From: an uncultured bacterium
Lineage (GTDB): Bacteria; Omnitrophota; Omnitrophia; Omnitrophales; Aquincolibacteriaceae
Length of the DNA: 64,000 nt
Assembly (NCBI GenBank): GCA_964373045.1
Contig: CAYJSI010000003.1
Location: 9,030 to 73,029, forward strand
Reading direction: 5' to 3'
Part shown: positions 1 to 64,000 of the stretch, one piece after another
How positions within the stretch are numbered: the first letter of the stretch is position 1
How the letters are laid out: the number at the start of each line of letters is the position of its first letter
The notes under the pieces: generated by a model
The model's input: the letters and a program-made list of their open reading frames with translations, nothing else
Databases searched by the model: none
What the model was told of the DNA's origin: nothing
Position numbers and translations under genes: made by a program

Positions 1-1
1 T

Positions 2-3000
2 TTGAGGGTGTTGGATGCAGATGATTCCGACACGGCGTCTTCTTCCTTTAATTTTGGATCGAACAAGCAATTTGAACTGGCCGGGGCGCTTGACCTGACA
101 GTCTTAGATAGTGCAGACGCTATCTATAAAGTAGGCACCTATGCGAGCGGCCGCGGGGCCCGGATTACATGGACCAAAAAAGGTATCAATAATGACCAGA
201 TTTTCCGGTTGGTGAATATTCAGTACACCAATACTACTACCGACCCCAATTTTACTTCACCCACAAATGCCGGAACCAGCGTCGTGATCAACAGCACAGG
301 GACGGTTTGTGACGGCAGCGGCAACTGTACTTACGATTGGGACATTCCGACCAATGCCGCCTTAAGCACAACGGCGGTTTATAAATTCCGTGTGATCGAT
401 GCTCAAAATTCGGATTCTTACAATATTTCGACCAATAAATTCAAACTGCGCGGTGATTTCTCAAGTCTCAATGCGGCCAATACACCTTGGGCTGTGGCTT
501 CCGAACCGACCTTCAGCTGGACAACCACCGGTCCTATCAGCAACGTCAGGATGTCCTTTTCGCGATTGGGCACTTTCAGCAGCGATGAAAAGTTTTTCAA
601 GGTCGATCCGAGTAACAAACTTGTCTATGATTCGAGCGCAAGCAGTTTTGCGACGGCCCAGAATATTACGGGTAATGCCAACGGCAGTAAAACCTACACA
701 GTCATCGTGCCCGATTTTATTACGACGGACGGGGCTGCCTCCTTCAAGATCCGCGTTTACGACGCCAATGATCAAGGCATTGCTGTCGACTCTTCGGGAT
801 TTAAAGTTTACGGGAAATTCTCACTCTCCGAGCCCGGTTTGTCGCAGAATCAGAAAAAGAAGGCCGGGGCGAGCACCACCGTGTCCTGGAGTATTAACGG
901 TAACGCCACAGTCACCAAAGCCAAGCTTGAATACACGGCCGACGGGTCGAGCTGGTCCCCGATTGTGCAAGCTACCATTACGGATGCTAACGGCATTACG
1001 CTCATTAACCCAAGCACGACAACCTCTTTCAATTGGACTATTCCGTCTGTGAAATCGAATAATGATTTCCTGGCGCAAGTTCGCATTCGTTCCGCCGCTA
1101 GTGACAACACTCCGGATAGCGACAGTATCGGAATTTCCGCGAATCCTTTCAAGATTTCGGCTTCGATTTCAGTTTCCGAACCGTTCAATGGCCAAAGCCC
1201 GACATGGAAAGTGAATGATACGGGTAAAGTGATCAAATGGGCCACGGTACCGACCGATCTGAATGGCGCGAGCGCTGGAAACGGTTTGGTGAATGTCTAT
1301 TACCGCAAGAATGCCCAAGATTCATGGCATCAAATTTTGACGACAGCAGGTGAATCCAATGACACGCAAGAAGGTTGGTCGCCCATTCCGAATGTTGTGA
1401 GTAATCAAACCCAGGTTCGTGTGGTGGATCGTGCGGATTGCGCTAACGTGGATACTGATTGCGACTCGTCAGGGGACACCGCGGGCACATTTGATATCTC
1501 GGGAAGCATTTATTTTGAAAGCGCTCCCAACGCTCCGATGGGGGGTGAGCCCTGGGCTGTTTATAAAGCCACACCGGCGCAACTTCAAAAGACCTATTCC
1601 ATTAATTGGACCTCGTACGGTTCTGATATGAGTCAGGTGAATATCCATGCCATTAACGCGGGACTTAGCCAAGATGTAACCTTGGCTTCGGGAATTTCAA
1701 GCGTTCAGCAGGTCATTGATTCAAACCTAGGTAAATATCGAAGTTCATGGTCATGGCAGATCAAAGACACGGGTGTGGCGCCCGTGACGCCCATTGGGCC
1801 GGATTGGCGCATCCAGATTGTCAACAGCACCAGCAATACCCCTGCGGTATCAACCCTCTCCGAGGAATTTGACATCTTAGCCGGTTTCTACATGTCGTCT
1901 CACAATAGTTCGACGAATACTTGCGAAATCGGCAACTCCAGCAAGTGTCAGATTACCTGGAATACGGCGGGCTCCGTGAGTGATGCGATTCTAGAATATT
2001 CCACGGATGGCTTCGCATGGTTTAAGGTGCACGGAACGCCGACGCTCGGATCAAACCCTGGGTCCTACAACTGGTCGGTGCCCAGTGATAAAACCCCGAG
2101 CGCAACCATTCGTTATCATGTGATCGATGCGGTCACAGGACATACTCCTGCCGCGAGCGACGTCACGGGTGATCCGAATCCTCCGGACGGTGTTTCCAAA
2201 TTGGTAGCTTCTTTTCCTAAAGATGACATTAAATGGGATGCCAGCGTCCCTCAATATGGAGGCACGGCTCTGGGCGGAGGACAGATCATGGCGGTCGGGC
2301 AGACGGCTAAAGTTAATTACAAATATTACGGCAATATCAGCTCGATTGCGGTTCAGTATACGCTGGATCAGGACAACAATCCCGCGACCTTTAACGATCC
2401 TGTGGATATGACCATCAGTAATCCGATTCCTCCGAGCGGCGGAACGGGACAGTTTCAATACACCTTTCCCGATCTTCTTGCCGGCGGAGCCGATACGACC
2501 CGAATGCAATTCCGCATCCTGGACGGCAACGCAGCGGTTCAAGATAACTTGCCTGCCAACACTGAAAACGGTGTGACAGGTTCCTTTAAACTTCGCGGCA
2601 AGATCCTCATTGATAATCCCACCCTAGGGACCGAGCGCTGGATCGCGGGTGATCAGGCCTCCATTCAATGGACAACGACAGGCTCTGTCACAAGCGTTAA
2701 CATTTATTACGACGTCTACAACAATGATGACAGTTTTGTCGTAACGGGGACCCTCGCGGGCGGGCCCTTTACAAGTAACGCAAATACCCAAACGACGAAA
2801 ACATTTACGATTAACACAACCAACCTCACAGATCTCGATAGCCGGCCTCTCTACTATAAAAAGATTTTTGTTCGGGTGACAGATGCTCAAAGCGAGGGAG
2901 GCAATCCGATTCACGGCAACTCTTCTTACACCACCCTGAAGGCGCATAAGATTTCAGGTAAGTTATCCTTAATTGAGGGGAGCTCGAGCCCGCAAGCCGG

Positions 3001-6000
3001 TGCGAAGTGGCCGGTGGGAAGCTCGCAGACCATTACGTGGACAACCTACGGTAAAGTTCCTCTTGTTGATGTTTACTACTCGGCAAACGGAACCTTCTCG
3101 GACCAGGTGAAAATTAATTCGAGTGCTGTGGCGAATAATCAGGGAACGAATGCTACGGGAGCGACAACGAACCTTCCGTGGACACCTCCCGTGACGCTGG
3201 CGTTAACCTCGACTTATAAGATTCGAGTTGTGGATACCGGAAATAATACTACGCCTGATGCTCCGACCTTTGTCTTAGACAGCAGTTATTCTACCAATCG
3301 GGATTCCGGAGCATTTAAGATTCACGGCGTCATTGATAATGTGGTCCTGACTTCGCCCACCGGTACCACGAAACACAAGTCCTCCGATGCGGCCACCGTG
3401 ACCTGGGATACCACAGGCGACAACCTGAATAGTGTGGATATTGAATACCGGGATGTGACGGGCGCTTACCTTGCGGGCGCTTGGCAGCCGATTCAACTTG
3501 TCCATACCAATACGGGTGTCAATCGCGGAACCAAGAGCTGGACTATCCCGGAAACTTTCCGATCGAGTAATGTTGAAATCCGAGTCAAGCCTGCGGATGG
3601 GACGACAGATGGTTACGATTCAAGCGTTGCCTTGAAGGTCATGCCGAAGATCACTGTGACAACGCCCGTTGCCGCAGAACCTCTCAGTATTGGTACGGCT
3701 TATGATATTAAATGGGATATTCGCGGTGTGACTTCGTCCATCGGTATCCGTTATAAAACAGACGGCAATGCGACCACGAATAATTATCCGTCAGGCGACC
3801 CTTATGAAATTAAAACCGCCGGAGCGCCCTTGGTGCTGGACGGGACAAACTACACCAAAACCGGTACGAATGCGAAATTTCAATGGATCGATGCCGGAAC
3901 AGGCGGCGTGGCCGATACGCCTACGGCTCTTGCTCGTATGATGGTTTACGATCCTCTTGATGACCCTGCTTCGGGCGGTGACGTGTACGGTGTTTCCGCT
4001 AACAACGCCGGTAATTTTGAAATCCGCGGTTTCATCAATGCGAATAACTTCTCCTATTTAGGCGTAACTTACACCGACGATGCAGAATTTGAGGTGTATG
4101 GTGCCACTTTGAATCCAAATCCTGCTGTCATTAATTGGAATGGCGGAGGTACGATTCCGGATGCCATTATCGAATTTTCGACTACGTATGATGGAAGCGA
4201 CCCGACCTCCTTTAATGCAGGTAGAAAATGTCTTGATGGTACGACCGCCAGTCCCTGCCCGACGGTTCCGAACTGGAGCGGTTCAAGTGGCACCAAAACA
4301 TATGACTGGCACGTCCCGGATGTGATTTCCCGCAATACAAGCCCCTACTACATTCGTATCAAGGATCCCAATAACGCCAACGTTTTCGATATCTTCCCGC
4401 GTGGAGCAAGTAACGGTTTCAAAATTAAGTCCAAGCTTGATATAACTTCGCCCGATGGCGGGAACGAATTGCTCGTGGGAAATAAATCTTACAATATTAA
4501 CTGGACCAATACCGGAACAGTCCCGACGGTGGCGCTCGAGTATTCAGGGGACAATTGGCGGCATGAAGATACCAATAACAACAACATCATGGACCCGGGT
4601 GAAGATACCGATCTGGATGGATTCTTAGATCGAGTTCTTTGCGTGGCCGGTGGGACTTATCCAAACTGCAACGCCATTGCCAATGATGGTTCCTTTAATG
4701 GATTCGGCGCCGAAGGGTCCACGAACGGCCCTTGGAAGATTGCAGACGACGGCAAACTGATTCCTTGGAATTGCAACACGCTGCCTGATAACGATCCTAC
4801 TGATGCGAATCATCCTTGCAAAGTTCAAACCGCGAAGGTTCGCGTGCGTGATGGTGGAGATTTGCCGGTGATGAATGCCTCGGCAAGTAATTTTACGGCT
4901 CGTTATGTGGCTAAGAAATGGTATCTCAGAAACTCGGTGACCGGTGCCGATTTAGACAGTATTACGATGTATGAAAACACCATCCATAAAGTGCGGGCCA
5001 ATGGAAGTTTTGCAACACCCGGTATTGTTTCGCCCTATATTATTTGGAGTCCTGCCGGAACCAATTATACGATCGCCTTCTCCAAAGTTGGATTTACCGA
5101 TTATTATGATGCGGCTCAAACGACCACTTTGACGGATCAGGTGACCGGAGCCACGGTTGATCCCATTGAGCCTAATCACGCCATGTTAGATGAACGCCAA
5201 ACGGTTTACTTGAGTGATATCGTGGCCCATAACGACGTGATCAACACGTCTTATCAATATACGACTTCTTCCGGGTCTACCCCTGACAGCATTACCTTTA
5301 AGGTCTGGTACACTCGCGATGGTTTGAACGTGGTCACGACCACCCAAGCTCAACTTCTGGTTTACAATGGAGAGACGCTGCTTTCCAATATGAATTTAAC
5401 CTCCGCCACCCAAAATCCTGCGGGATCCGGCGTTTATACCTTTACCATTAGCAACACAGGTCTTCAAAAGAGTACGAACTACGATGCACGCAATAAGATT
5501 CGATTACCGACGGGAACCGATCTTCAGGGTTTCACGGTTGTGAATATCGGCCAGGCCTCTGATACGCAGACGACTAATGCCAATGTTGCGGTTATCACGC
5601 CCATTATTACCACCAATATTGATGGCAAAATTTCCGATGTCAAAAACGCAATCAGCGATGTCAAAAATGCGCTCGGTGTGACAGGAACCGATACCATTGT
5701 TAGTAAACTCAATAGTGTCCAGCAGGCCATTGAAAACAAAATCGGAACCGATTCTCAAGGTAGAACCTTGATGAAAAAGATGGATGACCAAACTGAAACT
5801 ATTAACACTGCAATCACCGACTTCACTAAAAAATCCGACAAAGCTGTCTTTAAGATGCAAGATGCTATTGCAAGATCTGCGGTTCGGCTGATTATTCCTC
5901 AGACTACCAAGGTTGGAACTAAAGAGACTATCCGTGTAGGGACCGAAGCAAGCGTGACCCCGACCATTGATATCATTTGCCCTAACGGAACGGCGATTGT

Positions 6001-7417
6001 GAGTGGAATGTCATTGACGGCAACCGCAACGCCCGGACTTTACGCGGCAGATATTACCTTTAATGCCAATACTTATAAATGCGCTGTGGCGAAGGCTGTG
6101 ACGATCATTGCAAACGTCACGATTCCCAGTAAGGATTCTGCCGAGCCTCCCGTGACGGGAACCGCGGTCGGCAGCATCTTTCTTGTGACATCCACGACCG
6201 ATGACGTCTTGGCGGCAGCTTCCTCGGGTATGGGCGCTGAAAGAGCGGCCAAGGATGCCAAAGAAGCGGTCAATAAAGTGGCCCAGGCCCTGGCCGGCAA
6301 AGGAAACGTCTTTGAATCCCTTGATCAATTGCAGGCAAGCATTGAACGCATCCCTTCTTCCCTTGAAAGCGGAGAAAAAGGTGTATCTCAAATGAAAAGC
6401 ACGCTTGATGAAGTGGCGGACCGTATCGCGGGGTTTGTGGGCCGCGAGGGTTATGATATGCGCACCATTCTCAAACAGGAAATTGGGGAGGGCATGAAAG
6501 GGGTGCGCAATAAAGTGGATCGCACCCTTACCGCCGCCCGCGTCATGAAAGATATTATGGAGCGCAAGGTCGGGCGAAGTGACGAGCCCATTATTCAGTC
6601 CTTCTACGAAATTGGAAGCGTGAAGCTCAGGGTGGTGGCCGTCAATCCTTCGCCCGAAAAACCGCAGACCATTCCCATCAAGATCTTCCTTCCGAAGGAG
6701 ATCATCCCGGACGATATTATCAATATGGGTGAACTGAAAGTGGGCTATGATTCTGAAAAGAGCCTCTATTTCGCCTACAGTGACGGCGTTGAGCTTGGAG
6801 CCCAGGAGACGCGCGTCTTTGAAGTTCACCTCGAAGACGTGTGGAAAGTCAAGAATGAAGAACTCGATAAGCTTCAAACTCAAAGCGACCGCGCCTTCAA
6901 GCATCTTGAAGTAACGGAATTCTCGCAGGACGCAAAAGCGGTTGTGGACTCGATCCATGCCCGGTTGAGTGACATCAAGAAAAAGCAGGAAGATGAGACC
7001 GTCTCGCGCGAAATTCATATCGGGATCTACCGCACTAACTTAAATGTCATGGAAGGGGTCAAAGAAGATATCCGGATGCTCGAAAAGATGCTGCAACGGA
7101 CTGGATCCCCCGCCTCTATCGAATTTCTGAAGGATACGGTTTTTGAAAAGAAAGACCATATCGACCGCATCACGGCCTGGAAACTCATCATGGCCATCCT
7201 CGGATTTCTGGGTCTCCTGGGCGCCGGGTTTTACGCCCGCTGGTTTTTGATGATCAAGGCCCATCGGGGGGCGCAGGCCAGTGAGCTGCTTGATCCTGCA
7301 GCCGATATCGATGAACACGTGGATGCGGTCAAACCCGGGTCAGGCGCTGCGGAAGAAATCGATATCTCGAAAATTCTCGGACAAGGTCAGGATAAAGATA
7401 AACAAAAGGCGGGGTAA
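2..7417 (+). CDS. Giant repetitive surface protein, C-terminal 2471 aa (5' end outside window). Contains more than 20 tandem ~95-aa beta-sandwich/Ig-like modules, then a helical/coiled-coil region and a single C-terminal transmembrane tail anchor.
   Basis: Continuous ORF to TAA at 7415-7417. Recurring module signature W-x-T...V-x-I-x-Y...W-x-[IP] (e.g. ITWTTYGKVPLVDVYYSANG, IQWTTTGSVTSVNIYY, VTWDTTGDNLNSVDIEYR). C-terminal hydrophobic helix WKLIMAILGFLGLLGAGFYARWFLMI followed by a short charged tail. Tandem 21-nt ISDVKNA duplication near 5630-5671. The overlapping small ORFs in the track are treated as spurious. Confidence 0.8.
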   Translation: MRVLDADDSDTASSSFNFGSNKQFELAGALDLTVLDSADAIYKVGTYASGRGARITWTKKGINNDQIFRLVNIQYTNTTTDPNFTSPTNAGTSVVINSTGTVCDGSGNCTYDWDIPTNAALSTTAVYKFRVIDAQNSDSYNISTNKFKLRGDFSSLNAANTPWAVASEPTFSWTTTGPISNVRMSFSRLGTFSSDEKFFKVDPSNKLVYDSSASSFATAQNITGNANGSKTYTVIVPDFITTDGAASFKIRVYDANDQGIAVDSSGFKVYGKFSLSEPGLSQNQKKKAGASTTVSWSINGNATVTKAKLEYTADGSSWSPIVQATITDANGITLINPSTTTSFNWTIPSVKSNNDFLAQVRIRSAASDNTPDSDSIGISANPFKISASISVSEPFNGQSPTWKVNDTGKVIKWATVPTDLNGASAGNGLVNVYYRKNAQDSWHQILTTAGESNDTQEGWSPIPNVVSNQTQVRVVDRADCANVDTDCDSSGDTAGTFDISGSIYFESAPNAPMGGEPWAVYKATPAQLQKTYSINWTSYGSDMSQVNIHAINAGLSQDVTLASGISSVQQVIDSNLGKYRSSWSWQIKDTGVAPVTPIGPDWRIQIVNSTSNTPAVSTLSEEFDILAGFYMSSHNSSTNTCEIGNSSKCQITWNTAGSVSDAILEYSTDGFAWFKVHGTPTLGSNPGSYNWSVPSDKTPSATIRYHVIDAVTGHTPAASDVTGDPNPPDGVSKLVASFPKDDIKWDASVPQYGGTALGGGQIMAVGQTAKVNYKYYGNISSIAVQYTLDQDNNPATFNDPVDMTISNPIPPSGGTGQFQYTFPDLLAGGADTTRMQFRILDGNAAVQDNLPANTENGVTGSFKLRGKILIDNPTLGTERWIAGDQASIQWTTTGSVTSVNIYYDVYNNDDSFVVTGTLAGGPFTSNANTQTTKTFTINTTNLTDLDSRPLYYKKIFVRVTDAQSEGGNPIHGNSSYTTLKAHKISGKLSLIEGSSSPQAGAKWPVGSSQTITWTTYGKVPLVDVYYSANGTFSDQVKINSSAVANNQGTNATGATTNLPWTPPVTLALTSTYKIRVVDTGNNTTPDAPTFVLDSSYSTNRDSGAFKIHGVIDNVVLTSPTGTTKHKSSDAATVTWDTTGDNLNSVDIEYRDVTGAYLAGAWQPIQLVHTNTGVNRGTKSWTIPETFRSSNVEIRVKPADGTTDGYDSSVALKVMPKITVTTPVAAEPLSIGTAYDIKWDIRGVTSSIGIRYKTDGNATTNNYPSGDPYEIKTAGAPLVLDGTNYTKTGTNAKFQWIDAGTGGVADTPTALARMMVYDPLDDPASGGDVYGVSANNAGNFEIRGFINANNFSYLGVTYTDDAEFEVYGATLNPNPAVINWNGGGTIPDAIIEFSTTYDGSDPTSFNAGRKCLDGTTASPCPTVPNWSGSSGTKTYDWHVPDVISRNTSPYYIRIKDPNNANVFDIFPRGASNGFKIKSKLDITSPDGGNELLVGNKSYNINWTNTGTVPTVALEYSGDNWRHEDTNNNNIMDPGEDTDLDGFLDRVLCVAGGTYPNCNAIANDGSFNGFGAEGSTNGPWKIADDGKLIPWNCNTLPDNDPTDANHPCKVQTAKVRVRDGGDLPVMNASASNFTARYVAKKWYLRNSVTGADLDSITMYENTIHKVRANGSFATPGIVSPYIIWSPAGTNYTIAFSKVGFTDYYDAAQTTTLTDQVTGATVDPIEPNHAMLDERQTVYLSDIVAHNDVINTSYQYTTSSGSTPDSITFKVWYTRDGLNVVTTTQAQLLVYNGETLLSNMNLTSATQNPAGSGVYTFTISNTGLQKSTNYDARNKIRLPTGTDLQGFTVVNIGQASDTQTTNANVAVITPIITTNIDGKISDVKNAISDVKNALGVTGTDTIVSKLNSVQQAIENKIGTDSQGRTLMKKMDDQTETINTAITDFTKKSDKAVFKMQDAIARSAVRLIIPQTTKVGTKETIRVGTEASVTPTIDIICPNGTAIVSGMSLTATATPGLYAADITFNANTYKCAVAKAVTIIANVTIPSKDSAEPPVTGTAVGSIFLVTSTTDDVLAAASSGMGAERAAKDAKEAVNKVAQALAGKGNVFESLDQLQASIERIPSSLESGEKGVSQMKSTLDEVADRIAGFVGREGYDMRTILKQEIGEGMKGVRNKVDRTLTAARVMKDIMERKVGRSDEPIIQSFYEIGSVKLRVVAVNPSPEKPQTIPIKIFLPKEIIPDDIINMGELKVGYDSEKSLYFAYSDGVELGAQETRVFEVHLEDVWKVKNEELDKLQTQSDRAFKHLEVTEFSQDAKAVVDSIHARLSDIKKKQEDETVSREIHIGIYRTNLNVMEGVKEDIRMLEKMLQRTGSPASIEFLKDTVFEKKDHIDRITAWKLIMAILGFLGLLGAGFYARWFLMIKAHRGAQASELLDPAADIDEHVDAVKPGSGAAEEIDISKILGQGQDKDKQKAG
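5630..5671 (+). repeat. Perfect-frame tandem duplication of a 21-nt unit (encodes ISDVKNA twice) inside the giant surface protein gene
   Basis: atttccgatgtcaaaaacgca / atcagcgatgtcaaaaatgcg are adjacent and in frame. Confidence 0.6.
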
Positions 7418-7476
7418 CCAACCGTGTCTTGCCTCCCGACCTTTCTCACCCGCAAGCCTCAATAAGTCTCACGGCC

Positions 7477-7722
7477 ATGTTTCACGTCCTCATTATCAAC
7501 GCTCAAATAAAAACCCGGGAAGAAATTCTTTTTGAGGGTCAGGCCAAAAGCGTTGTCCTCCCCGGACAGGATGGTGAATTTGAGGTACTTGATTTCCATA
7601 AACCCATTATCAGCCGACTGAAAAAGGGGGTCATTACGGTCGATAATAAGGACGAATTCCGTATTCGGGACGGGATCGCAAAAATGGATCATCAGGACCT
7701 TGTCATCATGGTCGAGGTATGA
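7477..7722 (+). CDS. atpC: F-type ATP synthase epsilon subunit, short form (beta-sandwich domain only, no C-terminal helical hairpin)
   Basis: ATG at 7477. MFHVLIINAQIKTREEILFEGQAKSVVLPGQDGEFEVLDFHKPIISRLKKGVITV matches the epsilon N-terminal domain pattern (V..PG..GE.GIL..H.P). The 81-aa product lacks the usual ~50-aa inhibitory helices. Stop overlaps the next start (ATGA). Confidence 0.75.
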   Translation: MFHVLIINAQIKTREEILFEGQAKSVVLPGQDGEFEVLDFHKPIISRLKKGVITVDNKDEFRIRDGIAKMDHQDLVIMVEV

Positions 7723-7931
7723 AAAATTTAATCATTATCCTGATTATGGCGCTTGGGATCTTGGGACCCTCCCTCGTGATTGCGGCGGTGGGTTTTTCAA
7801 GCATCATGGCCCTCGGCCGGAACCCTTCTTCGGCTCCCAAGATTATGCTGGCCATGATCATCGCCCTTATTTTTGCGGAGGCCATCGCCGTGATTGCACT
7901 CTTAGTTGTGTTTCAGGTGTTTACGCCATAA
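7719..7931 (+). CDS. atpE: F-type ATP synthase c subunit (proteolipid)
   Basis: 70-aa two-helix hairpin. GRNP loop and conserved carboxylate in helix 2 (ALIFAEAIAVIALL). Confidence 0.85.
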   Translation: MKNLIIILIMALGILGPSLVIAAVGFSSIMALGRNPSSAPKIMLAMIIALIFAEAIAVIALLVVFQVFTP

Positions 7932-7944
7932 AGAGAGGGAAACG

Positions 7945-8694
7945 ATGGTCTTAACCATTATCATTTTTCAGGGGCTGGTTTTTCTCGCCCTCATTCTGAT
8001 CCTGCGGCATTTCATGAAGGGGCATGTGAGCGGAGCCGTGGGCCATCTTCAGAGATTAAACGATGAACTGGTCAAGCAGCAGGTAACCCTTAAAGAAAAG
8101 ATTGCCGCTGCGGAAAAAGAATATGAAACCAAAATGGTCAAGCTCCAACAGGAAGTGACGGCCCGCCAGGCCGAGTCGCGGCAGGCGGCGACCAAGGCCC
8201 TTGAAGAGGCCCGTCAGCGCGCCCTGCAGGAGCGTGAAAAGATTATCAATGAAGCGGTGGAGACGCGGGAGAAGATGCGTCAAGAAATCATGGCAGAAAT
8301 GGAAGAGAAGGCCGTCCAGCATTCCAAGGAAATCATTGTAAGCTCGCTTACCCCACAGGCGCGTCAGGCCATTCATGAGATTTTGGTGCGAGAAGTGGCG
8401 GAGGGGATTCGGGGGGAATCAAAAATGGATCACTTTCAGATTGCCTCCGAGACCGCCGAACTTCGCACCGCGGAGCCGCTTACCAATGAGTGCAAGCAGC
8501 AGATTCAAAAGGCGTTAAAAGAAAAGATTCGCAAAGAGTTTCATTTCAAAGAAGCCTCTGATCCCTCCCTCATTGCCGGTGTGATCCTAAAATTCGGCTC
8601 CTTCGTCATCGATGGCAGTTTGCTTCATCGCCTCGAGGGGGCTTCTGCGCGCGTAAGGCAGGAGACGGTTCGAAAATATCAGGGAAAGGTCTAG
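7945..8694 (+). CDS. atpF: ATP synthase b subunit fused to a C-terminal delta (OSCP) domain
   Basis: ATG 7945 with RBS agagaggga upstream. N-terminal TM helix VLTIIIFQGLVFLALILIL and a long charged coiled coil. C-terminus DPSLIAGVILKFGSFVIDGSLLHRLEG matches the delta-subunit C-terminal signature (..LIGG..I..GD.VIDGSV..RL). The N-terminal delta helical bundle is absent. Confidence 0.8.
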   Translation: MVLTIIIFQGLVFLALILILRHFMKGHVSGAVGHLQRLNDELVKQQVTLKEKIAAAEKEYETKMVKLQQEVTARQAESRQAATKALEEARQRALQEREKIINEAVETREKMRQEIMAEMEEKAVQHSKEIIVSSLTPQARQAIHEILVREVAEGIRGESKMDHFQIASETAELRTAEPLTNECKQQIQKALKEKIRKEFHFKEASDPSLIAGVILKFGSFVIDGSLLHRLEGASARVRQETVRKYQGKV

Positions 8695-8700
8695 CCCCGA

Positions 8701-10227
8701 GTGAATCAGGAATCGTTGATCGTTAATAGTAGTCGTCCCCGCCTCGAGATTCGCGAAGTCGGAGTGGTGAGAGAAATCCGCGAATCCATCGCCCGCGTCG
8801 AGGGGTTACCCTCCGTTTTAAATGGCCAAATCGTTCACTTTGGCTATGAAAACAAAGGGATGGTGATGGGGTTCACCGAAAAAGAAGTTTTGATTTTGAT
8901 GTTTGGCGGGAAAGAAAAAATTAAGGCGGGGGATGAAGTGTGGAGCCGGGGAGAACCCTTTACGCTTCCGGTAGGCGAAAAATTCTTAGGCCGGATTGTC
9001 AATGCCCTGGGTGATCCCGCCGACGGAAAGCAAGCCATTATCCCGGACGCCTACCTTCCGGCCTTTAGTGTTGCCCCGGGGGTGATGGAGCGAAAACCCG
9101 TTTGCCAGCCGCTGGATACCGGGATCAAGATTTTGGATGCCATTATCCCGGTGGCCAAAGGCCAGAGACAGCTTTTGATCGGGGATCGCATGACGGGCAA
9201 GACCACCATTGCTGTCGATACGATCTTGAACCAAGCGACAAGAAATGTAGTCTGCATTTATTGCTGCATCGGAAGGAGCTATTCCAACCTTCTTAAGACG
9301 CTCGAGATCTTGAAAGAAAAAGGCGCGTTAGGCTATACCATTATCGTGGCGGGCATTGCCTCTGCGTCCGTAGGAGAACAGTTTCTTGCTCCCTACACGG
9401 CCTGCTCGCTTGGAGAATATTTTATGCAGCGCGGGCGCCATGTCTTTGTTACCTTCGATGATCTGACCAAGCACGCCTGGGTTTACCGCCAGCTTTCCCT
9501 CCTCCTGGAGCGTCCTCCCGGCCGCGAGGCCTATCCCGGTGATATCTTTTATATTCACTCTCAGCTTGTGGAACGGGCCGGGCAACTGAGTGATCAAAAT
9601 GGCGGCGGGTCGATGACCTTTTTTCCCATTTGCGATACCTTGCAGGGCGATGTGACGGGCTACATTCAAACGAACCTCATTTCCATGACCGACGGGCAAA
9701 CCGTGGTAAGTTCTGCCCTGTTTAACCAGGGGATCAAGCCGGCCATTGATTTCGGCCTCTCGGTTTCTCGTATTGGGAACAAGGTGAGCGTGCCGGCCAT
9801 GAAAAAATTGGCGGGGAAACTCCGCCTTGAATACCTGCAATATAAAGAACTTGTTCGCATGACACAGCTTAAGACCACGGTCTCAGATGAGGCCTCGGCC
9901 CGAATCCGCCGCGGGGAAGTCATTACCGAACTTCTCATGCAAAACAAGCAGGAACCCTCGCCCATCGAGGAACAAATTCTTCATTTATATGCCTTGAAGC
10001 AAGGCATTTTAGATCCCTTATCCGGCCAGGCCCTTAAAAAATTTAAAAGAGAGATCCTTTCTTACGCCCGGCAGGAATTTCCAAATTTAATCAAGGAACT
10101 TTGCACGTCTTGGGATCTCACGGATAGCGTCAAAAAAGGGATCGAGGATCTGTTTCAAAGTTATTTTGCAGCTCCGAAGGGAGGCGCCCAGGAAAGTACG
10201 GTTAAGGCCGATCGGGCCGCTTCGTAA
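8701..10227 (+). CDS. atpA: F-type ATP synthase alpha subunit
   Basis: GTG start. P-loop GDRMTGKTTIAVDTILNQ. Alpha-type signature throughout. 508 aa. Confidence 0.9.
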   Translation: MNQESLIVNSSRPRLEIREVGVVREIRESIARVEGLPSVLNGQIVHFGYENKGMVMGFTEKEVLILMFGGKEKIKAGDEVWSRGEPFTLPVGEKFLGRIVNALGDPADGKQAIIPDAYLPAFSVAPGVMERKPVCQPLDTGIKILDAIIPVAKGQRQLLIGDRMTGKTTIAVDTILNQATRNVVCIYCCIGRSYSNLLKTLEILKEKGALGYTIIVAGIASASVGEQFLAPYTACSLGEYFMQRGRHVFVTFDDLTKHAWVYRQLSLLLERPPGREAYPGDIFYIHSQLVERAGQLSDQNGGGSMTFFPICDTLQGDVTGYIQTNLISMTDGQTVVSSALFNQGIKPAIDFGLSVSRIGNKVSVPAMKKLAGKLRLEYLQYKELVRMTQLKTTVSDEASARIRRGEVITELLMQNKQEPSPIEEQILHLYALKQGILDPLSGQALKKFKREILSYARQEFPNLIKELCTSWDLTDSVKKGIEDLFQSYFAAPKGGAQESTVKADRAAS

Positions 10228-10229
10228 CG

Positions 10230-12517
<2,288 letters not shown>

Positions 12518-12524
12518 GGAAAAA

Positions 12525-12962
12525 ATGGCCGAACGATTAGGAGAAACGTTTATACGGAAAAAGCTGGTGACGGCGGAGCAGCTTGAGGCGGCGTTGCAGG
12601 AGCAAAGTTATACCGGCGAATTTCTGGGCCAAATTTTAGTGAGGCTTGGTTTTGCCCAGGAAGAAGAATTATTGAAGGTCTTGGCGGAGCAATTCAATAC
12701 AAAATTTGTAAGCCTGGAGAAAGTGCCTGTGAATCCCACGGTGATCAAGCTTGTTCCGGGGAGTCTTGTCTTTGAACACGGATTTCTTCCCATTGAAATG
12801 CGCTCAGGAGTGCTTTTGGTGGCGATATCGAATCCGCTGGATGTGTGGCCTTTAAGTGTTCTTCAGGAAAAGCTGGGCCTCATCGAGGTTAGGACCGTTC
12901 TCGCCAAAAAATCCGATATCCAACAAGCCATTAAAAAATATTACGGCCCGAACCCCCTTTAA
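12525..12962 (+). CDS. Stand-alone GspE/PilB N-terminal (N1, GSPII_E_N-like) domain protein, 145 aa
   Basis: ATG 12525 with gagga RBS. Sequence parallels the N1 domain of the downstream ATPase (LGEFLGQILVRLGF.QEEEL vs IGKILVRKGYLREEDL; ends ..QQAIKKYYG vs ..ANAIRKYYG). No ATPase core. Confidence 0.7.
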   Translation: MAERLGETFIRKKLVTAEQLEAALQEQSYTGEFLGQILVRLGFAQEEELLKVLAEQFNTKFVSLEKVPVNPTVIKLVPGSLVFEHGFLPIEMRSGVLLVAISNPLDVWPLSVLQEKLGLIEVRTVLAKKSDIQQAIKKYYGPNPL

Positions 12963-12977
12963 AGCCTAGGAACGAGA

Positions 12978-14714
12978 ATGACAGACTGGTTTGAAGATGT
13001 CCTTCAAAAAAAGAAATTAGTCAGCGCCGAAAAGGTCCGCGAGGCCCAGGATGAGCAGAAAAAAAGCGGGGAGCCGATCGGGAAAATTTTAGTCCGCAAA
13101 GGTTACCTTCGCGAAGAAGATTTGGCGAGGACGCTCGCCGAAAAATTTCAGATGTCCTTTGTGCGCTTCAGTAAATTTCTCATCGCCAAGGAAGTGGTGG
13201 ATAAAGTCCCCGCCAAATTTGCCCTCCACTACAAAGTGGTTCCCATTAAATTTCACGACAATGTGCTGACTCTGGCCACCTCAGAACCCCAGGATATCCG
13301 GCTCCTCGACGAAGTCCGCATGGCCCTCAAGTCGCAATATCGCGTTCAGGCGGTCGTGGCGACGGAGTCTGACATCGCGAACGCCATTCGAAAATATTAC
13401 GGTCTCGGGGCCGAGACGGTGGAAGGCATGATTGAGCACGCTCAGGATAAAGGGGCCCCTCCCCAAGAAGAGTTGATCGATGAGAAAGTCGAGGACATCG
13501 AGAAGCTTGCGGGCGATGCCTCCATTGTGAAGCTGGTCAATCAAGTGATGCTTGAGGCCAACCGGAAGCGGGCGACCGACATTCATATCGAGCCTTACCG
13601 GGAAAAACTGCAGCTGCGATACCGCGTGGACGGTATCTTGTACCCCTCTGAAATTCCGGAAAGGATTCGCCGCTTTCTCCCCGCCATTATTTCCCGCATC
13701 AAGATCATGTCGAATCTTAACATTGTCGAAAGGCGTCTGCCCCAGGACGGCCGGGCCTCCATCAAAATCGGCCAGCATAAAATGGATCTACGTATCTCGA
13801 TCCTTCCGACGCCCCACGGTGAAAGTGTGGTGATCCGCATCCTTCCCACCTCCATGCTCTTTCGACTGCAGGCGCTGGGCTTAAGCGGCCGCCACTTAAA
13901 AATTTTAGAGGAGCTTATCGAAAAACCCTACGGCATTATTTTTGTGACGGGGCCGACGGGAGCGGGAAAATCGACCACCCTTTATGCCTCGCTTTCTAAA
14001 ATCAATACCTCGGAAAGAAAGATTATTACGATTGAGGATCCGATCGAGTACGAGCTGGAAGGAATCACGCAGATCCAAGTCATGCCCCAGATCGGATTGA
14101 CCTTTTCTCAGGGGCTCCGCAGCATGCTGCGTCATGATCCGTATGTGATGATGGGGGGGGAGGTGCGGGATTTTGAGACCGCGGAACTTGCCATCCGCAT
14201 TGCCTTAACGGGTCATCTGATTTTTTCTACGCTTCATACGAATGATGCGGCTAGCGCGGTGACCCGTCTCCTGGATATGGGTGTTGATCCTTTTCTTATT
14301 GTTTCTTCAGTGGAGTGCTTTATTGCTCAGCGTCTGGTCAGGCTCATCTGCGAGAAATGTAGGCGCGAGGATAAGCGGGGGCTCGCCGATGAGCTCAGGC
14401 GTGAGCTAGAAGAAATACAGAAAGCAGAGGGGATTAAGGAGCTTCAGCTTTCTGTGGGAGAGGGATGCGAAGAATGCAATATGAGCGGGTTTAAAGGCCG
14501 CACCGGTATCCATGAGTTTTTGGTACTCAGCCGCTCGATTAAAGAAATGATCATGAAGAAGGTCTCTGCCGATGACATCAAACGCCTTGCGGTGCAGCAG
14601 GGCATGAAGACGCTTCGCCAGGATGGCTGGAGAATAGTCCTCACGGGCCTGACCACGGTGGATGAAATCCTGCGCGTGACTCAAGTGGCTGCCGAAGAAG
14701 AAAACGTTGCCTAA
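12978..14714 (+). CDS. gspE: Type II secretion / type IV pilus assembly ATPase (GspE/PilB family)
   Basis: N1 domain, Walker A GPTGAGKSTTLYA, Asp/His boxes, tetracysteine zinc motif CEKC...CEEC. 578 aa. Confidence 0.9.
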   Translation: MTDWFEDVLQKKKLVSAEKVREAQDEQKKSGEPIGKILVRKGYLREEDLARTLAEKFQMSFVRFSKFLIAKEVVDKVPAKFALHYKVVPIKFHDNVLTLATSEPQDIRLLDEVRMALKSQYRVQAVVATESDIANAIRKYYGLGAETVEGMIEHAQDKGAPPQEELIDEKVEDIEKLAGDASIVKLVNQVMLEANRKRATDIHIEPYREKLQLRYRVDGILYPSEIPERIRRFLPAIISRIKIMSNLNIVERRLPQDGRASIKIGQHKMDLRISILPTPHGESVVIRILPTSMLFRLQALGLSGRHLKILEELIEKPYGIIFVTGPTGAGKSTTLYASLSKINTSERKIITIEDPIEYELEGITQIQVMPQIGLTFSQGLRSMLRHDPYVMMGGEVRDFETAELAIRIALTGHLIFSTLHTNDAASAVTRLLDMGVDPFLIVSSVECFIAQRLVRLICEKCRREDKRGLADELRRELEEIQKAEGIKELQLSVGEGCEECNMSGFKGRTGIHEFLVLSRSIKEMIMKKVSADDIKRLAVQQGMKTLRQDGWRIVLTGLTTVDEILRVTQVAAEEENVA

Positions 14715-14719
14715 TTACC

Positions 14720-15976
14720 ATGCCCCGGTTTATTTATCGCGCCAAAAAGGGCCCTACGGAGATTGTCGAAGGTGAAATTGAGGCCGAAAATGAGGATGCG
14801 GCGCTTGGAAAAATCGCGGCCCTTGGCCTTGTCCCCGTAAAATTAGAACCCATCTCAAAGGAGTCTCCGAGCCCCTCCGCGGCTCAGCCCACAGAATCAG
14901 AGGAGGGCGTTCGGCTCTCTTTTGCCACGCGGGCGAAACTTCGAATTTCGCATCGGGATTTCACCCTCTTCACACGCCAATTTTCTATCCTGCTCAAGGC
15001 GAATGTCCCGCTCCTAAGAATCTTTCAGGTTCTTCAAACGCAGACGCAAAGCGAAAAATTTAAATTGGCCCTTCGCGATATGCAAACTTCGCTTCGTGAA
15101 GGAGGGAGTCTATCAGAGGTTCTGGGCCAGTATAGCCGTGTTTTCTCCCAAATTTTTATCAGCATGGTTCACGCCGGTGAAGTAAGCGGAACACTCGACA
15201 AAGTCCTCGGCCAGCTTGCCCTCTTTTCAGAAAAAGAAGCAGAAATTCGTTCCCGCGTACAGTCTGCCCTGATTTATCCTTTGTTTTTGCTTCTGGTGGG
15301 GATCGCGACCATTTTTATCCTGCTTACCTTTGTCATGCCGCGGTTGATGGGTCTTTTTACCGATTTGGGGACTGAGCTGCCTTTACCCACACGCTTGATT
15401 ATCCGGGTAAGTAAGTTCTGCCAAGCCTACTGGCTGATTATTTTGGGGGCGGTGGGAGCCCTCAGTGCCTGGTTACGCACCGCCGGGCTCTCGGCAGGTC
15501 AGAAAAAAGCGTTGGATCGCCTGATGCTCCGCCTGCCTTTGGTGGGACGATTGATCGAAAAGGCGGAGGTGGCGCGATTCCTCCGCTCTCTCGAGCTCCT
15601 CTATGAAAACGGAATCCCTCTTTTCCGCGCGGTTGAAGTGGCGGGATACACTATTGCCAACGCGGTCATCCGCGAAGAAATTGAGAAGATTCCTACACGT
15701 TTAGAAGGCGGCTCCTCTCTTGCAAAGAGTCTGGAGGGGGCCTCGTACATCTCAAGCTTTGTGACCAATATGGTGTCTGTGGGAGAGGAATCCGGAGAGT
15801 TAGGGACCGCCGTCCGAGAAGTTGCTTCTTATTATGAGCAAGAGACTGATCAATTTGTCAAGATTGCCACCTCTCTCGTCGAGCCTTTCATGATCCTCGT
15901 GATCGGTGTTATCGTTGGATTTATTGTCATTGCGATGCTCCTTCCTATTTTCGAAATCCATGTCCTCGCGCAGTAA
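14720..15976 (+). CDS. gspF: Inner-membrane platform protein GspF/PilC
   Basis: N-terminus MPRFIYRAK..G...G.IEAENEDAALGKIAALGLVP is typical of GspF. Duplicated T2SSF domains with TM segments. 418 aa. Confidence 0.9.
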   Translation: MPRFIYRAKKGPTEIVEGEIEAENEDAALGKIAALGLVPVKLEPISKESPSPSAAQPTESEEGVRLSFATRAKLRISHRDFTLFTRQFSILLKANVPLLRIFQVLQTQTQSEKFKLALRDMQTSLREGGSLSEVLGQYSRVFSQIFISMVHAGEVSGTLDKVLGQLALFSEKEAEIRSRVQSALIYPLFLLLVGIATIFILLTFVMPRLMGLFTDLGTELPLPTRLIIRVSKFCQAYWLIILGAVGALSAWLRTAGLSAGQKKALDRLMLRLPLVGRLIEKAEVARFLRSLELLYENGIPLFRAVEVAGYTIANAVIREEIEKIPTRLEGGSSLAKSLEGASYISSFVTNMVSVGEESGELGTAVREVASYYEQETDQFVKIATSLVEPFMILVIGVIVGFIVIAMLLPIFEIHVLAQ

Positions 15977-16388
15977 TGAACAGGGCTTTACGCTCCTTGA
16001 AGTTTTAATCGCCATCGTTATTTTTGCGGGCGGTGTCGTGCTTGTCATCGAAGGCATGGGGCGAAGCCAGCAGGCCTTTGCCATCGCGCAGAATCTTATT
16101 AGGGCTGTCGAGATCGGTGAAAGTAAGATTATGGAGTCCAAGCTCAGCCTTTTTCAGGATCACAAGCTCTCGAGCGGCTTAACACGGGGGGATGAAAAAT
16201 GGCTCGGCCGGGAATTTGAATGGACAAAGGAAACGCGTCCTCATCGGGATCTTAAACTCAAAGATACTACGAAATTGAATAAAGTGGATGTGGCCGTCAC
16301 CTGGCGGGAAGGCCAGCGCCATAACGACCTCCTCTTTTCAGCCCTTTTTTTAAATCGCGAAAAAAAGGAAAATCTTCAAAGTTCATGA
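15960..16388 (+). CDS. Minor pseudopilin (prepilin-type N-terminal cleavage/methylation domain)
   Basis: ATG 15960 overlaps the gspF 3' end by 17 nt. Class III signal QGFTLLEVLIAIVIFAGGVVLV (G|FTLxE). Confidence 0.75.
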   Translation: MSSRSNEQGFTLLEVLIAIVIFAGGVVLVIEGMGRSQQAFAIAQNLIRAVEIGESKIMESKLSLFQDHKLSSGLTRGDEKWLGREFEWTKETRPHRDLKLKDTTKLNKVDVAVTWREGQRHNDLLFSALFLNREKKENLQSS

Positions 16389-17029
16389 ACACCCGTCGTT
16401 TTTCAAAAGGGTTTACTTTGATCGAGACCTTGCTCGCAATCACGCTCTTTGCGGTTGTCATGGCGGCAAGTTACCGCGTCTTCGCCATGGGAATTCAAAT
16501 CTGGCAGAGGACGCAGGGTTCCTACACGGCAGAGCGCAAGGCCGTTTTGGCCCTGGAAAAGATGATCCAAAAGGTGCGCGCGGTTACTCGAATTGAAAAA
16601 ATCGACAAATTCTCAGGCAAGGATTCCCTTTATGAAGGCGATCAGGACGGGTTTACGCTGCCGGCGACGGTGGAAAATTCAAATGCCGTTTATAAGCCGA
16701 TTTTGCAATTTGGACGAATCGGGTTCTACTGGGACCGAAACCGCGACCAGCTCTGCGAAACTCAAGAAAGCGCCACCGACCTTTACCTCCGCCGCAAACC
16801 GCCTTGCAGAGTGCTGGCAGAATATGTCAAAAAGGTTGACTTCCGGTACTGGCTTTACAGAAGTCTTGGCGAGAGCTACTCCTGGTATGATGACTGGGAT
16901 TCTTCCGACGGCCTTCCTCAAGCGATTCAGGTAACGCTTGAAATTGAAATACCCGTCGATAAAACCGCAGGTTCTCTGGAACGCCGTTATCAGCGCATGA
17001 TTTGGGTGCCGGTGGGAGGAAAAACGTGA
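16385..17029 (+). CDS. Minor pseudopilin (GspJ/GspI-like)
   Basis: Prepilin motif KGFTLIETLLAITLFAVVMA. ATGA overlap with the upstream gene. Confidence 0.7.
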   Translation: MNTRRFSKGFTLIETLLAITLFAVVMAASYRVFAMGIQIWQRTQGSYTAERKAVLALEKMIQKVRAVTRIEKIDKFSGKDSLYEGDQDGFTLPATVENSNAVYKPILQFGRIGFYWDRNRDQLCETQESATDLYLRRKPPCRVLAEYVKKVDFRYWLYRSLGESYSWYDDWDSSDGLPQAIQVTLEIEIPVDKTAGSLERRYQRMIWVPVGGKT

Positions 17030-18048
17030 AAGAGCGGGGAAGTGTTTTAATTGCCGTGCTCTGGATCCTTGGGATGCTTACGGTTTTTACGGTGGCCGTC
17101 AACCGGCGTGCCTCGGCCGAACTTGTTTTCGGGCAGTGGGTGAAGGATCGTGTCCTTTCGCGGCTTTTAGCCGAAAGCGGAATCGAGCGCGCCCTTTTGG
17201 AACTTCAATCCGATCCCTTTAAGACCTTTGATGCGTGGAATGAGTCTTGGGGTTCGAATCCGGATGCCTTTCAGGAGATTGGGCTCGGGGCGGGGAGCTT
17301 TTCTGTGATCTGCGAAATGGGGCAAAGAGATTCTTCAAAAAAAGAAGCATCCTCTCACCGCTACGGCGTCTGTGATGAGGCCTCGCGCCTGAACATCAAT
17401 ACGGCCTCGGAAGAGACCTTAAGAAATCTTCTCCTGGCCATTTTTCCCAATCTTGATGCCAAAAAAGCAACTGCCATCGTGCAAGCTATCCTCGATTGGC
17501 GGGATCCGGATGACCAGGGGCTTACTTTCGGCGCGGAGGCCCGTTATTACCATGAATTAAAGGATCCCTATGAACCCCGTAACGGTCCTTTTCAGTCGAC
17601 GGACGAACTTTTGATGGTGCGAGGGATTGAAACTGAATTTTTCAATCAAATAAAGGCGTTTGTGACCGTCTATAGCCAGGGCAAGGTGAATTTCAATACT
17701 GCCCCAACGCCTGTTTTACAGGCCTTGGGCCTCAGCCTGGCATTGGCCGAAAAAGTGGCCGCCTTTCGCTTGGGCGCGGACGGAAAGGAAGGGACCAAGG
17801 ACGATGAAGTTTTCCAGCACATTGATGGGATTACCCCCGCCTTGAGCGTGGCCGGCTCATTTTCTTCGGAAGATTTTCAGCAAATCGCAAACGCCATTGC
17901 CAAAGGGTACGTGACGGTGAATTCCTCTGTGTATAGAATTCAATCAATCGGCCGTTTAATTAAGCAGGATAAAGCGCTCGACACGCTGATCCTCTGCGTC
18001 GTTAATCGGGACGGGACCGTCCTTTATTGGCACGAAGGAGAAGATTGA
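17026..18048 (+). CDS. gspK: GspK-like minor pseudopilin
   Basis: GTG 17026 overlapping the previous stop, GGAGG RBS. N-terminus RGSVLIAVLWILGMLTVFTVAV typical of GspK. ~340 aa. Confidence 0.7.
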   Translation: MKERGSVLIAVLWILGMLTVFTVAVNRRASAELVFGQWVKDRVLSRLLAESGIERALLELQSDPFKTFDAWNESWGSNPDAFQEIGLGAGSFSVICEMGQRDSSKKEASSHRYGVCDEASRLNINTASEETLRNLLLAIFPNLDAKKATAIVQAILDWRDPDDQGLTFGAEARYYHELKDPYEPRNGPFQSTDELLMVRGIETEFFNQIKAFVTVYSQGKVNFNTAPTPVLQALGLSLALAEKVAAFRLGADGKEGTKDDEVFQHIDGITPALSVAGSFSSEDFQQIANAIAKGYVTVNSSVYRIQSIGRLIKQDKALDTLILCVVNRDGTVLYWHEGED

Positions 18049-18055
18049 TTTTTCC

Positions 18056-19612
18056 ATGGTAAAATTTTCTATTCCAAAATTTTCATTCCCGAGACTTCCC
18101 TTTCCGACTCCGGGATTGGCGAAGAAGGAAAATGTCCTGATCCTTGAAATTGGCGAGGAATGGATCAAGCTTGCCGGGATCGAGGGGGGGGTTAAGAAAG
18201 AAACGCTGACTTGTCTCGGGGCCGAAGCCGTTCCGGGGCTCTCCGAGCTCGAGAGCAGTCAGAAGATCGGTGCCTTTTTAAAATCGAAATCCTTCAAGCC
18301 GGCTCACGTCGTAATGAGTCATCCGGCGCACCAATTAACGACACGCATCCTCGCCCTTCCTTCCACAGATCCCAAGGAGATCAAAGATATCTTGGACCTT
18401 CAGGCGGTCAAGCAGACTCCCTACGCCAAAGAAGAAATCACGCTTGGTTTCCGCATCCTGGGTAGCGACACGTCCGGTTACTCCCGCGTTTTACTTGCCA
18501 TCTCTCATCGCGATGTTGCCCTCCGGTACTTTCGCATTGCTGAACTCGCCAATCTTCCCGTCGAAAAAATGACCCTTTCCATAGAAGGAACCATCGGCTG
18601 GTATCGGCGCACCAGGGCTAAAGAGGCGGTGGAGGGAGGCCAGGTGGTACTCTTGCTCGATATGGATTGGCTCAGCACTGACTTTCTCATTTTTCGGGGG
18701 GAGAATATACTTTTTACGCGAAGTCTTGGGCTCGGCGCGAAACACCTCAAAGAGGGAGGGGCCACACGCGAAGGAGAACTTCTGCGCGAAATCCAACTTT
18801 CCATGGAGTCCGGCCAAGCGGAATTGAAGGGGGAGTGCATCACCCATGTGGCCTTGGCGGGGATGGGGGAGTCCTTTAAAGATCTTTTGGCCGCGCTCTC
18901 GCGGGAGCTTAATCTTCCCTGTGAAGTCGTGGGGTCGCTACCGGCGATCAAAGAATCACTTTCCTTTGCAAGCGGAGTGGACATTCCTCAGGAAGCTGGC
19001 TCCTTTTCTTCCATCCTCGGCTTAGCCCTCGATCATGCCGCAACACCGATTAACCTTGTTCCCTCCGAAATCGAAGTGCGTCGTGAGCTCGAAGGCAGGG
19101 CGAAGGATCTCGGGTTTTTCGGAACCTTGTTATTGATCTTGATCATGCTCATTTCGGTAAGCAGCTTCATTAAAATTTACAAGCGCAGCCAGTATCTTCA
19201 TACCCTTCGCCGGGAGTATGCCTCCATCGAAAAATCCGCCCTTGAGGTTGAGCGCGTGGTCGCTAAGATGAAATTAGCACAGGAGCAAATGAGCGCCCGA
19301 GCTGGTTTTCTGGATGTTCTGCAAGATGTCAGCCATGTGCTCTCGAACAATACCTACCTTCATTCCATTCAGTTTCAAGATCAAGACAGGGCCGTAACTT
19401 TTCGAGGGGTCTCGGAAGAAATGTCTTCCGTTTTTCAGCTTCTTTCGACTCTGGAGGGAACACCTCACCTTGAGGCTGTCAAAACAAGAAACGTCACCAA
19501 GACCAAAATGGATGAAAAGGATATGTCCGAGTTTGAGATTGTGGCCACGATTACCGAGCCAGCGAATGAGACGGCCATGAAGGCATCGACGGTACCTGCG
19601 GGAATACCATGA
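18056..19612 (+). CDS. GspL-like / PilM-PilN fusion-type assembly protein (cytoplasmic actin-like domain, one TM helix, periplasmic domain)
   Basis: 518 aa. Internal TM LGFFGTLLLILIMLISVSSFI at ~aa 345-365. Cytoplasmic N-terminal region of PilM/GspL length. Gene context. Confidence 0.55.
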   Translation: MVKFSIPKFSFPRLPFPTPGLAKKENVLILEIGEEWIKLAGIEGGVKKETLTCLGAEAVPGLSELESSQKIGAFLKSKSFKPAHVVMSHPAHQLTTRILALPSTDPKEIKDILDLQAVKQTPYAKEEITLGFRILGSDTSGYSRVLLAISHRDVALRYFRIAELANLPVEKMTLSIEGTIGWYRRTRAKEAVEGGQVVLLLDMDWLSTDFLIFRGENILFTRSLGLGAKHLKEGGATREGELLREIQLSMESGQAELKGECITHVALAGMGESFKDLLAALSRELNLPCEVVGSLPAIKESLSFASGVDIPQEAGSFSSILGLALDHAATPINLVPSEIEVRRELEGRAKDLGFFGTLLLILIMLISVSSFIKIYKRSQYLHTLRREYASIEKSALEVERVVAKMKLAQEQMSARAGFLDVLQDVSHVLSNNTYLHSIQFQDQDRAVTFRGVSEEMSSVFQLLSTLEGTPHLEAVKTRNVTKTKMDEKDMSEFEIVATITEPANETAMKASTVPAGIP

Positions 19613-20148
19613 AGATCCTGGACAAACTTTCAGCGCGGGAAAAGAAGATAGCTTATACGGTCGTTGCCCTCCTCATCCTCGTCTTTGGTTATCGGGGAAT
19701 TTGGCGCCCCTTCATCGAAAAATTGACGTCTATGGATGGAGAAATCTTTACGATGCAGCTTAAGCTTCGCAAGGCCAAGACCTTTATCCTCCAGCGTGAG
19801 CAGGTGATGGAGGAGGCCAAGAAATATCCCAACCTCGAGCAAATGGATGCAGGTTCGGACGAGCAGGAGATTGCGCGGCTTTTAAATTTGCTCGAGCAAA
19901 AAGCCCGCCGCCTAGGGGTCTCAATTTCAGATGTGAAGCCGAACCAGCTTTTGTCCGATAAGATATCGAAGCGGTTTATGGTCGAGTTGAATGCAGAATG
20001 TGAACTTGGCCAGCTTGTGGACTTCATCTATGAGCTCCAAAATGCCCCCGAGCGTCTTAAGATTGATCGTATTGAGGTGGCTACCAAAGAGGATAAATCA
20101 GCCGTCCTGCGTTCTTCATTTGTGGTCACGAGAGTTGTGGTTAAATGA
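19609..20148 (+). CDS. GspM/PilO-like bitopic membrane protein
   Basis: N-terminal TM IAYTVVALLILVFGY followed by a periplasmic domain. Position after the GspL-like gene. ATGA overlap. Confidence 0.45.
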   Translation: MKILDKLSAREKKIAYTVVALLILVFGYRGIWRPFIEKLTSMDGEIFTMQLKLRKAKTFILQREQVMEEAKKYPNLEQMDAGSDEQEIARLLNLLEQKARRLGVSISDVKPNQLLSDKISKRFMVELNAECELGQLVDFIYELQNAPERLKIDRIEVATKEDKSAVLRSSFVVTRVVVK

Positions 20149-20164
20149 ACATGAGGAGGTTTCG

Positions 20165-20599
20165 ATGTCACACGACGTGTTAAAAAATTCGGCGAGGGGT
20201 TTCACTCTCATCGAAATTCTTCTTGTGGTTATTATTATAGGCATTCTTGTTTCCCTTGTGGCCCCACGGCTTGCGGGTCGCTCTGAGGAGGCGCGCAAAC
20301 AGGCGACGCGAGCAGATATCGATGGCGGGCTTTCCCTTGCGTTGGACCTCTATGAAGTCGATAACGGACGATATCCCCATCAGTTGGATGATCTTGTGAA
20401 CAAACCTTCCGGTGCCCCCAACTGGAAAGGCCCTTATTTGAAAAAAGGTCTTTCACCAGATCCGTGGGGAGGTGATTATCGTTATCGCATGCCCGGATCA
20501 AATAACACCACCGGCTATGATCTTTATTCCGTAGGACCCGACAAGCAGGAAGGAACACAAGATGACGTGGTGAACTGGAAAGTTGTGGCACCCTATTAA
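20165..20599 (+). CDS. gspG: Major pseudopilin GspG
   Basis: ATG 20165 with gaggagg RBS. RGFTLIEILLVVIIIGILVSLVAPR, LDLYEVDNGRYP, GPYLKK, DPWGGDYRY, YDLYSVGPD all match the GspG family. Confidence 0.9.
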   Translation: MSHDVLKNSARGFTLIEILLVVIIIGILVSLVAPRLAGRSEEARKQATRADIDGGLSLALDLYEVDNGRYPHQLDDLVNKPSGAPNWKGPYLKKGLSPDPWGGDYRYRMPGSNNTTGYDLYSVGPDKQEGTQDDVVNWKVVAPY

Positions 20600-20964
20600 T
20601 GGAAAAGAAAATTTTAGTCATTGATGACGAACTCTCTATTGGGGAACTGATCAAAGATTTCCTGGACGGATCAGGCTATACGACCTTCATTGCCACCAAT
20701 GCGATGCAGGGGATTGAAATTGTCAGGGCGGAAAGGCCCGCGTTGGTCTTGGTGGATATCCTGATGCCGGAGATCAGCGGGCTGGAATGCCTGAAACGGA
20801 TCAAGCAATTGTATCCCGAGACGATCGTCATTATCGTGACGGGGTTGCAGGATGAGCAGGTGGCCAAACAAGCCATCCGGCAAGGGGCCTATGATTACAT
20901 CCTTAAGCCCTTTAACCTTGACTACCTTGAAAAGAGTATCCTCAGCAGGATCTTCCCTTCTTAA
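20599..20964 (+). CDS. Single-domain CheY-like response regulator receiver
   Basis: ILVIDDE...LVLVDILMP...IVTGL...KPF receiver motifs. 121 aa. TAATG overlap with gspG. Confidence 0.85.
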   Translation: MEKKILVIDDELSIGELIKDFLDGSGYTTFIATNAMQGIEIVRAERPALVLVDILMPEISGLECLKRIKQLYPETIVIIVTGLQDEQVAKQAIRQGAYDYILKPFNLDYLEKSILSRIFPS

Positions 20965-20980
20965 GTGAGTGGTTCCGGAA

Positions 20981-21775
20981 TTAAGAGGTGGTGCGGACAA
21001 GGTCTGAGGCCTCGCCGTAAGTGTAATTATCTTCCTGAATCAGATGAAGGATAACCTCGTCCGGACCTGAAGCGCCGGTGATGACACTTTCCGCGTCTTC
21101 TTTCTCGAATCCCGCCTGCACAAGCCGGCTGATCAAAATGGGTTTATCTTCTTCGAACTTCCTTTGATCATCCGGGGCAAAATAAAAGGGGTTGTTGGCG
21201 AGGGAGGGGCGTAGATTTGATTTTGTCTTAGTTTCCTCCTCGGCCACGGGTTTCATGGCCTCCTCCACCTTCTTCTGGGCCTTTTCATCCATTTCCTTGT
21301 ACATTTCCTCAAGCCGCTTTTCATCCTGCGTGGTGAGGTCTCCCTCGATGCGGGATTCCAGCATCCCTTCAAGCCGCGGGGTTTTTTCCTTAGGCTCCTC
21401 AATCCTCCGCTTCTCATAATTACTCGGCAGGACGGATACTCCCGATTCCAATAAATCCTCTTCCTCCGGTCCTGCTGTCAAAAGAGCCTCTTCGGCGTCC
21501 TGCCTTGCAACGGTGCTTCGGGCTGCATCGGTTGTCGTGGTGAGGATAGCATCCAGCTGGGATTGGTAGGTGCCCGAGGAGGTGGTCCCGCCTGTCGCCT
21601 GCCTTAAAAGATTCAGATGTTGAGTACTCTTGACCTCGTCGCGTGCGTAGGCCCATTCCAGAGAAATAACCCCTGCGGAGAAGATGAAAAGAAAAATTCC
21701 TGCCATCACAACGCCGACGCTCTTAAGAGGCATTCTACCGAAGTCTTCATTCATTGAAATGGATTTAATCATACC
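20981..21775 (-). CDS. Hypothetical membrane-anchored protein with an acidic coiled-coil C-terminal region
   Basis: Longest minus-strand ORF in the window. Chosen start MIKSISMNEDFGRMPLKSVGVVMAGIFLFIFSAGVI (signal-anchor). No recognisable family. The start codon choice is uncertain. Confidence 0.45.
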   Translation of the reverse strand, partial: GMIKSISMNEDFGRMPLKSVGVVMAGIFLFIFSAGVISLEWAYARDEVKSTQHLNLLRQATGGTTSSGTYQSQLDAILTTTTDAARSTVARQDAEEALLTAGPEEEDLLESGVSVLPSNYEKRRIEEPKEKTPRLEGMLESRIEGDLTTQDEKRLEEMYKEMDEKAQKKVEEAMKPVAEEETKTKSNLRPSLANNPFYFAPDDQRKFEEDKPILISRLVQAGFEKEDAESVITGASGPDEVILHLIQEDNYTYGEASDLVRTTS

Positions 21776-21905
21776 ATAATCATTATCGCCCTCTTCAAGG
21801 ATTAGTTGATAGGGCTTGTGGGACCCCTGGGTATTCTTAAGATTTGGCCGGAATTCGCCGATGATTAGGGGGAACTCAAGGAAGGAGTGTCTCTTGAAGC
21901 AGAAA

Positions 21906-23129
21906 ATGCGTGACCGAGCGGTTTTAATGGGCTTAGTCCTTGTAGTTGCCCTGGCCTTTTCAAATGCCCTGCGGGCTGAGGAGGCGTCTTCTCGGGATTC
22001 CCTGGTTGACTTACGGAGCGAAGAAATTGAGGCCAAACAAAAGCGCCTGGATGAGGTGTCCAGTCAAGTCGAGGTGATGCATAAGCAGCTCGAGCTGGAG
22101 CGCCGCGACGCCCGTTCCCATCAAGAAAAAATCTGGAAGGAATTTTCGAATTCCCTTGAGGTGGAGCGAAGGGAAATGAAGGAAAAACTTGAAACGGTGG
22201 ACCAGAAGCAGCGGCTTTTTGAGATCGAGCTCGAAAAGAAAAAGCAGCAAGATGAACTTCGTCTTTCTGAAAGGGATGCCGAGATCAGGCGCCTGATGCT
22301 TCAGATGGACCGCCTTCGGACTGAAATTGACATCGACCGTAAAGAACTCGCTCAGTACAAAGAGAGGGCGAAAAGTCAAAAAGCAGATTCCGGCACCTCG
22401 GTGCTGCCGGGATCCGAAACCGGAAGCGAGGTGCTTGAGAATCAAGCGATTCGCATCACGGGGGCCAGCGGCCGCGAACTGATGGGTCAGTCCCCCATGC
22501 AGCCTCGGCAAATTCGCGCCGAATATTATGTCGAGATCGGTGATATTTTTGAAATCAATGTCTGGCGCGTCCCGGACCTTTCGGCGGCTGTCACCGTTCG
22601 CCCGGACGGTCGTATTTCCATGCCGCTCGTGGGTGATTTGGATGTCTTGGGTTTGACGTTGACGCAGGTGCGCGATGAGATGACAAAGCGGCTGGCGGAA
22701 TATGTCCGGGATCCTCAGGTCTCAATTTCGATCCGTCAATTCGGCGGCAGAAAATTTGTCATCCTGGGGCAGATTAAAACACCGGGTGTTTATCGATTCC
22801 AGCAAGAGATGTCACTCCTCGAAGCCCTGGCGCTTGCGGGTGGATTTGCAGACAATGCGAAACGTGGTAAGATCATGATTATTCGAGGGGACATCAAAAA
22901 GAATCCTCAGGTTAAGGTGATTTCGGCCAATGTTGACAACGTTTTGAAGAAAGGCATGTTGACCGAAAACCTGACCATTCTCTCGAATGATATCCTCTAT
23001 GTTGGAAAGGATTTCCTGGGAGACTTTAATGAGGTCATTGATGAGATGGTCAAGCCTGTCTTTAGCACAACCACCGATTTCTTTGTGGTGCGAAGCGCCG
23101 CCCGCGTTTCGTCGCAGAAACGAAATTAA
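21906..23129 (+). CDS. Polysaccharide export outer-membrane protein (Wza/KpsD-like: Poly_export + SLBB) with an unusually long N-terminal coiled coil
   Basis: ATG 21906 with aggaaggag RBS. Signal peptide MRDRAVLMGLVLVVALAFSNALRA. C-terminal YYVEIGDIFEINVW...PDGRISMPLVGDLDVLGLTLTQ...KFVILGQIKTPGVY matches the Poly_export/SLBB pattern. Confidence 0.75.
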   Translation: MRDRAVLMGLVLVVALAFSNALRAEEASSRDSLVDLRSEEIEAKQKRLDEVSSQVEVMHKQLELERRDARSHQEKIWKEFSNSLEVERREMKEKLETVDQKQRLFEIELEKKKQQDELRLSERDAEIRRLMLQMDRLRTEIDIDRKELAQYKERAKSQKADSGTSVLPGSETGSEVLENQAIRITGASGRELMGQSPMQPRQIRAEYYVEIGDIFEINVWRVPDLSAAVTVRPDGRISMPLVGDLDVLGLTLTQVRDEMTKRLAEYVRDPQVSISIRQFGGRKFVILGQIKTPGVYRFQQEMSLLEALALAGGFADNAKRGKIMIIRGDIKKNPQVKVISANVDNVLKKGMLTENLTILSNDILYVGKDFLGDFNEVIDEMVKPVFSTTTDFFVVRSAARVSSQKRN

Positions 23130-23151
23130 TTTCCTCAGGGGATGATGGCCC

Positions 23152-25152
23152 ATGGCTGAAGCGGTTGCGACTCTGCAGAAAAGCATTCCTTCCCAGACCT
23201 ACCATTACGAACTGACCTTAAGCGACTATTGGCGTACGATTGTCAAGCGTAAGGTGGTCGTCTTCGCCACTTTTATCGCTGCTCTCATCAGCGCCATTTC
23301 CTACACTAATGTTCAGATTCCACAATATCAGGCCTCCTCCGCCGTCCGCATCTCCTCGGGGACTCGTGCCTTTGGAGCCGATCAGTCCTTTTTTATGTCG
23401 CAGGTGGCGGACACGATGGCGATTTATTCCAATTCTATTACCAGCCAGGGAGTGATTGAGCGAGTCGTCATCCGCCTCGGTCTTTTGCCTCCGAGTGCTA
23501 CCGCGGCAGACCTCATGGATAAAGTCAATGAAATCAGAGGATCGATCTCGGCTCAGCAGGTGGAAATGACGGATAACATTGCCATCGAAGTCGAATACCC
23601 CAACCCTGAACTTGCCGCCTCCATTGCCAATCAAACCGCAGAAAGTTTTGCCCAGGTCGATTTGCTTCAAAAAACAAAACAGGCGAGGTCTCTTCGCCAA
23701 TTCGTTGAAAAACAGCTACTGTTATTTTCCGAGAAACTTAAGACGACGGAGGACCGCATTCGTTCTTTTCGTCAGACAGGCCGCACCTTTGGCATTGCCT
23801 CCGGGCTCGAACAGCAGCTTTCAGCCCTCGAAAAAGAAAAAAATCTTGCGCTGAAGCAGTTTACGGAAAAGCATCCGGATGTGCAGAAAATTGATGCCCA
23901 GATTGGATCCATTCGCGATCGAATTAAGAAGCTACCGGCGGATGAAATCGAATTGGCGAGGCTCCAGCGCGAACTTGAAATAAGCGACCGGGGTTACCGT
24001 ATGATGAAAGAAAAATATGAACAGGCGCGACTCGCAGAGGCGGAGCAGGTTGGCGATGTAACCGTCGTCGAATACGCCACGGTCCCGGATGCACCCATCT
24101 CGCCTCAAAAGAATCTCAATAAGATCATGGGTGCGATTGCGGGGCTCATTCTAGGGTTAACGCTTGCCTTCGTGGTCGAGAGTCTGGACACCTCCATTGG
24201 AACGATCGAAGACGTCGAGCGGACGGTTCATCTTCCGGTGATAGGTGTCATCCCTTTTTATAATCCTAAACAAGAGGAAACGCCCTGGTGGAGGCCGGAT
24301 AAAGCCATTCTACAATTTATGACGCGGCGCATGGATATGCCGCCAGAGCCGGCTTGTCTTATAATGAATCAAGACAGTTTTTCGACGCTATCCGAGGCCT
24401 ACCGTATTCTCCGGACCTTTCTCGAATTCTTGCTTGAGAAAAAGGTAAAGGAGGGGAAGATTATTGTTATCACCAGCACGGGACCCCAGGAAGGAAAATC
24501 GCTTACGGCGTGCAACCTTGCCATCTCCCTCGCGCAGGCGGGAAAAAGAACCATTTTGATCGACGCCGACTTGCGTCGGCCTGTCATGCACCGCCTCTTT
24601 GGTATTCAGCGCGAACCGGGTCTCGCGGAAGTTCTTTTGGGGACATCTCCCCTTCATGACGTGACGCGAAACATGGGGGATGTGCTTGTGGGGGAGACCT
24701 CCCAATGGGATCAGATGGTTACCAGCAAAATGCTGGACCGTCTTGAGATTGTGACCACGGGCGCTCGAAATCACACCCCAGCCGAACTTTTGGGTTCCGA
24801 TCAGTTAAAGTCTTTTCTCAGTCAGTTAAGGCTTCAATATGATTACATTATTCTGGATACGCCGCCCGTTCTTCCGGTGACGGATGCGAGGACGTTGGGC
24901 GTATTGGCCGATGCCACCTTTTTTGTTTATCGGGCAGGAAAAACGGCTCGCAGGGCGCTCATGCGCGCCAAGGGGGAGCTTGACTTGGCAGGGGTCAGCG
25001 TTAAGGGGATTATCTTGAATCACGCCACGCCTGAGGTCACTCTTACGGATAAATATTATTATCAATACTACGGACCGGATGAACTCAAAGGAAAGAAAAT
25101 CGCCGCCAAGAAAGCTGCAGCATCCAAACTGCCTGTTAAAAACCTGGATTAG
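23152..25152 (+). CDS. Polysaccharide co-polymerase / BY-tyrosine kinase (Wzc/EpsB-like)
   Basis: Two TM segments flanking a periplasmic coiled coil. Walker A IVITSTGPQEGKSLTACNLA, DxD ILIDADLRRP. C-terminal Tyr cluster DKYYYQYYGPDE. Confidence 0.85.
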   Translation: MAEAVATLQKSIPSQTYHYELTLSDYWRTIVKRKVVVFATFIAALISAISYTNVQIPQYQASSAVRISSGTRAFGADQSFFMSQVADTMAIYSNSITSQGVIERVVIRLGLLPPSATAADLMDKVNEIRGSISAQQVEMTDNIAIEVEYPNPELAASIANQTAESFAQVDLLQKTKQARSLRQFVEKQLLLFSEKLKTTEDRIRSFRQTGRTFGIASGLEQQLSALEKEKNLALKQFTEKHPDVQKIDAQIGSIRDRIKKLPADEIELARLQRELEISDRGYRMMKEKYEQARLAEAEQVGDVTVVEYATVPDAPISPQKNLNKIMGAIAGLILGLTLAFVVESLDTSIGTIEDVERTVHLPVIGVIPFYNPKQEETPWWRPDKAILQFMTRRMDMPPEPACLIMNQDSFSTLSEAYRILRTFLEFLLEKKVKEGKIIVITSTGPQEGKSLTACNLAISLAQAGKRTILIDADLRRPVMHRLFGIQREPGLAEVLLGTSPLHDVTRNMGDVLVGETSQWDQMVTSKMLDRLEIVTTGARNHTPAELLGSDQLKSFLSQLRLQYDYIILDTPPVLPVTDARTLGVLADATFFVYRAGKTARRALMRAKGELDLAGVSVKGIILNHATPEVTLTDKYYYQYYGPDELKGKKIAAKKAAASKLPVKNLD

Positions 25153-25171
25153 ACTTCTTCCCAACTAAGTT

Positions 25172-26188
25172 ATGGAAAAAATTTTGGTGACAGGGGGAGC
25201 TGGTTTTATTGGCTCTCATCTCATTGATTATTTCATCCGGCGAGGCGATCAAGTCCTTTGTCTCGACAATGTGACGACCGGCTCGATAGAAAACATTTCC
25301 CACCATCTCAAAAATCGAAGATTTCAGCTGATAAAAGGGAGTATTCTGCAGGAGCGCGTTGTCGACCAAGCGATGAAGCGAGTCGACTTAGTCTTTCACT
25401 TGGCCGCTGCCGTGGGGGTGCGGCACATCGTCGAAAATCCGCTTGAGTCCATCCGAGTGAACGTGGAGGGAACGGCGCTCATTTTAAAAAAGGCCTTTCA
25501 ATATAAGAAGAAAATTGTGATCGCCTCTTCCTCAGAAGTTTATGGGAAAAGCAGTCAGACTCCCTATAAGGAAGACGGAGATCGCCTGCTGGGTCCTACC
25601 ACGATCAACCGCTGGTCCTATGCGGCCAGCAAGTCGATCGACGAACATATCGCCATCAATTATTGGGGGCAGGGGCTTCCCACCGTGATTCTGCGTTTTT
25701 TTAATACCTACGGTCCCCGGATCAATGAGCAGGCTTACGGAACCGTGATCGCCCAATTTATCCGCCAGGCCTTTTTAGGAGAGCCCCTTACGGTTCATGG
25801 GGATGGGAAACAGATCCGGTGTTTTACCTATGTGACGGATACCGTAAGCGGAATTGTCAAATCATCTGAAGTCAAAGAAGCCGAGGGCCAGATTTTTAAT
25901 CTGGGTAATCCTCGGGCCATGACCATCACCGAACTCGCCGAGTGTATTAAGCGCCTTACCAAGAGCCCCTCACCGATTCATCATGTGCCTTACCGCGACT
26001 ATTACGGAATGAGTTATGAAGATACCCCGATTCGAATCCCTGATATTAGCAAGGCCCGCAAGATTCTTGGTTTCGAACCGCGCGTTTCGCTGGAAGAAGG
26101 GTTGAGACGCACCATTACCTGGTGTTTTGAGAATTACAATTCCGCCCGCAAGGCCATGGACGGGGCCATGGCACGAAAGGGTTCCTAG
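25172..26188 (+). CDS. NAD-dependent nucleotide-sugar epimerase/dehydratase (extended SDR; UDP-glucuronate decarboxylase/epimerase-like)
   Basis: TGGAGFIGSHL Rossmann motif. YAASK catalytic motif. 338 aa. Confidence 0.85.
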   Translation: MEKILVTGGAGFIGSHLIDYFIRRGDQVLCLDNVTTGSIENISHHLKNRRFQLIKGSILQERVVDQAMKRVDLVFHLAAAVGVRHIVENPLESIRVNVEGTALILKKAFQYKKKIVIASSSEVYGKSSQTPYKEDGDRLLGPTTINRWSYAASKSIDEHIAINYWGQGLPTVILRFFNTYGPRINEQAYGTVIAQFIRQAFLGEPLTVHGDGKQIRCFTYVTDTVSGIVKSSEVKEAEGQIFNLGNPRAMTITELAECIKRLTKSPSPIHHVPYRDYYGMSYEDTPIRIPDISKARKILGFEPRVSLEEGLRRTITWCFENYNSARKAMDGAMARKGS

Positions 26189-26193
26189 CTGTA

Positions 26194-26222
26194 TTGACAA
26201 GCGGTATCGTGTTTTGTATGAT
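26194..26222 (+). promoter_or_regulatory. Candidate sigma70 promoter (TTGACA-17-TATGAT) overlapped by the palindrome GGTATC-N11-GATACC
   Basis: TTGACA 26194-26199, 17-nt spacer, TATGAT 26217-26222. The inverted repeat ggtatcgtgttttgtatgatacc spans the spacer and -10. Lies 140 nt upstream of the IMPDH-family/guaA pair. Confidence 0.4.
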
Positions 26223-26361
26223 ACCGTAAATGGAAACGTATCTGCCCGTAAAACCCGGCCTTTTAAACCGTTTTATATCAAAAAATACAGCTCACTTGTC
26301 CGCACCTCCCCTGCCTTTCTCGCTTTCCTTTCTTTCAACGCCTGCACGGAGGACTTAGAAG

Positions 26362-27518
26362 ATGTCCGAATTTATCGGTCGTGATCGTAAGGCCCGCAGG
26401 GCTTATGGGTTTGACGAAATTGCCTTAGTCCCCGGAGACATCACGCTTAATCCGGATGAAGTGGATATCACGTTCCGGTTGGGAGCGATGTCTTTCGGAA
26501 TTCCCTTCCTCGCTTCAGCCATGGACGGCGTGGTGGATCCAAAATTTGCCATCGCCATGGGAAAACTAGGCGGCCTTGCCGTCCTTAATCTAGAAGGCAT
26601 TTATACCCGTTACGAGGACGTAGACGCCATCCTTGAAGATATCGCCAAGGCAACCCCCGAAGGGGCGACCAAACTGGTACAGAAGCTTTATGTCGAACCC
26701 ATCAAAGAAAAATTAATCACAAAGCGGATTCAGGAAATCAAAAAAGCAAAAGTTCTCTGCGCGGTAAGCTCCATTCCTCAGCGTGCCGAAAAATTCGGTA
26801 AAATTGCAGAGGAAGCAGGCGCGGATGTGTTTGTGGTTCAGTCCACCGTGACCACCGTACGCCATATTTCAACCTCCTACAAGGTGTTGGATTTCAGGCA
26901 ATTCTGCAAAGGCTTAAAAATCCCCGTCATCCTGGGCAATTGCGTGACTTATAAAATAGCCCTTGAGCTTGCGGAGACGGGGTGTGCCGGGCTCCTGGTT
27001 GGCATTGGACCGGGATCGGCTTGCACCACGCGTGGCGTCTTGGGGCTCGGCGTTCCTCAGGTGACGGCCATAGCGGACTGCGCCGCAGCACGCGAGTACT
27101 ATTATAAGAAGACGAGAAAATACATTGCCATTATTGCCGACGGTGGCATGTCCACCGGCGGCGATATCTGCAAGGCCATTGCCTGCGGGGCGGATGCCGT
27201 CATGGTGGGTTCTGCCTTTGCGCGTACCAAAGAGGCCCCAGGGCGCGGATTTCATTGGGGGATGGCCACGCCGCACGCCAATTTGCCGCGCGGCACCCGT
27301 ATCCGAGTCGGCACGACCGGCACTCTCGAAGAGATTCTTTTCGGCCCCGCTAAGCTGGATGACGGGACTCAAAATCTCGTCGGCGCGCTTCGGACTTGCA
27401 TGGGAAATATCGGGACCCGTAATATTCGAGAAATGCAGCTCACCGAAATTGTCATTGCGCCCGCCATTCGAACTGAGGGTAAACTCTTTCAGGCCGCACA
27501 GCGTGTCGGAATGGGCAA

Positions 27519-27522
<4 letters not shown>
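26362..27522 (+). CDS. IMP dehydrogenase/GMP reductase family protein lacking the CBS subdomain
   Basis: FDEIALVPG...[12 protein letters not shown]...[29 protein letters not shown]-barrel motifs. 386 aa with no CBS pair. Overlaps guaA (ATGA). Confidence 0.8.
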
Positions 27523-29056
<1,534 letters not shown>

Positions 29057-29057
<1 letters not shown>

Positions 29058-32000
29058 TGCCGCACGCTGATTTTGTCCATCTTCATTGCCATACGCAGTA
29101 CAGCCTCTTGGACGCGGCCTCGAAAGTCGGGAACCTGATTCGCCGTGCCGTCGAACTCAAATTTCCCGCCCTGGCCATGACGGACCACGGCAACCTTTTC
29201 GGGGCCATCGAATTCTATTCCCAAGCCATGAAACAGGGGATCAAACCCATTCTCGGCATGGAGGCCTACATCGCCCCCGGTTCGCGCTTTGACAAGCAGG
29301 CGCACGGCATCAAAGAGGCCTCGTTTCACATCACCCTTCTGGCGCGTAATGAAATCGGCTACAAAAATTTAATGAAGCTAACGAGCGCCGGCTATCTCGA
29401 GGGCTTCTATTACCGTCCCCGCATCGATAAAGAAATCCTTAAAAAACATTCCGAAGGACTGCTAGCCCTAAGCGGCTGTCTAAAAGGGGAGGTGCCCTAC
29501 TGTCTTCGTAACGGCCAGAGCGAAGATGCCAAACGGGCGATCGGCGAATTTGTGGAGATTTTTGGCAGGGACAGTTTCTTTTTTGAAATCATGGATCAGG
29601 GGCTTGAGCCGCAGAAAAAATTGACTCAGGAATACCTCAAACTTTCCAAAGAATTTAATATCAAATTGGTGGCCACCAATGACGCTCATTACATCTACCA
29701 GCAGGATGCCAAGGCCCATGACGCCCTTATCTGTATTGGGACAGGTTCGACCTTAGAGGAGCCGAACCGGTTGCGTTATCAGGGCGACGGTTTTTATCTT
29801 CGATCGGCCGAGGAGATGAAGGAGCTCTTTCGGGAGATCCCGGAGGCGATCAAGACCACGTTGGAGATTGCCGAGCGCTGTAACCTGGAGCTTGATTTTA
29901 CCAAGACCCATCTTCCGCATTTTGATCCGCCGCCCGGAAAAAATCATCAGGAGTATCTGGAAGAATTGTGCCGGGCGGGTTTGAACAAAGTTTTTGAGGG
30001 TGCCATTCCCTCCGATTATATTCCAAGGCTGCGTTATGAGATCGATTTGATTCATAAAATGGGGTACGCCGGCTATTTTCTCGTGGTGTGGGATTTTATC
30101 CGCTATGCCAAGGAAAACAAAATTCCGGTGGGGCCGGGCCGCGGGTCGGCGGCGGGAAGCCTTGTGGCCTATGCCCTCGGCATTACCAAAATTGATCCCA
30201 TCAAACACGGACTTATTTTTGAACGGTTTCTCAATCCCGATCGTGTGAGTATGCCCGATATCGATATCGACTTTTGTTATGAGCGCCGCGACGAGGTGAT
30301 TGATTATGTACGAAGAAAGTACGGGATGGAAAACGTGGCTCAGATCATCACCTTTGGGACCATGGCCGCCAAGGCTGTGGTGCGGGACGTCGGTCGGGTG
30401 ATGGGTCTTTCCTATCCGGAAGTGGATCGTCTGGCGAAGCTCATTCCGCTAGAGCTCAATATTACGATTGAAGAAGCCCTTCAGCGCGAACCCAAGCTGA
30501 AGGAGCTTGCCACCACGGACCCCAGGATCGGCCAATTGATAGAAACCTCCAAGGCCTTAGAGGGCCTCTCGCGCCACGCCTCGACCCACGCCGCCGGGGT
30601 CGTGATCTCGGATGCCCCGCTCACCGAGTATGTCCCTCTTTTTAAGGCCGATGAAATGGTTTCGACTCAATACAGCATGAAAGATCTCGAAAAGATCGGC
30701 CTGCTCAAAATGGATTTTCTCGGGCTGAAGACCCTTACCATGATTGATCAGACCATGAAGATCGTCAAAAGGACTCAGGGCATTCAAATCGAAATTGACC
30801 ACATTCCCTTTGATGACCGCACGACCTACGACATACTCGGACGTGCCGAGTCGGCCGGGGTGTTCCAGCTTGAAAGTTCGGGGATGCGCGACCTCTTAAA
30901 AAAAATGAAGCCGACTCACTTTGATCATTTGGTGGCACTCCTTGCCCTCTACCGTCCAGGACCGCTCGGGAGCGGGATGGTGGATGATTTCATACGTCGC
31001 ATGCACAATCCCTCCCTCATCAAATATGACCACCCCGCGCTGGAACCGATCCTCAAAGAGACTTACGGAGTCATCCTTTATCAGGAACAGGTGATGAAGA
31101 TTGTAAGCGAGCTGGCGGGTTTTACGCTAGCCAAAGCCGATTCCCTTCGTCGGGCCATCGGAAAAAAGATCCCTGAGATCATGGACCGCGAAAAAAAGGC
31201 CTTCGTGGACGGGGCTATGAAAAAGGGGGTCCGCGAAACGGTGGCCGAGCGCATCTGGAACCTGATTGATTACTTTTCAGGTTACGGTTTCAATAAGTCC
31301 CATTCCACAGCCTACGCCTTTATTTCCTACCAGACGGCTTATCTGAAGGCCCATTACCCGATTGAGTTTATGACGGCGCTGCTTACTTCCGAAATGGGTA
31401 ACACCAACAAGGTCGTGCTCTATATAGAAGAGTGCAAGAAAATGGGTATTGAGGTCTTGCCCCCCTCCGTGAATGAAAGTTATGCGGAGTTTACCTGTGT
31501 GGGGAAGAACATCCGCTTCGGTTTAAATGCCATTAAAAATGTGGGTTCGACGGCCATCGATTCGATCCTCGCTTCCACTCGCGAAAAAGGACCCTTTAAA
31601 TCCTTTTTTGATTTCACACAGCGAGTCGACCTTCGCGTTTGCAATCGCAAAGTTCTGGAGAGTTTAATCAAATGCGGGGCCTTTGATACGTTCAAGCTCA
31701 GGCGCTCGCAGCTGATGGCCATGGTCGACAAGGCGCTTGAGATGGGCTCGACCATGCAAAAAGATCGCGTCCGGGGACAGATGTCCTTTTTTGGGGCGGG
31801 GGGAGGGGAGGGGTCGAGCGATTTCGCCAAGATGGTTGCGGAGCCCGATATCCCCGAATGGCCGGAGAATCAGCTTTTAGCCTACGAGCGGGAGCTCCTC
31901 GGTTTTTATGTGACCTCGCACCCGCTGTCCAAATTTGAGAAGATTCTCAAAAACTACGCCACGGCGTCAACCAACAACTTGCAGGAATTCCGCGACCAGG

Positions 32001-32497
32001 CTGAGGTGACGATCGGGGGAATCATTGACAGCTTAAAAGAGATCATCACCAAAAAAGGGGACAAAATGGTCTTTGTGACCTTGCAGGATTTGAGCGGGTC
32101 CTGTGAGGTGGTGGTTTTCCCGGATTTATACCGGAGCGCTAACGCACTTATTCAAAAGGATACCGTGATCTTCCTCAAGGGCAAGATCAATGCGCGTGAC
32201 GATGTTCCGAAGGTCATTGCCGAAGAGATTGTGCCCATGGAGGAGGTAAAATCTCGCTTCACTCGCTATATTTCCATCGATCTTCAGACCGCAGGTCTTG
32301 ACCCCGAGCTCCTAAAAGCTATCCGGGATATTCTCACCAGTCACCGGGGAAAAATTCCCGTCTACCTCAACTTCCTGGATCCCAAGGGAAAATCGTCATT
32401 ACTCCATTCAGGAGAAGGACTTAAGGTGGATCCAACAGACGATCTTTTTCACGATCTTGAGTCGATCGTGGGTGAAAACTCAGTCAAAATTCGTTAA
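29057..32497 (+). CDS. dnaE: DNA polymerase III alpha subunit
   Basis: PHP domain FVHLHCHTQYSLLD. Polymerase core, OB-fold region. ~1146 aa from the ATG at 29057 (the track's GTG at 29048 is an alternative start). Confidence 0.95.
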
Positions 32498-32560
32498 TCC
32501 GAGCCACCCTGCCCTCTCTTAGTAACCTCACGTCTTATCACAAGTTATAACAAAATACGC

Positions 32561-32589
32561 TTGACAACCCCTTTGCTATTTGTTATTTT
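32561..32589 (+). promoter_or_regulatory. Candidate sigma70 promoter TTGACA-17-TATTTT upstream of the HU gene
   Basis: TTGACA 32561-32566, 17-nt spacer, TATTTT 32584-32589. Confidence 0.35.
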
Positions 32590-32687
32590 TTACGCATCTT
32601 CAGTCAGCACAATCGGTTGGATCATTTACGGTTGCTCTTAACGAAGGTAACCACTGTACCGAATGTCATCAAGAGGAGGTGAGGAGC

Positions 32688-32960
32688 GTGACCAAGAAGG
32701 ATATCGTGATCAAGGTTTCCAATGAGACGAATCTCACCCAAATCGATGTCAAGAAAATTGTCCAACGCACCTTGGATGTTGTTGTCGAAAGCCTCGAACG
32801 CGGCGAGACAGTCGAATTAAGGAATTTTGGAGTTTTCAAAGTAAAGCATCGGCGCGGTCGTCTGGGGCGAAATCCGCGCACGGGAGATGAGGTTTCTGTT
32901 CCTGAAAAGAAGGTAGTTATCTTTAAGCCTGGCTTGGTTTTGAAGCATAAAGTCAAGTAG
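32688..32960 (+). CDS. HU/IHF-family nucleoid-associated DNA-binding protein
   Basis: GTG 32688 with gaggag RBS. TKKDIVIKVS...LRNFGVFKVKHRRGRLGRNPRTGDEVSVPEKKVVIFKPG matches the HU arm signature. Confidence 0.85.
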   Translation: MTKKDIVIKVSNETNLTQIDVKKIVQRTLDVVVESLERGETVELRNFGVFKVKHRRGRLGRNPRTGDEVSVPEKKVVIFKPGLVLKHKVK

Positions 32961-32990
32961 CGCGAGGGAAGGGCCAGCGTAAGGGAGGGG

Positions 32991-33263
32991 TTGGACATGC
33001 CGGAAAAAGGTAAAGTCAAGTGGTTTTCCAACGTGAAAGGTTATGGTTTCATTGAGAAAGATGGCGGCGGGCAGGATATCTTCGTCCATTACTCTTCCAT
33101 CCAGGGAGAGGGATATAAAAAGCTAGATGAAGGCGAAGAGGTAAGTTTTGACATCGTCACCGGTGAACGCGGCCCTCAGGCCTCCAACGTGGTCCGCTCG
33201 AAAAAGTCCTCTAAGCAAGAGGGAAAGACCCCCGAAACTTCCGGGGAAGGCAAAAAGCAATAA
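32991..33263 (+). CDS. Cold-shock domain protein (CspA family) with a Lys/Glu-rich C-terminal tail
   Basis: [34 protein letters not shown]1/RNP2 motifs. Confidence 0.85.
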
Positions 33264-34049
33264 TTGGCACCAGACTCCCCCCAAGAACGTTACCATCGTT
33301 TTTTCTCTTCCCATCCCCTTAAAAAACTGGGCCAGGTCATCGTGCTTTCCGATGCCGAAAGCCGTCACCTTCGAACCTCGCTTCGTATGGAAGCAGGCGC
33401 TCATTGTCTTGTGGTCGATGGTCTCGGAGCCGAAGCGAGAGCTCGGGTTCATGAGCTCCCAAGGCGGGCAGCGGCCAGGCTTGTGGTCGAGGAAATGATG
33501 GGTTCTCAGTCTTCCGTCCTGCGTGGGCCTGAGCTGGTCGTTTATGTCGGTATCCCTCAGCGGGGGAAGATGGACTCTTTAATTGAAAAGTCGCAAGAGC
33601 TCGGAGTCATGAGCGTTGTCCCTCTTGAAACAGAGAGAACCATGGTGAGAATGAAGGCTGGGGAGTCAGCAAAAGTTCTTTTCCGTTGGGAGAGGATCGC
33701 AAAGGAAGCGGCCAAGCAGTCGGGTGCGCTTAAGCTTCTTCAGATCTATGAACCCATTTCACTTATGAAGGCACTTGATTTAATCCCTCCTACGGCCGTC
33801 ACGGCAATTTTTCATCCTTCGGAAGATGCCCTCCCTTTTCGTCAGTGGGTCGATGATCTTTCCCGTTCACGGGAAAAGAGTATCCCCTCCTTTCACCTTT
33901 TTTTTGGGCCCGAAGGCGGTTTTTCAGAAGGTGAGGTAAGGCTTGTTTTAGAAAGAAAGGTGACTAAGATAGGGCTCGGAAAAACCCTCCTCAAAGTCGA
34001 CACGGCCTTTGTGGGGGTCATCTCCAGCTTAAGGTTTCTTTTTTCATGA
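33264..34049 (+). CDS. rsmE: 16S rRNA (uracil1498-N3)-methyltransferase RsmE
   Basis: RYHRFF...ESRHLRTSLRMEAG...GPEGGFSEGEV pattern. The first in-frame start is TTG at 33264, so the start is uncertain. Confidence 0.7.
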   Translation: MAPDSPQERYHRFFSSHPLKKLGQVIVLSDAESRHLRTSLRMEAGAHCLVVDGLGAEARARVHELPRRAAARLVVEEMMGSQSSVLRGPELVVYVGIPQRGKMDSLIEKSQELGVMSVVPLETERTMVRMKAGESAKVLFRWERIAKEAAKQSGALKLLQIYEPISLMKALDLIPPTAVTAIFHPSEDALPFRQWVDDLSRSREKSIPSFHLFFGPEGGFSEGEVRLVLERKVTKIGLGKTLLKVDTAFVGVISSLRFLFS

Positions 34050-35422
34050 TGAATCAGGGGCAAAAAGTTAAGTTTATTACGCTGGGTTGTAAGGTGAACC
34101 AGTATGAAACTCAGGGCATGCGGGAAATCCTTGCCCGCGAAGGAGTGACGACCTTAGAAGAGGCCTCTCACGCGCTTTCCCATCCTCCCAAGGTTGATTT
34201 TGTGGTCATTAATACGTGTACGGTGACAGAAGATGCCGACCGGACCAATCGCTACTGGATCCGTCGCGCGAAGCGTGACTACCCAAGTGCCCGGATTGTG
34301 GTCACAGGGTGCTGGGTGGGAAAAGATCGCGCCACGATTGCGGCCATCCCTGAGGTGGATCTTGTGCTTGCCAATGAAGAAAAGGCCGACATCGCAAACC
34401 GTCTCGTCGTAGGCTGCGCCAACCCCGCCGTTCAGGATGAAGATGATCCGCCGAGGCGCGTCAGCCGCCGCAATTTTTATACCCCCCTTTCGATTTCGCG
34501 CACTTCGGGCCGCGGCCGCGCCTTCGTTAAAATTCAGGATGGCTGTAATCACGCCTGTTCTTTTTGCAAAGTGGTGCTGGTTCGCGGCCGCTCAAGGAGC
34601 CGCGCCTTTCAGGAGGTGCTTGAAGAGGTGAAACGTTTAAGGGATGCGGGCTACCGCGAAGTGGTTTTTGCCGGCATTCAGCTCGGGGCTTATGGTTTGG
34701 ATTTTGAAAAAAAAACAGAGCCGGGGGAATGGCTCGCCCAGCTTTTGGAATCATCTTCTGAGATTGCGGGCATTGACCGCCTGCGTCTCAGTTCCATTGA
34801 ACCCACCGACGTGCGTCCCGTCTTAATCGATGCCCTGCGCGACATTCCAAAGGTGTGTCACCATCTTCATATTCCCCTTCAAAGTGGCGATGACGAAATC
34901 TTGAAGCGGATGAACCGCCGCTATGCTCGCTCCTTTTATCTGGATCTTGTGGCCCGTCTTAAAGGAGAGCTTTCTGATTTTTCGCTGACGCTCGATGTCA
35001 TGGCCGGGTTTCCAGGAGAAGGGGAAGGGCACTTCCAAAATACGATGGACCTTCTTGAACAGGTCAAGCCCTTAAAATGCCATGTTTTTCCTTACTCTCG
35101 AAGGGAGGGTACCCGGGCCGCTTCCTTTGAGGAAGTCCCGCCTGAATTCGCCCGACGTCGGGTGAATTCACTTATTGAGCTCGGGGATCGAATAGGCCGT
35201 GACATTCGACTCTCTTATCAGGGGCGAGCTTTTTCAGTTTTGGTGGAAGAGGTTAAAAAAGACACTGATCATGCTCTGAGAGGCTCGTGTCTGCTTAAAG
35301 GATTGACTTCCCATTATCTTAAAGTATGCTTCGAGGGAAAATCCGAATGGGTGGGCGAGATCATCCCTGTGAAGTTACTTAGCTTGCAGGGCGACACCTT
35401 TTTAGGTGAGGTTTTAAGGTAA
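34046..35422 (+). CDS. Radical-SAM tRNA methylthiotransferase (MtaB/MiaB family)
   Basis: N-terminal MTTase domain FITLGCKVNQYETQGM. CNHACSFC radical-SAM cysteines. C-terminal TRAM-like region. Confidence 0.8.
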   Translation: MMNQGQKVKFITLGCKVNQYETQGMREILAREGVTTLEEASHALSHPPKVDFVVINTCTVTEDADRTNRYWIRRAKRDYPSARIVVTGCWVGKDRATIAAIPEVDLVLANEEKADIANRLVVGCANPAVQDEDDPPRRVSRRNFYTPLSISRTSGRGRAFVKIQDGCNHACSFCKVVLVRGRSRSRAFQEVLEEVKRLRDAGYREVVFAGIQLGAYGLDFEKKTEPGEWLAQLLESSSEIAGIDRLRLSSIEPTDVRPVLIDALRDIPKVCHHLHIPLQSGDDEILKRMNRRYARSFYLDLVARLKGELSDFSLTLDVMAGFPGEGEGHFQNTMDLLEQVKPLKCHVFPYSRREGTRAASFEEVPPEFARRRVNSLIELGDRIGRDIRLSYQGRAFSVLVEEVKKDTDHALRGSCLLKGLTSHYLKVCFEGKSEWVGEIIPVKLLSLQGDTFLGEVLR

Positions 35423-35427
35423 ATTTT

Positions 35428-36003
35428 ATGGATTGGCTTTTCGGCTGGTTCGGAGGATTATTCGAAAGTCTTGTTTGGAAGACTTTTATCTCTCACTTCA
35501 TCTGGATCGATTGGGTGACCTTTCTCCTATTTGTCATCGGGGTCATTTACGGCGCCAAGAGAGGATTGATGCGTGAAGTGGCGGAGATCCTCGAAGTCAT
35601 TTTGGTAACATGCCTTGTCTTAGAATATTTTCCCACCGTTGGCAACTCGCTGCTTTCTCTTTTTTCGAAAGCCCCGCGATTTATTCCGGATCTTACGGCC
35701 TACCTTTTGACCACGCTCGTTTTTGGTGTCATTATGATTTTAATTGATCAGCGGACTCAAAAATGGGCCAAGGTGCAAATGATTAAGCCCTTAAGGCTTC
35801 TCGGGGGAGCCCTTTTGGGCGGTTTTCATTTTCTTCTCCTCTGGAGTTTTATTTCACAGCCCCTTTCCTTACTTCCGCTCGCCGTCATTCAAAGCGTCTA
35901 TGAACGCGGCAGTTCCTATTCTGGCCGTCCCATTTTGGGCCTAGCCCCTTCGGTGCACGGATGGGTTGCGGATTCGATCCGGGGACTTGCCGGAGGAAGG
36001 TAA
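35428..36003 (+). CDS. cvpA: CvpA-family membrane protein
   Basis: IDWVTFLLFVIGVIYGAKRGLMREVAEILEVIL at the N-terminus. Four TM helices. Confidence 0.7.
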   Translation: MDWLFGWFGGLFESLVWKTFISHFIWIDWVTFLLFVIGVIYGAKRGLMREVAEILEVILVTCLVLEYFPTVGNSLLSLFSKAPRFIPDLTAYLLTTLVFGVIMILIDQRTQKWAKVQMIKPLRLLGGALLGGFHFLLLWSFISQPLSLLPLAVIQSVYERGSSYSGRPILGLAPSVHGWVADSIRGLAGGR

Positions 36004-36015
36004 TCCTTTCACACG

Positions 36016-37788
36016 ATGCGATTTGACGAACGAGTCATTGATCAGGTTCAAGCCGCCAACGATATCGTTGAAGTGATCGGTCAGTTCATTCCGCTTAAGC
36101 GCTCGGGCCGCAACCTCAAGGCCTGCTGCCCTTTTCATCAGGAAAAAACCCCCTCGTTCATGGTTCAGCCGGAAAAGCAAATTTTTCATTGCTTCGGCTG
36201 CGGCGTGGGCGGCAATGTTTTTAGTTTCCTCATGCGCTATGAAAATTCAAATTTTCCCGAGGCGCTGCGGCGTCTCGCAGAGCGTGCCCACATCCAACTC
36301 CCCGAACCGAAGGCCCGTCAAGGGGAGGGGCCGAGTGAAAACGATCAGCTTTACCAGGTCTATCAATGGGCGGCGGAGTATTATCATCAATTTTTTCTCG
36401 ATCCGGTTCAGGGTGAAAACGCAAGGACCTATTTTGAAAAGCGCGGTTTTGATTTGGAAATCGCAAAGGAATTTAAAATTGGCTGGGCGCCCGACGCCTG
36501 GCGAGGGCTGTTTGAGTTTTTAAGCAAGAAAGGTTTCACAGAGAAAGTTTTACTGAAGTCATCCCTGATTCATCGTTCTCCAAAGGGTTCCTGTTACGAC
36601 ATTTTTCGCGGCCGCCTGCTTTTTCCCATCCGTAATCTCCAAGGCAAGATCGTGGCCTTTGGCGGACGATTGCTCGGGGAGGGGGAAGGTCCGAAATATT
36701 TAAACTCTCCCGAAAATCCAATTTTCTATAAGCGCCGCGAACTCTTCGGCTTGGACCTCGCTAAGAAATTTATTGACCGTGATCATCCGCGGCTTCTTGT
36801 GGTGGAAGGATATTTCGATTTCTTGCGCCTCTTTGGTGGAGGGTTCAAAACCACCGTGGCCACGCTCGGGACATCGCTGACCGATGAGCACGTTCAATTG
36901 CTTAAGCGTTTTGCGGAAGAGGCGATCGTTGTCTATGACGGCGACAAAGCGGGAGAGGCGGCTTCACTTCGGGGGCTTGAAGTCTTTCTTGAGGGCGGGA
37001 TGAGCGTTAAAATCGCGCGCGTCCCGACCGGATTTGATCCCGATGATTTTCTCCATAAGGAAGGAGCGGGTGCCTTTCAAAAAATAGTGGACGAGGCACA
37101 TGATTTTTTCGACTACAAACTTGAAATTATGCTGAGCCGCTTCAATCTTCATGATTCCCTTGGCCTCATGCGCATCACGAACGAATTCCTTGAAACCTTT
37201 GCCAAGGTCAAAAGTCCAATCTTGCTGGATCGTTATCTTAAACGGCTTGCGGGCTCGCTCGGCGTCGAGGAGAGGTCGCTTCGAACCGAGCTTTCCAAAC
37301 TTCAAAAGAAGATCCAAGGCCTTGAGCGGGAGAGCAAGACCAAAAGTTCCGTTAAATCGACCGCCGGAAGTGAGGCCCCTGAAGAGGTTTTGCTTTTGGC
37401 GCTGATGCTTGAAGAGGCGTCCTTTCGGGAAGCCGCCTTCAGTCAGTTAGAAGATCAAGATTTTCATGCGCCGCCGCTTGCTTCTTTTTTCAGGATGCTG
37501 CTTGAGCTGGATCGGACAGGAGAAAAAATAAGCTGGCCCAAGATCATGAACCGCCTCCAGGATGAAGCGCTTAAGGAAAAGATCGTGACCTCCTTTTCTT
37601 TTGATTGGACGGCGGAGGCAAAGGCCAAGGCATTCCAGGACTGCCTTGGACATATCCAAAGGAGGCGGCGCGAGAAGCGGTTGATCGAGCTGCGTCAAAA
37701 TATTGCCAAGGCCGAGCACGATGGGGATGAGGTTCGTGTTGGAGGTTTTGTGCGCGAATATCAGAAGCTATTACGCGAAAATCACTGA
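36016..37788 (+). CDS. dnaG: DNA primase
   Basis: CHC2 zinc finger CCPFHQEKTPSFMV...FHCFGCG. TOPRIM EGYFD. Confidence 0.95.
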   Translation: MRFDERVIDQVQAANDIVEVIGQFIPLKRSGRNLKACCPFHQEKTPSFMVQPEKQIFHCFGCGVGGNVFSFLMRYENSNFPEALRRLAERAHIQLPEPKARQGEGPSENDQLYQVYQWAAEYYHQFFLDPVQGENARTYFEKRGFDLEIAKEFKIGWAPDAWRGLFEFLSKKGFTEKVLLKSSLIHRSPKGSCYDIFRGRLLFPIRNLQGKIVAFGGRLLGEGEGPKYLNSPENPIFYKRRELFGLDLAKKFIDRDHPRLLVVEGYFDFLRLFGGGFKTTVATLGTSLTDEHVQLLKRFAEEAIVVYDGDKAGEAASLRGLEVFLEGGMSVKIARVPTGFDPDDFLHKEGAGAFQKIVDEAHDFFDYKLEIMLSRFNLHDSLGLMRITNEFLETFAKVKSPILLDRYLKRLAGSLGVEERSLRTELSKLQKKIQGLERESKTKSSVKSTAGSEAPEEVLLLALMLEEASFREAAFSQLEDQDFHAPPLASFFRMLLELDRTGEKISWPKIMNRLQDEALKEKIVTSFSFDWTAEAKAKAFQDCLGHIQRRRREKRLIELRQNIAKAEHDGDEVRVGGFVREYQKLLRENH

Positions 37789-37946
37789 TCGAAATTAACG
37801 TATCTATCGATATACAAATAAGTTACAGTATGATCGTAAGTTTCCTACCAACCAAGCTGGTTTCCCCCCATCCCCCTTTTCACTGGCAAGAAAGTTCGAA
37901 ATCGATATAATACCTAACTTTCTCTCAATCACCCGAGGAGAACCCT

Positions 37947-39626
37947 TTGATCACGCAGAAGAATAAAAATTCCCGTCCCACGCCCTCTGAACGCACCGCC
38001 CCCAAAAAGTCCGCCAAAGAAACTTCCTCAAAGCTAGGACCGAATATTTCCCAAGCCCTTGAAAAACTTCAATCCCTTGGCCAAAAAAGGGGTTATGTCA
38101 CCTACAAGGAAATCAATGAACTTCTTCCGCCCAACGTAACGCCCGCGGAAAAAATCGAAGAGGTCATCCTTGCCTTAAGTGAGAAGAATATCGAGATCTC
38201 TACTTCCACCGGAAACAAGATTGCGGGAGAGCCAACACTTCCTCCTAAAGATATTATCGAAGACGTCAAGGATGTAGACGCGAAACAGGAGAAGGCGGAA
38301 GAGGAAGAAGCGGGAGCGATTGAGGAATATGGACGCTCCCGGATGGATGATCCCGTTCGGATGTATCTTCGCCAAATGGGACAAATCTCGCTTCTAACCC
38401 GCGAACAAGAAATCGCCCTGGCTAAAAGAATCGAGGATTCGGAGGAGGATTTGATGCGGGCCGTCTACGAAACCCACGCCGCCCGCTTTGAGGTGCTCGA
38501 ACTTGCCCGAAAAATTTTGGCCGGAGAGGTGAATCTCGAGTCCATCATCGATGAAAATGATGAAGCAAAACTTCTTATCATCAAGCGCAAACTCAAAACA
38601 CTCATTCGCCGTCTCCGGGCCTCCAAGAAGAATGCCGATTTGGTCGGCCTTTTAATGGAATTTAAACTGAACGTCGCCATCGTGGAGCAGATTGTTACGG
38701 ATCTTCGCGCGAAACTTGTGGAGCTGAAAACCAATCGTGAAGGCATTGAGAAGCTCAGGCGGAAAGGGGTACGCGGGAAAATCGGTGAACTGGAAGAGAG
38801 GAACCGTCAGATTGCCCAAGAGCTTGGAGAGGCTGAGAAAAAGGTTTACGAGCGTTTTAAGCTCATTCACAAAAGAGAACGGGAGCTTTCGCGGGCCAAG
38901 AAGTATTTGGTAGCGGCCAACCTTCGTCTCGTGGTGAGCATCGCAAAAAAATATACGAACCGCGGACTTTCGTTCCTGGATCTCATCCAAGAAGGCAACA
39001 TTGGTTTGATGAAGGCGGTCGATAAGTTTGAATACAAGCGCGGTTATAAATTCTCAACCTATGCGACCTGGTGGATCCGTCAGGCCATTACCCGTTCGAT
39101 TGCAGATCAAGCGCGCACAATTCGAATTCCTGTCCACATGATCGAAACAATCAATAAGTTTTTCAGGGCCTCTCGTCATCTTGTTCAAGAAACAGGCCGT
39201 GAACCCACCCCGGAAGAAGTGGCCCAGGTCATGAAGATGCCGGTGGAAAAAGTCAAAGGCATCCTCAAGATCGCCCAGGAGCCCATCAGCCTGCAAACAC
39301 CGATTGGGGATGAAGGGGATACAAGTTTTGGCGATTTCATCGAGGATAAGTCGGCGGTGTCGCCTGCCAATGCGACGGCCTATAGCATGCTCAAAGAGCA
39401 GATGGATGACGTCCTTCTGACGCTCACGGAGCGTGAAGAAAAAGTTCTGCGATTGCGGTTTGGAATCGGGGATGGCTATCCCCGAACGTTGGAAGAGGTT
39501 GGGCAGATATTCAATGTGACCCGCGAGCGTGTGCGTCAGATTGAGGCCAAGGCGTTGCGAAAGCTCCGTCACCCGACGCGTTCCCGCAAGCTCAAAAACT
39601 TTCTGGATATCAAGCTAAGCGACTAA
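37947..39626 (+). CDS. rpoD: RNA polymerase primary sigma factor (sigma-70)
   Basis: Regions 2.x ([37 protein letters not shown]) and 4.2 ([30 protein letters not shown]). TTG start with GAGGAG RBS. Confidence 0.95.
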
Positions 39627-39689
39627 ACCTGCCGGCCAAAGCCTTCCTTGACGCGTTTGGAAATCTGAGGGCTCGATCCCTACACCTTG

Positions 39690-39763
39690 GGGCCCGTAGC
39701 TCAGTGGTAGAGCAGGCGACTCATAATCGCTTGGTCGCACGTTCGATCCGTGCCGGGCCCACC
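39690..39763 (+). tRNA. tRNA-Met (anticodon CAU; elongator-type, but tRNA-Ile2/lysidine cannot be excluded)
   Basis: Manual cloverleaf. 7-bp acceptor GGGCCCG/CGGGCCC with a paired 1:72. D-arm GCTC-AGTGGTA-GAGC. Anticodon loop CTCATAA. T-arm GCACG-TTCGATC-CGTGC. Discriminator A. CC partly encoded. Confidence 0.9.
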
Positions 39764-39946
39764 CTGTAGGTTTCCGGAGCCGAAAAAATGGTTAAACCTT
39801 AAACGCCTTTTTGCCGATCCGGTAGGGATGAGTGGCGACCCACAGTAAGCGGTAGAAGGGAAACTAAATTGTCGCTACAAGACAAAAGTGTTGTCGGGAT
39901 GCCCCAGCATTCACCTGGCGCCTCTCGAGAAAGATAAAAATAAATA

Positions 39947-39975
39947 TTGGCATAAGAGTTGTCTATCGTTATAAT
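39947..39975 (+). promoter_or_regulatory. Candidate strong sigma70 promoter TTGGCA-17-TATAAT upstream of the porin-like gene
   Basis: TTGGCA 39947-39952, 17-nt spacer, TATAAT 39970-39975. Confidence 0.45.
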
Positions 39976-40077
39976 ACCCCGCAGTTTGAGGAAGTCATCT
40001 CAAGCTGAGGTTACACTGAATCATTTTTATAACACGGTCATTTAAAACAAGTCATTTATTTAAGGGAGGAATCGGAG

Positions 40078-41415
40078 ATGAAAAAACAAATGGGAACGGT
40101 CGTTGGGTTAGTCTTTGTGATAGCTCTTTCACTGAGCGGTGCTGCTTGGGCCGATGAAAATGAAGTCGTGGCCTTGAAGGGGCAGGTCCAGGATTTGAAT
40201 GGGAAGCTCGAATCGCTTGAAAATCTTGTCCGCTCTCTTCAAAGCAGGGAATCAGCTCCAACCTATGTTGCCCCCACTCCCAGCGGAGACGGCGGCTTTC
40301 TTCGCGCGGCTCAGGATATTCAGGTGAGCGGGTACATTGATACCCAGTACAGCATGGCCCTGAGTGATGGAACCGATCATCGTACAGCGGCCGGCCTACA
40401 GCTTGGCGCAACCAATCCCAGCCGTACTTTCGATACCGATCAAGATTCCTTCTCTGTGAATGCCGTTGAAATCGATTTTGAGAAGGCGGCCAATCCGGAA
40501 GGCGGCGCAGGTTTTCGCTTCGACATCCAATACGGCGAAGATGCTGAGGTGGTTGATTTTGATGCCACGACTGCGGGGGCAGGCGGGACGCAGGACGAGC
40601 TTCATCTTCAACAGGCTTATGTGGAGTACGTGCAGCCTCTCAGCGGCTGGGAAGGCAACACTATCCTGCCAAGCTCGATCAACATTAAAGCCGGTCGTTT
40701 TGTGACTTTAGCCGGGGCGGAAGTCATCGAGGCGAGAGACAATTGGAACCTTTCGCGTTCCTTTGCCTTTGGTCTTGCCATTCCTTTCACCCACACGGGC
40801 TTGCGTACCAATTTTAAGATGTGGAATGATTTCTTTGATGTCTATCTTGGCGTTAATAACGGATGGGATGTGTCTGTTGACAACAACGCCGGAAAGACGG
40901 CCGAGTTAGGTCTTGGGTACAGCCTAGCGAACAGCGTTAACGTGTTCCATTCCATCTATTTTGGCCCTGAACGTAATAATCAAGTCGGCCATAAGCGATT
41001 CTTGCTTGGCAACGTCGTGAGCTATGATGTGAGCGACAAATTAGCCGTTAAAGGAGAAATCAACTACGGCAACGAAAGGCGCGTGGGCTCGGTGGCGCCC
41101 CCCACGGCGGCTCCGTTCGCGGAAGGTCTAATGGAAAATGCCAACTGGTCCAGCTATACGGGATACGCCCGTTACCAATTCACGGATAAGTTTGCGTTTG
41201 CTTATCGTCTTGGGCTCTTTAGGCAGGCGGAGCTTACCCGCACCGTGCTCGACACGACGCTCTTTGAGCAAACCTACACGGCAGAATATCTGCTGGGCAG
41301 TAATCTCACAGGTCGCCTTGAATACCGCTGGGATAAATCCAATAATACGCAGGCCTTTGATACGGATAGCAATCAGCAAACGTTGGGCGCGCAGTTGATT
41401 TATAGCTTCGCCTAA
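40078..41415 (+). CDS. Putative outer-membrane beta-barrel porin with an N-terminal periplasmic coiled coil
   Basis: Signal peptide MKKQMGTVVGLVFVIALSLSGAAWA. 50-aa coiled coil. Then alternating hydrophobic/aromatic beta-strand pattern to the C-terminal ..QLIYSFA. Confidence 0.55.
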   Translation: MKKQMGTVVGLVFVIALSLSGAAWADENEVVALKGQVQDLNGKLESLENLVRSLQSRESAPTYVAPTPSGDGGFLRAAQDIQVSGYIDTQYSMALSDGTDHRTAAGLQLGATNPSRTFDTDQDSFSVNAVEIDFEKAANPEGGAGFRFDIQYGEDAEVVDFDATTAGAGGTQDELHLQQAYVEYVQPLSGWEGNTILPSSINIKAGRFVTLAGAEVIEARDNWNLSRSFAFGLAIPFTHTGLRTNFKMWNDFFDVYLGVNNGWDVSVDNNAGKTAELGLGYSLANSVNVFHSIYFGPERNNQVGHKRFLLGNVVSYDVSDKLAVKGEINYGNERRVGSVAPPTAAPFAEGLMENANWSSYTGYARYQFTDKFAFAYRLGLFRQAELTRTVLDTTLFEQTYTAEYLLGSNLTGRLEYRWDKSNNTQAFDTDSNQQTLGAQLIYSFA

Positions 41416-41443
41416 TCTCCATAGTCAAATATAGTTCTAACAC

Positions 41444-41481
41444 AACCCCGATCTCAAAAGCTGAGATCGGGGTTGTTTTTT
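41444..41481 (+). terminator. Rho-independent terminator
   Basis: Perfect 13-bp stem aaccccgatctca/tgagatcggggtt, 5-nt loop, then GTTTTTT. Confidence 0.75.
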
Positions 41482-41482
41482 C

Positions 41483-41511
41483 TTGACACGCCCCACTCCC
41501 AAAAATAGACT
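41483..41511 (+). promoter_or_regulatory. Candidate sigma70 promoter TTGACA-17-TAGACT
   Basis: TTGACA 41483-41488, 17-nt spacer, TAGACT 41506-41511. Upstream of the lipoprotein gene. Confidence 0.3.
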
Positions 41512-41577
41512 GAAATCCGTTTGGGCCGGAATGTTTATAGCGGGACTCATGACCCATAAATCCTTAGAGTACCCTTC

Positions 41578-41934
41578 ATGAAAACAATAGTACTTTTACT
41601 GGTTTTGGCGGCGGGATTCCTAGGGACTTCTTGTGCGAAGAATCCCGAGGCCTTTTATTTTGGGCCTTATTCTGAAGCAGAGCAGCTCTATAACAAGGAG
41701 GAGTACGCAAAGGCCATCGAAAAGTATCAGGCCTATTCGGATGAAAATCCCGAGGGCAATCTTTCCGTGATCTCTCAGTACTACATTGCAAAAAGTTACC
41801 GGGCCCTTGGACAAGCCGACCAGGCCAAAGATTTGTTTCAAAAGATTATGAGTCAGCACCCTGATTTAGTGTGGGCTCATTTCGCCGAGTCACAGCTTAA
41901 GGAAATGGGCGAGGGGTCGGCGGAAAAAAAGTAG
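41578..41934 (+). CDS. Small lipoprotein with TPR-like helical repeats
   Basis: Signal peptide ending LGTSC (non-canonical lipobox). Pairs of amphipathic helices rich in Y/A/K (EAEQLYNKEEYAKAIEKYQAY; AKSYRALGQADQAKDLFQKI). Confidence 0.5.
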   Translation: MKTIVLLLVLAAGFLGTSCAKNPEAFYFGPYSEAEQLYNKEEYAKAIEKYQAYSDENPEGNLSVISQYYIAKSYRALGQADQAKDLFQKIMSQHPDLVWAHFAESQLKEMGEGSAEKK

Positions 41935-41957
41935 GAATCATTTTTTTGTTCTTTGAA

Positions 41958-42344
41958 TGGGATCTTCTTGGATGATCGCTCTGCATAATGTCGGCGGGCC
42001 TGCCTGCCGCAGGCAGGGAGGAAAGTCCGAGCTTCACAGGCAGCGTAGTGGGTAACACCCATCTCCGCCATGCAACCGACGGCGGACGGATTAGAGCCAC
42101 AGAGACGAGTCCAAGGCGAGCTAACTTCTCGCCCTTGGGGTGAAACGCGGCAATCTCTACGTGAAGAAAGGCTAAATAGGGTGAAGGGCCCTTCGGGGCG
42201 AGAGCGCCTGCTCTCTTTTCGTGCAAACGATTCCTTCATCGGGTCAGCCGCAAGCGGCATCGGGTAACCGATGTCCCAGATAGATGATCATCACCCCGCT
42301 CTTAAAAGGCGGGGGACAGAACTCGGCTTATAGAGAAGATCCCC
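41958..42344 (+). ncRNA. rnpB: RNase P RNA, bacterial type A
   Basis: P1 pairing GGGATCTTCT (41958-41967) with AGAAGATCCC (42334-42343). P4 strands GGGAGGAAAGTCCGAGCTTCACAGG and ACAGAACTCGGCTTAT. GTGGGTAACACCCATCTCC and GGGTGAAGGG conserved blocks. Length ~387 nt. Confidence 0.85.
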
Positions 42345-42473
42345 TTCAAAGACATTTTTCATTTGACAGAATCCCGCCTGTCGGATACACTTCTCACACT
42401 TTTGTACAGTTCATCCTTTTAAGTCGGTGCTGCGACATCGACAAGGGAGTCTTGATGAAACTAAAAAATCTAA

Positions 42474-44043
<1,570 letters not shown>

Positions 44044-44047
<4 letters not shown>

Positions 44048-45318
44048 ATCTTTTAATCCGGGGAGCGCTGCTGATTGATCCGAAGAATCGTCGCGAGGAA
44101 ATTTGTGATCTTCGCATCATGGAGGGACGAATCGCAGAGATGGGTAAGGGTCTTCAGAAGGGTTCAGAAGAAATCCTCGAGGCCAAGGGGGTGTGTCTTT
44201 TTCCCGGGCTTATCGATCTACATACCCACTTTCGCGAGCCTGGGTTTGAGGGCAAAGAAACCATTCTCACGGGGGCGCGCGCGGCTCTCAAAGGCGGATT
44301 CGTGGCTTCGGTTTCGATGCCGAACACAAATCCTCCCTGCGACAACCAGGGAATCATTGACATCATTATTCGAAAGTCGAAGGAAGTGCCTTACCACATC
44401 TTTCCGGCAGGGACGATCTCCAAGGGACGCGAGGGAAAAGAGCTCTCGGAGATGGCGGATCTAAAAAAAGTCGGCATTGTGGCCGTGACTGATGATGGGG
44501 ATTGGGTGGCCGATGCCCTTCTCATGCGTCGTGCCATGGAATATGCCTCCATGCTCGGGCTCATTGTGATGAGCCACTGCGAAGACAGGCGGCTTTCGGG
44601 GGGCGGGGTGATGAATGAAGGTTTGAGCTCCACCAAGCTCGGACTGGGGGGCATCCCGGGCACCAGTGAAGAAATCGCCGTGGCGCGTGACATCGAGCTG
44701 GCGCGTCTTACGGGCGCTCATCTTCACATCTGCCATGTCTCAACGGCGCGCTCTGTCGAGCTCATTCGAAGGGCGAAGGCCGAAAAAATTTTCGTGACGG
44801 CCGAAGTCACACCGCATCACCTCACGCTCCATGACGAAGCCGTCGAAGGCTACAACACCAACTATAAAATAAATCCACCGCTCCGTAGAGAAGAAGACGC
44901 TGGAGCCCTGCGGCAGGCCTTGAGAGAGGGGGTGATCGATTGCGTGGCCACGGATCACGCCCCGCACACCGATGAAGACAAAATGCTTGAGTTTGACGAT
45001 GCCCCCTTCGGGACCATCGGGCTTGAAACCGCGCTTGGTGTTATTTTGACGGAACTTCATCACAAAGAAAAATGGCCGCTTGCGGAAATTGTAAAAATAA
45101 TGTCAACGCGCCCGGCCGAGATTCTGGCTCTCGCGCAAGGATTCGGACAAATTGAAAAAGGGGCGGTGGCGAACCTCACCCTGGTGGACCCTCAAAAAGA
45201 ATGGACCGTGACGCAAAAAGAGCTCGAGTCAAAATCAAGAAACTCGTGCTTTATGAATCAAATCCTCAAGGGAAAAGTGGCGGCGACGATCTGCGCCGGA
45301 AAATTATGGAAATTCTAA
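44044..45318 (+). CDS. pyrC: Dihydroorotase
   Basis: Metal-binding [10 protein letters not shown]. Amidohydrolase fold motifs (VATDHAPH). Confidence 0.9.
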
Positions 45319-45319
45319 G

Positions 45320-46447
45320 ATGAAGGCCACCCTTGCGCTTGAAGACGGACTGGTTTTTGAAGGGGAGGGCTTTGGGGCCCAAGGGGAAATCTTTGGCGAA
45401 GTCGTTTTTAATACCTCGCTTACGGGTTACCAGGAAATCCTGACCGACCCGTCTTACAAAGGGCAGATCGTGGCCATGACCTATCCTCATATCGGCAATT
45501 ACGGGATCAATGCCGAAGACCGGGAGTCCCATCACCCCTGGGTGGAAGGCTTCGTCATTAAAGAATTAAGCCCGGTGGTGAGCAATCATCGATCCGAAGA
45601 AACGCTCGATGCTTACTTGAAGCGCCACGGCAAGATTGGGATTGAGGGCGTGGATACGCGAAAACTGGTGAAGCATCTCAGGGATCAGGGTGCGAAAAAA
45701 GGAATTCTTTCGACTCAAGAAAGCGACTCTAAGCGTCTTATCCAAAAGGCCAAGGATTCCGCCAGCATCGTGGGAATTGATCTCGTCAAAGACGTGACCT
45801 GCCAAAAGTCTTATGAATTTCGGGAAGCGATTCCCGCCGAGTTCGGGTGGGGGGAGCCCTCCAAGGCCGCCAAGCGAAGGAAAATTGTGGCACTCGATTG
45901 CGGCATCAAATTCAACATTCTGCGCAAACTCCACCAGCATGGTTTTGATGTCACGGTGGTTCCCGCTTTTACGGGTGCTAAGGAAATCTTAACGCTAACG
46001 CCAGATGGCGTCTTTCTCTCCAACGGTCCGGGAGACCCCGCCGCTGTCACTTATGTGGTTGAAACGGTGCGCCAATTGATCGGCCAAGTCCCCATCTTTG
46101 GTATTTGTCTCGGACACCAGATGCTCGGGCTTGCCCTCGGCGGGACGACTTCCAAACTCAAATTCGGCCACCGGGGCGGCAACCACCCCGTGATGGATCT
46201 TAAGACGAAAAAAATTGAGATCACCTCTCAAAATCACGGATTTGTTGTCGATCTTGAGTCCCTTTCCAAGGATGAAATTGAACTCACGCATATTAATTTA
46301 AATGACAAAACGCTCGAAGGCTTCAGGCACAAAAAATATCCCATTTTTTCCGTGCAGTATCACCCCGAAAACTCCCCCGGTCCCCATGACAGCGACTACC
46401 TCTTCAAGCGTTTTCATGAATTAATCGAGAAAGGAACGGATGCCTAA
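45320..46447 (+). CDS. carA: Carbamoyl-phosphate synthase small (glutaminase) subunit
   Basis: N-terminal [16 protein letters not shown]. GATase triad region [15 protein letters not shown]...YHPE. Confidence 0.93.
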
Positions 46448-49400
46448 ACGAACCGACCTGAAAAAAATTCTCATCATCGGCTCAGGCCCGATCATCATCG
46501 GCCAGGCCTGTGAATTTGATTATTCCGGGACCCAGGCCTGCAAGGTGCTCCGCGAGGAAGGCTACGAAGTCGTGCTCATCAATTCGAATCCCGCCACCAT
46601 CATGACGGACCCCGAGATGGCCCACCGGACCTACATTGAACCGCTCACGGTTGAATTTCTCGAAAAAATCATTGAAAAAGAACGACCCGACGCTTGTCTT
46701 CCTACGATGGGCGGCCAAACAGGGCTGAACCTAGCGGTCGAGGCCTATGAGAAAGGCATCTTTAAAAAATACAACGTCGAACTCATCGGGGCCAAGTACG
46801 AGGCCATTAAAAAAGCGGAGAACCGAGCGGAATTCAAAAAGGCGATGCAGAAAATCGGCCTCGATCTTCCGCGGAGTGCTTTTGCCTACTCCGTCGAGCA
46901 GGCCATCCAAGCGGCGGAAGAGATCGGTTATCCGGTGATTGTGCGGCCAAGTTTTACCCTCGGCGGCTCCGGGAGCGGCATTTGTTTCAACCGCGAGGAA
47001 CTTGAAAAAACAGCGCGCCCCGGGATCGACTACAGCATGATCCACGAAGTCCTGATTGAAGAATCGGTGGTGGGGTGGAAGGAATTTGAACTTGAGGTCA
47101 TGCGGGATATCAAGGACAACTACGTGGTGATTTGCTCAATCGAGAATTTTGATCCCATGGGGATTCACACGGGTGACTCCATCACGGTGGCCCCGGCCCA
47201 GACGCTTACCGATAAAGAGTATCAGAGGATGCGCGACGCCGGCCGTAAGGTGATTTGTGAGATCGGGGTCGAGACCGGTGGCTCCAACATCCAGTTTGCC
47301 ATTGACCCAAAAACAGGGCGGATGGTGGTGATTGAAATGAATCCGCGCGTCTCGCGATCTTCCGCCTTGGCCTCGAAGGCCACCGGCTTTCCCATCGCAA
47401 AATTTGCCGCCAAGCTGGCCGTCGGCTGCACGCTGGATGAAATTCCAAACGACATTACCAAGTACACACCCGCTTCCTTTGAGCCCTCGATTGATTATTG
47501 CGTGGTCAAAATCCCGCGTTTTGCTTTTGAAAAATTCGAAGGGGTGAACACAACGCTTACCACTCAGATGAAGTCCGTGGGAGAGGCGATGTCCATTGGC
47601 CGCACCTTCAAAGAAGCTCTGCAGAAGGGCTTAAGATCGCTTGAGATCAAGCGCTTCGGCCTTGGGGGCGATGGCCGCGACAAGGTGTTTGGAGAGTCTC
47701 TACCAACGCGCGAAGCCTATTTGGATTTTATGAATAAGGCTTTGCGGGATGAAGAGCTCGGAAGGAAAATCAAAGGTTATATTGCGGTCCCAAAGGAGGA
47801 TCGGATTTTTTATGTGAAGTACGCTTTTCTCGCCGGGATTTCTCAGGATGAAATCTACAACCTGACTCATATTGATCCATGGTTCCTTGTTCAAATCAAA
47901 CAGATCGTTGATTTGGAAAAGGAATTGTTGGACGTAGGGACACGGCGCACCGTGTCCCTACAATTATTGAAACGTGCCAAACAATACGGTTTTTCAGACA
48001 GACAGCTTGCTTTTTACTGGGACAAGTCAGAGAAAGAGATTCGGGATTTGAGAAAAGCGCTCAAAATCCAGCCGGTTTATAAATTGGTGGATACCTGTGC
48101 GGCCGAGTTTAAGGCCTACACGCCTTACTTTTACTCCACCTATGAAGAGGAAAACGAAGCCATTTCGAGTGATCGCAAAAAGATCATGATCTTGGGCGGT
48201 GGACCGAACCGAATCGGGCAGGGCATCGAATTCGATTATTGCTGCGTCCATGCCGCCTTTGCCTTAAAAGAGCTGGGGTTTGAGACGATTATGGTCAATT
48301 CAAATCCCGAGACGGTGAGCACCGACTATGACACCTCGGACAAACTCTTTTTTGAGCCGCTTACCTTGGAGGACGTGCTCCATATTTATGAAAATGAAAA
48401 ACCGATCGGTGTGATCGTGCAGCTCGGCGGTCAGACCCCTCTTAACTTGGCCAAGAGCCTTGAAGCGAACGGAGTCAAAATTCTGGGAACGAGCGCCGAA
48501 GCCATTGATCGGGCCGAGGACCGGGATAAATTCAAACAGCTCCTTGAAAAAATTGATTTGAAACAGCCCGCCAACGGGACGGCGCGGACTTTGGAGGAGG
48601 CCCTGCAGGCGGCCAAGCGGATTGGATACCCGGTGGTGGTGCGGCCCTCGTATGTGCTCGGGGGGCGGGCCATGGAGATCGTTTATGACGAATCTTTCCT
48701 TAAAAAATACATTGCGCCGGCGATGGAGGCGAGCGATGAACACCCTGTGCTCATCGATCAATTTCTCGAGGATGCCATTGAGGTGGATGTCGATTTAATC
48801 GGTGACGGTAAGACCTACGTGGTGGGAGCGGTGATGGAACATATCGAGGAAGCGGGCATTCATTCCGGGGACAGCGCCTCCGTCATCCCCCCATTTTCCT
48901 TAAAAAAATCGATCATCGAGGAGATTATCGCCAAGACCAAAGCCATTGCGAGAGAACTTCACGTCGTGGGCCTTATGAATGTGCAATACGCCGTCAAAAA
49001 TGACATCGTTTATTGTCTTGAGGTCAACCCGCGCGCTTCGCGAACCGTGCCCTTTGTCAGTAAAACGATCGGACACCCTCTGGCCAAGCTTGCTGCTAAA
49101 GTCATGGGCGGGAAATCGCTTGAGGAACTCGGGTTTACCCAAGAGGTGCACCCCGAACACGTGGCGGTCAAAGAATCCGTTTTCCCCTTCATTAAATTTC
49201 CGGGAGTCGATATTATCCTGTCTCCTGAAATGAAATCGACGGGGGAAGTGATGGGGATTGATCGGGATTTCCCGCGCGCCTTCTATAAATCTCAAGACGC
49301 CGCTTCCTGTCACCTTCCTCACGAGGGCAAGGTCTTTATCAGCGTCAAAAATTCCGACAAAGAAAGGATTGTGCCCATTGCAAAAAAATTTCATGAGATG

Positions 49401-49757
49401 GGATATCCTCTCGTGGCCACCAAGGGAACGGGCGAGGTGCTTCAAAGGCATGGCGTTCCTGCCGAAATCGTTTTAAAGATTGTGGAGGGACGTCCGAACG
49501 TCGCAGATCTTATCCGCAACCGCGAGATCGGTCTCATCATCAATACTCCGAGCGGAAAAGGGCCGGTCTTAGATGAAGTCAAGATCCGTTCGCTCGCCGT
49601 TTCCTTCAATATCTCCTGCATTACAACAATCAGCGCCGCAAAGGCCGCTACCGTGGGGCTTGAGGCTGTCCGGGGCAAGGGCCTCGGCGTCAAAGCCATT
49701 CAGGATTATCATCCATGTACGACCCAACCGTCACGATCGACGATAACCGCAAAGTAA
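46440..49757 (+). CDS. carB: Carbamoyl-phosphate synthase large subunit
   Basis: Duplicated ATP-grasp halves ([25 protein letters not shown]... and [25 protein letters not shown]...). MGS-like C-terminal domain. 1105 aa. Confidence 0.95.
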
Positions 49758-50485
49758 ACGGAAAATACTTCAAACTCATTTTCCGCTCGAAGCCTCTTTC
49801 CCGCAAGGTCGAGCCCGGCCAGTTCATGAATGTTCAGTTGAAAGACTCACTCGATCCTTTTTTAAGGCGGCCCTTCAGTTATTACCGTGTTCTGAGGAGT
49901 CAAATCGAAATTCTTTATGAAGTTCTGGGCCACGGCACAAGTATTCTCGCGGGTTTAAAAAAAGGAGACCCCTTAAAAGTTTTAGGACCTTTGGGAAAGC
50001 CTTTTGCCAAAAAAATTCCTAAAGGAAAAAAAAGGGTGCTTGTGGCCGGGGGGGTGGGGGTCCCGCCGCTTGTTTTTTTAGCTGAACGTATTCCGGCCGA
50101 TTACCTTCTGATCGGCACGAAATCCAAACAGGAAGTCCTTCCCAAAAAGGAGCTCTCAAAGGCCAAAGCCGAGATTCTTTACTCCACCAACGATGGCTCT
50201 TACGGAACCAAAGGTTTTGTCACGGCTTTGCTCGAAAAGATCATTAAAGAAAACGGCGCCGGGAATCTTTTCATTCAAACCTGCGGGCCGGATATCATGA
50301 TGCAGGCCGTGATCAAGATTGCGCGCCGTGAGGGGATTGACGGCGAGGCCTCGCTCGATGAAACCATGGCCTGCGGTGTCGGCGCTTGCCTGGGGTGCAT
50401 GGTGAAGACCCAAGATCGCGGCTGGGTGCCCTCCTGCACCGAAGGACCTGTGTTTTCGTTTGGTGAGTTAGACAATAGTCCATAG
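49715..50485 (+). CDS. pyrK: Dihydroorotate dehydrogenase electron-transfer subunit
   Basis: FAD-binding RRPFSY. 2Fe-2S cysteines [11 protein letters not shown]...C at the C-terminus. 43-nt overlap with carB. Its last codons and TAG stop (50483-50485) lie inside a heptamer-repeat array. Confidence 0.85.
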
Positions 50486-50499
50486 ACCATAGTCGATAG
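50477..50499 (+). repeat. Left heptamer array (GTCCATAG-ACCATAG-TCGATAG) bounding the inserted four-helix-bundle element
   Basis: agtccatagaccatagtcgatag. Same heptamer family as the right array 50870-50898 and as the two 117-nt repeats in the giant 3' ORF. Confidence 0.7.
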
Positions 50500-50513
50500 A
50501 AAAGGGCGAAAGC

Positions 50514-50865
50514 ATGGCTTTCAAATTTGAAAATTTAGAAGTTTGGAAAAAGGCTTTAGAGTTGAGCTTTCAAGTGCATCAACTGACTAGGACATTTCCA
50601 AAAGAAGAATTGTATGTATTGAGTTCACAAATCCAACGAGCAGCAGATTCTGCAGTATTGAATATCGCAGAAGGAAGTACAACGCAAAGCAATTCTGAGT
50701 TTAAGCAGTTTCTGAGGTATGCATTGCGTTCCACGGTTGAAGTGGTTGCCTGCCTTTATCTGGGGAAAAAGAAGAAACCTTATCGAACAAGTAGATTTTG
50801 ATCGTCTTTATGTTCAGGCAGAAGAAGTTGCCAAGATGATTCAAGGGTTGCGTAAATCTCTTTAG
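50514..50865 (+). pseudogene. Four-helix-bundle protein gene (TIGR02436 / 23S-rRNA-intervening-sequence-protein family) with a +1 frameshift in an A-run
   Basis: Frame 0 gives MAFKFENLEVWKKALELSFQVHQLTRTFPKEELYVLSSQIQRAADSAVLNIAEGSTTQSNSEFKQFLRYALRSTVEVVACLYLGKKKKPYRTSRF*. After ggggaaaaagaagaaa (~50763-50778) the +1 frame continues NLIEQVDFDRLYVQAEEVAKMIQGLRKSL*, which is the expected family C-terminus. Extra A in the homopolymer, or a sequencing error. Confidence 0.75.
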
Positions 50866-50869
50866 TTTG

Positions 50870-50898
50870 CTATGGACTATGGTCTATCGACTATGGAC
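50870..50898 (+). repeat. Right heptamer array (CTATGGA-CTATGGT-CTATCGA-CTATGGAC), inverted relative to the left array
   Basis: ctatggactatggtctatcgactatggac, immediately before the pyrD ATG (50904). Confidence 0.7.
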
Positions 50899-50903
50899 TC
50901 AAC

Positions 50904-51848
50904 ATGAAAACGGATCTCACGACCACGATCAAGAACCTGACATTTCGAAATCCGATGACGGTGGCCTCGGGGACCTTTGGAACAAAAGGTGAGTTCGAAA
51001 AAGTGGTGAATTATGGGAAATTAGGCGCCATCATCACAAAAACGATTACCGTCAAGCCGCGCGCTGGAAACCCCATGCCCCGTATTTGTGAAACCGCGGG
51101 CGGGATGCTCAATGCCATCGGCCTGCAAAATAAAGGCCTCGATGATTTTATCGAAAACAAAATCCCTTACTTTGCTAAAATCGATACGCCTTTGATCGTG
51201 AACATTGCCGGAGAAACGCTCAAAGATTTTAGAACGCTCACAAAAGCTCTCGATCGAGAAAAGCCGGTCGTAAAAGCGCTTGAGCTGAATCTCTCCTGCC
51301 CGAATGTGGAAAGCGGCGGTGTGAATTCCATGAAAAAGCGGGAGCGCATTCTGGATGTGATCAACACGGTTAAATCCGAAACGGATTTAACCGTGTTTGC
51401 CAAGCTTTCGCCGGAACTTGGAGACGTGGTTGAAATCGCAGGGGATGTCATCAAAGCCGGAGCCGACGGCCTTAGTTTGATCAATACCCTGAAAGGAATT
51501 GCCATTGATGTTCATAAGCGAGTTCCCCGGATTTCGAATATCACAGGAGGATTGAGCGGCCCTGCCATCAAACCCGTGGCGCTTCGTTACGTTTACGAAG
51601 TGAAAAAACATCACAAAGTGCCGGTGATTGCTTCCGGCGGGATCATGAATGCTCAGGATGCAGTCGAATTTCTCATTGCAGGAGCCGATCTCCTTGCGAT
51701 CGGGACTGCCAATTTCGTCAATCCACGCGCAACCCTCGATATTCTGGAGGGGATTCAGGATTATTGCAAAGAAAAGAAGATTTGCGTGATCGACGAGCTT
51801 CGCGGCACACTCAACGTGTCGCACGGTTTCCATGAAGGAGTGATTTAA
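50904..51848 (+). CDS. pyrD: Dihydroorotate dehydrogenase catalytic subunit (class 1B)
   Basis: FRNPMTVASGTFG, NLSCPN, GGI..AQDAVEFLIAGA motifs. Confidence 0.9.
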   Translation: MKTDLTTTIKNLTFRNPMTVASGTFGTKGEFEKVVNYGKLGAIITKTITVKPRAGNPMPRICETAGGMLNAIGLQNKGLDDFIENKIPYFAKIDTPLIVNIAGETLKDFRTLTKALDREKPVVKALELNLSCPNVESGGVNSMKKRERILDVINTVKSETDLTVFAKLSPELGDVVEIAGDVIKAGADGLSLINTLKGIAIDVHKRVPRISNITGGLSGPAIKPVALRYVYEVKKHHKVPVIASGGIMNAQDAVEFLIAGADLLAIGTANFVNPRATLDILEGIQDYCKEKKICVIDELRGTLNVSHGFHEGVI

Positions 51849-52609
51849 TGACAAAGGTGCCAGAATCTCATTCTCAGAACCCGTCACCTGTCACCCGTGA
51901 CCCGAAACCTCAGTCTAAACTAATCGTTGCACTCGATACGGCAAGTCTTGAAGTTGCGAAAGAACTCATCGAGAAATTGAAGGGCGTCGTTTCTTTTTAT
52001 AAAATTGGTTTTGAACTTTTTACCGCACACGGCTGGAAGGCCGTGGAACTTGTGAAGCGCTCGGGCGCCCGCGTTTTTCTCGACCTCAAATTCCATGATA
52101 TTCCGAATACCGTGGCCAAAACGGCGTCTGTGATTGCCGCTCACGAGATTGACATGTTCAATGTGCATGCCCTCGGAGGCTTTGAGATGATGGAAGCGGC
52201 ACGCAAAGCGGTGGACGATGCCGTGAAGGGGAAAAAGAAAAAGCCCATTCTTTTAGCGGTAACGGTTCTTACAAGTCACAGCGAGGAAGATCTTGAAGCG
52301 ATGGGCATTGAAGGCAATCTCAAGGACGAAGTGCTGACCCTCGCCTGGCTTGCTAAAAAAGCCGGAATGGACGGCGTCGTCAGCTCTCCCCAGGAGATCA
52401 CGCTCCTACGCAATGAATTCCCGAAAGACTTCACGATTGTGACGCCTGGGATTCGCCCTGCTTACACCGCAAAAGGGGATCAAAAACGCACCTTCGGACC
52501 CAAAGAGGCCTTTGTCGCCGGGGCCGATTTTATTGTCGTGGGCCGCCCCATTACAGCCGCTCCGGACCCCCGCAGCGAGGCCATAGCGATCCAAAGCACA
52601 CTGAAGTAG
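51848..52609 (+). CDS. pyrF: Orotidine-5'-phosphate decarboxylase
   Basis: LIVALD...FYKIGFELF...VFLDLKFHDIPNTV motifs. Overlaps the pyrD stop. Confidence 0.9.
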   Translation: MTKVPESHSQNPSPVTRDPKPQSKLIVALDTASLEVAKELIEKLKGVVSFYKIGFELFTAHGWKAVELVKRSGARVFLDLKFHDIPNTVAKTASVIAAHEIDMFNVHALGGFEMMEAARKAVDDAVKGKKKKPILLAVTVLTSHSEEDLEAMGIEGNLKDEVLTLAWLAKKAGMDGVVSSPQEITLLRNEFPKDFTIVTPGIRPAYTAKGDQKRTFGPKEAFVAGADFIVVGRPITAAPDPRSEAIAIQSTLK

Positions 52610-52626
52610 GCCCGCGGGGAAGACAA

Positions 52627-52663
52627 CGGGGCCAGGTGGGGGCCAGGCCCCCCCCTGGCCCCG
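52627..52663 (+). terminator. GC-rich hairpin downstream of pyrF (possible terminator or processing site; no U-tract)
   Basis: cggggccagg-[tgggggccaggcccccc]-cctggccccg. 10-bp perfect stem with a structured loop. Confidence 0.35.
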
Positions 52664-52780
52664 ATGGCCTCGAGAGGTTTAATTTTGCTAGTTTGAATTA
52701 GTGATTACTCCAAAAAGGAATCGCTTGATCCAAATTACCCGTTCCCCTTTTTTATTCCTCGTTTTTTTAGGCCCGTTTCC

Positions 52781-52809
52781 TTGAAAAAGTGCAGATTGAA
52801 TGCTACACT
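52781..52809 (+). promoter_or_regulatory. Candidate sigma70 promoter TTGAAA-17-TACACT upstream of the giant 3' ORF
   Basis: TTGAAA 52781-52786, 17-nt spacer, TACACT 52804-52809. ~100 nt upstream of ATG 52908. Confidence 0.35.
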
Positions 52810-52907
52810 TTTTTCGATTTTACCATTCCACTAAAATTTCATTTCGTTAAAGGAAGCGCCGAACAAGGGGGATTGTGTTAGCCTATCTTAAGCCGATTAA
52901 AAAAGAG

Positions 52908-55900
52908 ATGAAAAAACAAATAAAATCCCTCACGGCCTCCCTCACCGTCCTCTGTTTTCTCGTCACTCAAATCGCCTCGGGCGCACCCTTCCTCTTCGCC
53001 TCACCCTATCGTGCCGAAATGGCTGCACAAAGGGAATTGATTCCTTTTCCCACCTTTGGGCTCAGCGTCCCTTCCGATCTGGGCGTGATCGATTATCTTC
53101 ATCGGGGTTCCGGCCCGGTTCTTCTGCATATTCAAACCGCCCACGGCCACTACGACGCTCAGAAAAAAATCGAAGCCCTACTTTACTATCTCAAGAAGGC
53201 CTACGGCATTCAGGATCTTTTCATCGAAGGGACGGCGGTCAAAATCCAGCCGGAACTTCTGCGTTTTTTCCCTGATGACAAGGAGCTCAATCGTGAAGTT
53301 CTTGACGGGCTCACGCGCCGGGCCTTTGTGAAGGGCTCTGAACTTTTTGCCGTGGACGAACCCGAAGCAAATCTCTATGGCATTGAGGAGCTCAAGTCCT
53401 ATCGCGTCAACAAATCCTCCTTTCGAGAGGTGCTCCGCGAGCAGGAGAAAACTGAGCGCTGGGTCAAAGAAATGGAAATGCAGATGGAGCGGCTCACCGG
53501 GCCTTATTTGAATAAGGAACTTCGAGCTTTTCTTAAGCGGATTGAGGACCACGAGGCCAATCGAATCGGCATGATGGACTGGCTCTCGATTCTAAAAGAA
53601 GAGGCCGAGAAACGCCTTGAGATCCGTCTGGCCGACCCCGCCTTTCAGCTTGACTGGCCTATGTTGGTGCGGGTCTTTAAACTCCGCGAACTCGATTCAA
53701 AATTGGATCCTCAGATTTACCCGAAAGAACGGGCCGAATTCCTTCGCTCGATCCGCCGTTTTCTCCCGGGCGCCCTCGCCCTTGAAATTCAAAAGGAGCT
53801 CATGCTCCCCCCCTCCGCTCAATCCCTTTCAGACCCTGGGACGAGTGAGCTCTTCCTTAAAATGGTGGAGCACCTTCCGCCGGGATTCCGTTATGACGCC
53901 TTTCCTCAGGTGAAATATTTCATCGGTCATTTAATTTTACAAAGTGAGCTCAAGGCCGAACGGCTTGTGAAGGAAGTGGAACAGGTTCAAGAGAAGATCC
54001 AAGCCAAGCTCGCCAAAACCCGTGAAGAAAAAGAACTCCTAGTACTTCTTCATGAGAAAAAACTTCTCACACGGCTTCTTCACCTTGAATTGACGCCGGG
54101 GGATTATGAAAAAATACGGGTCCCAGGTGCCGGGTCTCAGGTGCCAGGCTCTGTTCTTTCTGACACCCGACACCCGACACCCGTTACCCGTCACCTTCGT
54201 CCATCTTCCGTCGTTTCCCGTTTCCTTGCCGTGAACCGCGATCAGCGCGTTCGCAACGTCTCCTTCCGCCACTTAGAAGAAATCGACCGGCTTTACGAAA
54301 AGGCGCTTGAGTTTTACCGAGGCGCCAAAGAGCGTGATCAGTTCATGATAGACAATATCCTTCGGCTTATTCGGGATGAAAAGATTTCAAAAGCGGTTGT
54401 GATCACCGGAGGTTTCCACACCAAACCCTTCCAGGATTTTTTCACGAAAGAAAATTACCACTACGCCTCCATTTCTCCCAAGATTACCGAGATCGAACCC
54501 CGCGATGCCTATCTCCACGCCATTCTCCAGGATTCACCACTCACCAAGGCCTCCACACTTGAGGTGGACTCCATCGCAGTTCCAAAGGAGCAGCTTGTTC
54601 TTCACGGCACAAACTTTGAAATAGTGAATGGCATCGTGATGGGGGAACTCGAAACAGCGGCACGCAAAAAAGGAAAATGGAATGATTCAACCATTCAGGC
54701 TTTTGATCAAAGTGCTTATGCCAGGATAAACGGCGTACGGCTCAACCAAAATCTTTCTTTAGTTCCTCAAGCCCTTTCCCGGGCTGAGGTACGGAATATT
54801 GAGACAGAAGCAATTGAAGATGTTCAAGATTTTTATCAACTTCATTTTTTGGCTATGTTTTACGGCCATGAGTTTATACACCCTCAAGGGGATTCTCCGA
54901 GTCCGGCGAGTCTTGAAGATCAGGTTGACGCGTATAACTTTTGGATTACGCATTTTGAGCAGCGTAATTTATTCAACGGCACTCTTGCCGAAACCACTGC
55001 GGGGAGCAGAATAAGCGAAGAGCAATTTAATGCCCTCAAGGAATTTCTCCTGCGGACTTATCCTCGTCAAGGTAGTTTTCCTTCGTTGATTCACCGGTAT
55101 CTTATCGGTTTGGGTCAAAATCGTCTGGAGGAGGTGCTTGCGTTCATTGGCCAGGCAACGGTTCTGGAACAGCCCGAGGGTCGTCCCGGATTTTGGCGTG
55201 TCAATGGCGACTTAAAAAGTCAGAATAAAGCCATTGTTATTTGGGATGAAGGTACATCCATTCATTTCCGTGTGTTTTCGAGAGGGTCAGAACGCGAGAG
55301 TGATCAGGAATTTTTCTTTATTAATCCCGCTCATTTAGATGCTATTCGCAATGCGATAGAAGCAGCTTCTAGAGGAACCGTCCGAATTCCCCGCTCTGAG
55401 GTGAGGAAATTGGGCGAGGAGCAGGAGACGAGGCGGCCGATCAACCTGAGGGATGGCGGCGGTTTATATAGTACTGATAAATGGCTGCAATCCCGATCAT
55501 TACAGAGATTATGGTCATTGCTCCTAAGACTTCAGCCATGGTTTAACGCCCTCCTTTGGGGGGATAAAGAACCCACGCGACAACAAATCCGAGCGGTGGT
55601 TAATGCGAGCGCCGGCGGGAAAGATAATCCAGTAAGAGAATCCCGCCCATTATGGCCATCACAAAAAGAGCTGCACCATACAGCATCCAAATGGGGTGCA
55701 TCTCATCCTCCTTTTTTTGAATTCTTACGGTTAGCATTCAAACGAATAAATAAAAATAATCAGCCCACCCAGCATACAGCAACCGCCGAAAAAAATACTA
55801 GCATTAAATCCATCTCCTCTCAACAAGGGAATTACCAGCCCCGCCAAAATGACGGTATAAGTACTGACGCAAATTTTGACCAAATTTTCTCGGCGCTTGG

Positions 55901-58900
55901 CCGTCAATCTCAGCATCTCTTTTCCCTCATTAAAACCTTAAGTAAGCGTATTCTGAATTTTGTTATAAGTCAATTATTATTTTTAGTTAAATCAAATTTT
56001 AATTTACTGTCTTCGGGAGTGTGGGGGATGAGGACCCCCTTCCTTACCCCCGGCCTCTTACTCCCGGCCCCTGTTTCTTCTCGCTTGGATGCGCGGCGAA
56101 GTGAAGTGCGAACGGAAATTTTGGGGGTTCGGGCTTTAAGTTCGTTGGACCGTAGTGATATTGAGGCAGGACGTAAGGGCGGCGAGATCTTTTTTCTCAG
56201 CCAGCTTCCTCGTCAACAGAGGCCGACGGATCAACAACTCATCAATCAAATCATCTGGGGGTGGCCCGCCTTCCGGGAAAACATTCTTCCTGAAATTCAT
56301 GAGAGGTTTTTAGAGCTCAATCGGTTATTGTGGTCTAACAGAAGTGTCCTTGCAAAGGATCCCGAGTTCCGAGCGTTTCTTGGATATTTTGCGGAGCGCC
56401 TGGCAAGAAGGAATTTTCTCCAAACCCCCCTTGAAGAAATATCCGGTCGAACCGAAAAGCAAGTTCTCAGAGCTTATCATCAATTCGTAACCATCAAAGA
56501 TCGCATCCTTTCGCGCTCAGAAATGCGAACCTCGAGGCAGCTTCAAGGAGAAATTGATTATTTTTTCAGAATGAAGGAAGAAGCCCGGTCTCGTGCGGAT
56601 TTGATGGAACGCATGCTGAGTGAAATTAAAATTATCCTCGAGGGAGGACGCGGGTTAAAACAGGCAGGGCGAACTCAAGAAGCGCTGGATGTCTTAGAAA
56701 TTCTTCGCAGCTACGCCGATAGACTTACGAAGTTTGCCGAAAAAATTGGGCCTGAGAAAAAATACTTTCCTCGTGGAGTCTCTCGGGAAGAGTTGCAAAA
56801 ATGGCGCGCTGAAGAGGAAGCGAGGGACGGGAATATTTTACCCGAAGCAAGCGCCGCCGATTTAAAAGCCCGATCCGCAGATCTCAAAAAACGAATCGAT
56901 GCCTTTCTTCCTCAATTCATAGAGGCCTACCGCCCGGATAATGAGCGGAAACTCGACCGTTTGAATCATCAGGTTCTGGCCCTTCATAAAGCCCGAATCA
57001 AAGTCCAGCTCTTGCAGGCCCGTCATTACCTTTTGAAATCCTCTCCCAACGAAGGAGTTCTCTCTAACCTTTTGAATTCGCTCAGGTCAAGCTACATGCG
57101 GCTGCAACAGGAATATTGGTGGCGCTGGAAGCGCTCAGTCCGTAGCGCTGAGATTCAACAAGTTGCCGTTGTCGGTCACGAAGGCCGTACTGTTCGAACC
57201 TATGATTATTCCCAATTTAAGCTGAGGGTGAAGACTGCAAAAGATGCAGACGAGGATTCCGAAAATGTTTTAATCCAAAATCGGTGGAAATTAATCGTGC
57301 AACCCGATGGTTCAAAAGTGCATCAACTCGTTCCGACCGAAATTCATTTTTCAAGTTTAGATACAACGCTTCGGGCTTCCTTGAATACGCTCATCAGCCA
57401 GGAAGAAGATTACGGACAGGTCTTGTTTAGAGTGACGGCACTTGAATACGTTGTTGAGATCCTCAAAGAAGCCGTCAAGAACGGGACAGAACGTATTTCG
57501 AATTTCCAACAGGAAATTATCAATGCGAATTTAAGAGATGTTTTAGAAGGAAAAGGCGGACTTCGTGCCGGGATCACACCGCAAAAGGAAAATGCAACGG
57601 CCAAAGTCGAGGAAGCGATTGTGCATATGAAGGCCGGAAAATTTTCCAAGGCTAGTGAAGTGCTTGAAGACGCGATCAAAAGACTTCGGAGCCGATTAAC
57701 CGATATCGAGGGGAAAAATAAGGGGATACGCCATATCACGGATTATGTTGCCCATGAACTTCGAAAAGAAGAAACCGGCAGGGCGATTCGGGAAGTTAAA
57801 ACATTAGTGGCCCAGAATGATTTTCCATCAGCCTCAGAACTTTTAACGCAGCTCTACCAAGCCAATTATCGACCGATCGCCTCAAGGCACGGACAATATG
57901 AGTCTCTTAAGCGCGAAGTTTTAGCGCTCAAAATCAATATTACTCAATTGCAACGCTTTCACGGAAAACCATCGGAAGTAGACTTAAGAAAATCCATTTT
58001 CGAAAACATTCGCCGCATTTCAAATATGACGGGTGTTCGTTCCGAGCTGCGGCGGCAGACCAAGCACAGAGCAAAGAGCATGCCTGCCCGCCGAAGCGAA
58101 GCTGCAGGCGGGGAGCGTAGAGTTAACCTTATGCCCTCTGCCAGCCCTCTGCCCGTTTCCCGCTCCAAGTCGCGTGAACGCTCAGAGGTAAGAGTCACTT
58201 CGCCTGATTTTGAGGCCAAAGCGAAGCGTCATGCTGCTGAGTATGCAGTCATGACTACGCACAGATCCTCGGACGATGAAAGTTTTCTCCCCGATTGGCT
58301 GAAGAAACTAGGGGATGTTTTTTTGGTTCGAGATCGAATGCCGCGAAGAGAAGATAAGCAATTAGCAGCGGAGAGGATTAACAGAGTACCGCGTCTATCA
58401 TCCTCCGGTAAGTTCCTCGATCTCCGTAAACCCGCATCGGATTATCTGGATGAGATAGCTTCCCGTCTTTTATTCGGGGATAACACGCCTCCTCAAACCC
58501 GCGAAGGATGGCAGGGCTTGATTTTGGACGTTGCCGCTCCAACGCTCGTCCGTCAAACGGCTTTTGCGGCGTTCGAAAAAGCAAATCCCGATTTATTTCC
58601 TCCGTCCGTGCGCATTGAAATATCGGTCCGGGATATCAATAAAGTTCCAGCCGACGGCATGATTGTGGAAACCGATTCTCATCTTCTCGGAACCCCGGGA
58701 ATGTTCCTTCGCTCGCTCGAGCTTTCTCCGGAAGGCGATGTTCCGAACATTTCCGACTGGCGCGATCAATCTAAGAATCATGAACCGGGATCAGTTGTGA
58801 TTTCTCCGTCTTTAGCTCAAGCGAAGGAGAAAACCATTGCCGGATGGAAATATGCGCTTGGCGCCATTGTGCGTTCCACGGATGAACAGCCTCTTGATGA

Positions 58901-61900
58901 AAAGATTTATAAAGCCGCGCTCAGAAAAGCACTGGAACAAGCCGACCGTTTAGGATTGGAAACCGTCACGCTGAATCATCCCGCAGCTTTGACTTGGGCC
59001 ACTACCGTGATCCGGCAATTTTCAAAGCAAAAGCGTCTTCATTTAAAATCTGTAAACATTGTTTTTTTTACGGAAAAAGATTACAACACCTCCCTTCAAT
59101 TCACTTCCCGTTCCGAGGCGAGAGAAAGGCAGTCGATAGTCGATAGTCGACGGTCCATAGCAAACCCAGTAGTTAATCCATGGGCTATAGACTCTCTTCT
59201 ATTGACTAACCCCCGCTCCGAGCTGCGACGGCCTGAGAAAAACGAAGGCCGCGCAGCCGTCCCGCGTTCAGAAGCGCGGGGCGAGGTGCGGAAGAAGAAT
59301 CAAATCAATTTTGATTTGGAACGTGAGAAGCGGAAAATACAAGAAACAAAAGAACAGTTCGGCTCGACTTTACCTTGGATGGATAAGCAGAATTTTATTC
59401 TGGATTTCTTGGTCCGGGATGCGCTTCCTATTTTTGGAAATGTTTTTCAAGGTGGCCGCCGCGCGGCACTAAGGAGAATTAACGAGGGAAGCAAAAATAA
59501 AGCAGACACGTCTCCCGTTACGAACTACGACCCTTTAATTGAAGGAAAATTTCGGGATGCGGTTGATGGGGCCTTCCCTGGTCACGGTGTCTTGGGGGAA
59601 GAACTTGCTGATCGGAACAGGCTTCGTCCTCAAACGTTTACGTCAGATCCGATTGATGGAACAGTGGACTGGAAAATACTAGGTTCGCACTTTGGAAACC
59701 TGAGCGGATATTACGACAGCATTCATACCAACGGTGAGCCGCAAGTTGCAGTCGGGTATTGGCCTCTTCTGGATATGGATGGTTCGGGCTCCATGCTTTT
59801 TGTCGGCCGCGAAGACCAAGATGGAATTCTTGTTAATGGAAAGAGAGTTGAGCGTGCCGCGATCGAAGCCATCAATCAAAGCCGCACGGTCATTATTGGA
59901 GGCAGAAGCAAGCCCAAGACGCGGCAGCTTTTAAAAGAATATTTTGAAAAACGAGGCATGATGGTGAAATTTACAAGCGCCGGCGGAGGAGAGTCCGCTG
60001 AGATGATGCTTCGTGGCACGGCACGGTTTTATATCCATCTCAATCCCGCGGCAGTCGATGCGCCTATCGGCACTTTTTTTGCTAAAAAACTTGGATTGAA
60101 AGCCACAGATCGCGAAGGCAATCCCGTAAAGGTTCCTTTTAACTATCTTCAAAATGGACTCTATTTTCACCCTTATATCATCGGATCAAACGAATCGCAC
60201 CAGGAAGCGCTAGAAGCCTTTGCCGCCATCGGAGAACCGGAAGAAGACGTCCAATGGACCCCCCTTGAAAGAAAAGCGGCTCCGGCTGATTTGATTGATC
60301 ATTTAACCCAGGAGTCGGCTCAAAGAGCGCGCCGGCTGCTTCCTCAGGATCCGGGAGTTTCCAAGAAAAAAGAAATTAAAAAGCGAGAGCTCAAACAACT
60401 TTTAGAAAGAACGGTAGCTCTAGTCGCCGAGACCGCCAGCTTGGACATGGAACGGCTGCTGAACAGTCTCATTGAAGGAGTCACGTTCAAAAAAGTTATT
60501 CCCCAGGTGGTTAAACGGGCGGTCAGCGCGTACTCCAAGAAAAAAGCGTTAGGGCAGTCGGTGATTGTTGCTCAGGCCGGAACTCCGGGAGCAGGGAAAT
60601 CCGTTGGTGGAAAATATTTAGCCGAAGCCATTGCTCGGGCCATTCAAAAGAAGTTTCCTAAAGAAAAAGTCATCGTTCCTGTTTTGAAAGAAGATAACAT
60701 TGCTTTGATCCAAAGAAATCTTCGCGGCAAAGGCTTGGCCGGAAAATTTAAATGGGCTGAACGTGACCTTGCTCTTGCGGATCTTGTCAGCGGCCAATCG
60801 GTACTTAAAGGCATCTTTGATGATACGAGCGGCGGAAACGTCCTTCTTTCTCTTGACCCGGAAGGCAATGTGGTCATTCATAACGGCAATCGGACCGTGA
60901 CCATTCGGCATAAAGCCGGCAGCGAGGTTTTTTCTTACGACGAAGTTTTGAGTCGTCCAAACGAACCTCCATTGAATCTAACAGAGGAGCAAAAACGCAA
61001 TCATATCAACATTCAGGATAGCGGAATTTTTGAGTGCGGTTCCACAAAAGTACGCATTCGAATCGAAGGAAAAGGTACAAGTGCACGGCTTATTGTTGGT
61101 TTTCAAAGTTTAGAAATCGTATCGCTCAATGAATACGGTGAACTGGAAATGCTGACACAGCTAACCGATCATGAGATTGAACCGGTTACCGGAGGCAGGG
61201 CAACCGTAAAGGCGCGCTCTCCTTTAGGAGATCTCCCTTCCTATTTAAATGAAGCGTCGGTTTTTCAGATCGAAACCGTTCAGAATCCTCAAAAAGTCGA
61301 GGACCTCCGTAAAGCTAAAGAAGCCAGAGAATTTGTCCCTTCCGGTACACCCCTTGTCTTTGACGGCCAGTTTGCATTTTTAAGGCTTAATGAAAAAGGT
61401 GGTTTTTCTCCGGATGTTCATCTCTATGACGTTACGCTGAATTATCGGGCGAATCGAATGACGCGCTGGGCAAGAGATCTTAAGCGAAGTCGTGAGCGCG
61501 GAAGAACAACGGCAGAAGCCAATGAAAACGCTCAACGGTTTTACGAAAGAGCTTTTACGGAAGAAGAACGCTCGAATCGGGCCAACGCGGAATTCGGGAT
61601 TCAGGTCAATACGACAGACCTTGCCGAATCTCTTGAACGTTTGATCCTCTATCATTTTGAACAGCAGTCCGCCTACAGTGAAATCTGGGCTCAGATGGGC
61701 ATTGATCCCAAAACCATTGATGAAGAGCAGCGCCGGGAAAATGATCTTCCCGAAACTTTGAAACTGTTGGCTCTCTGGAAAAATTTGAAATTCAAGCGAA
61801 CATTAAACGGAACCATCGACGAGTATGAAATCGGAGATTTTATCATCCGCGTAGAGAGGAGCGCTCCGTCACTTTCTAAAATCCATCGGGGACAAAATCA

Positions 61901-64000
61901 AAAACTTAAAGAGCGCGGTAATGAAGTGATTGCAAGTAACTCACTGATCGATGTGCGGCAAGCGGGAAAAATTTTGGGAAAACCCATTCGTTTTACGGGC
62001 ATCAAGGGTGGTCAGCTGGGATGGATTTCCGTATGGAACAGAGGCGAGCTTTTGGGAGACCGGCTCAACAAATTAGCAGCTCAGGGAGATGCTGAAAGTC
62101 TGAATGAGGGAATAAAATGGATTGATCATTTTGTTGATCAGGAAGCAGCGCTTCACAAGCGCGGAATTGTGGATGAAGATCCGGATATGATGGAACAGCG
62201 CCGGCTTTTACCGATTCGCGGAGAAGTGAGCGTGGCTGTGGCAAGTCCCGAATCCAACCTTCGGATGGGCGGGGAAGCCCTTCGGCTTTATCGCGAGAAG
62301 TATCTTCCTGCCGCGGATCAAACTAATATCTATCTGCGTCAGGAAAAGTTGGATAAAATTCCCGCAGTATTTCGTGACTATTATAAGAAACGTGTTTCGA
62401 AGAAGTTGCTTCCGCATTCTGTCTCGGATGAAACTTCTCGAAATGAAGCATGGGAAGCTTTTTTCAAGGATGTTTTTGAAACAGCGCTTCCAAATTCCCT
62501 TCGAACTGTACAAAAAGATCTGCCCGCCGTCTTACAAACCGTTTCAAAACGAAAAGATGTCATGCGGGAACACAAAATTCCGCTTCGTAATTGGGGAGTA
62601 GAACACCCCGCCATTTACCACAAGCGGATTGAACATATGCGCGGGTATGTCACTCGCTATTTCATTCGAAGCGCCAAACGACAATATTTCCCCGCCATTC
62701 AAAGCAAATCGGCGACTCCCCAGCTTTTGTGGGTTGCCTTGATGCGCCAAACTTATCCGGATAAATATGCGGATTTTTATCAAATGATCCGGGTTTTAGC
62801 AGATGAAATGTTAGACAAACCCTTTCTCTTAGACGCGACCCGCTACCCAGCTTACAAACAGAATGCGGCGGTGCGCAGCCTTATTAGCGAAAAACTTGCC
62901 GAACCTTACCGTCAGGCGGGAATTGAACCTCCGCCGATTGACGCTGCCGCATGGGCATCCTTTGATTATTTTCTGAATCAAACACGGTCTCTTGCCGCCC
63001 GCTCAGAAGTGCGGAATGCGACATGGATTCCAAGTCCCGATGGCGAAGGACCTGGCCATGTGGTATCAGGCTCAGTTCCTGAGTCGGGGGGAGTGCGCAC
63101 TCCCGGCGAAGATGCCGTTCCTGCTCCTTCGCACGAAACGCAATTATGGCCGGAAGAAAGAAAATCTAAATCCGGACCCGGACACCCTGTGTCTGTTGCA
63201 CCTCTCATTCCAAGTCCTAAAGGACCCTTGGATACCGGTGGCGGCATTGTCTCCAAAGAAGATCTCTCCTCTTCCCGGGCTGAGGTAAGAGACGAGGCGA
63301 GAGAAAGGCAGTCGATAGTCGATAGTCGACGGTCCATGGAAAACCCAGTAGTTAATCCATGGGCTATAGACTCTCTTCTATTGACTAACCCCCGCTCCGA
63401 GCTGCGACGGAATGCCCGCTCGGCAGGGATGACACGCAGAAATTTCCTGATAGGGAGTGGGGCTACGCTTGCACTCACGGGGTTTGCGGCCCCGCAGTCT
63501 GTAGTGAAGTTCGCAGCGGCCAGTTCGCCGCCCAACCAGAAAAAATCTGCAGAGACGGATCAAGAAATCGAAAAGAAATTCATCGAGTGGCGCAAGGCCG
63601 CAGAAAAAGCCTTTCTCGAAAGATTTCCCTTGGATGAAAAAATCGAGAAAAAACAAATGCTGACTGATGACGAAAAGAAACAGTATCTGGAGCTCAGAAA
63701 GAAAACCCGTGAACTCAGTCTCCTGATGATGTACGCCTCCTACCGTCTCCAGGAAAGAGAAGATAAACGGCTTGAAAATAGAATCCTGGAGGATCTGACG
63801 AATTCTCTCGATTTAAAATCAAAGAACAAGCAAAAGCGGTATTACACGGCTGCCACTCTCGAGCAACTGGGGTATTTTTATCACAGTATAAAATTGCGGG
63901 ATTTTCTCATCCGTGTCGCTCAGGATACCAAGCTGGATGCCCTCTATCGTGATAGAGCTGTCGATGGGCTCGCTCTCATGATCGCGACTTATTGGAACAC
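52908..64000 (+). CDS. Giant modular secreted protein, 5' portion (more than 3,697 codons; continues beyond the window). Segments: Sec signal; TraB/GumN/Tiki-like module; low-complexity linkers; macro-like domain; inositol-monophosphatase-fold domain; P-loop kinase-like domain; internal Tat-type signal peptide.
   Basis: Every codon in the frame (positions congruent to 0 mod 3) from 52851 to 64000 was checked by hand and none is TAA, TAG or TGA. The nearest upstream stop is TAA 52848-52850. First ATG is 52908. N-terminus MKKQIKSLTASLTVLCFLVTQIASGA. Motifs seen: LLHIQTAHG / VITGGFHTKPF (TraB-like), VRDINKVPADGMIVETDSHLLGTPG..LGLETVTLNHPAALTWA (macro-like), GVLGEELADRN + DPIDGT (IMPase fold), VIVAQAGTPGAGKS (Walker A). 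Not in the supplied track, presumably because it has no in-window stop. Confidence 0.8.
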   Translation, partial: MKKQIKSLTASLTVLCFLVTQIASGAPFLFASPYRAEMAAQRELIPFPTFGLSVPSDLGVIDYLHRGSGPVLLHIQTAHGHYDAQKKIEALLYYLKKAYGIQDLFIEGTAVKIQPELLRFFPDDKELNREVLDGLTRRAFVKGSELFAVDEPEANLYGIEELKSYRVNKSSFREVLREQEKTERWVKEMEMQMERLTGPYLNKELRAFLKRIEDHEANRIGMMDWLSILKEEAEKRLEIRLADPAFQLDWPMLVRVFKLRELDSKLDPQIYPKERAEFLRSIRRFLPGALALEIQKELMLPPSAQSLSDPGTSELFLKMVEHLPPGFRYDAFPQVKYFIGHLILQSELKAERLVKEVEQVQEKIQAKLAKTREEKELLVLLHEKKLLTRLLHLELTPGDYEKIRVPGAGSQVPGSVLSDTRHPTPVTRHLRPSSVVSRFLAVNRDQRVRNVSFRHLEEIDRLYEKALEFYRGAKERDQFMIDNILRLIRDEKISKAVVITGGFHTKPFQDFFTKENYHYASISPKITEIEPRDAYLHAILQDSPLTKASTLEVDSIAVPKEQLVLHGTNFEIVNGIVMGELETAARKKGKWNDSTIQAFDQSAYARINGVRLNQNLSLVPQALSRAEVRNIETEAIEDVQDFYQLHFLAMFYGHEFIHPQGDSPSPASLEDQVDAYNFWITHFEQRNLFNGTLAETTAGSRISEEQFNALKEFLLRTYPRQGSFPSLIHRYLIGLGQNRLEEVLAFIGQATVLEQPEGRPGFWRVNGDLKSQNKAIVIWDEGTSIHFRVFSRGSERESDQEFFFINPAHLDAIRNAIEAASRGTVRIPRSEVRKLGEEQETRRPINLRDGGGLYSTDKWLQSRSLQRLWSLLLRLQPWFNALLWGDKEPTRQQIRAVVNASAGGKDNPVRESRPLWPSQKELHHTASKWGASHPPFFEFLRLAFKRINKNNQPTQHTATAEKNTSIKSISSQQGNYQPRQNDGISTDANFDQIFSALGRQSQHLFSLIKTLSKRILNFVISQLLFLVKSNFNLLSSGVWGMRTPFLTPGLLLPAPVSSRLDARRSEVRTEILGVRALSSLDRSDIEAGRKGGEIFFLSQLPRQQRPTDQQLINQIIWGWPAFRENILPEIHERFLELNRLLWSNRSVLAKDPEFRAFLGYFAERLARRNFLQTPLEEISGRTEKQVLRAYHQFVTIKDRILSRSEMRTSRQLQGEIDYFFRMKEEARSRADLMERMLSEIKIILEGGRGLKQAGRTQEALDVLEILRSYADRLTKFAEKIGPEKKYFPRGVSREELQKWRAEEEARDGNILPEASAADLKARSADLKKRIDAFLPQFIEAYRPDNERKLDRLNHQVLALHKARIKVQLLQARHYLLKSSPNEGVLSNLLNSLRSSYMRLQQEYWWRWKRSVRSAEIQQVAVVGHEGRTVRTYDYSQFKLRVKTAKDADEDSENVLIQNRWKLIVQPDGSKVHQLVPTEIHFSSLDTTLRASLNTLISQEEDYGQVLFRVTALEYVVEILKEAVKNGTERISNFQQEIINANLRDVLEGKGGLRAGITPQKENATAKVEEAIVHMKAGKFSKASEVLEDAIKRLRSRLTDIEGKNKGIRHITDYVAHELRKEETGRAIREVKTLVAQNDFPSASELLTQLYQANYRPIASRHGQYESLKREVLALKINITQLQRFHGKPSEVDLRKSIFENIRRISNMTGVRSELRRQTKHRAKSMPARRSEAAGGERRVNLMPSASPLPVSRSKSRERSEVRVTSPDFEAKAKRHAAEYAVMTTHRSSDDESFLPDWLKKLGDVFLVRDRMPRREDKQLAAERINRVPRLSSSGKFLDLRKPASDYLDEIASRLLFGDNTPPQTREGWQGLILDVAAPTLVRQTAFAAFEKANPDLFPPSVRIEISVRDINKVPADGMIVETDSHLLGTPGMFLRSLELSPEGDVPNISDWRDQSKNHEPGSVVISPSLAQAKEKTIAGWKYALGAIVRSTDEQPLDEKIYKAALRKALEQADRLGLETVTLNHPAALTWATTVIRQFSKQKRLHLKSVNIVFFTEKDYNTSLQFTSRSEARERQSIVDSRRSIANPVVNPWAIDSLLLTNPRSELRRPEKNEGRAAVPRSEARGEVRKKNQINFDLEREKRKIQETKEQFGSTLPWMDKQNFILDFLVRDALPIFGNVFQGGRRAALRRINEGSKNKADTSPVTNYDPLIEGKFRDAVDGAFPGHGVLGEELADRNRLRPQTFTSDPIDGTVDWKILGSHFGNLSGYYDSIHTNGEPQVAVGYWPLLDMDGSGSMLFVGREDQDGILVNGKRVERAAIEAINQSRTVIIGGRSKPKTRQLLKEYFEKRGMMVKFTSAGGGESAEMMLRGTARFYIHLNPAAVDAPIGTFFAKKLGLKATDREGNPVKVPFNYLQNGLYFHPYIIGSNESHQEALEAFAAIGEPEEDVQWTPLERKAAPADLIDHLTQESAQRARRLLPQDPGVSKKKEIKKRELKQLLERTVALVAETASLDMERLLNSLIEGVTFKKVIPQVVKRAVSAYSKKKALGQSVIVAQAGTPGAGKSVGGKYLAEAIARAIQKKFPKEKVIVPVLKEDNIALIQRNLRGKGLAGKFKWAERDLALADLVSGQSVLKGIFDDTSGGNVLLSLDPEGNVVIHNGNRTVTIRHKAGSEVFSYDEVLSRPNEPPLNLTEEQKRNHINIQDSGIFECGSTKVRIRIEGKGTSARLIVGFQSLEIVSLNEYGELEMLTQLTDHEIEPVTGGRATVKARSPLGDLPSYLNEASVFQIETVQNPQKVEDLRKAKEAREFVPSGTPLVFDGQFAFLRLNEKGGFSPDVHLYDVTLNYRANRMTRWARDLKRSRERGRTTAEANENAQRFYERAFTEEERSNRANAEFGIQVNTTDLAESLERLILYHFEQQSAYSEIWAQMGIDPKTIDEEQRRENDLPETLKLLALWKNLKFKRTLNGTIDEYEIGDFIIRVERSAPSLSKIHRGQNQKLKERGNEVIASNSLIDVRQAGKILGKPIRFTGIKGGQLGWISVWNRGELLGDRLNKLAAQGDAESLNEGIKWIDHFVDQEAALHKRGIVDEDPDMMEQRRLLPIRGEVSVAVASPESNLRMGGEALRLYREKYLPAADQTNIYLRQEKLDKIPAVFRDYYKKRVSKKLLPHSVSDETSRNEAWEAFFKDVFETALPNSLRTVQKDLPAVLQTVSKRKDVMREHKIPLRNWGVEHPAIYHKRIEHMRGYVTRYFIRSAKRQYFPAIQSKSATPQLLWVALMRQTYPDKYADFYQMIRVLADEMLDKPFLLDATRYPAYKQNAAVRSLISEKLAEPYRQAGIEPPPIDAAAWASFDYFLNQTRSLAARSEVRNATWIPSPDGEGPGHVVSGSVPESGGVRTPGEDAVPAPSHETQLWPEERKSKSGPGHPVSVAPLIPSPKGPLDTGGGIVSKEDLSSSRAEVRDEARERQSIVDSRRSMENPVVNPWAIDSLLLTNPRSELRRNARSAGMTRRNFLIGSGATLALTGFAAPQSVVKFAAASSPPNQKKSAETDQEIEKKFIEWRKAAEKAFLERFPLDEKIEKKQMLTDDEKKQYLELRKKTRELSLLMMYASYRLQEREDKRLENRILEDLTNSLDLKSKNKQKRYYTAATLEQLGYFYHSIKLRDFLIRVAQDTKLDALYRDRAVDGLALMIATYWN
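59115..59231 (+). repeat. 117-nt in-frame repeat element, copy 1 (encodes EARERQSIVDSRRSIANPVVNPWAIDSLLLTNPRSELRR)
   Basis: 115/117 identical to copy 2. Contains a direct heptamer array TCGATAG-TCGATAG-TCGACGG-TCCATAG and inverted CTATAGA/CTATTGA units. Flanking sequence is unrelated between copies. Confidence 0.85.
63294..63410 (+). repeat. 117-nt in-frame repeat element, copy 2
   Basis: Same as copy 1 apart from two substitutions (ccatagc to ccatgga). Ends 20 nt before the internal Tat-like signal (ATG 63430). Confidence 0.85.

What the first reader, a model, noticed from the sequence alone, without database searches (positions are those of the whole stretch)
12525..12962. Stand-alone GspE/PilB N1-domain paralogue immediately upstream of the full-length secretion ATPase
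A 145-aa protein consisting only of a GSPII_E_N-like domain precedes GspE, which has its own N1 domain. The two N1 sequences are clearly related but diverged. In T2SS the N1 domain docks the ATPase to the cytoplasmic domain of GspL. A free N1 copy could compete for that docking site or act as an adaptor/regulator of the machine. This is not a standard T2SS/T4P component.
Basis: partly seen in the sequence, partly recalled or inferred. Interest (0 to 1): 0.55.

Follow-up and report, generated by a model that had tools for sequence, protein, structure and literature searches.

The report
Free c-di-GMP sensor domain beside GspE

Summary
Window 12525-12962 (+) encodes a 145-aa protein that is a complete MshEN domain (PF05157, 64 bits). 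It is 37% identical to the N-domain of the GspE/PilB ATPase that starts 15 nt downstream.

It is a real gene, not a split one. At least 164 protein clusters of 140-170 aa exist. Spacing and frame relative to gspE vary between genomes, and dN/dS is about 0.06-0.14.

The free protein keeps both 24-residue binding motifs, and both key glycines are present in 116 of 120 relatives. All 39 closely related GspEs lack the motif-I glycine and the Leu29 equivalent, the same positions that are changed in the non-binding XpsE.

In 17 of 17 loci with a full-length free MshEN, the adjacent GspE is degenerate. Omnitrophota GspEs without one are mostly intact (63 of 72). Some relatives also fuse a PilZ domain to GspE or carry two free copies.

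Best reading: a trans-acting c-di-GMP sensor subunit of this T2SS/T4P-like machine. Binding and the partner protein are inferred, not shown. A rival target is the F1 beta subunit, which in 14 contigs is fused to an MshEN_N module.

Verdict: a new variant of a known kind.

The parts
12525..12962 (+). Free MshEN gene: 145 aa with an N-terminal four-helix bundle and a C-terminal T2SSE_N1-like subdomain, and no ATPase domain
   Evidence: The AF2 model has pLDDT 89.5. Foldseek's best match is 5HTL, MshE-N with c-di-GMP, at TM 0.83-0.88 and rmsd 2.1 A.
12516..12519 (+). GAGG ribosome-binding site, 5 nt before the ATG. It overlaps the end of the atpD stop codon (12515-12517).
   Evidence: Read directly from the sequence.
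12534..12605 (+). c-di-GMP motif I (aa 4-27), RLGETFIRKKLVTAEQLEAALQEQ. The R, L, G, L, L and Q positions are kept; position 10 is K instead of G.
   Evidence: Motif definition from Wang 2016. Family census.
12606..12620 (+). 5-residue spacer SYTGE (family consensus xxTGE)
   Evidence: The spacer length matches the MshEN definition.
12621..12692 (+). c-di-GMP motif II (aa 33-56), FLGQILVRLGFAQEEELLKVLAEQ. Position 1 is F instead of R. A hydrophobic residue here is tolerated, and even favourable, in PilF GSPII-B.
   Evidence: Neissner 2024.
12831..12857 (+). Family-specific loop NPLDVWPLS (aa 103-111) in the C-subdomain. N103, W108, P109 and S111 are invariant in the near family. ATPase-borne domains have D, R, x and D at these positions.
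12978..14714 (+). GspE/PilB-type ATPase, 578 aa
   Evidence: T2SSE 420.6 bits, MshEN 73.2 bits.
12987..13058 (+). Degenerate motif I of GspE's own N-domain (WFEDVLQKKKLVSAEKVREAQDEQ). Changes: Gly to Glu, Arg to Trp, Leu29-equivalent to Gln.
   Evidence: In VcMshE the G11L mutant binds no c-di-GMP and L29A binds 28-fold more weakly.
7474..12517 (+). F-type ATPase genes directly upstream in the same tight array: epsilon, c, b/delta fusion, alpha, gamma, beta. There is no subunit a gene.
14720..20599 (+). Rest of the T2SS/T4P-like cluster: GspF, two or three pseudopilins, GspK, the PilM-PilN fusion (18056-19612), GspM and GspG
20599..20964 (+). Single-domain response regulator that closes the array
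   Evidence: It is conserved in the same position in relatives.

Best explanation
The gene encodes a free, cytoplasmic MshEN-type c-di-GMP receptor. It belongs to the T2SS/T4P-like machine encoded downstream and acts on that machine in trans.

In this Omnitrophota lineage the secretion ATPase still has an MshEN-like N-domain. That domain kept the T2SSE_N1 docking subdomain but lost the first half of the c-di-GMP site. The free paralogue kept the complete site and evolved its own conserved surface (NPLDxWPxS).

The inferred mechanism has three steps. First, the free protein binds c-di-GMP through its two 24-residue motifs. Second, in the liganded or unliganded state it binds the ATPase or its PilM-PilN platform. 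Third, this switches assembly or activity of the motor. The job done in cis by MshE and PilB N-domains would then be done by a separate subunit.

What is shown: domain identity, predicted fold, conservation of the motifs, conserved synteny, purifying selection, and the complementary degeneration of the adjacent GspE.

What is inferred: c-di-GMP binding itself, the partner protein, and whether the effect is activating or inhibiting.
For: 1. Fold and family. PF05157 scores 64 bits. The AF2 model (pLDDT 89.5) superposes on c-di-GMP-bound MshE-N and on PilF GSPII-B at TM 0.77-0.88.

2. Ligand-site residues. Of the 14 motif positions I tabulated (the six key residues plus the turn glycine of each motif), 12 are kept in the window protein. 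In 120 free MshEN proteins, 59 of them under 50% identical to this one, both glycines occur in 116 and the other four have alignment gaps there. The Leu/Leu/Gln positions are nearly invariant.

3. The neighbour has lost the site. Among GspEs at least 69% identical to the window's, the motif-I Gly is present in 0/39 and a hydrophobic Leu29 equivalent in 0/39. In VcMshE, G11L abolishes binding and L29A weakens it 28-fold. The non-binder XpsE carries G11V and L29R.

4. Co-occurrence. In 17/17 loci with a full-length free MshEN upstream, GspE lacks the motif-I Gly. Other Omnitrophota GspEs have both glycines in 63/72 cases, and the four such loci inspected (L011, L012, L023, L024) have no free copy.

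5. A prediction that held. GspEs chosen only because their motif was degenerate, P0271 and the PilZ-fused P0282, turned out to have one and two free MshEN genes upstream, all with intact motifs.

6. Complementary retention. The N-subdomain of the free protein is closer to solo GspEs than the paired GspE's is (44% against 39%). For the C-subdomain the order reverses (34% against 44%).

7. c-di-GMP wiring of the same operon elsewhere. REC-GGDEF genes (GGEEF plus an RxxD I-site) head the operon in L024 and L026. C-terminal PilZ domains with RxxxR and D/NxSxxG motifs are fused to GspE in another clade.

8. It is a real gene. The gap to gspE ranges from -11 to +179 nt and the frame offsets are 0,2,2,2,1,2,2,0. 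dN/dS is 0.06-0.14.

9. The gene stays with gspE when no atp genes are upstream (L021).
Against: No binding assay exists. Two motif positions deviate: motif I position 10 is K instead of G, and motif II position 1 is F instead of R.

No GGDEF, EAL, HD-GYP or PilZ gene and no c-di-GMP riboswitch was found in the 64-kb window. No GGDEF domain was found in the fetched flanks of the loci that carry a free MshEN. A c-di-GMP source in this genome is therefore not demonstrated.

Motif II of the paired GspE is mostly intact (Gly in 31/39), so residual binding by GspE is not excluded.

The 17/17 association may reflect only one to three evolutionary events, because the loci are related.

There is one counter-example: GspE P0247 lacks both glycines and has no free MshEN nearby.

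The NJ tree does not place the free family as sister to the paired GspE N-domains (0/200 bootstraps), so a simple duplication followed by subfunctionalisation is not proven.

The partner is unknown. AtpD-MshEN_N fusions point to the F-type ATPase as an alternative target.
Confidence: 0.55

Rival explanations
1. The free MshEN works with the operon's F-type ATPase rather than with GspE, or bridges the two. It would bind or regulate the F1 beta subunit in response to c-di-GMP.
For: In 14 metagenome contigs (at least 3 sequence variants), AtpD is 62% identical to the window's and carries an in-frame C-terminal MshEN_N module of about 65 aa with intact motifs. gspE follows directly. This is a Rosetta-stone type link.

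In 13 of the 14 loci with atpD in view, the free gene starts 122 nt or less after the atpD stop; in L053 the gap is 219 nt. In L001 it is separated from gspE by 179 nt.

The atp and gsp genes are interleaved in relatives, with gspE between atpD and atpC.

F1-beta homologues FliI and HrcN are published c-di-GMP targets (Trampari 2015, PMC4591828).
Against: In the fusion lineage GspE keeps its own intact motifs. The AtpD-borne module therefore does not replace GspE's sensor, whereas the free full-length protein always coincides with GspE motif loss.

The fused module lacks the C-subdomain and is as similar to its own GspE (about 54% by hand count) as to the free family. It looks like an independent partial duplication.

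In L021 the free gene sits next to gspE with no atp genes upstream.
Confidence: 0.2
2. The protein is a ligand-independent decoy that competes with GspE's N1 domain for the cytoplasmic PilM/GspL-like platform and so damps machine activity.
For: It has a complete T2SSE_N1-like C-subdomain (Pfam match over aa 57-142). It is co-transcribed with the machine, judging by the tight gene array.
Against: The best-conserved feature across the whole free family is the c-di-GMP site, not the N1 subdomain. The N1-like subdomain has diverged from ATPase-borne ones at conserved positions: D to N103, R to W108, D to S111. That argues for a different surface. A pure decoy would not need intact ligand motifs.
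Confidence: 0.1
3. It is a general c-di-GMP receptor or buffer whose target is unrelated to the neighbouring genes.
For: Stand-alone MshEN proteins exist in unrelated contexts, for example P0141 in L028 beside TLC, Omp85 and Prok-JAB genes. PA3740 of P. aeruginosa is a published ATPase-less MshEN protein.
Against: Its position immediately upstream of gspE is conserved in all 17 loci examined, across about 30% sequence identity. The neighbour's motif has degenerated in step.
Confidence: 0.1
4. It is an artefact: a gspE gene with tandem MshEN domains split by a nonsense mutation or sequencing error, or read through the TAA stop. The two ORFs are in the same frame in this window.
For: In the window, 12525 and 12978 are in frame and separated only by TAA plus 5 codons. 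(MshEN)2-T2SSE architectures exist in Clostridia.
Against: In 8 genomes the frame offset is 0,2,2,2,1,2,2,0. The spacer ranges from an 11-nt overlap to 179 nt, and each gspE has its own start codon. No fused tandem-MshEN form appears among the 120 listed GspE homologues.
Confidence: 0.02

Closest known systems
MshEN domain of Vibrio cholerae MshE (PDB 5HTL) and GSPII-B of Thermus thermophilus PilF (PDB 8PDK)
   Same: The two-subdomain fold is the same (TM 0.77-0.88). The tandem 24-residue motifs and 5-residue spacer are the same. Motif II starts with a hydrophobic residue, as in the nanomolar binder PilF GSPII-B.
   Different: Those domains are covalently attached to the ATPase they regulate. 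This one is a separate polypeptide, and the ATPase next to it carries a c-di-GMP-blind copy. The C-subdomain has a family-specific NPLDxWPxS loop.
Pseudomonas aeruginosa PA3740 (MshEN - divergent T2SSE_N1, no ATPase; Wang et al. 2016, Suppl. Table 4)
   Same: It is an ATPase-less MshEN protein. In Wang 2016 its c-di-GMP binding is listed as experimentally established rather than predicted. It is a precedent for the stand-alone architecture.
   Different: Its sequence relationship to this family was not tested here, so orthology is not established. It is reported from beta- and gamma-proteobacteria and linked to swarming. The papers read here do not describe it as lying in a gspE operon or beside a degenerate cognate ATPase.
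FimX-PilZ-PilB complex of Xanthomonas citri (PDB 7LKM/7LKO; Llontop et al. 2021, PMC8389850)
   Same: The logic is the same. In that complex the c-di-GMP receptor is FimX, a protein separate from the ATPase PilB; it is linked through PilZ, which binds PilB's N-terminal domain. That domain has an MshEN-like fold (Foldseek hit to the model here, TM 0.75).
   Different: The sensor there is an EAL domain joined through a PilZ adaptor. Here the sensor is a paralogue of the ATPase's own N-domain.
XpsE/GspE N-domain of Xanthomonas (PDB 2D27/2D28)
   Same: It models the state of the window's GspE N-domain: an MshEN fold that has lost c-di-GMP binding through changes at G11, L29 and other positions.
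   Different: No companion free MshEN is described for XpsE in the papers read here.
EpsE N1 - EpsL cytoplasmic domain complex (PDB 2BH1)
   Same: The C-subdomain of the free protein is homologous to the N1 domain that docks GspE onto GspL (weak Foldseek hit).
   Different: The free protein has diverged at conserved N1 positions. The platform here is a PilM-PilN fusion, not GspL.

Membership tests
MshEN domain (Pfam PF05157; c-di-GMP receptor of Wang et al. 2016) | Profile HMM match above the curated threshold | tested here: met
   64.1 bits against a cutoff of 23.1. The Pfam model covers aa 57-142 only, so the ligand-binding bundle had to be assessed separately.
MshEN domain (Pfam PF05157; c-di-GMP receptor of Wang et al. 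2016) | Two-subdomain fold: an N-terminal four-helix bundle plus an alpha/beta T2SSE_N1 subdomain | tested here: met
   The AF2 model has pLDDT 89.5 and pTM 0.80, with helices 5-11, 17-30, 34-40 and 46-56 followed by an alpha/beta unit. Foldseek against 5HTL gives TM 0.83-0.88 and rmsd 2.1 A over 138-140 columns.
MshEN domain (Pfam PF05157; c-di-GMP receptor of Wang et al. 2016) | Two 24-residue motifs (R/K/L)LGxx(LVI)(LVI)xxG(LVI)(LVI)xxxxLxxxLxxQ joined by a 5-residue spacer | tested here: met
   Motif I: RLGETFIRKKLVTAEQLEAALQEQ. Spacer: SYTGE. Motif II: FLGQILVRLGFAQEEELLKVLAEQ. Deviations are position 10 of motif I (K), position 6 of motif I (F), position 1 of motif II (F) and position 12 of motif II (A). 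Both third-position glycines, all four Leu and both Gln are present.
MshEN domain (Pfam PF05157; c-di-GMP receptor of Wang et al. 2016) | Measured c-di-GMP binding | not testable with these tools
   Needs ITC or DRaCALA on purified protein.
GspE/PilB/MshE secretion ATPase | T2SSE (PF00437) ATPase domain with Walker motifs | tested here: not met
   The protein ends at residue 145, and PF05157 is the only Pfam match. It is not an ATPase.
GspE N1 domain as GspL/PilM docking module | Conservation of the N1 subdomain surface shared by ATPase-borne domains | tested here: inconclusive
   The fold is kept. However, C-subdomain identity to solo GspEs is 34%, against 44% for the paired GspE, and D/R/D positions are replaced by N103, W108 and S111. 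Docking was not modelled.
Stand-alone MshEN proteins (PA3740 type) | MshEN_N plus an N1-like subdomain with no further domain | tested here: met
   145 aa and a single domain. The architecture is listed in Wang 2016 Suppl. Table 4.
Stand-alone MshEN proteins (PA3740 type) | Sequence orthology to PA3740 | not tested
Split gene / pseudogene fragment of a tandem-MshEN ATPase | Same frame and constant junction in relatives, or fused full-length relatives | tested here: not met
   Frame offsets are 0,2,2,2,1,2,2,0 and gaps range from -11 to +179 nt. No fused form appears among the 120 listed GspE homologues.

The most novel reading that the evidence does not exclude
The free MshEN, the AtpD-fused MshEN_N modules and the PilZ- or MshEN-bearing GspEs could all be parts of one c-di-GMP-gated machine. 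In that reading an F1-type rotary ATPase is physically coupled to a T2SS/T4P-like apparatus. Its genes are epsilon, c, b/delta, alpha, gamma and beta, with no subunit a gene in the operon. The free MshEN would be the second-messenger-controlled coupling subunit between the two ATPases. The machine might handle the giant surface proteins encoded immediately upstream in these predatory or episymbiotic nanobacteria.
Probability: 0.1. Interest if true: 0.85.

Novelty: new variant of a known kind. Interest (0 to 1): 0.55.

Why it matters
How c-di-GMP binding to the MshEN/N1 domain changes the behaviour of T2SS and type IV pilus motors is still poorly understood (review PMC11656802).

This lineage has done the domain-separation experiment naturally. 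The ligand-binding half-function and the docking half-function sit on two different polypeptides that can be purified, mutated and mixed separately. That makes the question directly testable.

The family also adds a trans-acting MshEN subunit to the list of PilB/GspE cofactors. It shows at least four interchangeable ways of wiring c-di-GMP into one orthologous machine: an intact cis MshEN, a cis PilZ, one or two free MshEN proteins, and an AtpD-fused MshEN_N.

It places second-messenger control at the heart of the conserved giant-gene / ATP-synthase / T2SS-like superoperon of Omnitrophota. These organisms are uncultured and thought to be host-dependent or predatory.

Tried and rejected
1. Split gene or stop-codon readthrough. 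I suspected this because the two ORFs are in frame in the window. It is rejected by the variable frames and spacers in 8 genomes.

2. Alternative start at 12405 (185 aa). Rejected because all homologues start at MAERxGE.

3. Search for c-di-GMP enzymes, receptors or riboswitches in the window. Pfam scans of the ORFs of at least 150 aa that look like genes, plus several shorter ones, and an Rfam scan found none. A tblastn with GGDEF and PilZ queries against all fetched loci found them only in L024, L026 and L027.

4. Origin of the free copy. NJ with 200 bootstraps gives two robust clades that are not sisters. The donor lineage is unresolved, and long-branch effects are likely.

5. The 2-kb insert between atpG and atpD in L008 and L010 was checked as a possible GGDEF gene. 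It is a PAS histidine kinase.

6. Promoter and terminator scan of 7.3-21.2 kb. Counts were not above shuffled expectation, so it is uninformative.

7. The metagenome scan with the divergent alignment A2 failed because no conserved stretch was available. It was repeated with A1.

8. The listing of cluster members on other single-domain MshEN hits returned almost no names.

9. I first took the 61-aa 'free' MshEN_N hits for mini-ORFs. ORF tracing showed they are C-terminal extensions of AtpD.

Full report
**Observation.** Window 12525-12962 (+) is an ATG-initiated ORF of 145 codons. A GAGG ribosome-binding site lies 5 nt upstream, and the ORF starts 7 nt after the stop codon of atpD. Pfam assigns it to PF05157, now named MshEN and formerly GSPII_E_N, at 64.1 bits against a cutoff of 23.1. 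The next ORF, 12978-14714, is a 578-aa GspE/PilB ATPase with its own MshEN (73 bits) and a T2SSE domain (421 bits). The two N-domains align over their whole length at 37% identity, E = 1e-27.

**It is a real, conserved gene.**
- A protein search found 35 clusters of 130-151 aa containing PF05157 only, at 55-100% identity. The named ones are all Candidatus Omnitrophota.
- A profile built from divergent members found 164 clusters at E <= 1e-5, nearly all 140-170 aa single-domain proteins.
- In the window the ORF and gspE happen to be in the same frame, separated by TAA plus 5 codons, so I tested for a split gene or readthrough. Across 8 genomes the frame offset is 0,2,2,2,1,2,2,0 and the spacer runs from an 11-nt overlap to 179 nt. 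That excludes both.
- For the closest pairs dN/dS is 0.06-0.14, with dS saturated.
- The family is about as conserved as gspF in the same loci: 59-65% against 56-63% identity to the window.

**Context.** The gene sits in a tight, operon-like array that is syntenic in every relative examined. The order is:
- a giant ORF
- atpC, atpE, a b/delta fusion, atpA, atpG and atpD
- the free MshEN gene
- gspE and gspF
- pseudopilins and gspK
- a PilM-PilN fusion
- gspM and gspG
- a single-domain response regulator

Giant genes next to T2SS-like loci in Omnitrophota are already published (West-Roberts et al. 2023). Neither that paper nor the other Omnitrophota papers I searched mention the MshEN gene.

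PF05157 is the MshEN c-di-GMP receptor domain. Wang et al. [quoted passage not shown] Neissner et al. 2024 showed that the first position may be K or a hydrophobic residue, and that this correlates with nanomolar affinity.

The window protein reads RLGETFIRKKLVTAEQLEAALQEQ - SYTGE - FLGQILVRLGFAQEEELLKVLAEQ. It keeps 12 of the 14 motif positions I tabulated (the six key residues and the turn glycine of each motif). The two exceptions are K in place of the turn glycine of motif I, and F in place of R at the start of motif II.

The Pfam model covers only aa 57-142, so I checked the N-terminal bundle through structure. An AF2 model (pLDDT 89.5, pTM 0.80) superposes on c-di-GMP-bound MshE-N (5HTL, TM 0.83-0.88, rmsd 2.1 A) and on c-di-GMP-bound PilF GSPII-B.

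**The neighbour has lost what the free copy keeps.** GspE's own N-terminus reads DWFEDVLQKKKLVSAEKVREAQDEQ. The motif-I glycine is Glu, the Arg is Trp and the Leu29 equivalent is Gln. I tabulated the key columns in four groups.

| Group | Motif-I Gly | Hydrophobic Leu29 equivalent | Motif-II Gly |
|---|---|---|---|
| Free MshEN proteins | 28/28 | 29/29 | 29/29 |
| GspEs at least 69% identical to the window's (a clade set apart by a gap in identity down to 61%) | 0/39 (E25, K11, T, S, I) | 0/39 | 31/39 |
| GspEs with a C-terminal PilZ | 0/9 | 8/9 | 0/9 |
| Remaining Omnitrophota GspEs | 63/72 | 69/72 | 69/72 |

In VcMshE, G11L abolishes binding and L29A weakens it 28-fold. The natural non-binder XpsE carries G11V and L29R among its changes.

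In the wider free family of 120 sequences, 59 of them under 50% identical to the window protein, both glycines are present in 116. The other four have gaps at those columns. The Leu/Leu/Gln columns are nearly invariant. The ligand site is thus the most conserved feature of the free family and the least conserved feature of the adjacent ATPase's N-domain.

**Co-occurrence and a prediction test.** Seventeen loci carry a full-length free MshEN directly upstream of gspE: the window, L001-L004, L007, L008, L010, L021, L022, the JGI locus of P0027, L025, L027, L029, L031, L053 and L057. In all 17 the GspE lacks the motif-I glycine.

Loci whose GspE has intact motifs (L011, L012, L023, L024) have no free copy.

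I then chose GspEs from the distant group solely because their motif looked degenerate:
- P0271 (55% identical) has a 158-aa free MshEN upstream.
- The PilZ-fused P0282 has two free MshEN genes upstream. All three free genes have intact motifs.
- P0247, which lacks both glycines, has none. This is one counter-example.

The loci are phylogenetically related, so the 17/17 may represent only one to three independent events.

**Complementary retention.** I split the domain into its two subdomains.
- In the N-subdomain (ligand bundle), the free protein is closer to solo GspEs than the paired GspE is: 44% against 39%.
- In the C-subdomain (T2SSE_N1, the part that docks GspE to GspL in the T2SS), the order reverses: 34% against 44%.
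- The free family has its own invariant N103, W108, P109 and S111, where ATPase-borne domains have D, R, x and D.

This fits a division of labour, with sensing on the free protein and docking on the ATPase. An NJ analysis supports each group as a clade (200/200 and 191/200) but never as sisters (0/200). The evolutionary route is therefore unresolved.

**c-di-GMP wiring of the same operon in relatives.**
- In L024 (a complete genome) and L026, a REC-GGDEF gene sits at the head of the atp-gsp operon; in L024 it has a GGEEF active site and an RxxD I-site.
- In another clade GspE carries a C-terminal PilZ domain with canonical RxxxR and (D/N)xSxxG motifs.
- West-Roberts et al. report PilZ genes and GGDEF domains associated with Omnitrophota giant genes.
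- In the window itself I found no c-di-GMP enzyme, PilZ or riboswitch. A source of the ligand in this particular genome is not shown.

**A finding that cuts the other way.** In 14 metagenome contigs with at least three sequence variants, the F1 beta subunit (62% identical to the window's AtpD) carries an in-frame C-terminal MshEN_N module of about 65 aa with intact motifs. gspE follows directly. I first misread these as mini-ORFs.

This fusion is a Rosetta-stone hint that MshEN modules in this operon may act on the F-type ATPase. F1-beta homologues FliI and HrcN are known c-di-GMP targets (PMC4591828). Two points count against this as the main role of the free protein. In the fusion lineage GspE keeps its own intact motifs. 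And in L021 the free gene stays with gspE where no atp genes lie upstream. I keep it as the main rival at 0.2.

**Comparison with known systems.**
- The protein is a member of the MshEN domain family by HMM, fold and motif. Ligand binding is untested.
- It is not a GspE/PilB ATPase.
- The stand-alone architecture has a published precedent in P. aeruginosa PA3740 (Wang 2016 Suppl. Table 4). Other single-domain MshEN proteins exist in unrelated contexts.
- The closest functional analogue is the Xanthomonas FimX-PilZ-PilB complex, in which the c-di-GMP receptor FimX is a separate protein linked through PilZ to PilB's N-terminal domain (PMC8389850; PDB 7LKM appears among the fold hits).
- A 2024 review of PilB cofactors does not list free MshEN paralogues.

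**Verdict.** I rate this a new variant of a known kind. It is a large, conserved family of trans-encoded MshEN sensors paired with sensor-blind GspEs in the Omnitrophota atp-gsp superoperon. Interest is 0.55, because it offers a natural separation of the sensing and docking functions of the MshEN/N1 domain. Confidence that the best explanation as a whole is right is 0.55.

Noticed in passing
window 7474-12517, continuing to 20964; L023, L024, L026: F-type ATP synthase genes (epsilon, c, b/delta fusion, alpha, gamma, beta) form one tight array with the T2SS/T4P-like genes, and no subunit a gene is in the cluster. In other Omnitrophota, gspE lies between atpD and atpC, so the two gene sets are interleaved. 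None of the three Omnitrophota papers checked ties ATP synthase genes to the T2SS-like locus.
   Followed up: partly
L035-L043, L045, L048, L065, L070, L074 (e.g. L037:1091-2686): The F1 beta subunit AtpD (531 aa) carries an in-frame C-terminal MshEN_N c-di-GMP-motif module of about 65 aa. It is joined by the linker EPFHRPEPSTHP and followed by a gspE with intact motifs. I know of no described ATP synthase beta subunit fused to a c-di-GMP-binding module.
   Followed up: partly
window 2-7417 and 52851-63998: Two giant ORFs run off the two ends of the window, at least 2471 aa and at least 3716 aa. The first has no Pfam hit and a C-terminal TM helix. The second has only an Inositol_P-like segment (aa 2197-2447). 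Relatives have 6,823- and 11,903-aa ORFs in the same upstream position.
   Followed up: partly
L027:6033-9157; L053:2492-5046; P0270, P0281, P0282, P0294-P0303: A clade of orthologous GspEs has the architecture degenerate MshEN - T2SSE - C-terminal PilZ, with canonical RxxxR and D/NxSxxG motifs. L027 additionally has two tandem free MshEN genes upstream, which makes three c-di-GMP modules for one ATPase.
   Followed up: partly
L024:2329-3225; L026:1062-1973: REC-GGDEF diguanylate cyclase genes (L024's has GGEEF with an RxxD I-site) lie directly upstream of atpE at the head of the atp-gsp operon, in the Omnitrophota that lack the free MshEN.
   Followed up: partly
L026:7001-8725 (P0247): This GspE lacks both motif glycines (IKIKQML and ELLKIIL) but has no free MshEN or PilZ nearby. 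It is the one exception found to the compensation pattern.
   Followed up: no
window 18056-19612; cluster 12978-20599: A single 518-aa PilM-PilN fusion takes the place of GspL. No secretin (GspD) or prepilin peptidase gene is present in the cluster.
   Followed up: no
L008:6656-8530; L010:6770-8638; JGI 3300071358 locus: A PAS histidine kinase (about 622 aa), or in the JGI contig a REC protein, is inserted between atpG and atpD inside the ATP synthase gene set.
   Followed up: partly
L001:10424-10602 and 12380-12736: In Ca. Taenariivivens baikalensis the free MshEN and gspE are separated by a 179-nt GC-rich spacer. A 23S_rRNA_IVP-family gene is inserted between gspE and gspF.
   Followed up: no
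window 21816-25152: Wza-like (Poly_export/SLBB) and Wzc-like (Wzz/GNVR/AAA_31) polysaccharide export genes follow the T2SS-like cluster. The Wza-like gene is conserved in that position in relatives.
   Followed up: no
window 39690-39761 and 41960-42346: A tRNA gene and a bacterial class A RNase P RNA (184.7 bits).
   Followed up: no
L028:6001-6477 (P0141): A 158-aa stand-alone MshEN protein sits in a context unrelated to secretion, beside TLC ATP/ADP translocase, Omp85, Prok-JAB and Toluene_X genes. Free MshEN proteins are therefore not restricted to gsp operons.
   Followed up: no

Follow-up and report, generated by a model that had tools for sequence, protein, structure and literature searches.

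The window (the whole 64-kb stretch of Omnitrophota DNA analyzed here) harbors, between pyrK and pyrD of a pyrimidine operon, what is likely an IVS-type gene cassette, comparable to the intervening sequences (IVSs) of 23S rRNA. It consists of a four-helix-bundle (4HB) protein gene of the PF05635/TIGR02436 family enclosed by inverted, putatively stem-forming arrays of 7-nt units, and it would be co-transcribed with the operon as a decaying, selfish-looking copy. The same repeat–gene–repeat design is found in many phyla and ties rRNA IVSs, the PF05635/TIGR02436 family, and heptamer arrays into one architecture.

Insertion at the pyrK–pyrD Junction

The cassette is preceded by pyrK, for which the DHOD electron-transfer subunit is the top NCBIfam match with a score under the curated cutoff, and is followed by pyrD and by pyrF (51848–52609). 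Its GC content is 0.39, versus 0.49–0.51 for pyrK, pyrD, and the entire window. The preliminary description had placed the pyrK stop within the left array and the end of the right array 5 nt before the pyrD start, and both placements hold: of the TAGs in the left array, the third (50483–50485) serves as the stop, and the pyrD ATG at 50904 lies 5 nt past the right array (end at 50898/50899). The final few pyrK codons are probably also inside the left array. For annotation, the arrays rewrite the ends of the flanking genes. A consensus scan of the + strand at the cassette gives no promoter-like or terminator-like site, and no transposase is encoded inside or adjoining it. Only one cassette is present in the 64 kb, near-identical multi-copy cassettes were not found, and Rfam detects no rRNA in the window.

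The same description regarded the cassette as inserted and proposed a search for empty pyrK–pyrD junctions in related genomes, which is positive in the three closest Omnitrophota relatives by PyrD (82, 79, and 77% identical). In GCA_016196565.1 and GCA_016196555.1, the two genes overlap (ATGA), with the pyrD ATG overlapping the pyrK stop, while a JGI contig has a 4-nt gap. Because the junction is empty in the closest relatives, the window cassette is an insertion. Among more distant relatives, little or nothing separates the two genes in L101, L093, L096, L099, L100, and L092, and the pyrK–pyrD gaps range from 0 to 48 nt in several.

Further cassettes occur in the pyrimidine genes of GCA_964460795.1 (L086), which harbors a full cassette between carA and carB and an internally deleted one between pyrC and carA (6120–6262). 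In the latter, both arrays are kept, and 19 codons of the 4HB gene remain between them. Both sites are empty in the window, and the L086 cassettes are independent insertions in the same operon. No target-site duplication is seen at the three Omnitrophota cassettes (the window cassette and the two in L086), of which the termini read 5′-TAGTC...GACTA-3′.

Table 1. Features of the window discussed in the text
Feature	Coordinates	Strand	Remarks
pyrK (dihydroorotate dehydrogenase electron-transfer subunit)	49715..50485	+	PF10418 8.3e-13; comparison with empty sites L106, L107
Whole cassette	50469..50899	+	~430-431 nt; missing at orthologous junction of closest relatives
Left heptamer array	50469..50500	+	TAGACAA TAGTCCA TAGACCA TAGTCGA TAGA
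4HB gene, 5′ part	50514..50801	+	Frame 0, 95-aa ORF; premature end after frameshift
4HB gene, 3′ part	50761..50865	+	+1 frame, GKRRNLIEQVDFDRLYVQAEEVAKMIQGLRKSL then stop
G4A5 homopolymer run with single extra base (+1 frameshift)	50762..50770	+	Gapless homologue alignment once one base is removed
Right heptamer array	50870..50899	+	CTATGGA CTATGGT CTATCGA CTATGGA CT
pyrD	50904..51848	+	PF01180 5e-73; NF005574 372 bits vs cutoff 269
Gene-less 118-nt repeat	59114..59231	+	In frame inside giant ORF; heptamer array AGTCGAT x3, GGTCCAT
Second copy of 118-nt repeat	63294..63411	+	98% identical, sharp borders

A Frameshifted Four-Helix-Bundle Gene

The family assignment given earlier is supported by both profiles above their curated cutoffs. 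The 95-aa ORF matches PF05635 with an E-value of 7e-28 (97.4 bits, cutoff 33.8, profile positions 1–82 of 106) and TIGR02436 with 2.4e-24 (85.7 bits, cutoff 24). The +1 frame was said to restore the family-typical C-terminus, and when the ORF is joined to it (..NLIEQVDFDRLYVQAEEVAKMIQGLRKSL, stop at 50863–50865), the 4HB protein indeed spans both profiles, covering PF05635 positions 1–106 of 106 (7.5e-33, 113.4 bits) and TIGR02436 positions 1–108 of 109 (7.5e-31, 106.6 bits). It also shows sequence similarity to the proteins of structures 2gsc (2e-11) and 2rld (0.002).

The frameshift is situated in a run of four G (50762–50765) and five A (50766–50770). Deletion of either one G or one A yields LYLGKRRNLIEQVDFDR, which aligns gap-free with LYLGKKRKLLNQKDFER of the homologue P0009. 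Two independent public assemblies, ERR3478686 and ERR4904390, contain the frameshifted sequence with 100% identity across 491 nt, and in both of them the ORF is identical to P0001 (same locus). The listed homologues are ~115–130 aa long, typically ~117 aa, and only P0001 among them is truncated like the window copy, which stops at 95 aa instead of the about 115–120 aa of an intact ORF. The frameshift that had been described is therefore upheld, being the same in independent assemblies and missing from intact homologues; its location in the A-run is less certain, as the extra base may be in the G-run. Splitting is seen in no other homologue, and known recoding features are missing from the site, which makes programmed frameshifting unlikely. 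The window copy is a pseudogene of the PF05635/TIGR02436 family, and with its 4HB gene inactivated by the +1 frameshift, the window cassette would be a decaying resident.

Inverted Heptamer Arrays

The gene is bounded, as had been noted, by inverted heptamer arrays with four units of the GTCCATA type on each side. The left array consists of four G[T/A]C-phased units and places TAG in all three frames; the right array, read on the complementary strand, is GTCCATA GTCGATA GACCATA GTCCATA. TRF assigns a period of 7 to both, with 4.6 and 4.3 copies, and the pattern TAGNCNATAGNCNA occurs seven times in the window versus 0.03 expected. As in STRR-like repeats, tandem 7-nt units in at least three copies lie at a gene junction.

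The two arms (50470–50503 and 50866–50899) are 34 nt each and 85% complementary, with a computed duplex energy of −35.2 kcal/mol versus −10.7 ± 3.2 kcal/mol for a shuffled arm. In both the MFE and centroid RNA folds, the arrays are predicted to pair as the outermost helix (z = −2.76), consistent with the long stem envisaged in the preliminary description.

An array of the (GTCCATA)n type offers TAG on the left side, and ATG and no stops on the right side. A universal “three-frame stop/three-frame start” device is true for (GTCCATA)n but fails for several other heptamer types.

Other period-7 arrays are also present in the window. The gene-less repeat at 59114–59231 is followed by a downstream array partly complementary to its own heptamer array, and this 118-nt repeat may, tentatively, be a cassette-derived hairpin.

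Recurrence of the Design across Bacteria

In a survey that spans at least four phyla, 80 homologous loci were compared with 400 control placements. The period-7 score is 6–7 at the loci versus 3 in the controls, and the inverted complementarity is 11 versus 6. The corresponding Mann–Whitney p values (80 loci vs 400 control placements) are 6e-30, 7e-28, and 3e-33, although the loci collapse to 25 genomic contexts and are therefore not independent events. On at least one measure, 81% of the loci exceed the control 95th percentile, and the signal is specific to lag 7. The modal unit count is four per side, the consensus is G-T/a-C-S-A-Y-R, and the median arm or stem is 28 nt. A match between unit number and the protein pentamer was considered and is unsupported because the modal count is 4, not 5. 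About a fifth of the loci have no clear arrays, and L015, L016, L018, and L021 show non-canonical arrangements. The design extends to distant plasmid-borne homologues (30–40% identity), of which 7 of 12 are clearly flanked by inverted arrays that have a period of 7 but differ in sequence; in cyanobacterial plasmids, heptamer arrays directly flank 4HB genes.

Approximately 16% of arm positions are mismatched, and across 45 loci the mismatches show no bias to sense-strand G:U wobble (35 vs 47 on the antisense strand, p = 0.22). The arm complementarity is thus not attributable specifically to an RNA helix. At one orthologous locus, GGAAGAC/GAAAGTC-type units take the place of GTCCATA-type units in both arms jointly.

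The cassettes occupy operon junctions, the inside of metH, cas operons, and one CRISPR array, and the 4HB gene and both neighbors are co-oriented in 68 of 82 loci (83%). Their ORFs have dN/dS values of 0.02–0.10 in 11 of 12 orthologous pairs and 0.42 in the least diverged pair; by this measure, they are under strong purifying selection. In Bacteroidota, cassettes have been passed on vertically and keep their loci across divergences on the scale of genera to families. Recent transposition was sought by all-against-all comparison of cassette DNA and flanks and rejected: high ORF identity is always accompanied by homologous flanks, which indicates orthology and not new insertions, and at non-orthologous sites the most similar pair is at most 87% identical.

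PADLOC gives no defense-system matches, and the sole match in PHROGs is the Avd protein of diversity-generating retroelements (DGRs; phrog_3206, 3.7e-6). A scan of viral contigs for phage carriage gave only partial matches of 32% identity. In the full-text papers searched, which include few subscription journals, no link was found between flanking heptamer arrays and PF05635/S23p genes located outside rRNA; an earlier report may exist.

Proposed Mechanism and Alternative Readings

In the reading that we favor, a promoterless PF05635/TIGR02436 gene with a purine-rich ribosome-binding stretch, set between inverted arrays of four 7-nt units, was inserted in the sense orientation into a formerly overlapping pyrK/pyrD junction of the Omnitrophota pyrimidine operon. 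The left array now contributes the pyrK stop, and the right array abuts the pyrD start. With no promoter or terminator of its own, the cassette would be transcribed with the operon, and its arrays would pair in the RNA as a helix of ~28–34 bp. RNase III, which has been demonstrated to act on rRNA IVSs, probably cleaves this helix as well, which would separate the pyrK and pyrD messages and free the 4HB stem-loop. Intact cassettes would produce the 4HB protein, which would be selectively maintained, while the window copy would be dead. Some arrays adjoin other arrays; together with the missing target-site duplications and the internally deleted derivatives, this suggests that the arrays take part in recombination or repair by which cassettes spread, and speaks against classical DDE transposition.

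Several of these observations can also be read at the level of DNA. The arrays could be terminal inverted repeats in which a binding site is iterated, recognized either by a recombinase or transposase acting in trans or by the 4HB oligomer, such that the RNA stem is a by-product. This mobile DNA element is possible, if doubtful. The inverted arrays show the same motif symmetrically on duplex DNA, the arms have no G:U bias, and units turn over within each arm, so that the motif and period are conserved rather than exact pairing. The presence/absence polymorphism, the MITE-like deletion derivative in related genomes, and the gene-less repeat with heptamers that is present twice in the window, at 98% identity, fit as well. 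However, DNA transposition alone would not be expected to give the 83% bias to the sense orientation, and neither target-site duplications at the three Omnitrophota cassettes, nor a transposase in or next to the cassette, nor near-identical multi-copy cassettes were found. To our knowledge, the 117-aa helical bundle has no catalytic motif, which also counts against a mobile DNA element. Alternatively, the cassette could be a domesticated post-transcriptional module, kept by the host, in which the stem and the 4HB protein tune the expression or stability of the flanking genes. Orthologous cassettes occur at the same junctions across genera (within metH, in a carbon-nitrogen hydrolase/agmatine deiminase-type (PAD_porph) gene pair, and at ftsI-murE), with ORF identity tracking flank identity. 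The low dN/dS values, the concerted change of both arms, and a downstream start codon that is usually few nt past, or within, the right arm point in the same direction. Given the vertical inheritance in Bacteroidota and the purifying selection, a host-beneficial or regulatory module fits no less well than an element that is purely selfish. We nevertheless consider domestication rather improbable: the window copy is frameshifted yet kept, the closest relatives do well without the cassette, and cassettes also reside in rRNA and a CRISPR array, that is, at sites with no downstream ORF for which regulation would matter. Moreover, the ORF of the Coxiella IVS is decaying and apparently untranslated (PMC4990558).

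The homology to DGR Avd (phrog_3206, 3.7e-6; PF22296, weak; PMC10053308) raises the prospect of a retro-mobile element, in which a reverse transcriptase, assisted by the Avd-like 4HB protein, would copy a stem-loop RNA released by RNase III, as in DGRs, and the cDNA would insert into other transcribed regions. Sense-oriented residence in transcribed units (rRNA, pre-crRNA, and operons) and the lack of target-site duplications are consistent with such a route. It is very unlikely, however, as no reverse transcriptase adjoins the window cassette or the inspected loci, no template/variable repeat pair and no sign of recent copy bursts are seen, and close relatives are absent from viral contigs. 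Finally, an ordinary small gene might stand beside generic heptamer microsatellites by coincidence, or the frameshift might stem from misassembly or be programmed. Some genomes are rich in heptamer SSRs (PMC4692102, PMC4679880), other period-7 arrays are found in the window, and the frameshift sits in a homopolymer run. This last reading is barely credible and largely refuted by the shared polarity and unit number of the arrays around homologues from several phyla, by the empty sites in relatives, and by a sequence that is identical in three assemblies. In addition, the listed homologues, P0001 aside, are not truncated, and the site appears to have none of the features of known +1 recoding signals.

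Wider Implications

The origin and spread of rRNA IVSs, the role of their S23p ORF, and the abundant intergenic heptamer repeats (STRR and related) have so far lacked explanation; the architecture described here joins rRNA IVSs, the PF05635/TIGR02436 family, and heptamer arrays. The PF05635/TIGR02436 “four helix bundle protein” family is very large and related to DGR Avd. Beyond rRNA, the IVS-type architecture has also entered housekeeping operons, cas operons, and a CRISPR array, and in metH it interrupts a protein-coding gene. A statistical link between PF05635 and CRISPR has reportedly been noted; it may simply reflect cassette insertion.

Tentatively, and with more reserve than conviction, we propose that 4HB genes between heptamer arrays form a distinct phylum-spanning class of transposase-less elements, of which 23S rRNA IVSs would be the rRNA-resident subset. 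An Avd-like pentamer would recognize ~4–5 units as a maintenance or mobility factor. Members would reside in the sense orientation in transcripts that tolerate cuts, such as rRNA, pre-crRNA, operon junctions, and domain linkers (metH). Intergenic heptamer microsatellites, including the STRR of cyanobacteria and those of Xanthomonas, would be footprints or derivatives of cassettes. RNase III cuts, binding of arrays by a 4HB ring, operon uncoupling, and gene fission become testable in culturable carriers. Such carriers include Mucilaginibacter, Algoriphagus, Ekhidna lutea, and Nostoc punctiforme, whose cassettes lie in metH, in the carbon-nitrogen hydrolase/agmatine deiminase-type gene pair, or on plasmids.

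Relation to Known Elements

Avd of DGRs is a homologous four-helix-bundle protein, and the solved relatives 2gsc and 2rld have five chains each (pentameric rings). DGRs differ in that they comprise a reverse transcriptase and template/variable repeats, whereas the window cassette stands alone between housekeeping genes: its neighbors are pyrK and pyrD, and its sole repeats are the heptamer arrays.

The tandem 7-nt units in short arrays are shared with the cyanobacterial STRR, the GGGAATC repeats of Xanthomonas, and the TAACTGA repeats of Beggiatoa/Microcystis. Such repeats lie at gene junctions, often just upstream of start codons, and those of Xanthomonas often form convergent, i.e., inverted, pairs (PMC4692102, PMC4679880). 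They are described as gene-less microsatellites, with no mention of S23 or four-helix-bundle genes in these two papers; in contrast, the window arrays form the left and right termini of a cassette with a gene inside.

MITEs and REP/BIME elements resemble the cassettes in their terminal inverted repeats, small size, intergenic location, and gene-less internally deleted derivatives, paralleled here by the 6120–6262 element of L086 and possibly by the window repeat at 59114–59231. Unlike MITEs, the cassettes have no target-site duplication and no known cognate transposase, and their termini are tandem heptamers. The hallmarks of MITE/DDE elements, which include near-identical copies and an adjacent transposase, are missing from the window cassette, and the protein of the full-length cassette is helical, non-enzymatic, and subject to purifying selection. 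Integron cassettes are likewise promoterless, with a single ORF in the sense orientation that relies on upstream transcription and a hairpin-forming repeat. The cassettes described here differ from these in having no attC/attI or integrase, in bearing repeats at both ends, and in being scattered through housekeeping operons, whereas those of integrons are gathered in one array.

The closest counterparts are the 23S rRNA IVSs, which have been known since about 1990. Those of Coxiella burnetii, Leptospira, and Azospirillum, which RNase III excises, share their protein family with the window cassette. The host transcript differs: classical IVSs reside in helix 25 or helix 45 of 23S rRNA, whereas the window cassette resides in a polycistronic mRNA, and its heptamers are of the GTCCATA type, not the GACAGAT type. 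The ribosome scaffold holds the cut rRNA halves together, while a cleaved pyr mRNA would have no such scaffold. Both kinds of element are sense-oriented within their host transcript, often with a decaying ORF, and in both, terminal inverted repeats give a long predicted stem that encloses the ORF. In Azospirillum lipoferum (L105), the 4HB gene lies in the helix-45 region of the 23S rRNA, flanked by GACGGAT GACAGAG GACGGAG GACAGAA and its complement, i.e., inverted arrays of four to five heptamers. The Coxiella IVS measures 428–444 nt, much like the window cassette, and has 3+1 heptamers (GACAGAT) forming a 28-bp stem that is cut by RNase III (PMC4990558). The analogy with rRNA IVSs is thus closer than the preliminary description had claimed, as Azospirillum and Coxiella share the architecture of four tandem heptamers that the window cassette displays with its 4+4 units.

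The cassette between pyrK and pyrD

The pyrK/pyrD junction of the window harbors a four-helix-bundle (4HB) gene enclosed by inverted heptamer arrays, which together make up a cassette (50469-50899). The 4HB ORF matches PF05635 (7e-28) and TIGR02436 (2.4e-24) only over the first ~80 profile positions; the remainder of the profile is read from the +1 frame, which ends at the stop at 50863-50865. With the two frames fused, the matches become full-length (PF05635 1-106/106, 7.5e-33; TIGR02436 1-108/109, 7.5e-31). The frameshift is one extra base in a G4A5 run at 50762-50770; minus one G or one A, the region reads LYLGKRRNLIEQVDFDR and gives a gapless alignment with intact homologues (e.g., P0009, LYLGKKRKLLNQKDFER). 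Because two independent public assemblies (runs ERR3478686 and ERR4904390) both contain the frameshifted sequence at 100% identity over 491 nt, it is not a one-off assembly error. The window copy is a decaying, frameshifted cassette member.

The arrays form 34-nt arms with 85% complementarity, and the double-heptamer pattern occurs seven times in the window versus a chance expectation of 0.03. The third TAG of the left array is the in-frame pyrK stop, and the right array ends 5 nt ahead of the pyrD ATG. The GC content is 0.39 in the cassette versus 0.49-0.51 in its neighbors. A preliminary description had claimed the family assignment, the +1 frameshift with the C-terminus restored downstream, the bounding inverted arrays, and their placement relative to pyrK and pyrD; these observations are confirmed.

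Elsewhere in the window, a 118-nt repeat is present in two sharply bordered copies of 98% identity. Each comprises an array of three AGTCGAT units and GGTCCAT, followed by a partly complementary downstream array. Both copies are read through in frame by a giant ORF, the third unit having CGG where an in-frame TAG would fall, and their predicted RNA structure does not reach significance (z = -1.2). These repeats, which contain no 4HB gene, may derive from the cassette type. Two further period-7 arrays are built on another G[T/A]C-type unit and lie within coding sequence. Giant genes are reportedly found in Omnitrophota; the syntenic gene after pyrF in the Omnitrophota relative L086 (GCA_964460795.1) encodes 10543 aa.

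Features of the window (plain coordinates) and of loci in other genomes and plasmids (L-numbers)
Feature	Location	Strand	Remarks
Giant ORF	2-7417		2471 aa, entering from left edge
tRNA	39690-39761
RNase P RNA, bacterial class A	41960-42346		184.7 bits, just upstream of pyr operon
pyrK	49715-50485	+	Pfam, NCBIfam
Left array, period 7	50469-50500		TAGACAA TAGTCCA TAGACCA TAGTCGA TAGA
4HB ORF, 95 aa	50514-50801	+	between pyrK and pyrD
Right array, period 7	50870-50899		CTATGGA CTATGGT CTATCGA CTATGGA CT
pyrD	50904-51848	+	Pfam, NCBIfam
pyrF	51848-52609	+	Pfam, NCBIfam
GTCACCC/GACACCC arrays	51879-51904; 54160-54195		pyrF ORF 5' end; giant ORF
Giant ORF	52851->63998		at least 3716 aa, leaving at right edge
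118-nt repeats	59114-59231; 63294-63411
pyr operon context	window and L086
GIY-YIG unit	L086 12060-12470		pyrK-pyrD junction
Internally deleted cassette	L086 6120-6262		pyrC/carA junction
metH interior	24 orthologous loci, e.g., L038 1955-6053, L009, L024
Carbon-nitrogen hydrolase / agmatine deiminase-type (PAD_porph) gene pair	23 loci
ftsI-murE junction			cassette context
nrdB-nrdA	L087 1390-1900, Nostoc edaphicum pNe_5	antisense	(TAGGGAG)n / (TCCCTAC)n flanks
cas10/cmr2 - cmr3	L113, Picosynechococcus PCC 7003 plasmid
cas6-cas4	L114, Anabaena sp. 90 pANA02
CRISPR array, 23 repeats	L025 417-2528		4HB cassette at spacer position, sense with repeats
Duplicated CRISPR repeat + left array	L028 170-724		482 nt apart
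Non-canonical array arrangements	L015 298-344, 2921-2974; L018/L021 2919-2992
4HB ORF in 23S rRNA	L105 3430-3900, Azospirillum lipoferum 4B plasmid AZO_p2		no annotated CDS

The junction in relatives

The nearest named relatives of PyrD are from Candidatus Omnitrophica/Omnitrophota MAGs. Those at 82, 79, and 77% identity, the three closest, have the empty site sought in relatives: pyrD either overlaps pyrK by 4 nt (ATGA) or follows it after a 4-nt gap. The junction is empty or nearly so in the more distant metagenome relatives L101, L093, L096, L099, L100, and L092. By this comparison, the window cassette is an insertion, and it is highly probable that what was inserted at the junction is a cassette of the type of 23S rRNA intervening sequences (IVSs).

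Other relatives carry different occupants. In L086, a 99-aa GIY-YIG gene (PF01541, 1.6e-16) is bracketed by its own inverted repeats (GTCATCCTGAGCGG...GAAGGATCT / AGATCCTTC...TCAGGATGAC) and represents a second kind of mini-gene cassette. L098 has a gene-less solo hairpin of a different heptamer, (AGCACCR)n, other inverted-repeat mini-elements occur in L094 and L095, and two ordinary genes occupy the junction in L091 and L097. Insertions have therefore landed repeatedly at the pyrK/pyrD junction.

The syntenic operon of L086 also contains two 4HB cassettes, a full one between carA and carB (protein identity 70%) and an internally deleted one, in which only the first 19 codons (MAFKFEDLVVWQKVLEL..) remain between the left and right arrays. 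The latter provides direct evidence for the decay of full cassettes to heptamer hairpins that lack a gene. The window counterparts of both sites are empty. The three cassettes of the window and L086 share the ends 5'-TAGTC...GACTA-3', and none has a target-site duplication.

Array design across the family

A genome scan with the reconstructed 4HB protein retrieved 80 loci of 56-68% identity, mostly in Bacteroidota and also in Planctomycetota and Nitrospirota/Thermodesulfovibrionales. Within the 70 nt inspected on either side of each ORF, the upstream units are GTCCATA, GTCGATA, GACCATA, GTCAATA, and GTCCACA, and the downstream units are their reverse complements. Relative to 400 control placements within the same loci, the median period-7 autocorrelation score is 6 upstream and 7 downstream versus 3 (Mann-Whitney p = 6e-30 and 7e-28), inverted complementarity is 11 versus 6 (p = 3e-33), and 81% of loci rise above the 95th percentile of the controls in one or more measures; these statistics reflect conservation as much as recurrence because the 80 loci represent 25 genomic contexts, three being large orthologous groups. 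A lag scan has its sole peak at 7 (9.9 vs 3.3-4.8). G[T/A]C-phased units (consensus G-T/a-C-S-A-Y-R) have a modal count of four per side, and the best stem has a median length of 28 nt. Having 4 + 4 units, the window cassette thus counts as canonical.

On plasmids of cyanobacteria and Riemerella, more distant homologues (30-40% identity) have inverted period-7 arrays of very different sequence (TAGGGAG, AGTCAGG, GGGTGTA, AGGGAAG, GGTTCAA), clear in seven of 12, atypical in four, and absent in one. As judged from these sequences, the gene-between-arrays design is a property of the 4HB family and not of the window's genome.

Genomic contexts

Both neighbors are co-oriented with the 4HB gene at 68 of 82 loci; the nrdB-nrdA cassette is among the minority of antisense insertions. 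metH is split precisely where a linker joins the homocysteine S-methyltransferase and pterin-binding domains, giving in L038 the order PF02574, cassette, PF00809, B12-binding domains (PF02607, PF02310), PF02965, and the new C- and N-termini of the halves are made of array-encoded residues. The CRISPR repeat hosting a cassette is 37 nt long and ends in ATTGAAAC. A "23S rRNA IVP" has been statistically associated with CRISPR (PMC10910872), for which cassettes in cas operons and a CRISPR array may be a trivial explanation. Among the non-canonical arrangements, the ftsI gene itself is enclosed by an L-type and an R-type array, and a right-type array directly adjoins a cassette's left array; the abutting arrays suggest clustering of arrays or recombination between them.

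Conservation and the encoded protein

In orthologous pairs, ORF identity follows flank identity and the dN/dS of the 4HB ORF is 0.02-0.10 in 11 of 12; therefore, the cassettes persist over long times and normally encode a functional protein. At the carbon-nitrogen hydrolase/PAD_porph locus, Mucilaginibacter-type genomes have GTCCATA/GTCGATG arms, and in the orthologous locus of Chitinophagaceae-type genomes both arms consist of GGAAGAC/GAAAGTC units. Both arms thus change in concert, with period and inverted layout kept.

The 4HB protein is homologous to Avd of DGRs (PHROGs match; PMC10053308) and to the proteins of PDB 2gsc and 2rld, with five chains per entry. It has no defense-system match in PADLOC, and no close relatives were found on viral contigs. 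No transposase was found at the cassette, nor any recent copies among the cassettes compared with their flanks.

Transcription and the role of the arrays

On the + strand, the window cassette lacks its own promoter-like or terminator-like site, and it would be co-transcribed with the pyr operon. In the transcript, the arrays are predicted to pair into a helix of ~28-34 bp. The long stem envisaged in the preliminary description is the outermost helix in both MFE and centroid folds (dG -126 kcal/mol, z -2.76), and the arm duplex reaches -35 kcal/mol versus -10.7 +/- 3.2 for shuffled arms. By analogy with rRNA IVSs, for which it has been demonstrated, RNase III could cleave this helix. Cleavage would uncouple pyrK from pyrD, which in relatives are translationally coupled through the ATGA overlap.

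The arm mismatches have no sense-strand G:U bias (35 vs 47, p = 0.22) and affect about 16% of positions. Both features weaken the case for an RNA helix cut by RNase III and make a DNA-level role for the arrays just as plausible. RNase III-type processing of the pyr mRNA, as suggested by the analogy, is evenly balanced.

Comparison with rRNA intervening sequences

A large PF05635/TIGR02436 family outside rRNA is already known. Also known are S23p-encoding IVSs, which RNase III excises (Coxiella, PMC4990558), as well as plentiful intergenic heptamer repeats in cyanobacteria, Xanthomonas, and Beggiatoaceae, including 70-75 convergent pairs in Xanthomonas (PMC4692102, PMC4679880). Neither of these two heptamer papers contains "S23" or "four helix". 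In the full-text literature, mostly outside subscription journals, no report was found that places non-rRNA 4HB genes systematically within inverted arrays of about four heptamers, equates the architecture of such cassettes with rRNA IVSs, or ties heptamer repeats to the 4HB family. The real interest lies in the family-level generalization.

In Azospirillum (L105), the 4HB ORF lies inside a complete 23S rRNA (Rfam LSU model 1-2925, locus 2283-5481), between a left array (GACGGAT GACAGAG GACGGAG GACAGAA) and a complementary right array (ATCCGTC CTCTGTC TTCTGTC ATCCGTC). It is a textbook IVS built to the same 4-5 x 7 plan. In the Coxiella IVS, a 28-bp terminal stem includes three GACAGAT and one GACAGAA just ahead of the S23p ATG, RNase III cuts at the first repeat, and the repeat number differs among strains (PMC4990558). 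The window element is classed as a cassette of the IVS type that resides in an mRNA operon, and this explanation as a whole is likely. The IVS-like interpretation of the preliminary description is supported, and the likeness is closer than it had proposed: on the Azospirillum arrays and the Coxiella report, classical S23p-bearing IVSs and the window cassette are alike in architecture, having in common the gene family, size, orientation, and 4 x 7 inverted-array stem.

What the first reader, a model, noticed from the sequence alone, without database searches (positions are those of the whole stretch)
52908..64000. Unlisted giant reading frame: more than 3,690 stop-free codons encoding a Sec-signal-led chain of unrelated enzyme-like modules
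I walked frame 0 codon by codon from 52851 to 64000 and found no stop. At ~50% GC about 170 stops would be expected by chance. The supplied ORF track has no + strand ORF here, presumably because the frame never terminates inside the window. The translation is protein-like and contains recognisable signatures in this one frame. These are a classical Sec signal peptide, a TraB/GumN/Tiki-like putative metallohydrolase module (LLHIQTAHG...FIEG...VITGGFHTKPF), a divergent macro (ADP-ribose-binding) domain at ~58590-59080, an IMPase/CysQ-fold domain with the DPIDGT signature (59646-59663) and GEE metal site, and a Walker-A kinase-like domain (GTPGAGKS, ~60570-60605). Macro, nucleotide phosphatase and P-loop kinase modules on one secreted giant polypeptide suggest a nucleotide/ADP-ribose-directed effector or toxin-like function, but that is inference. 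Giant genes are known in some uncultivated lineages, but this domain combination is not one I recognise.
Basis: partly seen in the sequence, partly recalled or inferred. Interest (0 to 1): 0.92.

Follow-up and report, generated by a model that had tools for sequence, protein, structure and literature searches.

The report
Giant Omnitrophota gene punctuated by RSEVR
This is the first 3,697 codons of a real giant gene from an uncultivated Omnitrophota bacterium, a gene type already described, but its modules are separated by a five-residue motif (R-S/A-E-V/L/M/A-R) that looks like a set of cutting sites and could show how these giant proteins are split into working parts.

Summary
There is no stop in 3,716 codons from 52851 to 64000. 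The first ATG is at 52908, and the other frames carry 159-220 stops each.

The gene is real and comes from Omnitrophota, where giant multi-enzyme ORFs are already described.
- IMPase is firm, above the Pfam threshold.
- A TraB/TIKI/erythromycin-esterase-like head is supported at fold level and has invariant His and Glu residues.
- Macro-like and nucleoside-kinase-like regions have only weak sequence support.

The toxin or effector reading is not supported.

The new point is the pentapeptide R-[SA]-E-[VLMA]-R. It occurs 12 times in this frame against 0.085 expected, with varied codons. It sits at module borders here and in 20 of 31 related ORFs that start with the same head. In relatives it brackets whole enzymes: triosephosphate isomerase, hexokinase, adenylate kinase and CsrA. 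The 1,200-residue IMPase+kinase module recurs in other giant proteins, bracketed by other motifs ([AG]ARL[AS], RxELR).

My best reading is a cellular polyprotein cut at these delimiters, with the head as a candidate protease. The borders are shown. The cleavage is inferred.

The parts
52781..52809 (+). promoter-like site (TTGAAA, 17 nt, TG-TACACT) about 100 nt upstream of the start
   Evidence: This is a consensus match only.
52908..64000 (+). giant ORF, N-terminal 3,697 codons, running off the window end
52908..53003 (+). N-terminal signal-peptide-like segment (MKKQIK + hydrophobic helix aa 8-32). It is the only strongly hydrophobic stretch in 3,697 aa.
   Evidence: conserved in homologues
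52908..54779 (+). M1 head module, TIKI/TraB/erythromycin-esterase-like hydrolase fold. Motifs: HIQTAHG 53127-53147, FIEG 53220-53231, GGFH 54408-54419.
54780..54794 (+). delimiter RAEVR
54795..55391 (+). M2, 199-aa orphan module
   Evidence: no family hit
55392..55406 (+). delimiter RSEVR
55407..56096 (+). M3, 230-aa spacer-like segment with near-zero coding statistics that is still kept open
56097..56111 (+). delimiter RSEVR
56112..56513 (+). M4, 134-aa orphan module
56514..56528 (+). delimiter RSEMR
56529..58037 (+). M5, 503-aa helical module with weak TPR-like hits
58038..58052 (+). delimiter RSELR
58092..58106 (+). degenerate delimiter RSEAA inside the 42-aa spacer M6 (58053-58178)
58179..58193 (+). 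delimiter RSEVR
58194..59108 (+). M7, 305-aa orphan module. Its C-terminal part (58779-59099) is weakly macro-domain-like.
   Evidence: NCBIfam NF001662 E 2.5e-5; PDB AF1521 E 0.035; no homologues found
59109..59123 (+). delimiter RSEAR
59114..59231 (+). 118-nt repeat, copy 1. It is in frame and related to the inverted repeats flanking the IVP gene at 50470-50899.
59214..59228 (+). delimiter RSELR (inside the repeat copy)
59265..59279 (+). delimiter RSEAR
59280..62999 (+). M8, 1,240-aa conserved module. It holds an IMPase/CysQ-like domain (59439-60191, DPIDGT 59646-59663), a nucleoside-kinase-like P-loop (Walker A 60579-60602) and a ~600-aa conserved C-terminal region of unknown function.
   Evidence: Pfam PF00459; NCBIfam and PDB; full-length homologues inside giant proteins of 5,827-7,620 aa
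63000..63014 (+). delimiter RSEVR, starting one residue after the end of M8 homology
63015..63275 (+). M9, 87-aa Pro/Ser/Gly-rich spacer
63276..63290 (+). delimiter RAEVR
63293..63410 (+). 118-nt repeat, copy 2 (98% identical to copy 1)
63393..63407 (+). delimiter RSELR (inside the repeat copy)
63408..64000 (+). M10, cut by the window end. It begins with a Tat-like signal, MTRRNFLIGSGATLALTGFAAP (63429-63494), 8 residues after a delimiter.
   Evidence: Pfam TAT_signal E 0.097 and NCBIfam formate_TAT E 0.061, both below cut-off; twin-arginine motif read directly; no homologues

Best explanation
The region is the 5' 11.1 kb of a genuine giant gene of an Omnitrophota bacterium. It belongs to a subfamily in which a conserved, signal-peptide-bearing TIKI/TraB/erythromycin-esterase-like 'head' of about 600 aa is followed by a hypervariable chain of unrelated modules.

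Shown: the modules are separated by a strict pentapeptide delimiter, R-[SA]-E-[VLMA]-R. The delimiter is conserved at the peptide level. It sits at the edges of whole domains and enzymes, and it marks the points where homology between related giant ORFs starts and stops. Other lineages use other delimiters at the same module borders ([AG]ARL[AS]; [RHK]xELR).

Inferred: the product is a cellular polyprotein. It is translated as one chain from the ATG at 52908 and then cut at the delimiters by a lineage-specific endopeptidase. Cutting would release separate proteins and discard junk spacers (M3, M6, M9 and the translated 118-nt repeats). Each released protein would then follow its own targeting signal: Sec-type on the head, Tat-like on M10.

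More speculative: the head itself, with its invariant His/Glu/His set, is the processing peptidase.

The cargo in this window is a macro-like module, an IMPase+nucleoside-kinase-like module and several orphans. It looks metabolic or unknown rather than toxin-like.
For: Real gene: the open frame has a chance probability of about 1e-85, and in-frame codon statistics are positive.

Family: 8 protein homologues and 28 genomic loci were found. Every named source is Omnitrophota (the rest are labelled only 'uncultured bacterium'), and some genomes carry several paralogues. The head is always N-terminal to an open frame of 504 to more than 3,969 aa, and 17 of 31 run off their contig.

Motif counts:
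- 12 observed in this frame against 0.085 expected, with a maximum of 2 in 5,000 shuffles.
- 0 in the other two + frames of the whole 64-kb window.
- 1.63 per 1,000 aa in head-led ORFs against 0.19 elsewhere. Most of the 'elsewhere' cases lie in ORFs adjoining head ORFs.
- No conservation in the flanking residues, and Met is enriched directly after the motif.
- Codons vary in the window: 11 different 15-mers among 12 sites, including AGR and AGT codons.

The motif brackets whole enzymes in relatives:
- TIM (E 3e-75), with gaps of 7 and 4 aa.
- Hexokinase, with gaps of 14 and 8 aa.
- Response regulator, 8 aa after a motif.
- CsrA, which starts MLVLSRK immediately after RAEVR.

M8 homologues are bracketed in three proteins by different delimiters. 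Gaps are 7 and 3 aa in P0010 and P0011, 6 and 3 aa around the IMPase sub-module in P0016, and 0 aa at the C-edge in the window. In the permutation test the median edge-to-delimiter gap is 12 aa against 198 aa at random, reached in 0 of 5,000 trials, and no delimiter lies inside any of the 13 units.

Homology breakpoints coincide with delimiters.

The literature states that the cleavage points of Omnitrophota giant proteins are unknown.
Against: No proteolysis has been observed, so cleavage is inference only.

No recognisable protease domain other than the head was found in any of the scanned ORFs. No conserved neighbouring gene was found either.

The head model is of low confidence (pLDDT 55). 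Foldseek found nothing significant. Pfam TraB does not match, and neither does a PDB sequence profile.

A Sec-type signal on the head fits poorly with cytoplasmic-type cargo and with an internal Tat signal, unless cleavage is cytoplasmic and co-translational.

Some genomes with the same head show no delimiter: four paralogues in HK-STAS-OMNI-5.

In some relatives the delimiter 15-mers are identical at the nucleotide level, 6 times in L005 and 4 times in L004. This points to an added or alternative DNA- or RNA-level role.

The stop codon and the full length are unknown.
Confidence: 0.5

Rival explanations
1. The product is an uncleaved multi-domain giant protein, such as a scaffold or coat. The chain stays in one piece, and the pentapeptide is a linker, a hinge or a binding or modification site between modules.
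For: Published views treat Omnitrophota giant proteins as membrane-associated surface or coat proteins, and peptides mapping to one giant ORF were detected. No dedicated protease was identified here. The head has a signal peptide.
Against: A strict five-residue motif with unconstrained flanks is unusual for a passive linker. Native N-terminal Met residues and a Tat-like signal directly after delimiters suggest separate proteins. Junk-like spacers enclosed by two delimiters also fit removal better. Enzymes such as TIM, hexokinase, adenylate kinase and CsrA normally act as free cytoplasmic oligomers (established knowledge).
Confidence: 0.22
2. The delimiter is mainly a nucleic-acid-level element. 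It would be a recombination or cassette-capture site that joins modules in frame, or an RNA processing or re-initiation site, and the peptide would be a by-product.
For: Identical 15-mers with unrelated flanks occur in L005 (6 copies, all head-proximal) and L004 (4 copies). Synonymous-codon matching is 0.54-0.75 against about 0.28 expected in four loci. CGN and TCN codons are over-used in the motif. Homology breakpoints and module insertions or deletions fall on delimiters. Some delimiters read GAGG followed 5 nt later by ATG, which resembles a ribosome-binding site.
Against: In the window, L029, L010, L024 and L014, codon matching is near expectation (0.25-0.35). AGR and AGY codons and both GAA and GAG are used, so the amino acids are conserved while the bases are not. 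Fifteen nucleotides is short for a recombinase site. No Rfam match was found. Different lineages keep a peptide-like motif class.
Confidence: 0.13
3. This is the first reader's view: a secreted multi-effector toxin, MARTX-like or polymorphic-toxin-like, aimed at host or prey nucleotide or ADP-ribose metabolism and processed in the target cell.
For: There is an N-terminal signal peptide. The conserved head with a hypervariable tail resembles polymorphic toxins. Macro-like, phosphatase and kinase-like modules are present. Omnitrophota are thought to be predatory or parasitic. The TIKI fold also occurs in the MARTX effector RRSP and in HopBA1.
Against: No RTX repeats, cysteine protease domain, toxin families or defence families were detected. 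Cargo in relatives is housekeeping: TIM, hexokinase, glutamate dehydrogenase, adenylate kinase, CsrA, response regulator and methyltransferase. No immunity-like small genes could be assessed. An internal Tat signal makes little sense on an already exported chain.
Confidence: 0.1
4. This is an artefact. It could be a chimeric assembly, a decayed pseudogene, or an operon whose stops were lost through sequencing error.
For: The window ends inside the ORF. Two segments have non-coding-like statistics. Some relatives have the same locus split into several frames (L003, L020, L028).
Against: Zero stops in 3,716 codons against 159-220 in the other frames. The same architecture appears in more than 30 independent contigs from different studies. 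The peptide motif is conserved, and the M8 unit is conserved at 44-51% identity.
Confidence: 0.03

Closest known systems
Giant ORFs of Omnitrophota: 'multi-enzyme metabolic cluster' class (Nielsen & Lui 2026 preprint), Archaeovorins (West-Roberts et al. 2023 preprint), giant ORFs >20 kb (Seymour et al. 2023)
   Same: Same phylum. A very long stop-free ORF begins with a signal peptide and is tiled by unrelated enzyme domains, including glycolytic enzymes in relatives. Few domains can be annotated, and the sequences are poorly conserved.
   Different: Only 3,697 aa are visible, so the size class cannot be assigned. No C39, S8, SecA or dockerin domains are seen in the visible part. The conserved TIKI-like head and the pentapeptide delimiters are not mentioned in those papers. 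West-Roberts et al. state that cleavage points are unknown.
Viral polyproteins (for example picornavirus or potyvirus) cut at short sequence-specific sites by an encoded protease
   Same: One long ORF, unrelated functional units, a short recurring site at each junction, and a site 'flavour' that differs between lineages.
   Different: This is a cellular genome. The cargo includes housekeeping enzymes. No protease has been demonstrated, and cleavage has not been shown.
MARTX toxins (multifunctional autoprocessing RTX toxins)
   Same: A giant secreted protein carries an array of exchangeable effector modules released by an internal protease at inter-module sites. One MARTX effector, RRSP, has the TIKI fold found in the head.
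   Different: No RTX repeats and no inositol-hexakisphosphate-activated cysteine protease domain were detected. Here the TIKI-like domain is the invariant N-terminal head rather than a cargo module. The cargo is not toxin-like.
Polymorphic toxin systems (CdiA with the VENN motif, Rhs with the DPxGL motif)
   Same: A conserved N-terminal part is joined to a hypervariable C-terminal part. A short conserved peptide motif marks the junction, and homology breaks at that motif.
   Different: There are many junctions per protein rather than one. No toxin or immunity pairs are evident, and the motif is unrelated. This comparison rests on my own knowledge of those systems.
TIKI/TraB/PrgY/GumN/erythromycin-esterase/ChaN superfamily
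   Same: The head model superposes best on members of this superfamily. The motifs ...TAHG...EG and ...GGFH resemble the GTxH / E / GxxH pattern, and the His and Glu residues are invariant.
   Different: There is no significant sequence-profile match: Pfam gives only DUF5694 at E 0.052, and the PDB profile search gives nothing. A ~330-aa helical insertion lies between the N- and C-terminal halves of the core. The substrate is unknown.

Membership tests
Omnitrophota giant ORFs | Encoded in an Omnitrophota genome | tested here: met
   All 28 genomic loci and the named protein hits with the head module that carry a taxon name are Omnitrophota MAGs. The source contig itself was not found.
Omnitrophota giant ORFs | Length above the published thresholds (>20 kb, >=10,000 aa or >30,000 aa) | not testable with these tools
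   The ORF runs off the window after 11.1 kb. Related head-led ORFs reach more than 3,969 aa in the held loci, and related proteins reach 6,474-7,416 aa.
Omnitrophota giant ORFs, multi-enzyme class | Many distinct enzyme families tile one polypeptide with no dominant repeat | tested here: met
   In the window: IMPase (above threshold) plus macro-like and kinase-like regions. In relatives: TIM, hexokinase, GDH, ADK, response regulator, CsrA and methyltransferase.
TIKI/TraB/Ere superfamily (head module) | Alpha/beta core fold with a parallel beta-sheet | tested here: inconclusive
TIKI/TraB/Ere superfamily (head module) | Conserved catalytic His/Glu set (2His/2Glu; PMC6254334) | tested here: inconclusive
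   H79, E107, E160 and H504 are invariant in 29 sequences, and H74 is present in 28 of 29. Structural equivalence to the catalytic residues was not checked.
TIKI/TraB/Ere superfamily (head module) | Match to Pfam TraB_PrgY_gumN or related profiles | tested here: not met
   No hit at E <= 10 except DUF5694 at E 0.052 over the GGFH region. The PDB profile search found nothing.
Inositol monophosphatase family (PF00459) | Profile match above the gathering score, plus the DPIDGT metal-site motif | tested here: met
   39.6 bits against a cut-off of 27 for aa 2178-2428, with DPIDGT at aa 2247-2252. HisN/CysQ NCBIfam models and PDB IMPases also match.
Macro domain | Profile match to a macro-domain family | tested here: inconclusive
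   There is no Pfam hit. NCBIfam NF001662 gives E 2.5e-5 but only 24 bits against a cut-off of 215. PDB AF1521 gives E 0.035. The single-sequence model was unusable at pLDDT 44, and no homologues were found to build an alignment.
P-loop nucleoside/nucleotide kinase | Walker A motif plus a family profile match | tested here: inconclusive
   GTPGAGKS lies at aa 2558-2565. NCBIfam PRK09270 gives E 1.3e-4, below its cut-off. Uridine-cytidine kinase gives E 0.007 with a 5-sequence profile. Pfam gives only Torsin or AAA_18 at E >= 0.03.
Polyprotein processed at defined sites | A recurrent short site at the junctions between functional units | tested here: met
Polyprotein processed at defined sites | Demonstrated proteolytic cleavage at those sites by a cognate protease | not testable with these tools
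   This needs proteomics or biochemistry.
MARTX toxin | RTX/glycine-rich repeats and a cysteine protease domain | tested here: not met
   No such Pfam families were found in the visible 3,697 aa. The C-terminal part is unseen.
Tat-exported protein (module M10) | Twin-arginine signal at the N-terminus | tested here: inconclusive
   TRRNFL plus a mildly hydrophobic stretch is read directly. TAT_signal gives E 0.097 and formate_TAT gives E 0.061, both below cut-off. The signal is internal to the ORF, 8 aa after a delimiter.

The most novel reading that the evidence does not exclude
Omnitrophota giant genes of this subfamily are true cellular polyproteins with a lineage-specific 'punctuation code' (RSEVR here; AARLA or RxELR elsewhere). 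A TIKI-like N-terminal head, or another co-evolving peptidase, cuts the chain at each delimiter to release ordinary enzymes, exported proteins and disposable spacers. Modules are gained, lost and exchanged as cassettes at the delimiters. That would be a gene-organisation strategy so far known from viruses, not from cellular housekeeping genes.
Probability: 0.3. Interest if true: 0.92.

Novelty: new variant of a known kind. Interest (0 to 1): 0.72.

Why it matters
Giant ORFs of 10,000 to 147,000 residues are a signature of Omnitrophota. Published work says outright that nobody knows whether their products act as one chain or are cut up, and that no cleavage points are known.

A strict, countable delimiter motif gives a direct test. 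It brackets whole enzymes, changes between lineages and marks the breakpoints of module exchange. It predicts the exact termini to look for in proteomes. It allows giant proteins to be split sensibly for structure prediction. It also gives a search key for finding the protease.

If the polyprotein reading holds, it shows a way of organising cellular genes, many proteins from one reading frame, that has so far been associated with viruses.

If it fails, the motif still defines the module grammar and the evolutionary shuffling points of these genes.

Tried and rejected
- A search with the whole 3,697-aa query timed out.
- The source contig and its extension were not found. tblastn-confirmed scanning of genome contigs with the last 698 aa found nothing. 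An exact 59-mer from the window end found nothing in metagenome contigs. The stop codon could therefore not be located.
- M7 and M10 have no homologues in the word-indexed protein database.
- No tail module of the window matches any of the 31 related loci. Tails are almost all unrelated to each other.
- The single-sequence structure of the macro-like region was unusable at pLDDT 44, so no fold search was run on it.
- The afdb50 fold library was unavailable. Foldseek against the PDB with the head model gave nothing significant. A PDB sequence-profile search with the head alignment gave nothing.
- Rfam found nothing in 50000-64000.
- The 118-nt repeat folds no better than shuffles (z -1.3), so I do not call it a structured RNA.
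- PADLOC found nothing.
- No conserved neighbour gene, such as a protease, was found next to head-led ORFs.
- The idea that the delimiter is a Shine-Dalgarno site was considered. It was rejected as a general explanation because 56 of 96 copies use GAA and only 7 of 94 are followed by Met.
- Signal-like starts after delimiters are not statistically enriched, at 5.3% against 4.2%.
- Literature searches for the motif string and for 'Omnitrophota + polyprotein' found nothing relevant.
Full report
**1. Observation**

Translating 52851-64000 gives 3,716 codons with no stop. The nearest upstream in-frame stop is TAA at 52848. The first ATG is at 52908, leaving 3,697 codons to the window end. Summed over the modules, frame +1 holds about 159 stops and frame +2 about 220, and the three minus frames are similarly closed. 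At that stop density the chance of such an open frame is about 1e-85. The ORF listing omits the ORF only because it runs off the window.

Codon statistics trained on 27 neighbouring genes favour this frame along nearly the whole length. They drop to about zero only for aa ~800-1100 and ~3400-3500. Those stretches still have zero stops, against 8-19 in the other frames of the M3 segment.

**2. Context and taxon**

Upstream lies a pyrimidine operon: pyrR, pyrB, pyrC, carA, carB, pyrK, pyrD and pyrF. A GC-rich palindrome follows at 52619-52671 and a promoter-like site at 52781-52809.

The N-terminal 624 aa (module M1) has homologues at 39-51% identity. The named one is Candidatus Omnitrophica. 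A profile scan of species-representative genomes found 28 more loci. Every named one is an Omnitrophota MAG, and several genomes carry two to four paralogues.

Giant ORFs are a known trait of this phylum. They have been reported as ORFs >20 kb in most classes, as proteins up to 85,804 aa with embedded glycolytic domains, and as proteins up to 147,155 aa with a defined 'multi-enzyme metabolic cluster' class. The window also opens with the tail of a second, unrelated giant ORF (2-7417). That one is a repeat-rich surface protein with a C-terminal anchor.

**3.

- IMPase is solid. Pfam PF00459 scores 39.6 bits against a cut-off of 27 for aa 2178-2428, with DPIDGT present. HisN/CysQ models and PDB IMPases also match.
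- Over 29 head sequences, H79, E107, G108, E160, R476, G501, G502 and H504 are invariant, and H74 and D477 are present in 28 of 29. Active TIKI-superfamily enzymes use a 2His/2Glu site, and some are sequence-specific endopeptidases (PMC6254334).
- The macro call has weak support. An NCBIfam macro-type hydrolase gives E 2.5e-5 over aa 196-302 of M7, and AF1521 gives E 0.035. There is no Pfam hit, no homologues were found, and no usable model was obtained.
- The P-loop region has a Walker A motif and weak nucleoside-kinase matches.
- The N-terminal hydrophobic helix is the only such segment in 3,697 aa and is conserved in homologues.

**4.

The pentapeptide R-[SA]-E-[VLMA]-R occurs 12 times in this frame. 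Shuffling gives a mean of 0.085 and a maximum of 2 in 5,000 trials. The motif is absent from the other two + frames of the whole 64-kb window, which hold nearly all the other genes. The 12 sites use 11 different 15-mers, including AGR Arg and AGT Ser codons. In this genome, therefore, the amino acids are conserved rather than the bases.

The sites cut the ORF into these units:

| Unit | Residues | Note |
|---|---|---|
| M1 | 1-624 | head |
| M2 | 630-828 | orphan module |
| M3 | 834-1063 | junk-like spacer |
| M4 | 1069-1202 | orphan module |
| M5 | 1208-1710 | helical module |
| M6 | 1716-1757 | 42-aa spacer |
| M7 | 1763-2067 | macro-like C-terminal part |
| repeat-derived spacer | 2073-2124 | translated 118-nt repeat |
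| M8 | 2125-3364 | IMPase+kinase module |
| M9 | 3370-3456 | low-complexity spacer |
| second repeat-derived spacer | 3462-3500 | translated 118-nt repeat |
| M10 | from 3501 | cut by the window end |

M10 starts, eight residues after a delimiter, with MTRRNFLIGSGATLALTGFAAP. This is a textbook-looking twin-arginine signal, although the HMM scores are below threshold.

**5. The delimiter is a family property**

In the 31 related loci the head is always at the N-terminus of an open frame of 504 to more than 3,969 aa, and 17 of these run off their contig. Those frames hold 96 motif copies in 59,007 aa (1.63 per 1,000 aa). All other open frames of at least 150 aa hold 0.19 per 1,000 aa, and most of those cases lie in ORFs directly adjoining a head ORF. 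In L003 the head and a motif-bearing tail are separate genes with an ATGA overlap.

The 94 aligned contexts show no flanking conservation. Met is enriched right after the motif, and genomes have their own flavours: 6 of 6 RAEVR in L004, 8 of 11 RSEAR in L005 and 5 of 5 RSEAR in L031.

The tails are hypervariable. No window module beyond aa 600 matches any locus, and only three tail-to-tail similarities exist among 29 tails.

**6. The delimiter marks the edges of real units**

Pfam on relatives shows complete enzymes enclosed by delimiters:

- L005: triosephosphate isomerase (E 3e-75), with gaps of 7 and 4 aa.
- L029: hexokinase (gaps 14 and 8 aa), adenylate kinase, glutamate dehydrogenase, and a response regulator 8 aa after a motif.
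- L004: CsrA, whose native MLVLSRK start follows RAEVR with no gap.

An exhaustive search with M8 found full-length homologues of about 1,170 aa (44-51% identity). They sit at different positions inside proteins of 5,827, 7,620 and 7,416 aa. Two of these have no RSEVR at all but 17-18 copies of [AG]ARL[AS], which bracket the M8-like unit with gaps of 7 and 3 aa. One of them, P0011, also has a distant M1-like head. P0016 has a clear M1 head. It uses [RHK]xELR 19 times and brackets the IMPase sub-module alone, with gaps of 6 and 3 aa. In the window, homology to these proteins ends at aa 3364 and the delimiter starts at aa 3365.

Across 13 units the median edge-to-delimiter gap is 12 aa, against 198 aa for random placement. 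The observed value was reached in 0 of 5,000 permutations, and no delimiter lies inside any unit.

Homology between related tails also stops on delimiters. L006 and L020 are 60% identical up to the last residue of a delimiter and unrelated beyond it. One delimiter-bounded module is head-adjacent in L013 but lies two modules further along in L022.

**7. Mechanism**

Shown:
- The ORF is one continuous frame.
- It is built of independent units.
- The units are joined by a short motif under peptide-level selection.
- The motif differs between lineages at homologous junctions.
- Module exchange respects the junctions.

Inferred: the chain is a polyprotein cut at the delimiters. This reading explains several features:
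- the strict five-residue site with free flanks;
- the native Met residues and the Tat-like signal immediately after sites;
- full-length cytoplasmic-type enzymes as cargo;
- the tolerance of junk between two sites (M3, M6, M9 and the two translated 118-nt repeats).

The only universally conserved part is the head. Its fold family includes site-specific peptidases and its His/Glu set is invariant, so it is the obvious protease candidate, but this is speculation. I cannot tell which side of the motif would be cut. Residues before the motif are enriched in Ser and Ala. Of the 16 giant-ORF C-termini examined, 13 end in [AS]A even though their tails are unrelated. Both points would fit a cut before the first Arg. 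The Met-after-motif cases fit a cut after the last Arg.

**8. What does not fit**

- No cleavage has been observed, and no other protease domain or conserved neighbouring gene was found.
- A Sec-type signal on the head sits uneasily with cytoplasmic-type cargo, unless cutting is co-translational in the cytoplasm.
- Four paralogues in one genome show no delimiter.
- In some relatives the delimiters are identical at the DNA level with unrelated flanks. L005 has six copies of CGCTCCGAGGCGCGG, all head-proximal, with the distal copies progressively diverged. L004 has four identical copies. Synonymous matching is 0.54-0.75 against about 0.28 expected in four loci, but 0.25-0.35 in the window and four other loci. 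This suggests delimiters are laid down or homogenised by a nucleotide-templated process, possibly during module capture, and then maintained as peptides. I keep this as a rival or additional role.

**9. The toxin reading**

The evidence does not favour it. There are no toxin, RTX, CPD or defence-system hits, and relatives carry housekeeping cargo. It is not excluded for the unseen remainder of the gene.

**10. Comparison and novelty**

As a giant, signal-led, multi-enzyme ORF this is a new member of a described Omnitrophota class. The conserved TIKI-like head, the lineage-specific delimiter motifs and the breakpoints on delimiters are not mentioned in the papers I could read. One of those papers states that cleavage points are unknown, and text searches for the motif or for 'polyprotein' with Omnitrophota found nothing. 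I therefore rate it a new variant of a known kind.

The closest functional analogues are viral polyproteins, MARTX toxins and the demarcation motifs of polymorphic toxins. The last comparison rests on my own knowledge.

**11. Limits**

- The source contig could not be found, so the length, the stop codon and the C-terminal features are unknown.
- The head fold rests on a low-confidence model.
- Most modules are orphans.
- All statements about processing are predictions that proteomics can test directly.

Noticed in passing
window 50470-50899: A 23S-rRNA-intervening-sequence (four-helix-bundle) protein gene (50514-50801, PF05635 E 7e-28) sits between pyrK and pyrD. It is flanked by 34-nt inverted repeats made of ATAGTC[CG]ATAG[AT]C units and looks like a small inserted cassette. 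Its reading frame may be broken near the 3' end.
   Followed up: partly
window 59114-59231 and 63293-63410: A 118-nt direct repeat (98% identical) lies in frame inside the giant ORF. Its left arm matches the inverted repeats that flank the IVP gene, and the repeat unit occurs only at these places in the window (7 hits against 0.11 expected). Each copy is enclosed by delimiters. Its fold is no better than shuffles (z -1.3).
   Followed up: partly
window 2-7417: This is the 3' end (more than 2,471 aa) of a second giant ORF of a different kind. It is a Thr/Ser/Asn-rich repetitive surface-type protein with a coiled C-terminal region and one C-terminal transmembrane anchor, and it has no delimiter motif.
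   Followed up: partly
L005 3271-10332; L004 4168-8910: Delimiter 15-mers are nucleotide-identical within a genome while the flanks are unrelated. In L005 the six head-proximal copies are identical and the distal ones diverge step by step, as if new modules were added next to the head.
   Followed up: partly
C-termini of L001, L005, L015, L018, L021, L026 and of P0009-P0011, P0016-P0018, P0023: Of the 16 giant-ORF C-termini examined, 13 end in [AS]A-COOH (for example ...FLTAA, ...RISA, ...DIAA) although their last 200 residues are not homologous. In L005 and P0010 a final delimiter is followed by only 5-7 residues ending this way.
   Followed up: partly
P0010, P0011, P0016 (proteins): Other giant proteins use other punctuation. 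P0010 and P0011 have 17-18 copies of [AG]ARL[AS], and P0016 has 19 copies of [RHK]xELR. P0016 also has a 17-aa tandem, RKELRTAQNSHAELPSS x5, at aa ~5076-5160.
   Followed up: partly
L003 228-4393: Here the head (616 aa) and a tail with five RAEVR motifs are two genes joined by an ATGA stop/start overlap. The head-tail link therefore also exists as an operon rather than a fusion.
   Followed up: partly
L014, L024 (before the GGFH motif), P0001: Head homologues carry lineage-specific in-frame insertions of 25-50 aa that look like translated repeat elements (for example '...SNLGHSNFEFVSDFGFRVS...' and 'GRSNP...SPRND'). This suggests these genomes tolerate repeat insertions inside coding sequence.
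   Followed up: no
window 52619-52671: A GC-rich near-perfect palindrome (26-nt arms, 85% complementary) lies 10 nt after the pyrF stop. It is followed by a ~240-nt AT-rich spacer before the giant ORF and has no T-run typical of an intrinsic terminator.
   Followed up: no
window 55407-56096 and 63015-63275: Two delimiter-bounded segments (M3, M9) have codon statistics like non-coding DNA but are kept free of stops. They may be decayed modules or captured filler.
   Followed up: partly

Follow-up and report, generated by a model that had tools for sequence, protein, structure and literature searches.

A giant open reading frame with a filler module that probably carries three antisense genes for small membrane peptides

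A 690-nt module of a giant open reading frame (ORF), found in a 64,000-nt stretch of DNA from an uncultured bacterium (the window), is best read as translated filler that carries a three-gene cassette on the opposite strand and is probably removed by processing at the motifs that flank it. We hold this reading to be, on balance, the probable one. Embedded antisense genes were one of three explanations offered in the first-pass annotation, next to a disordered linker with antisense artefacts and a hidden gene boundary. They are the best supported of the three because of the combined statistics of Shine–Dalgarno (SD) sites, ATG codons and transmembrane (TM) helices, because of the codon usage, and because relatives carry antisense genes that Pfam recognises. 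The argument draws on the following features of the window.

52908..64000, plus strand: giant ORF of at least 3,697 codons, running past the window end
55392..55406, plus strand: left junction motif R-S-E-V-R (CGC TCT GAG GTG AGG)
55407..56096, plus strand: filler module, 690 nt, 46% GC, without homologue, negative codon-usage score, 0 stops, 0 Cys codons
55441..55539, minus strand: ORF C, 32 aa, MAEVLGAMTIISVMIGIAAIYQYYINRRHPSG, one TM helix and a basic tail; AAGGAGG at 55556..55550
55600..55701, minus strand: ORF B, 33 aa (MHPIW...), one TM helix and a basic tail; AAGGAGG at 55713..55707
55731..55916, minus strand: ORF A, 61 aa, two hydrophobic segments, 4 Cys; GAGGG at 55928..55924, 7 nt before the ATG
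55917..56015, minus strand: AT-rich leader of ORF A, a putative cassette promoter indistinguishable from chance
56015..56030, plus strand: GGGAG-N8-ATG in the giant frame, candidate internal start 23 codons upstream of the right motif
56097..56111, plus strand: right junction motif R-S-E-V-R (CGA AGT GAA GTG CGA), with codons unlike the left copy

From its anchor at 52851 the plus-strand frame runs without a stop to the window end (3,716 codons); the giant ORF probably starts with the ATG at 52908 and opens with a signal peptide. Behind this signal lie a conserved IQ(D/T)AH...GGFH module and then protein-sized modules split by R-[SA]-E-[VLMAI]-R. Homologous giants of 3,500–7,800 aa match window positions 56424–58052 at E values from 4e-92 to 1e-36. 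Named loci from Candidatus Omnitrophota MAGs match the core module of the giant ORF with 34–37% identity, and the alignment of this module (A1) contains 36 invariant columns. We found no published name for Omnitrophota giant ORFs punctuated by R-S-E-V-R. A 118-nt repeat is inserted in frame twice within the window.

In its full form the N-terminal part of the giant ORF consists of a signal or anchor and an IQDAH...EG...RD...GGFH...SP.IT module, the alignment of which (A2) leaves Q76, A78, H79, E107, G108, R476, G501–H504 and P524 invariant. An AF2 model of this module has a pLDDT of 75. Foldseek paired it with EreC (6xcs_A), BcR135 (3b55/2rad) and ChaN (2g5g) at E values of 1.2–4.1, a profile search of the PDB gave no match, and the Pfam families DUF5694, Erythro_esteras and Cofac_haem_bdg (the latter placed in the Tiki superfamily by Pfam) all scored weakly, below threshold. 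Evidence for a cis-encoded protease in the N-terminal module is sub-threshold and consists of this resemblance to erythromycin esterase and ChaN.

The giant frame contains 12 copies of the junction motif R[SA]E[VLMAI]R, the other plus-strand frames of the 64 kb none. Among 23 family proteins we counted 184 copies against 2.6 expected, an enrichment of about 70-fold. The flanks of the motif are unconserved, its codons vary synonymously (AGR for Arg and AGY for Ser included), and the modules between motifs have a median length of 294 aa. R-S-E-V-R is most likely a processing site of a putative polyprotein. A TAT-type signal opens the module directly after the motif at 63393, which would fit release of an N-terminus at this point.

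The region 55392–56111 is exactly one such inter-motif module. As had been noted before, frame 0 stays open through the AT-rich stretch, where GC drops to 0.36–0.44 (55600–56000): positions 55407–56096 contain 0 stops in the sense frame and 8–19 in each of the other five. None of 5,000 mononucleotide shuffles of this sequence (mean 11.9 stops) was free of stops. Cysteine codons are also missing (0 vs 6.3 expected, P = 0.001; 1–10 in the other frames), and strong depletion in this frame is limited to stop and Cys codons. The giant frame as a whole encodes 2 Cys in 3,697 residues compared to 0.99% in 25 neighbouring genes, a depletion of about 20-fold that is confined to this frame, and related giants contain 0–8 Cys per 3,500–7,800 aa (P0004: 0/7,839; P0012: 0/5,925). 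We also calculated exactly how probable an open sense frame is when peptides A, B and C are fixed and synonymous codons are drawn from genome usage. The values for the three peptides are 0.22 (A), 0.010 (B) and 3e-4 (C); their product (0.22 x 0.010 x 3e-4), multiplied by ~0.016 for the spacers, leads to ~1e-8 overall. The sense frame of the filler is actively kept open and cysteine-free.

With respect to the peptide itself, the description as a disordered linker turned out to be half right, in that the sense product looks like filler, but not like a conserved linker. No homologue of this peptide was found, nor any diverged relative of the exact module 55392–56111; locus L001 is 99.94% identical to the window and has no SNP in the module region. 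Repeats around the module are short (≤14 nt) and at chance level, which gives no sign of an invertible segment flanked by inverted or direct repeats.

On the opposite strand, the two small ORFs reported earlier are present as described: ORF B (55701..55600) with AAGGAGGA 4 nt upstream of its ATG, and ORF A (55916..55731) with its GAGGG. The count of two was too low, since a third ORF at 55539..55441 (ORF C) had been overlooked. In ORF C the AAGGAGG lies 10 nt before the ATG, and the codons of ORF A align exactly with those of the giant frame. The minus-strand leader upstream of ORF A holds TTGACT (55973..55968), a 17-nt spacer and TACGCT (55950..55945), as well as TTAAAA-18-AATAAT (56002..55973). 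When both strands of the 64 kb are scanned, AAGGAGG-N3-10-ATG occurs at two sites, which are those of ORFs B and C and fall within 160 nt. The window contains 20 ATG ORFs with a strong SD site; on the minus strand only B (SD match 6/6, hydropathy 2.23) and C (6/6, 2.45) show TM-grade hydropathy. Codon usage, scored with stop codons ignored, identifies 55428–55908 as the only long stretch of the 11-kb gene in which the sense frame scores below an antisense one. Moreover, all three Ile codons that precede an A-starting codon in the antisense genes are ATA, which accounts for 3.7% of Ile codons in the genome, while the other six are ATT or ATC. Sense stops are avoided by way of synonymous rare ATA and GTA codons, and peptide-changing substitutions are not used.

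Searches with ORFs A, B and C against Pfam, NCBIfam, PHROGs, PADLOC, local loci, plasmids and phages returned no homologue, and none of the three contains a HicA_toxin or HicB/UPF0150 domain. ORF A had no homologue in a search of 5.8 billion proteins, and exact look-ups of ORF A and of a long form of ORF B found no match.

Relatives share motif-bounded filler modules that host recognisable antisense genes. Locus L002 encodes, in antisense modules, HicA at 38.7 bits and HicB/UPF0150 at 28.3 bits (gathering scores 27 and 27.3, respectively), a second HicA-like match just under the gathering score (25 bits) and a member of phrog_12841 (E = 2e-12), all inside one open frame of 6,063 codons. A conserved antisense gene for a coiled-coil protein of about 80 aa (76–94 aa) resides in motif-bounded modules without stops or Cys in five independent giants, and 13 of its homologues are called as stand-alone genes. 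Between loci L009 and L014 the antisense reading of this gene is better conserved than the sense reading (BLOSUM sum 150 vs 81, gapless), with 38, 22 and 43 differences at its three codon positions. Copies outside a giant gene, read in the equivalent frame, make an ambiguous control for this cassette: one contains stops and Cys and another contains neither.

A smaller, although appreciable, likelihood remains with the view that the module is filler and nothing else: a translated spacer that evolves fast, perhaps left over from inserted foreign DNA, with non-functional minus-strand ORFs that arose by chance or are decaying relics. The missing homologues of A, B and C are consistent with this view, and so is the abundance of antisense ORFs in these giant genes (8 loci contain 241 that reach 60 aa or more; long ones are common artefacts). 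In addition, the antisense of hydrophilic filler tends toward a hydrophobic reading. Yet chance or decay would have to account for the only two perfect AAGGAGG-ATG signals in the window, for TM-grade hydropathy behind strong SD sites on the minus strand in B and C alone, and for an antisense codon usage that exceeds the sense here and nowhere else. Stop avoidance that leaves the peptides unchanged, and intact Pfam-recognisable genes in the equivalent modules of L002, also argue against it.

We consider it unlikely that the AT-rich block marks a functional cistron boundary, where an internal promoter and a restart at GGGAG-N8-ATG would make the downstream modules independent and read-through secondary. 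An SD-like GGGAG (56015–56019) does stand 8 nt upstream of an in-frame ATG as the first-pass annotation had claimed, though the ATG is at 56028–56030 and not at 56029. The promoter-like A/T block exists and is low in GC, but the consensus scan gave 3 sites against 1.5 +/- 1.3 expected, which is not above chance. In L017 and L018 a gene caller places the start of the downstream ORF at an ATG that precedes a motif by 20 codons, right after an antisense cassette. However, the L017 frame is open across the cassette, with its stops further upstream next to a scaffold gap; the analogy is weak, and an internal restart at 56028 is possible but unsupported. Across the family, Met shows no enrichment in the vicinity of motifs. 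The module has no stop codon at all, and its sense frame is also purged of Cys. What had been suspected to be a hidden gene boundary is a boundary between modules, set by the motifs at 55392 and 56097, rather than one between conventional genes. An extra start site could coexist with the translated filler that we favour.

We regard it as very improbable that the window contains no giant gene, but several separate ones with an ordinary antisense operon between them and a frame that is open by accident or by a gene-calling artefact. The modules are indeed protein-sized, include ordinary enzymes (IMPase, macro domain, kinase) and in one case begin with a TAT-type signal. Yet no stop interrupts the frame over at least 3,697 codons, and the open stretch of relatives reaches 7,839. 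The 70-fold enrichment of the junction motif with varying synonymous codons, the depletion of Cys in the giant frame alone and the normal stops of the neighbouring genes speak against separate genes as well.

According to the explanation we prefer, the DNA of the module would be occupied by a compact cassette (A, B and C) for small membrane peptides, opposed to the giant gene, with an SD site for each gene and the AT-rich leader upstream of A. The giant gene would read through this cassette in a frame free of stop and cysteine codons, so that ribosomes would make about 235 residues of filler. The two R-S-E-V-R copies that bracket the filler most likely mark processing points of the polyprotein. 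Cleavage at both ends would make the filler discardable and leave the neighbouring modules unharmed. If the peptides A, B and C are expressed, one can guess, by analogy to HicAB in L002, that they have a toxin-like or addiction function.

Very long Omnitrophota proteins of a "multi-enzyme metabolic cluster" class have been described (bioRxiv 10.64898/2026.06.07.730766), as have Archaeovorin and Dockerin-type giants (West-Roberts et al. 2023, bioRxiv 10.1101/2023.11.21.568195), and post-translational cleavage has already been proposed for such proteins. The relatives of the window ORF belong to the same phylum, and here too a single very long ORF strings together many enzyme domains that are unrelated to each other. 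In contrast, the published Omnitrophota giants measure 10–147 kaa and those studied here 3.5–8 kaa. Junction motif, cysteine avoidance, antisense genes and polyproteins are absent from both preprints. Positions 52908–63998, the visible part of a gene that continues past the window, gave no Pfam or NCBIfam match to dockerin, C39 peptidase or SecA-like domains.

Viral polyproteins and MARTX toxins combine, in one ORF, many protein-sized units with short conserved junctions and heterogeneous, exchangeable modules. In the giant ORF, protein-sized modules that are heterogeneous and exchangeable are likewise set apart by a short conserved junction motif. It differs in that the case for its junctions consists of motif position, enrichment and unconserved flanks, that its protease resemblance is sub-threshold, and that its modules look like housekeeping enzymes. 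No antisense genes are known from filler segments of viral polyproteins or MARTX toxins.

The cassettes themselves invite comparison to toxin–antitoxin systems. Those of L002 are type II HicA/HicB by Pfam, whereas the window ORFs match no toxin–antitoxin or defence family, and no antitoxin was identified. Type I toxins are generally small peptides (under 60 aa) with one TM helix and a charged or basic tail, and an antisense RNA controls them. By shape only, B and C (~32 aa) resemble them, and the giant mRNA would be antisense to the cassette mRNAs. However, the window ORFs have strong SD sites, which are atypical for type I toxins.

In-frame Rickettsia palindromic elements and inteins are foreign DNA inside a coding frame, the product of which is tolerated or removed as protein. 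The 118-nt in-frame repeat is a likeness to such elements, but the insert discussed here would be a cassette of genes that run against the giant ORF. No Hint/intein domain was found in the giant ORF, and removal of the filler would instead rely on the junction motifs of the host gene. Antisense overlapping (nested) genes have been reported in some bacteria. As in these cases, a small ORF lies wholly inside and opposite a longer one; their mother frame codes for a conserved part of a protein that has a function, whereas here it is apparently filler, selected only to stay open and cysteine-free.

We tentatively propose that the giant ORFs of Omnitrophota may encode genuine polyproteins of bacteria, and that their filler modules may offer a safe place to antisense cassettes of a selfish or regulatory kind. 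If so, dozens of ordinary proteins would be made as a single chain without cysteine, which would be cut at R-S-E-[VLM]-R and might be exported in an unfolded state. The cassettes harboured in the filler modules would include HicAB, small membrane toxins and the conserved coiled-coil gene, and the giant transcript would mask their mRNAs. Both DNA strands would then be selected at once: one for the protein that it encodes, the other for no more than an open frame without cysteine.

The plus-strand frame anchored at 52851 stays open through the end of the window for 3,716 codons. The giant gene in this frame probably starts with the ATG at 52908, with a signal peptide next. Its upstream neighbour is a pyrimidine-biosynthesis operon, the last gene of which (pyrF) ends at 52609. 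Searched exhaustively and without profiles, 1.84 billion representative proteins yielded 38 relatives, with matches confined to the module downstream of 56424. Most of these relatives are giants (3,500–7,800 aa) that have in common an N-terminal signal, an IQDAH...GGFH module and the same pentapeptide at their junctions, and genome-contig scans located relatives in MAGs named Candidatus Omnitrophota. Their other modules are ordinary enzymes and membrane proteins (MarC, HAD, metallo-beta-lactamase, SNF2 helicase, methyltransferases); IMPase, macro-domain and kinase-like matches were found among the modules of the window giant itself. This kind of gene, the giant multi-enzyme ORF of Omnitrophota, is already known, and the gene fits a class that a 2026 preprint (bioRxiv 10.64898/2026.06.07.730766) describes among the very long proteins of this phylum, the "multi-enzyme metabolic cluster". 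Neither this preprint nor West-Roberts 2023 (bioRxiv 10.1101/2023.11.21.568195) mentions a junction motif, antisense genes or a cysteine bias, and the authors describing giant Omnitrophota genes state that the cleavage points are unknown.

The N-terminal module (52908–54779) gave no more than sub-threshold hints of a protease, namely Foldseek matches to the erythromycin esterase EreC, BcR135 and ChaN, and weak Pfam matches to DUF5694, Erythro_esteras and Cofac_haem_bdg (Pfam label: Tiki superfamily). A long hairpin within this module (54111–54196) was seen only as weak miRNA-model matches on both strands; the sense translation at this site is junk-like (VPGAGSQVPGSVLSDTRHPTPVTRHLRPSSV), and two relative giant proteins (P0003 and P0008) contain similarly junk-like, repetitive stretches in frame. 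In the neighbouring pyrimidine run (PRTase-domain gene, pyrB, pyrC, carA, carB, pyrK, pyrD, pyrF; gene names deduced from their Pfam domains), the gene for a 23S rRNA intervening-sequence protein (PF05635, 50514–50801) is inserted between pyrK and pyrD.

The junction pentapeptide, R-[SA]-E-[VLMAI]-R, occurs 12 times in the giant frame and never in the other two plus frames of the 64 kb; in minus frames it occurs just twice, outside ORFs. In 23 family proteins we counted 184 motifs versus 2.6 expected (70-fold enrichment), with unconserved flanks and a median spacing of 294 residues, about the length of one protein. The copies in the window differ in synonymous codons. Across 161 motifs from 13 loci the last Arg is encoded by AGR in 22% of cases, AGY is present but rare for Ser, CGY accounts for 83% of the first Arg (background: 41%), and position 4 is mostly NNG (GTG, CTG, ATG, GCG, TTG). 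These counts point mainly to conservation of the amino acids, and the extra codon preferences hint at a further constraint, on the RNA or on translation kinetics. A literature search found the motif strings in no relevant paper. Junctions often carry tandem motifs, 30–46 residues apart.

Tandem motifs in the window
58038/58092/58179, plus strand, giant frame
59109/59214/59265, plus strand, giant frame

Right after an R-S-E-L-R motif, at 63393–63480, the frame reads NARSAGMTRRNFLIGSGATLALTGFAAP, a signal peptide of the twin-arginine (TAT) type. A signal of this type would work only at a free N-terminus; its position agrees with processing, or with re-initiation, at the motif. We also found a 118-nt direct repeat (59114–59231 and 63293–63410, 98% identical) that is in frame within the giant ORF at both sites, contains GTCGATAGTCGATAGTCGAC and ends in an R-S-E-L-R motif. 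A related string is located at 50887–50898, beside the 23S rRNA intervening-sequence protein gene. The repeat folds no better than shuffles and may represent a small mobile repeat that the reading frame tolerates.

Two motif copies, at 55392 and 56097, exactly bracket an odd stretch, and we refer to the enclosed segment (55407–56096) as the filler module. The first-pass annotation had described 55590–56040 as AT-rich with a hydrophilic, poorly structured sense reading that stays open, and this description is accurate: GC is 0.36–0.44 and the sense frame of the module contains 0 stops, versus 11.9 in shuffles and 8–19 in the other five frames. Its sense translation found no homologue in a word-indexed search, nor among the 1.84 billion representatives, where matches occurred only at query residues 658–1200, and its codon-usage score is negative. 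Cysteine codons are also absent (0 versus 6.3 expected, P = 0.001; other frames 1–10). The same bias marks the entire protein, which contains 2 Cys in 3,697 residues as compared to 0.99% in 25 neighbouring genes; two relative giants contain 0 in 7,839 and 0 in 5,925 residues. The three stops and the two Cys codons (TGT, TGC) are the only strongly depleted codons in the giant frame. Since it is hard to explain otherwise why the cysteine rule holds even in filler, we infer that the whole giant frame is translated, filler included. One possible reason for the scarcity of cysteine is that the giants are exported unfolded, as cysteine-poor secreted proteins are. A further very long open frame of at least 2,472 codons (2–7417) is cut by the left edge of the window; this frame lacks R-S-E-V-R and has a normal cysteine content (14 Cys), and so belongs to another class of large gene within this genome.

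On the opposite strand of the filler module, two small ORFs had been proposed. Both are present (ORF A, 55916..55731, 61 aa; ORF B, 55701..55600, 33 aa), but the count was short by one: ORF C (55539..55441, 32 aa), preceded by AAGGAGG, is a third. In the 128 kb of both strands of the window, the arrangement AAGGAGG-N3-10-ATG is found at just two sites, both of them in the odd stretch. The window contains 20 ATG ORFs with a strong Shine–Dalgarno sequence (SD), and among the nine on the minus strand only the two AAGGAGG ORFs reach transmembrane-grade hydropathy. ORF A encodes 4 Cys, in contrast to the sense frame. A codon-usage scan that penalises stops flagged nothing; in a version that ignores stop codons, an antisense frame, the one used by B and C, scores above the sense frame over a single long part of the 11 kb gene, 55428–55908. 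By these criteria of sequence, ORFs A–C look like genes.

Searches for relatives of these ORFs were negative. None of the three matched Pfam, NCBIfam, PHROGs or PADLOC, or any relative locus by tblastn; ORF A has no homologue in the protein database, exact look-ups of ORF A and the long form of B gave no match, and the module DNA matched no plasmid or phage. Apart from the window, the locus was found only in L001, which is 99.94% identical with no SNP in the module, and scanning genome and metagenome contigs with single proteins returned no diverged relatives for per-strand dN/dS. An invertible segment or a target-site duplication was rejected since meaningful flanking repeats are absent. Rfam gave no credible structured RNA, only hairpin-type matches to miRNA models elsewhere. 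A promoter-like A/T block had been suggested at the end of the stretch; promoter and terminator scans, including the consensus promoter scan, remained at chance level. A second junk-looking module, rich in Pro, Gly and Ser, lies at 63000–63290 between R-S-E-V-R (63000) and R-A-E-V-R (63276). There an antisense frame scores slightly above sense, and we found no convincing antisense gene.

With the three antisense peptides fixed and synonymous codons drawn from genome usage, the exact probability of an open sense frame is 0.22 for A, 0.010 for B and 3e-4 for C; the spacers contribute ~0.016, which gives ~1e-8 overall. All three Ile codons followed by a codon beginning with A are ATA, a triplet that accounts for 3.7% of the genome's Ile codons; the remaining six use ATT or ATC. 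This pattern shows how the stop-free sense frame would have been achieved, namely through the choice of ATA. The sense frame of the filler is selected, though apparently not for its own sequence.

Filler modules of relatives contain recognizable antisense genes. The locus L002 (6,063 codons, 18 motifs) has three junk-looking modules with minus-strand genes, and a coiled-coil gene (76–94 aa) occupies the antisense strand of motif-flanked modules in L009, L014, L017/L018, L019 and L022/L023, with an identical register in all of them.

Antisense genes in three L002 modules
Minus strand, HicA (38.7 bits) and HicB/UPF0150 (28.3 bits), both exceeding Pfam gathering scores
Minus strand, HicA-like (25 bits, just under the gathering score of 27) and a phrog_12841 member (E = 2e-12)
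Minus strand, DUF5678/aspartyl-protease pair, below threshold

Members of the coiled-coil family at relative loci
L009 4607–4870, minus strand
L014 17878–18132, minus strand
L016 331–588, adjoining the giant gene just past its stop codon
L017 5060–5344
L019 4157–4390
L020 2551–2799, between neighbouring minus-strand genes (L020/L021)
L022 1405–1635

Gene callers report thirteen homologues of the coiled-coil gene as genes in their own right, one under the name Candidatus Omnitrophica protein. The family recurs inside or near these giant genes and may have a functional link to them. L009 and L014 align without gaps over this gene at 54% DNA identity, with a BLOSUM sum of 150 for the antisense frame versus 81 for the giant frame. 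Hence, the antisense frame is better conserved, and the differences at its codon positions 1/2/3 (38/22/43) follow the usual coding pattern. In the giant frame, none of the six filler modules examined contains a stop or a Cys (P(0 Cys) = 0.001–0.02 each). In two lineages the coiled-coil gene lies outside a giant ORF, and the equivalent frame contains stops and Cys in one and lacks them in the other. As a control this is ambiguous; the register is intrinsically permissive. These loci show that the apparent design, antisense genes inside filler modules of a giant frame, recurs in relatives.

We propose that the filler module would be the segment between two processing sites of a polyprotein. A cassette landing between tandem motifs would end up tightly bracketed, as in the window, L002, L009 and L014. 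Ribosomes would read through the filler, and stops and cysteines would be purged as a result, by synonymous changes wherever the antisense peptides matter. Cleavage at the motif, the protease behind it, and the expression and function of A–C are putative elements of this scheme. The ATG at 56028–56030, annotated initially at 56029, is indeed in frame and has GGGAG 8 nt upstream. Given this SD-like sequence, and L017, where a gene caller puts a start at a comparable position, it may serve as an additional internal start; however, the L017 frame over the cassette is actually open, and Met is not enriched near motifs. The hidden gene boundary suspected here is correct only if a module boundary is meant. 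Of the options initially considered, embedded antisense genes are the best supported, set in a probably translated filler module with junction motifs on either side.

The initial observation on 55590–56040 is confirmed and extended, and we did not find the junction motif, the cysteine rule or antisense cassettes in the literature searched. The locus bears on how giant Omnitrophota genes are expressed and processed. It offers a precise candidate punctuation or cleavage motif, strongly enriched and with protein-sized spacing, and a compositional rule, a giant frame without stops and almost without cysteine, that extends across filler DNA and therefore argues for translation of the whole frame. 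It also offers a recurring design in which apparently real genes lie on the opposite strand within the giant frame. The motif and the cysteine rule could serve at once for segmenting and annotating thousands of giant ORFs. If true, this arrangement would be an unusually clear case of simultaneous constraint on both DNA strands, and a bacterial counterpart of viral polyproteins.
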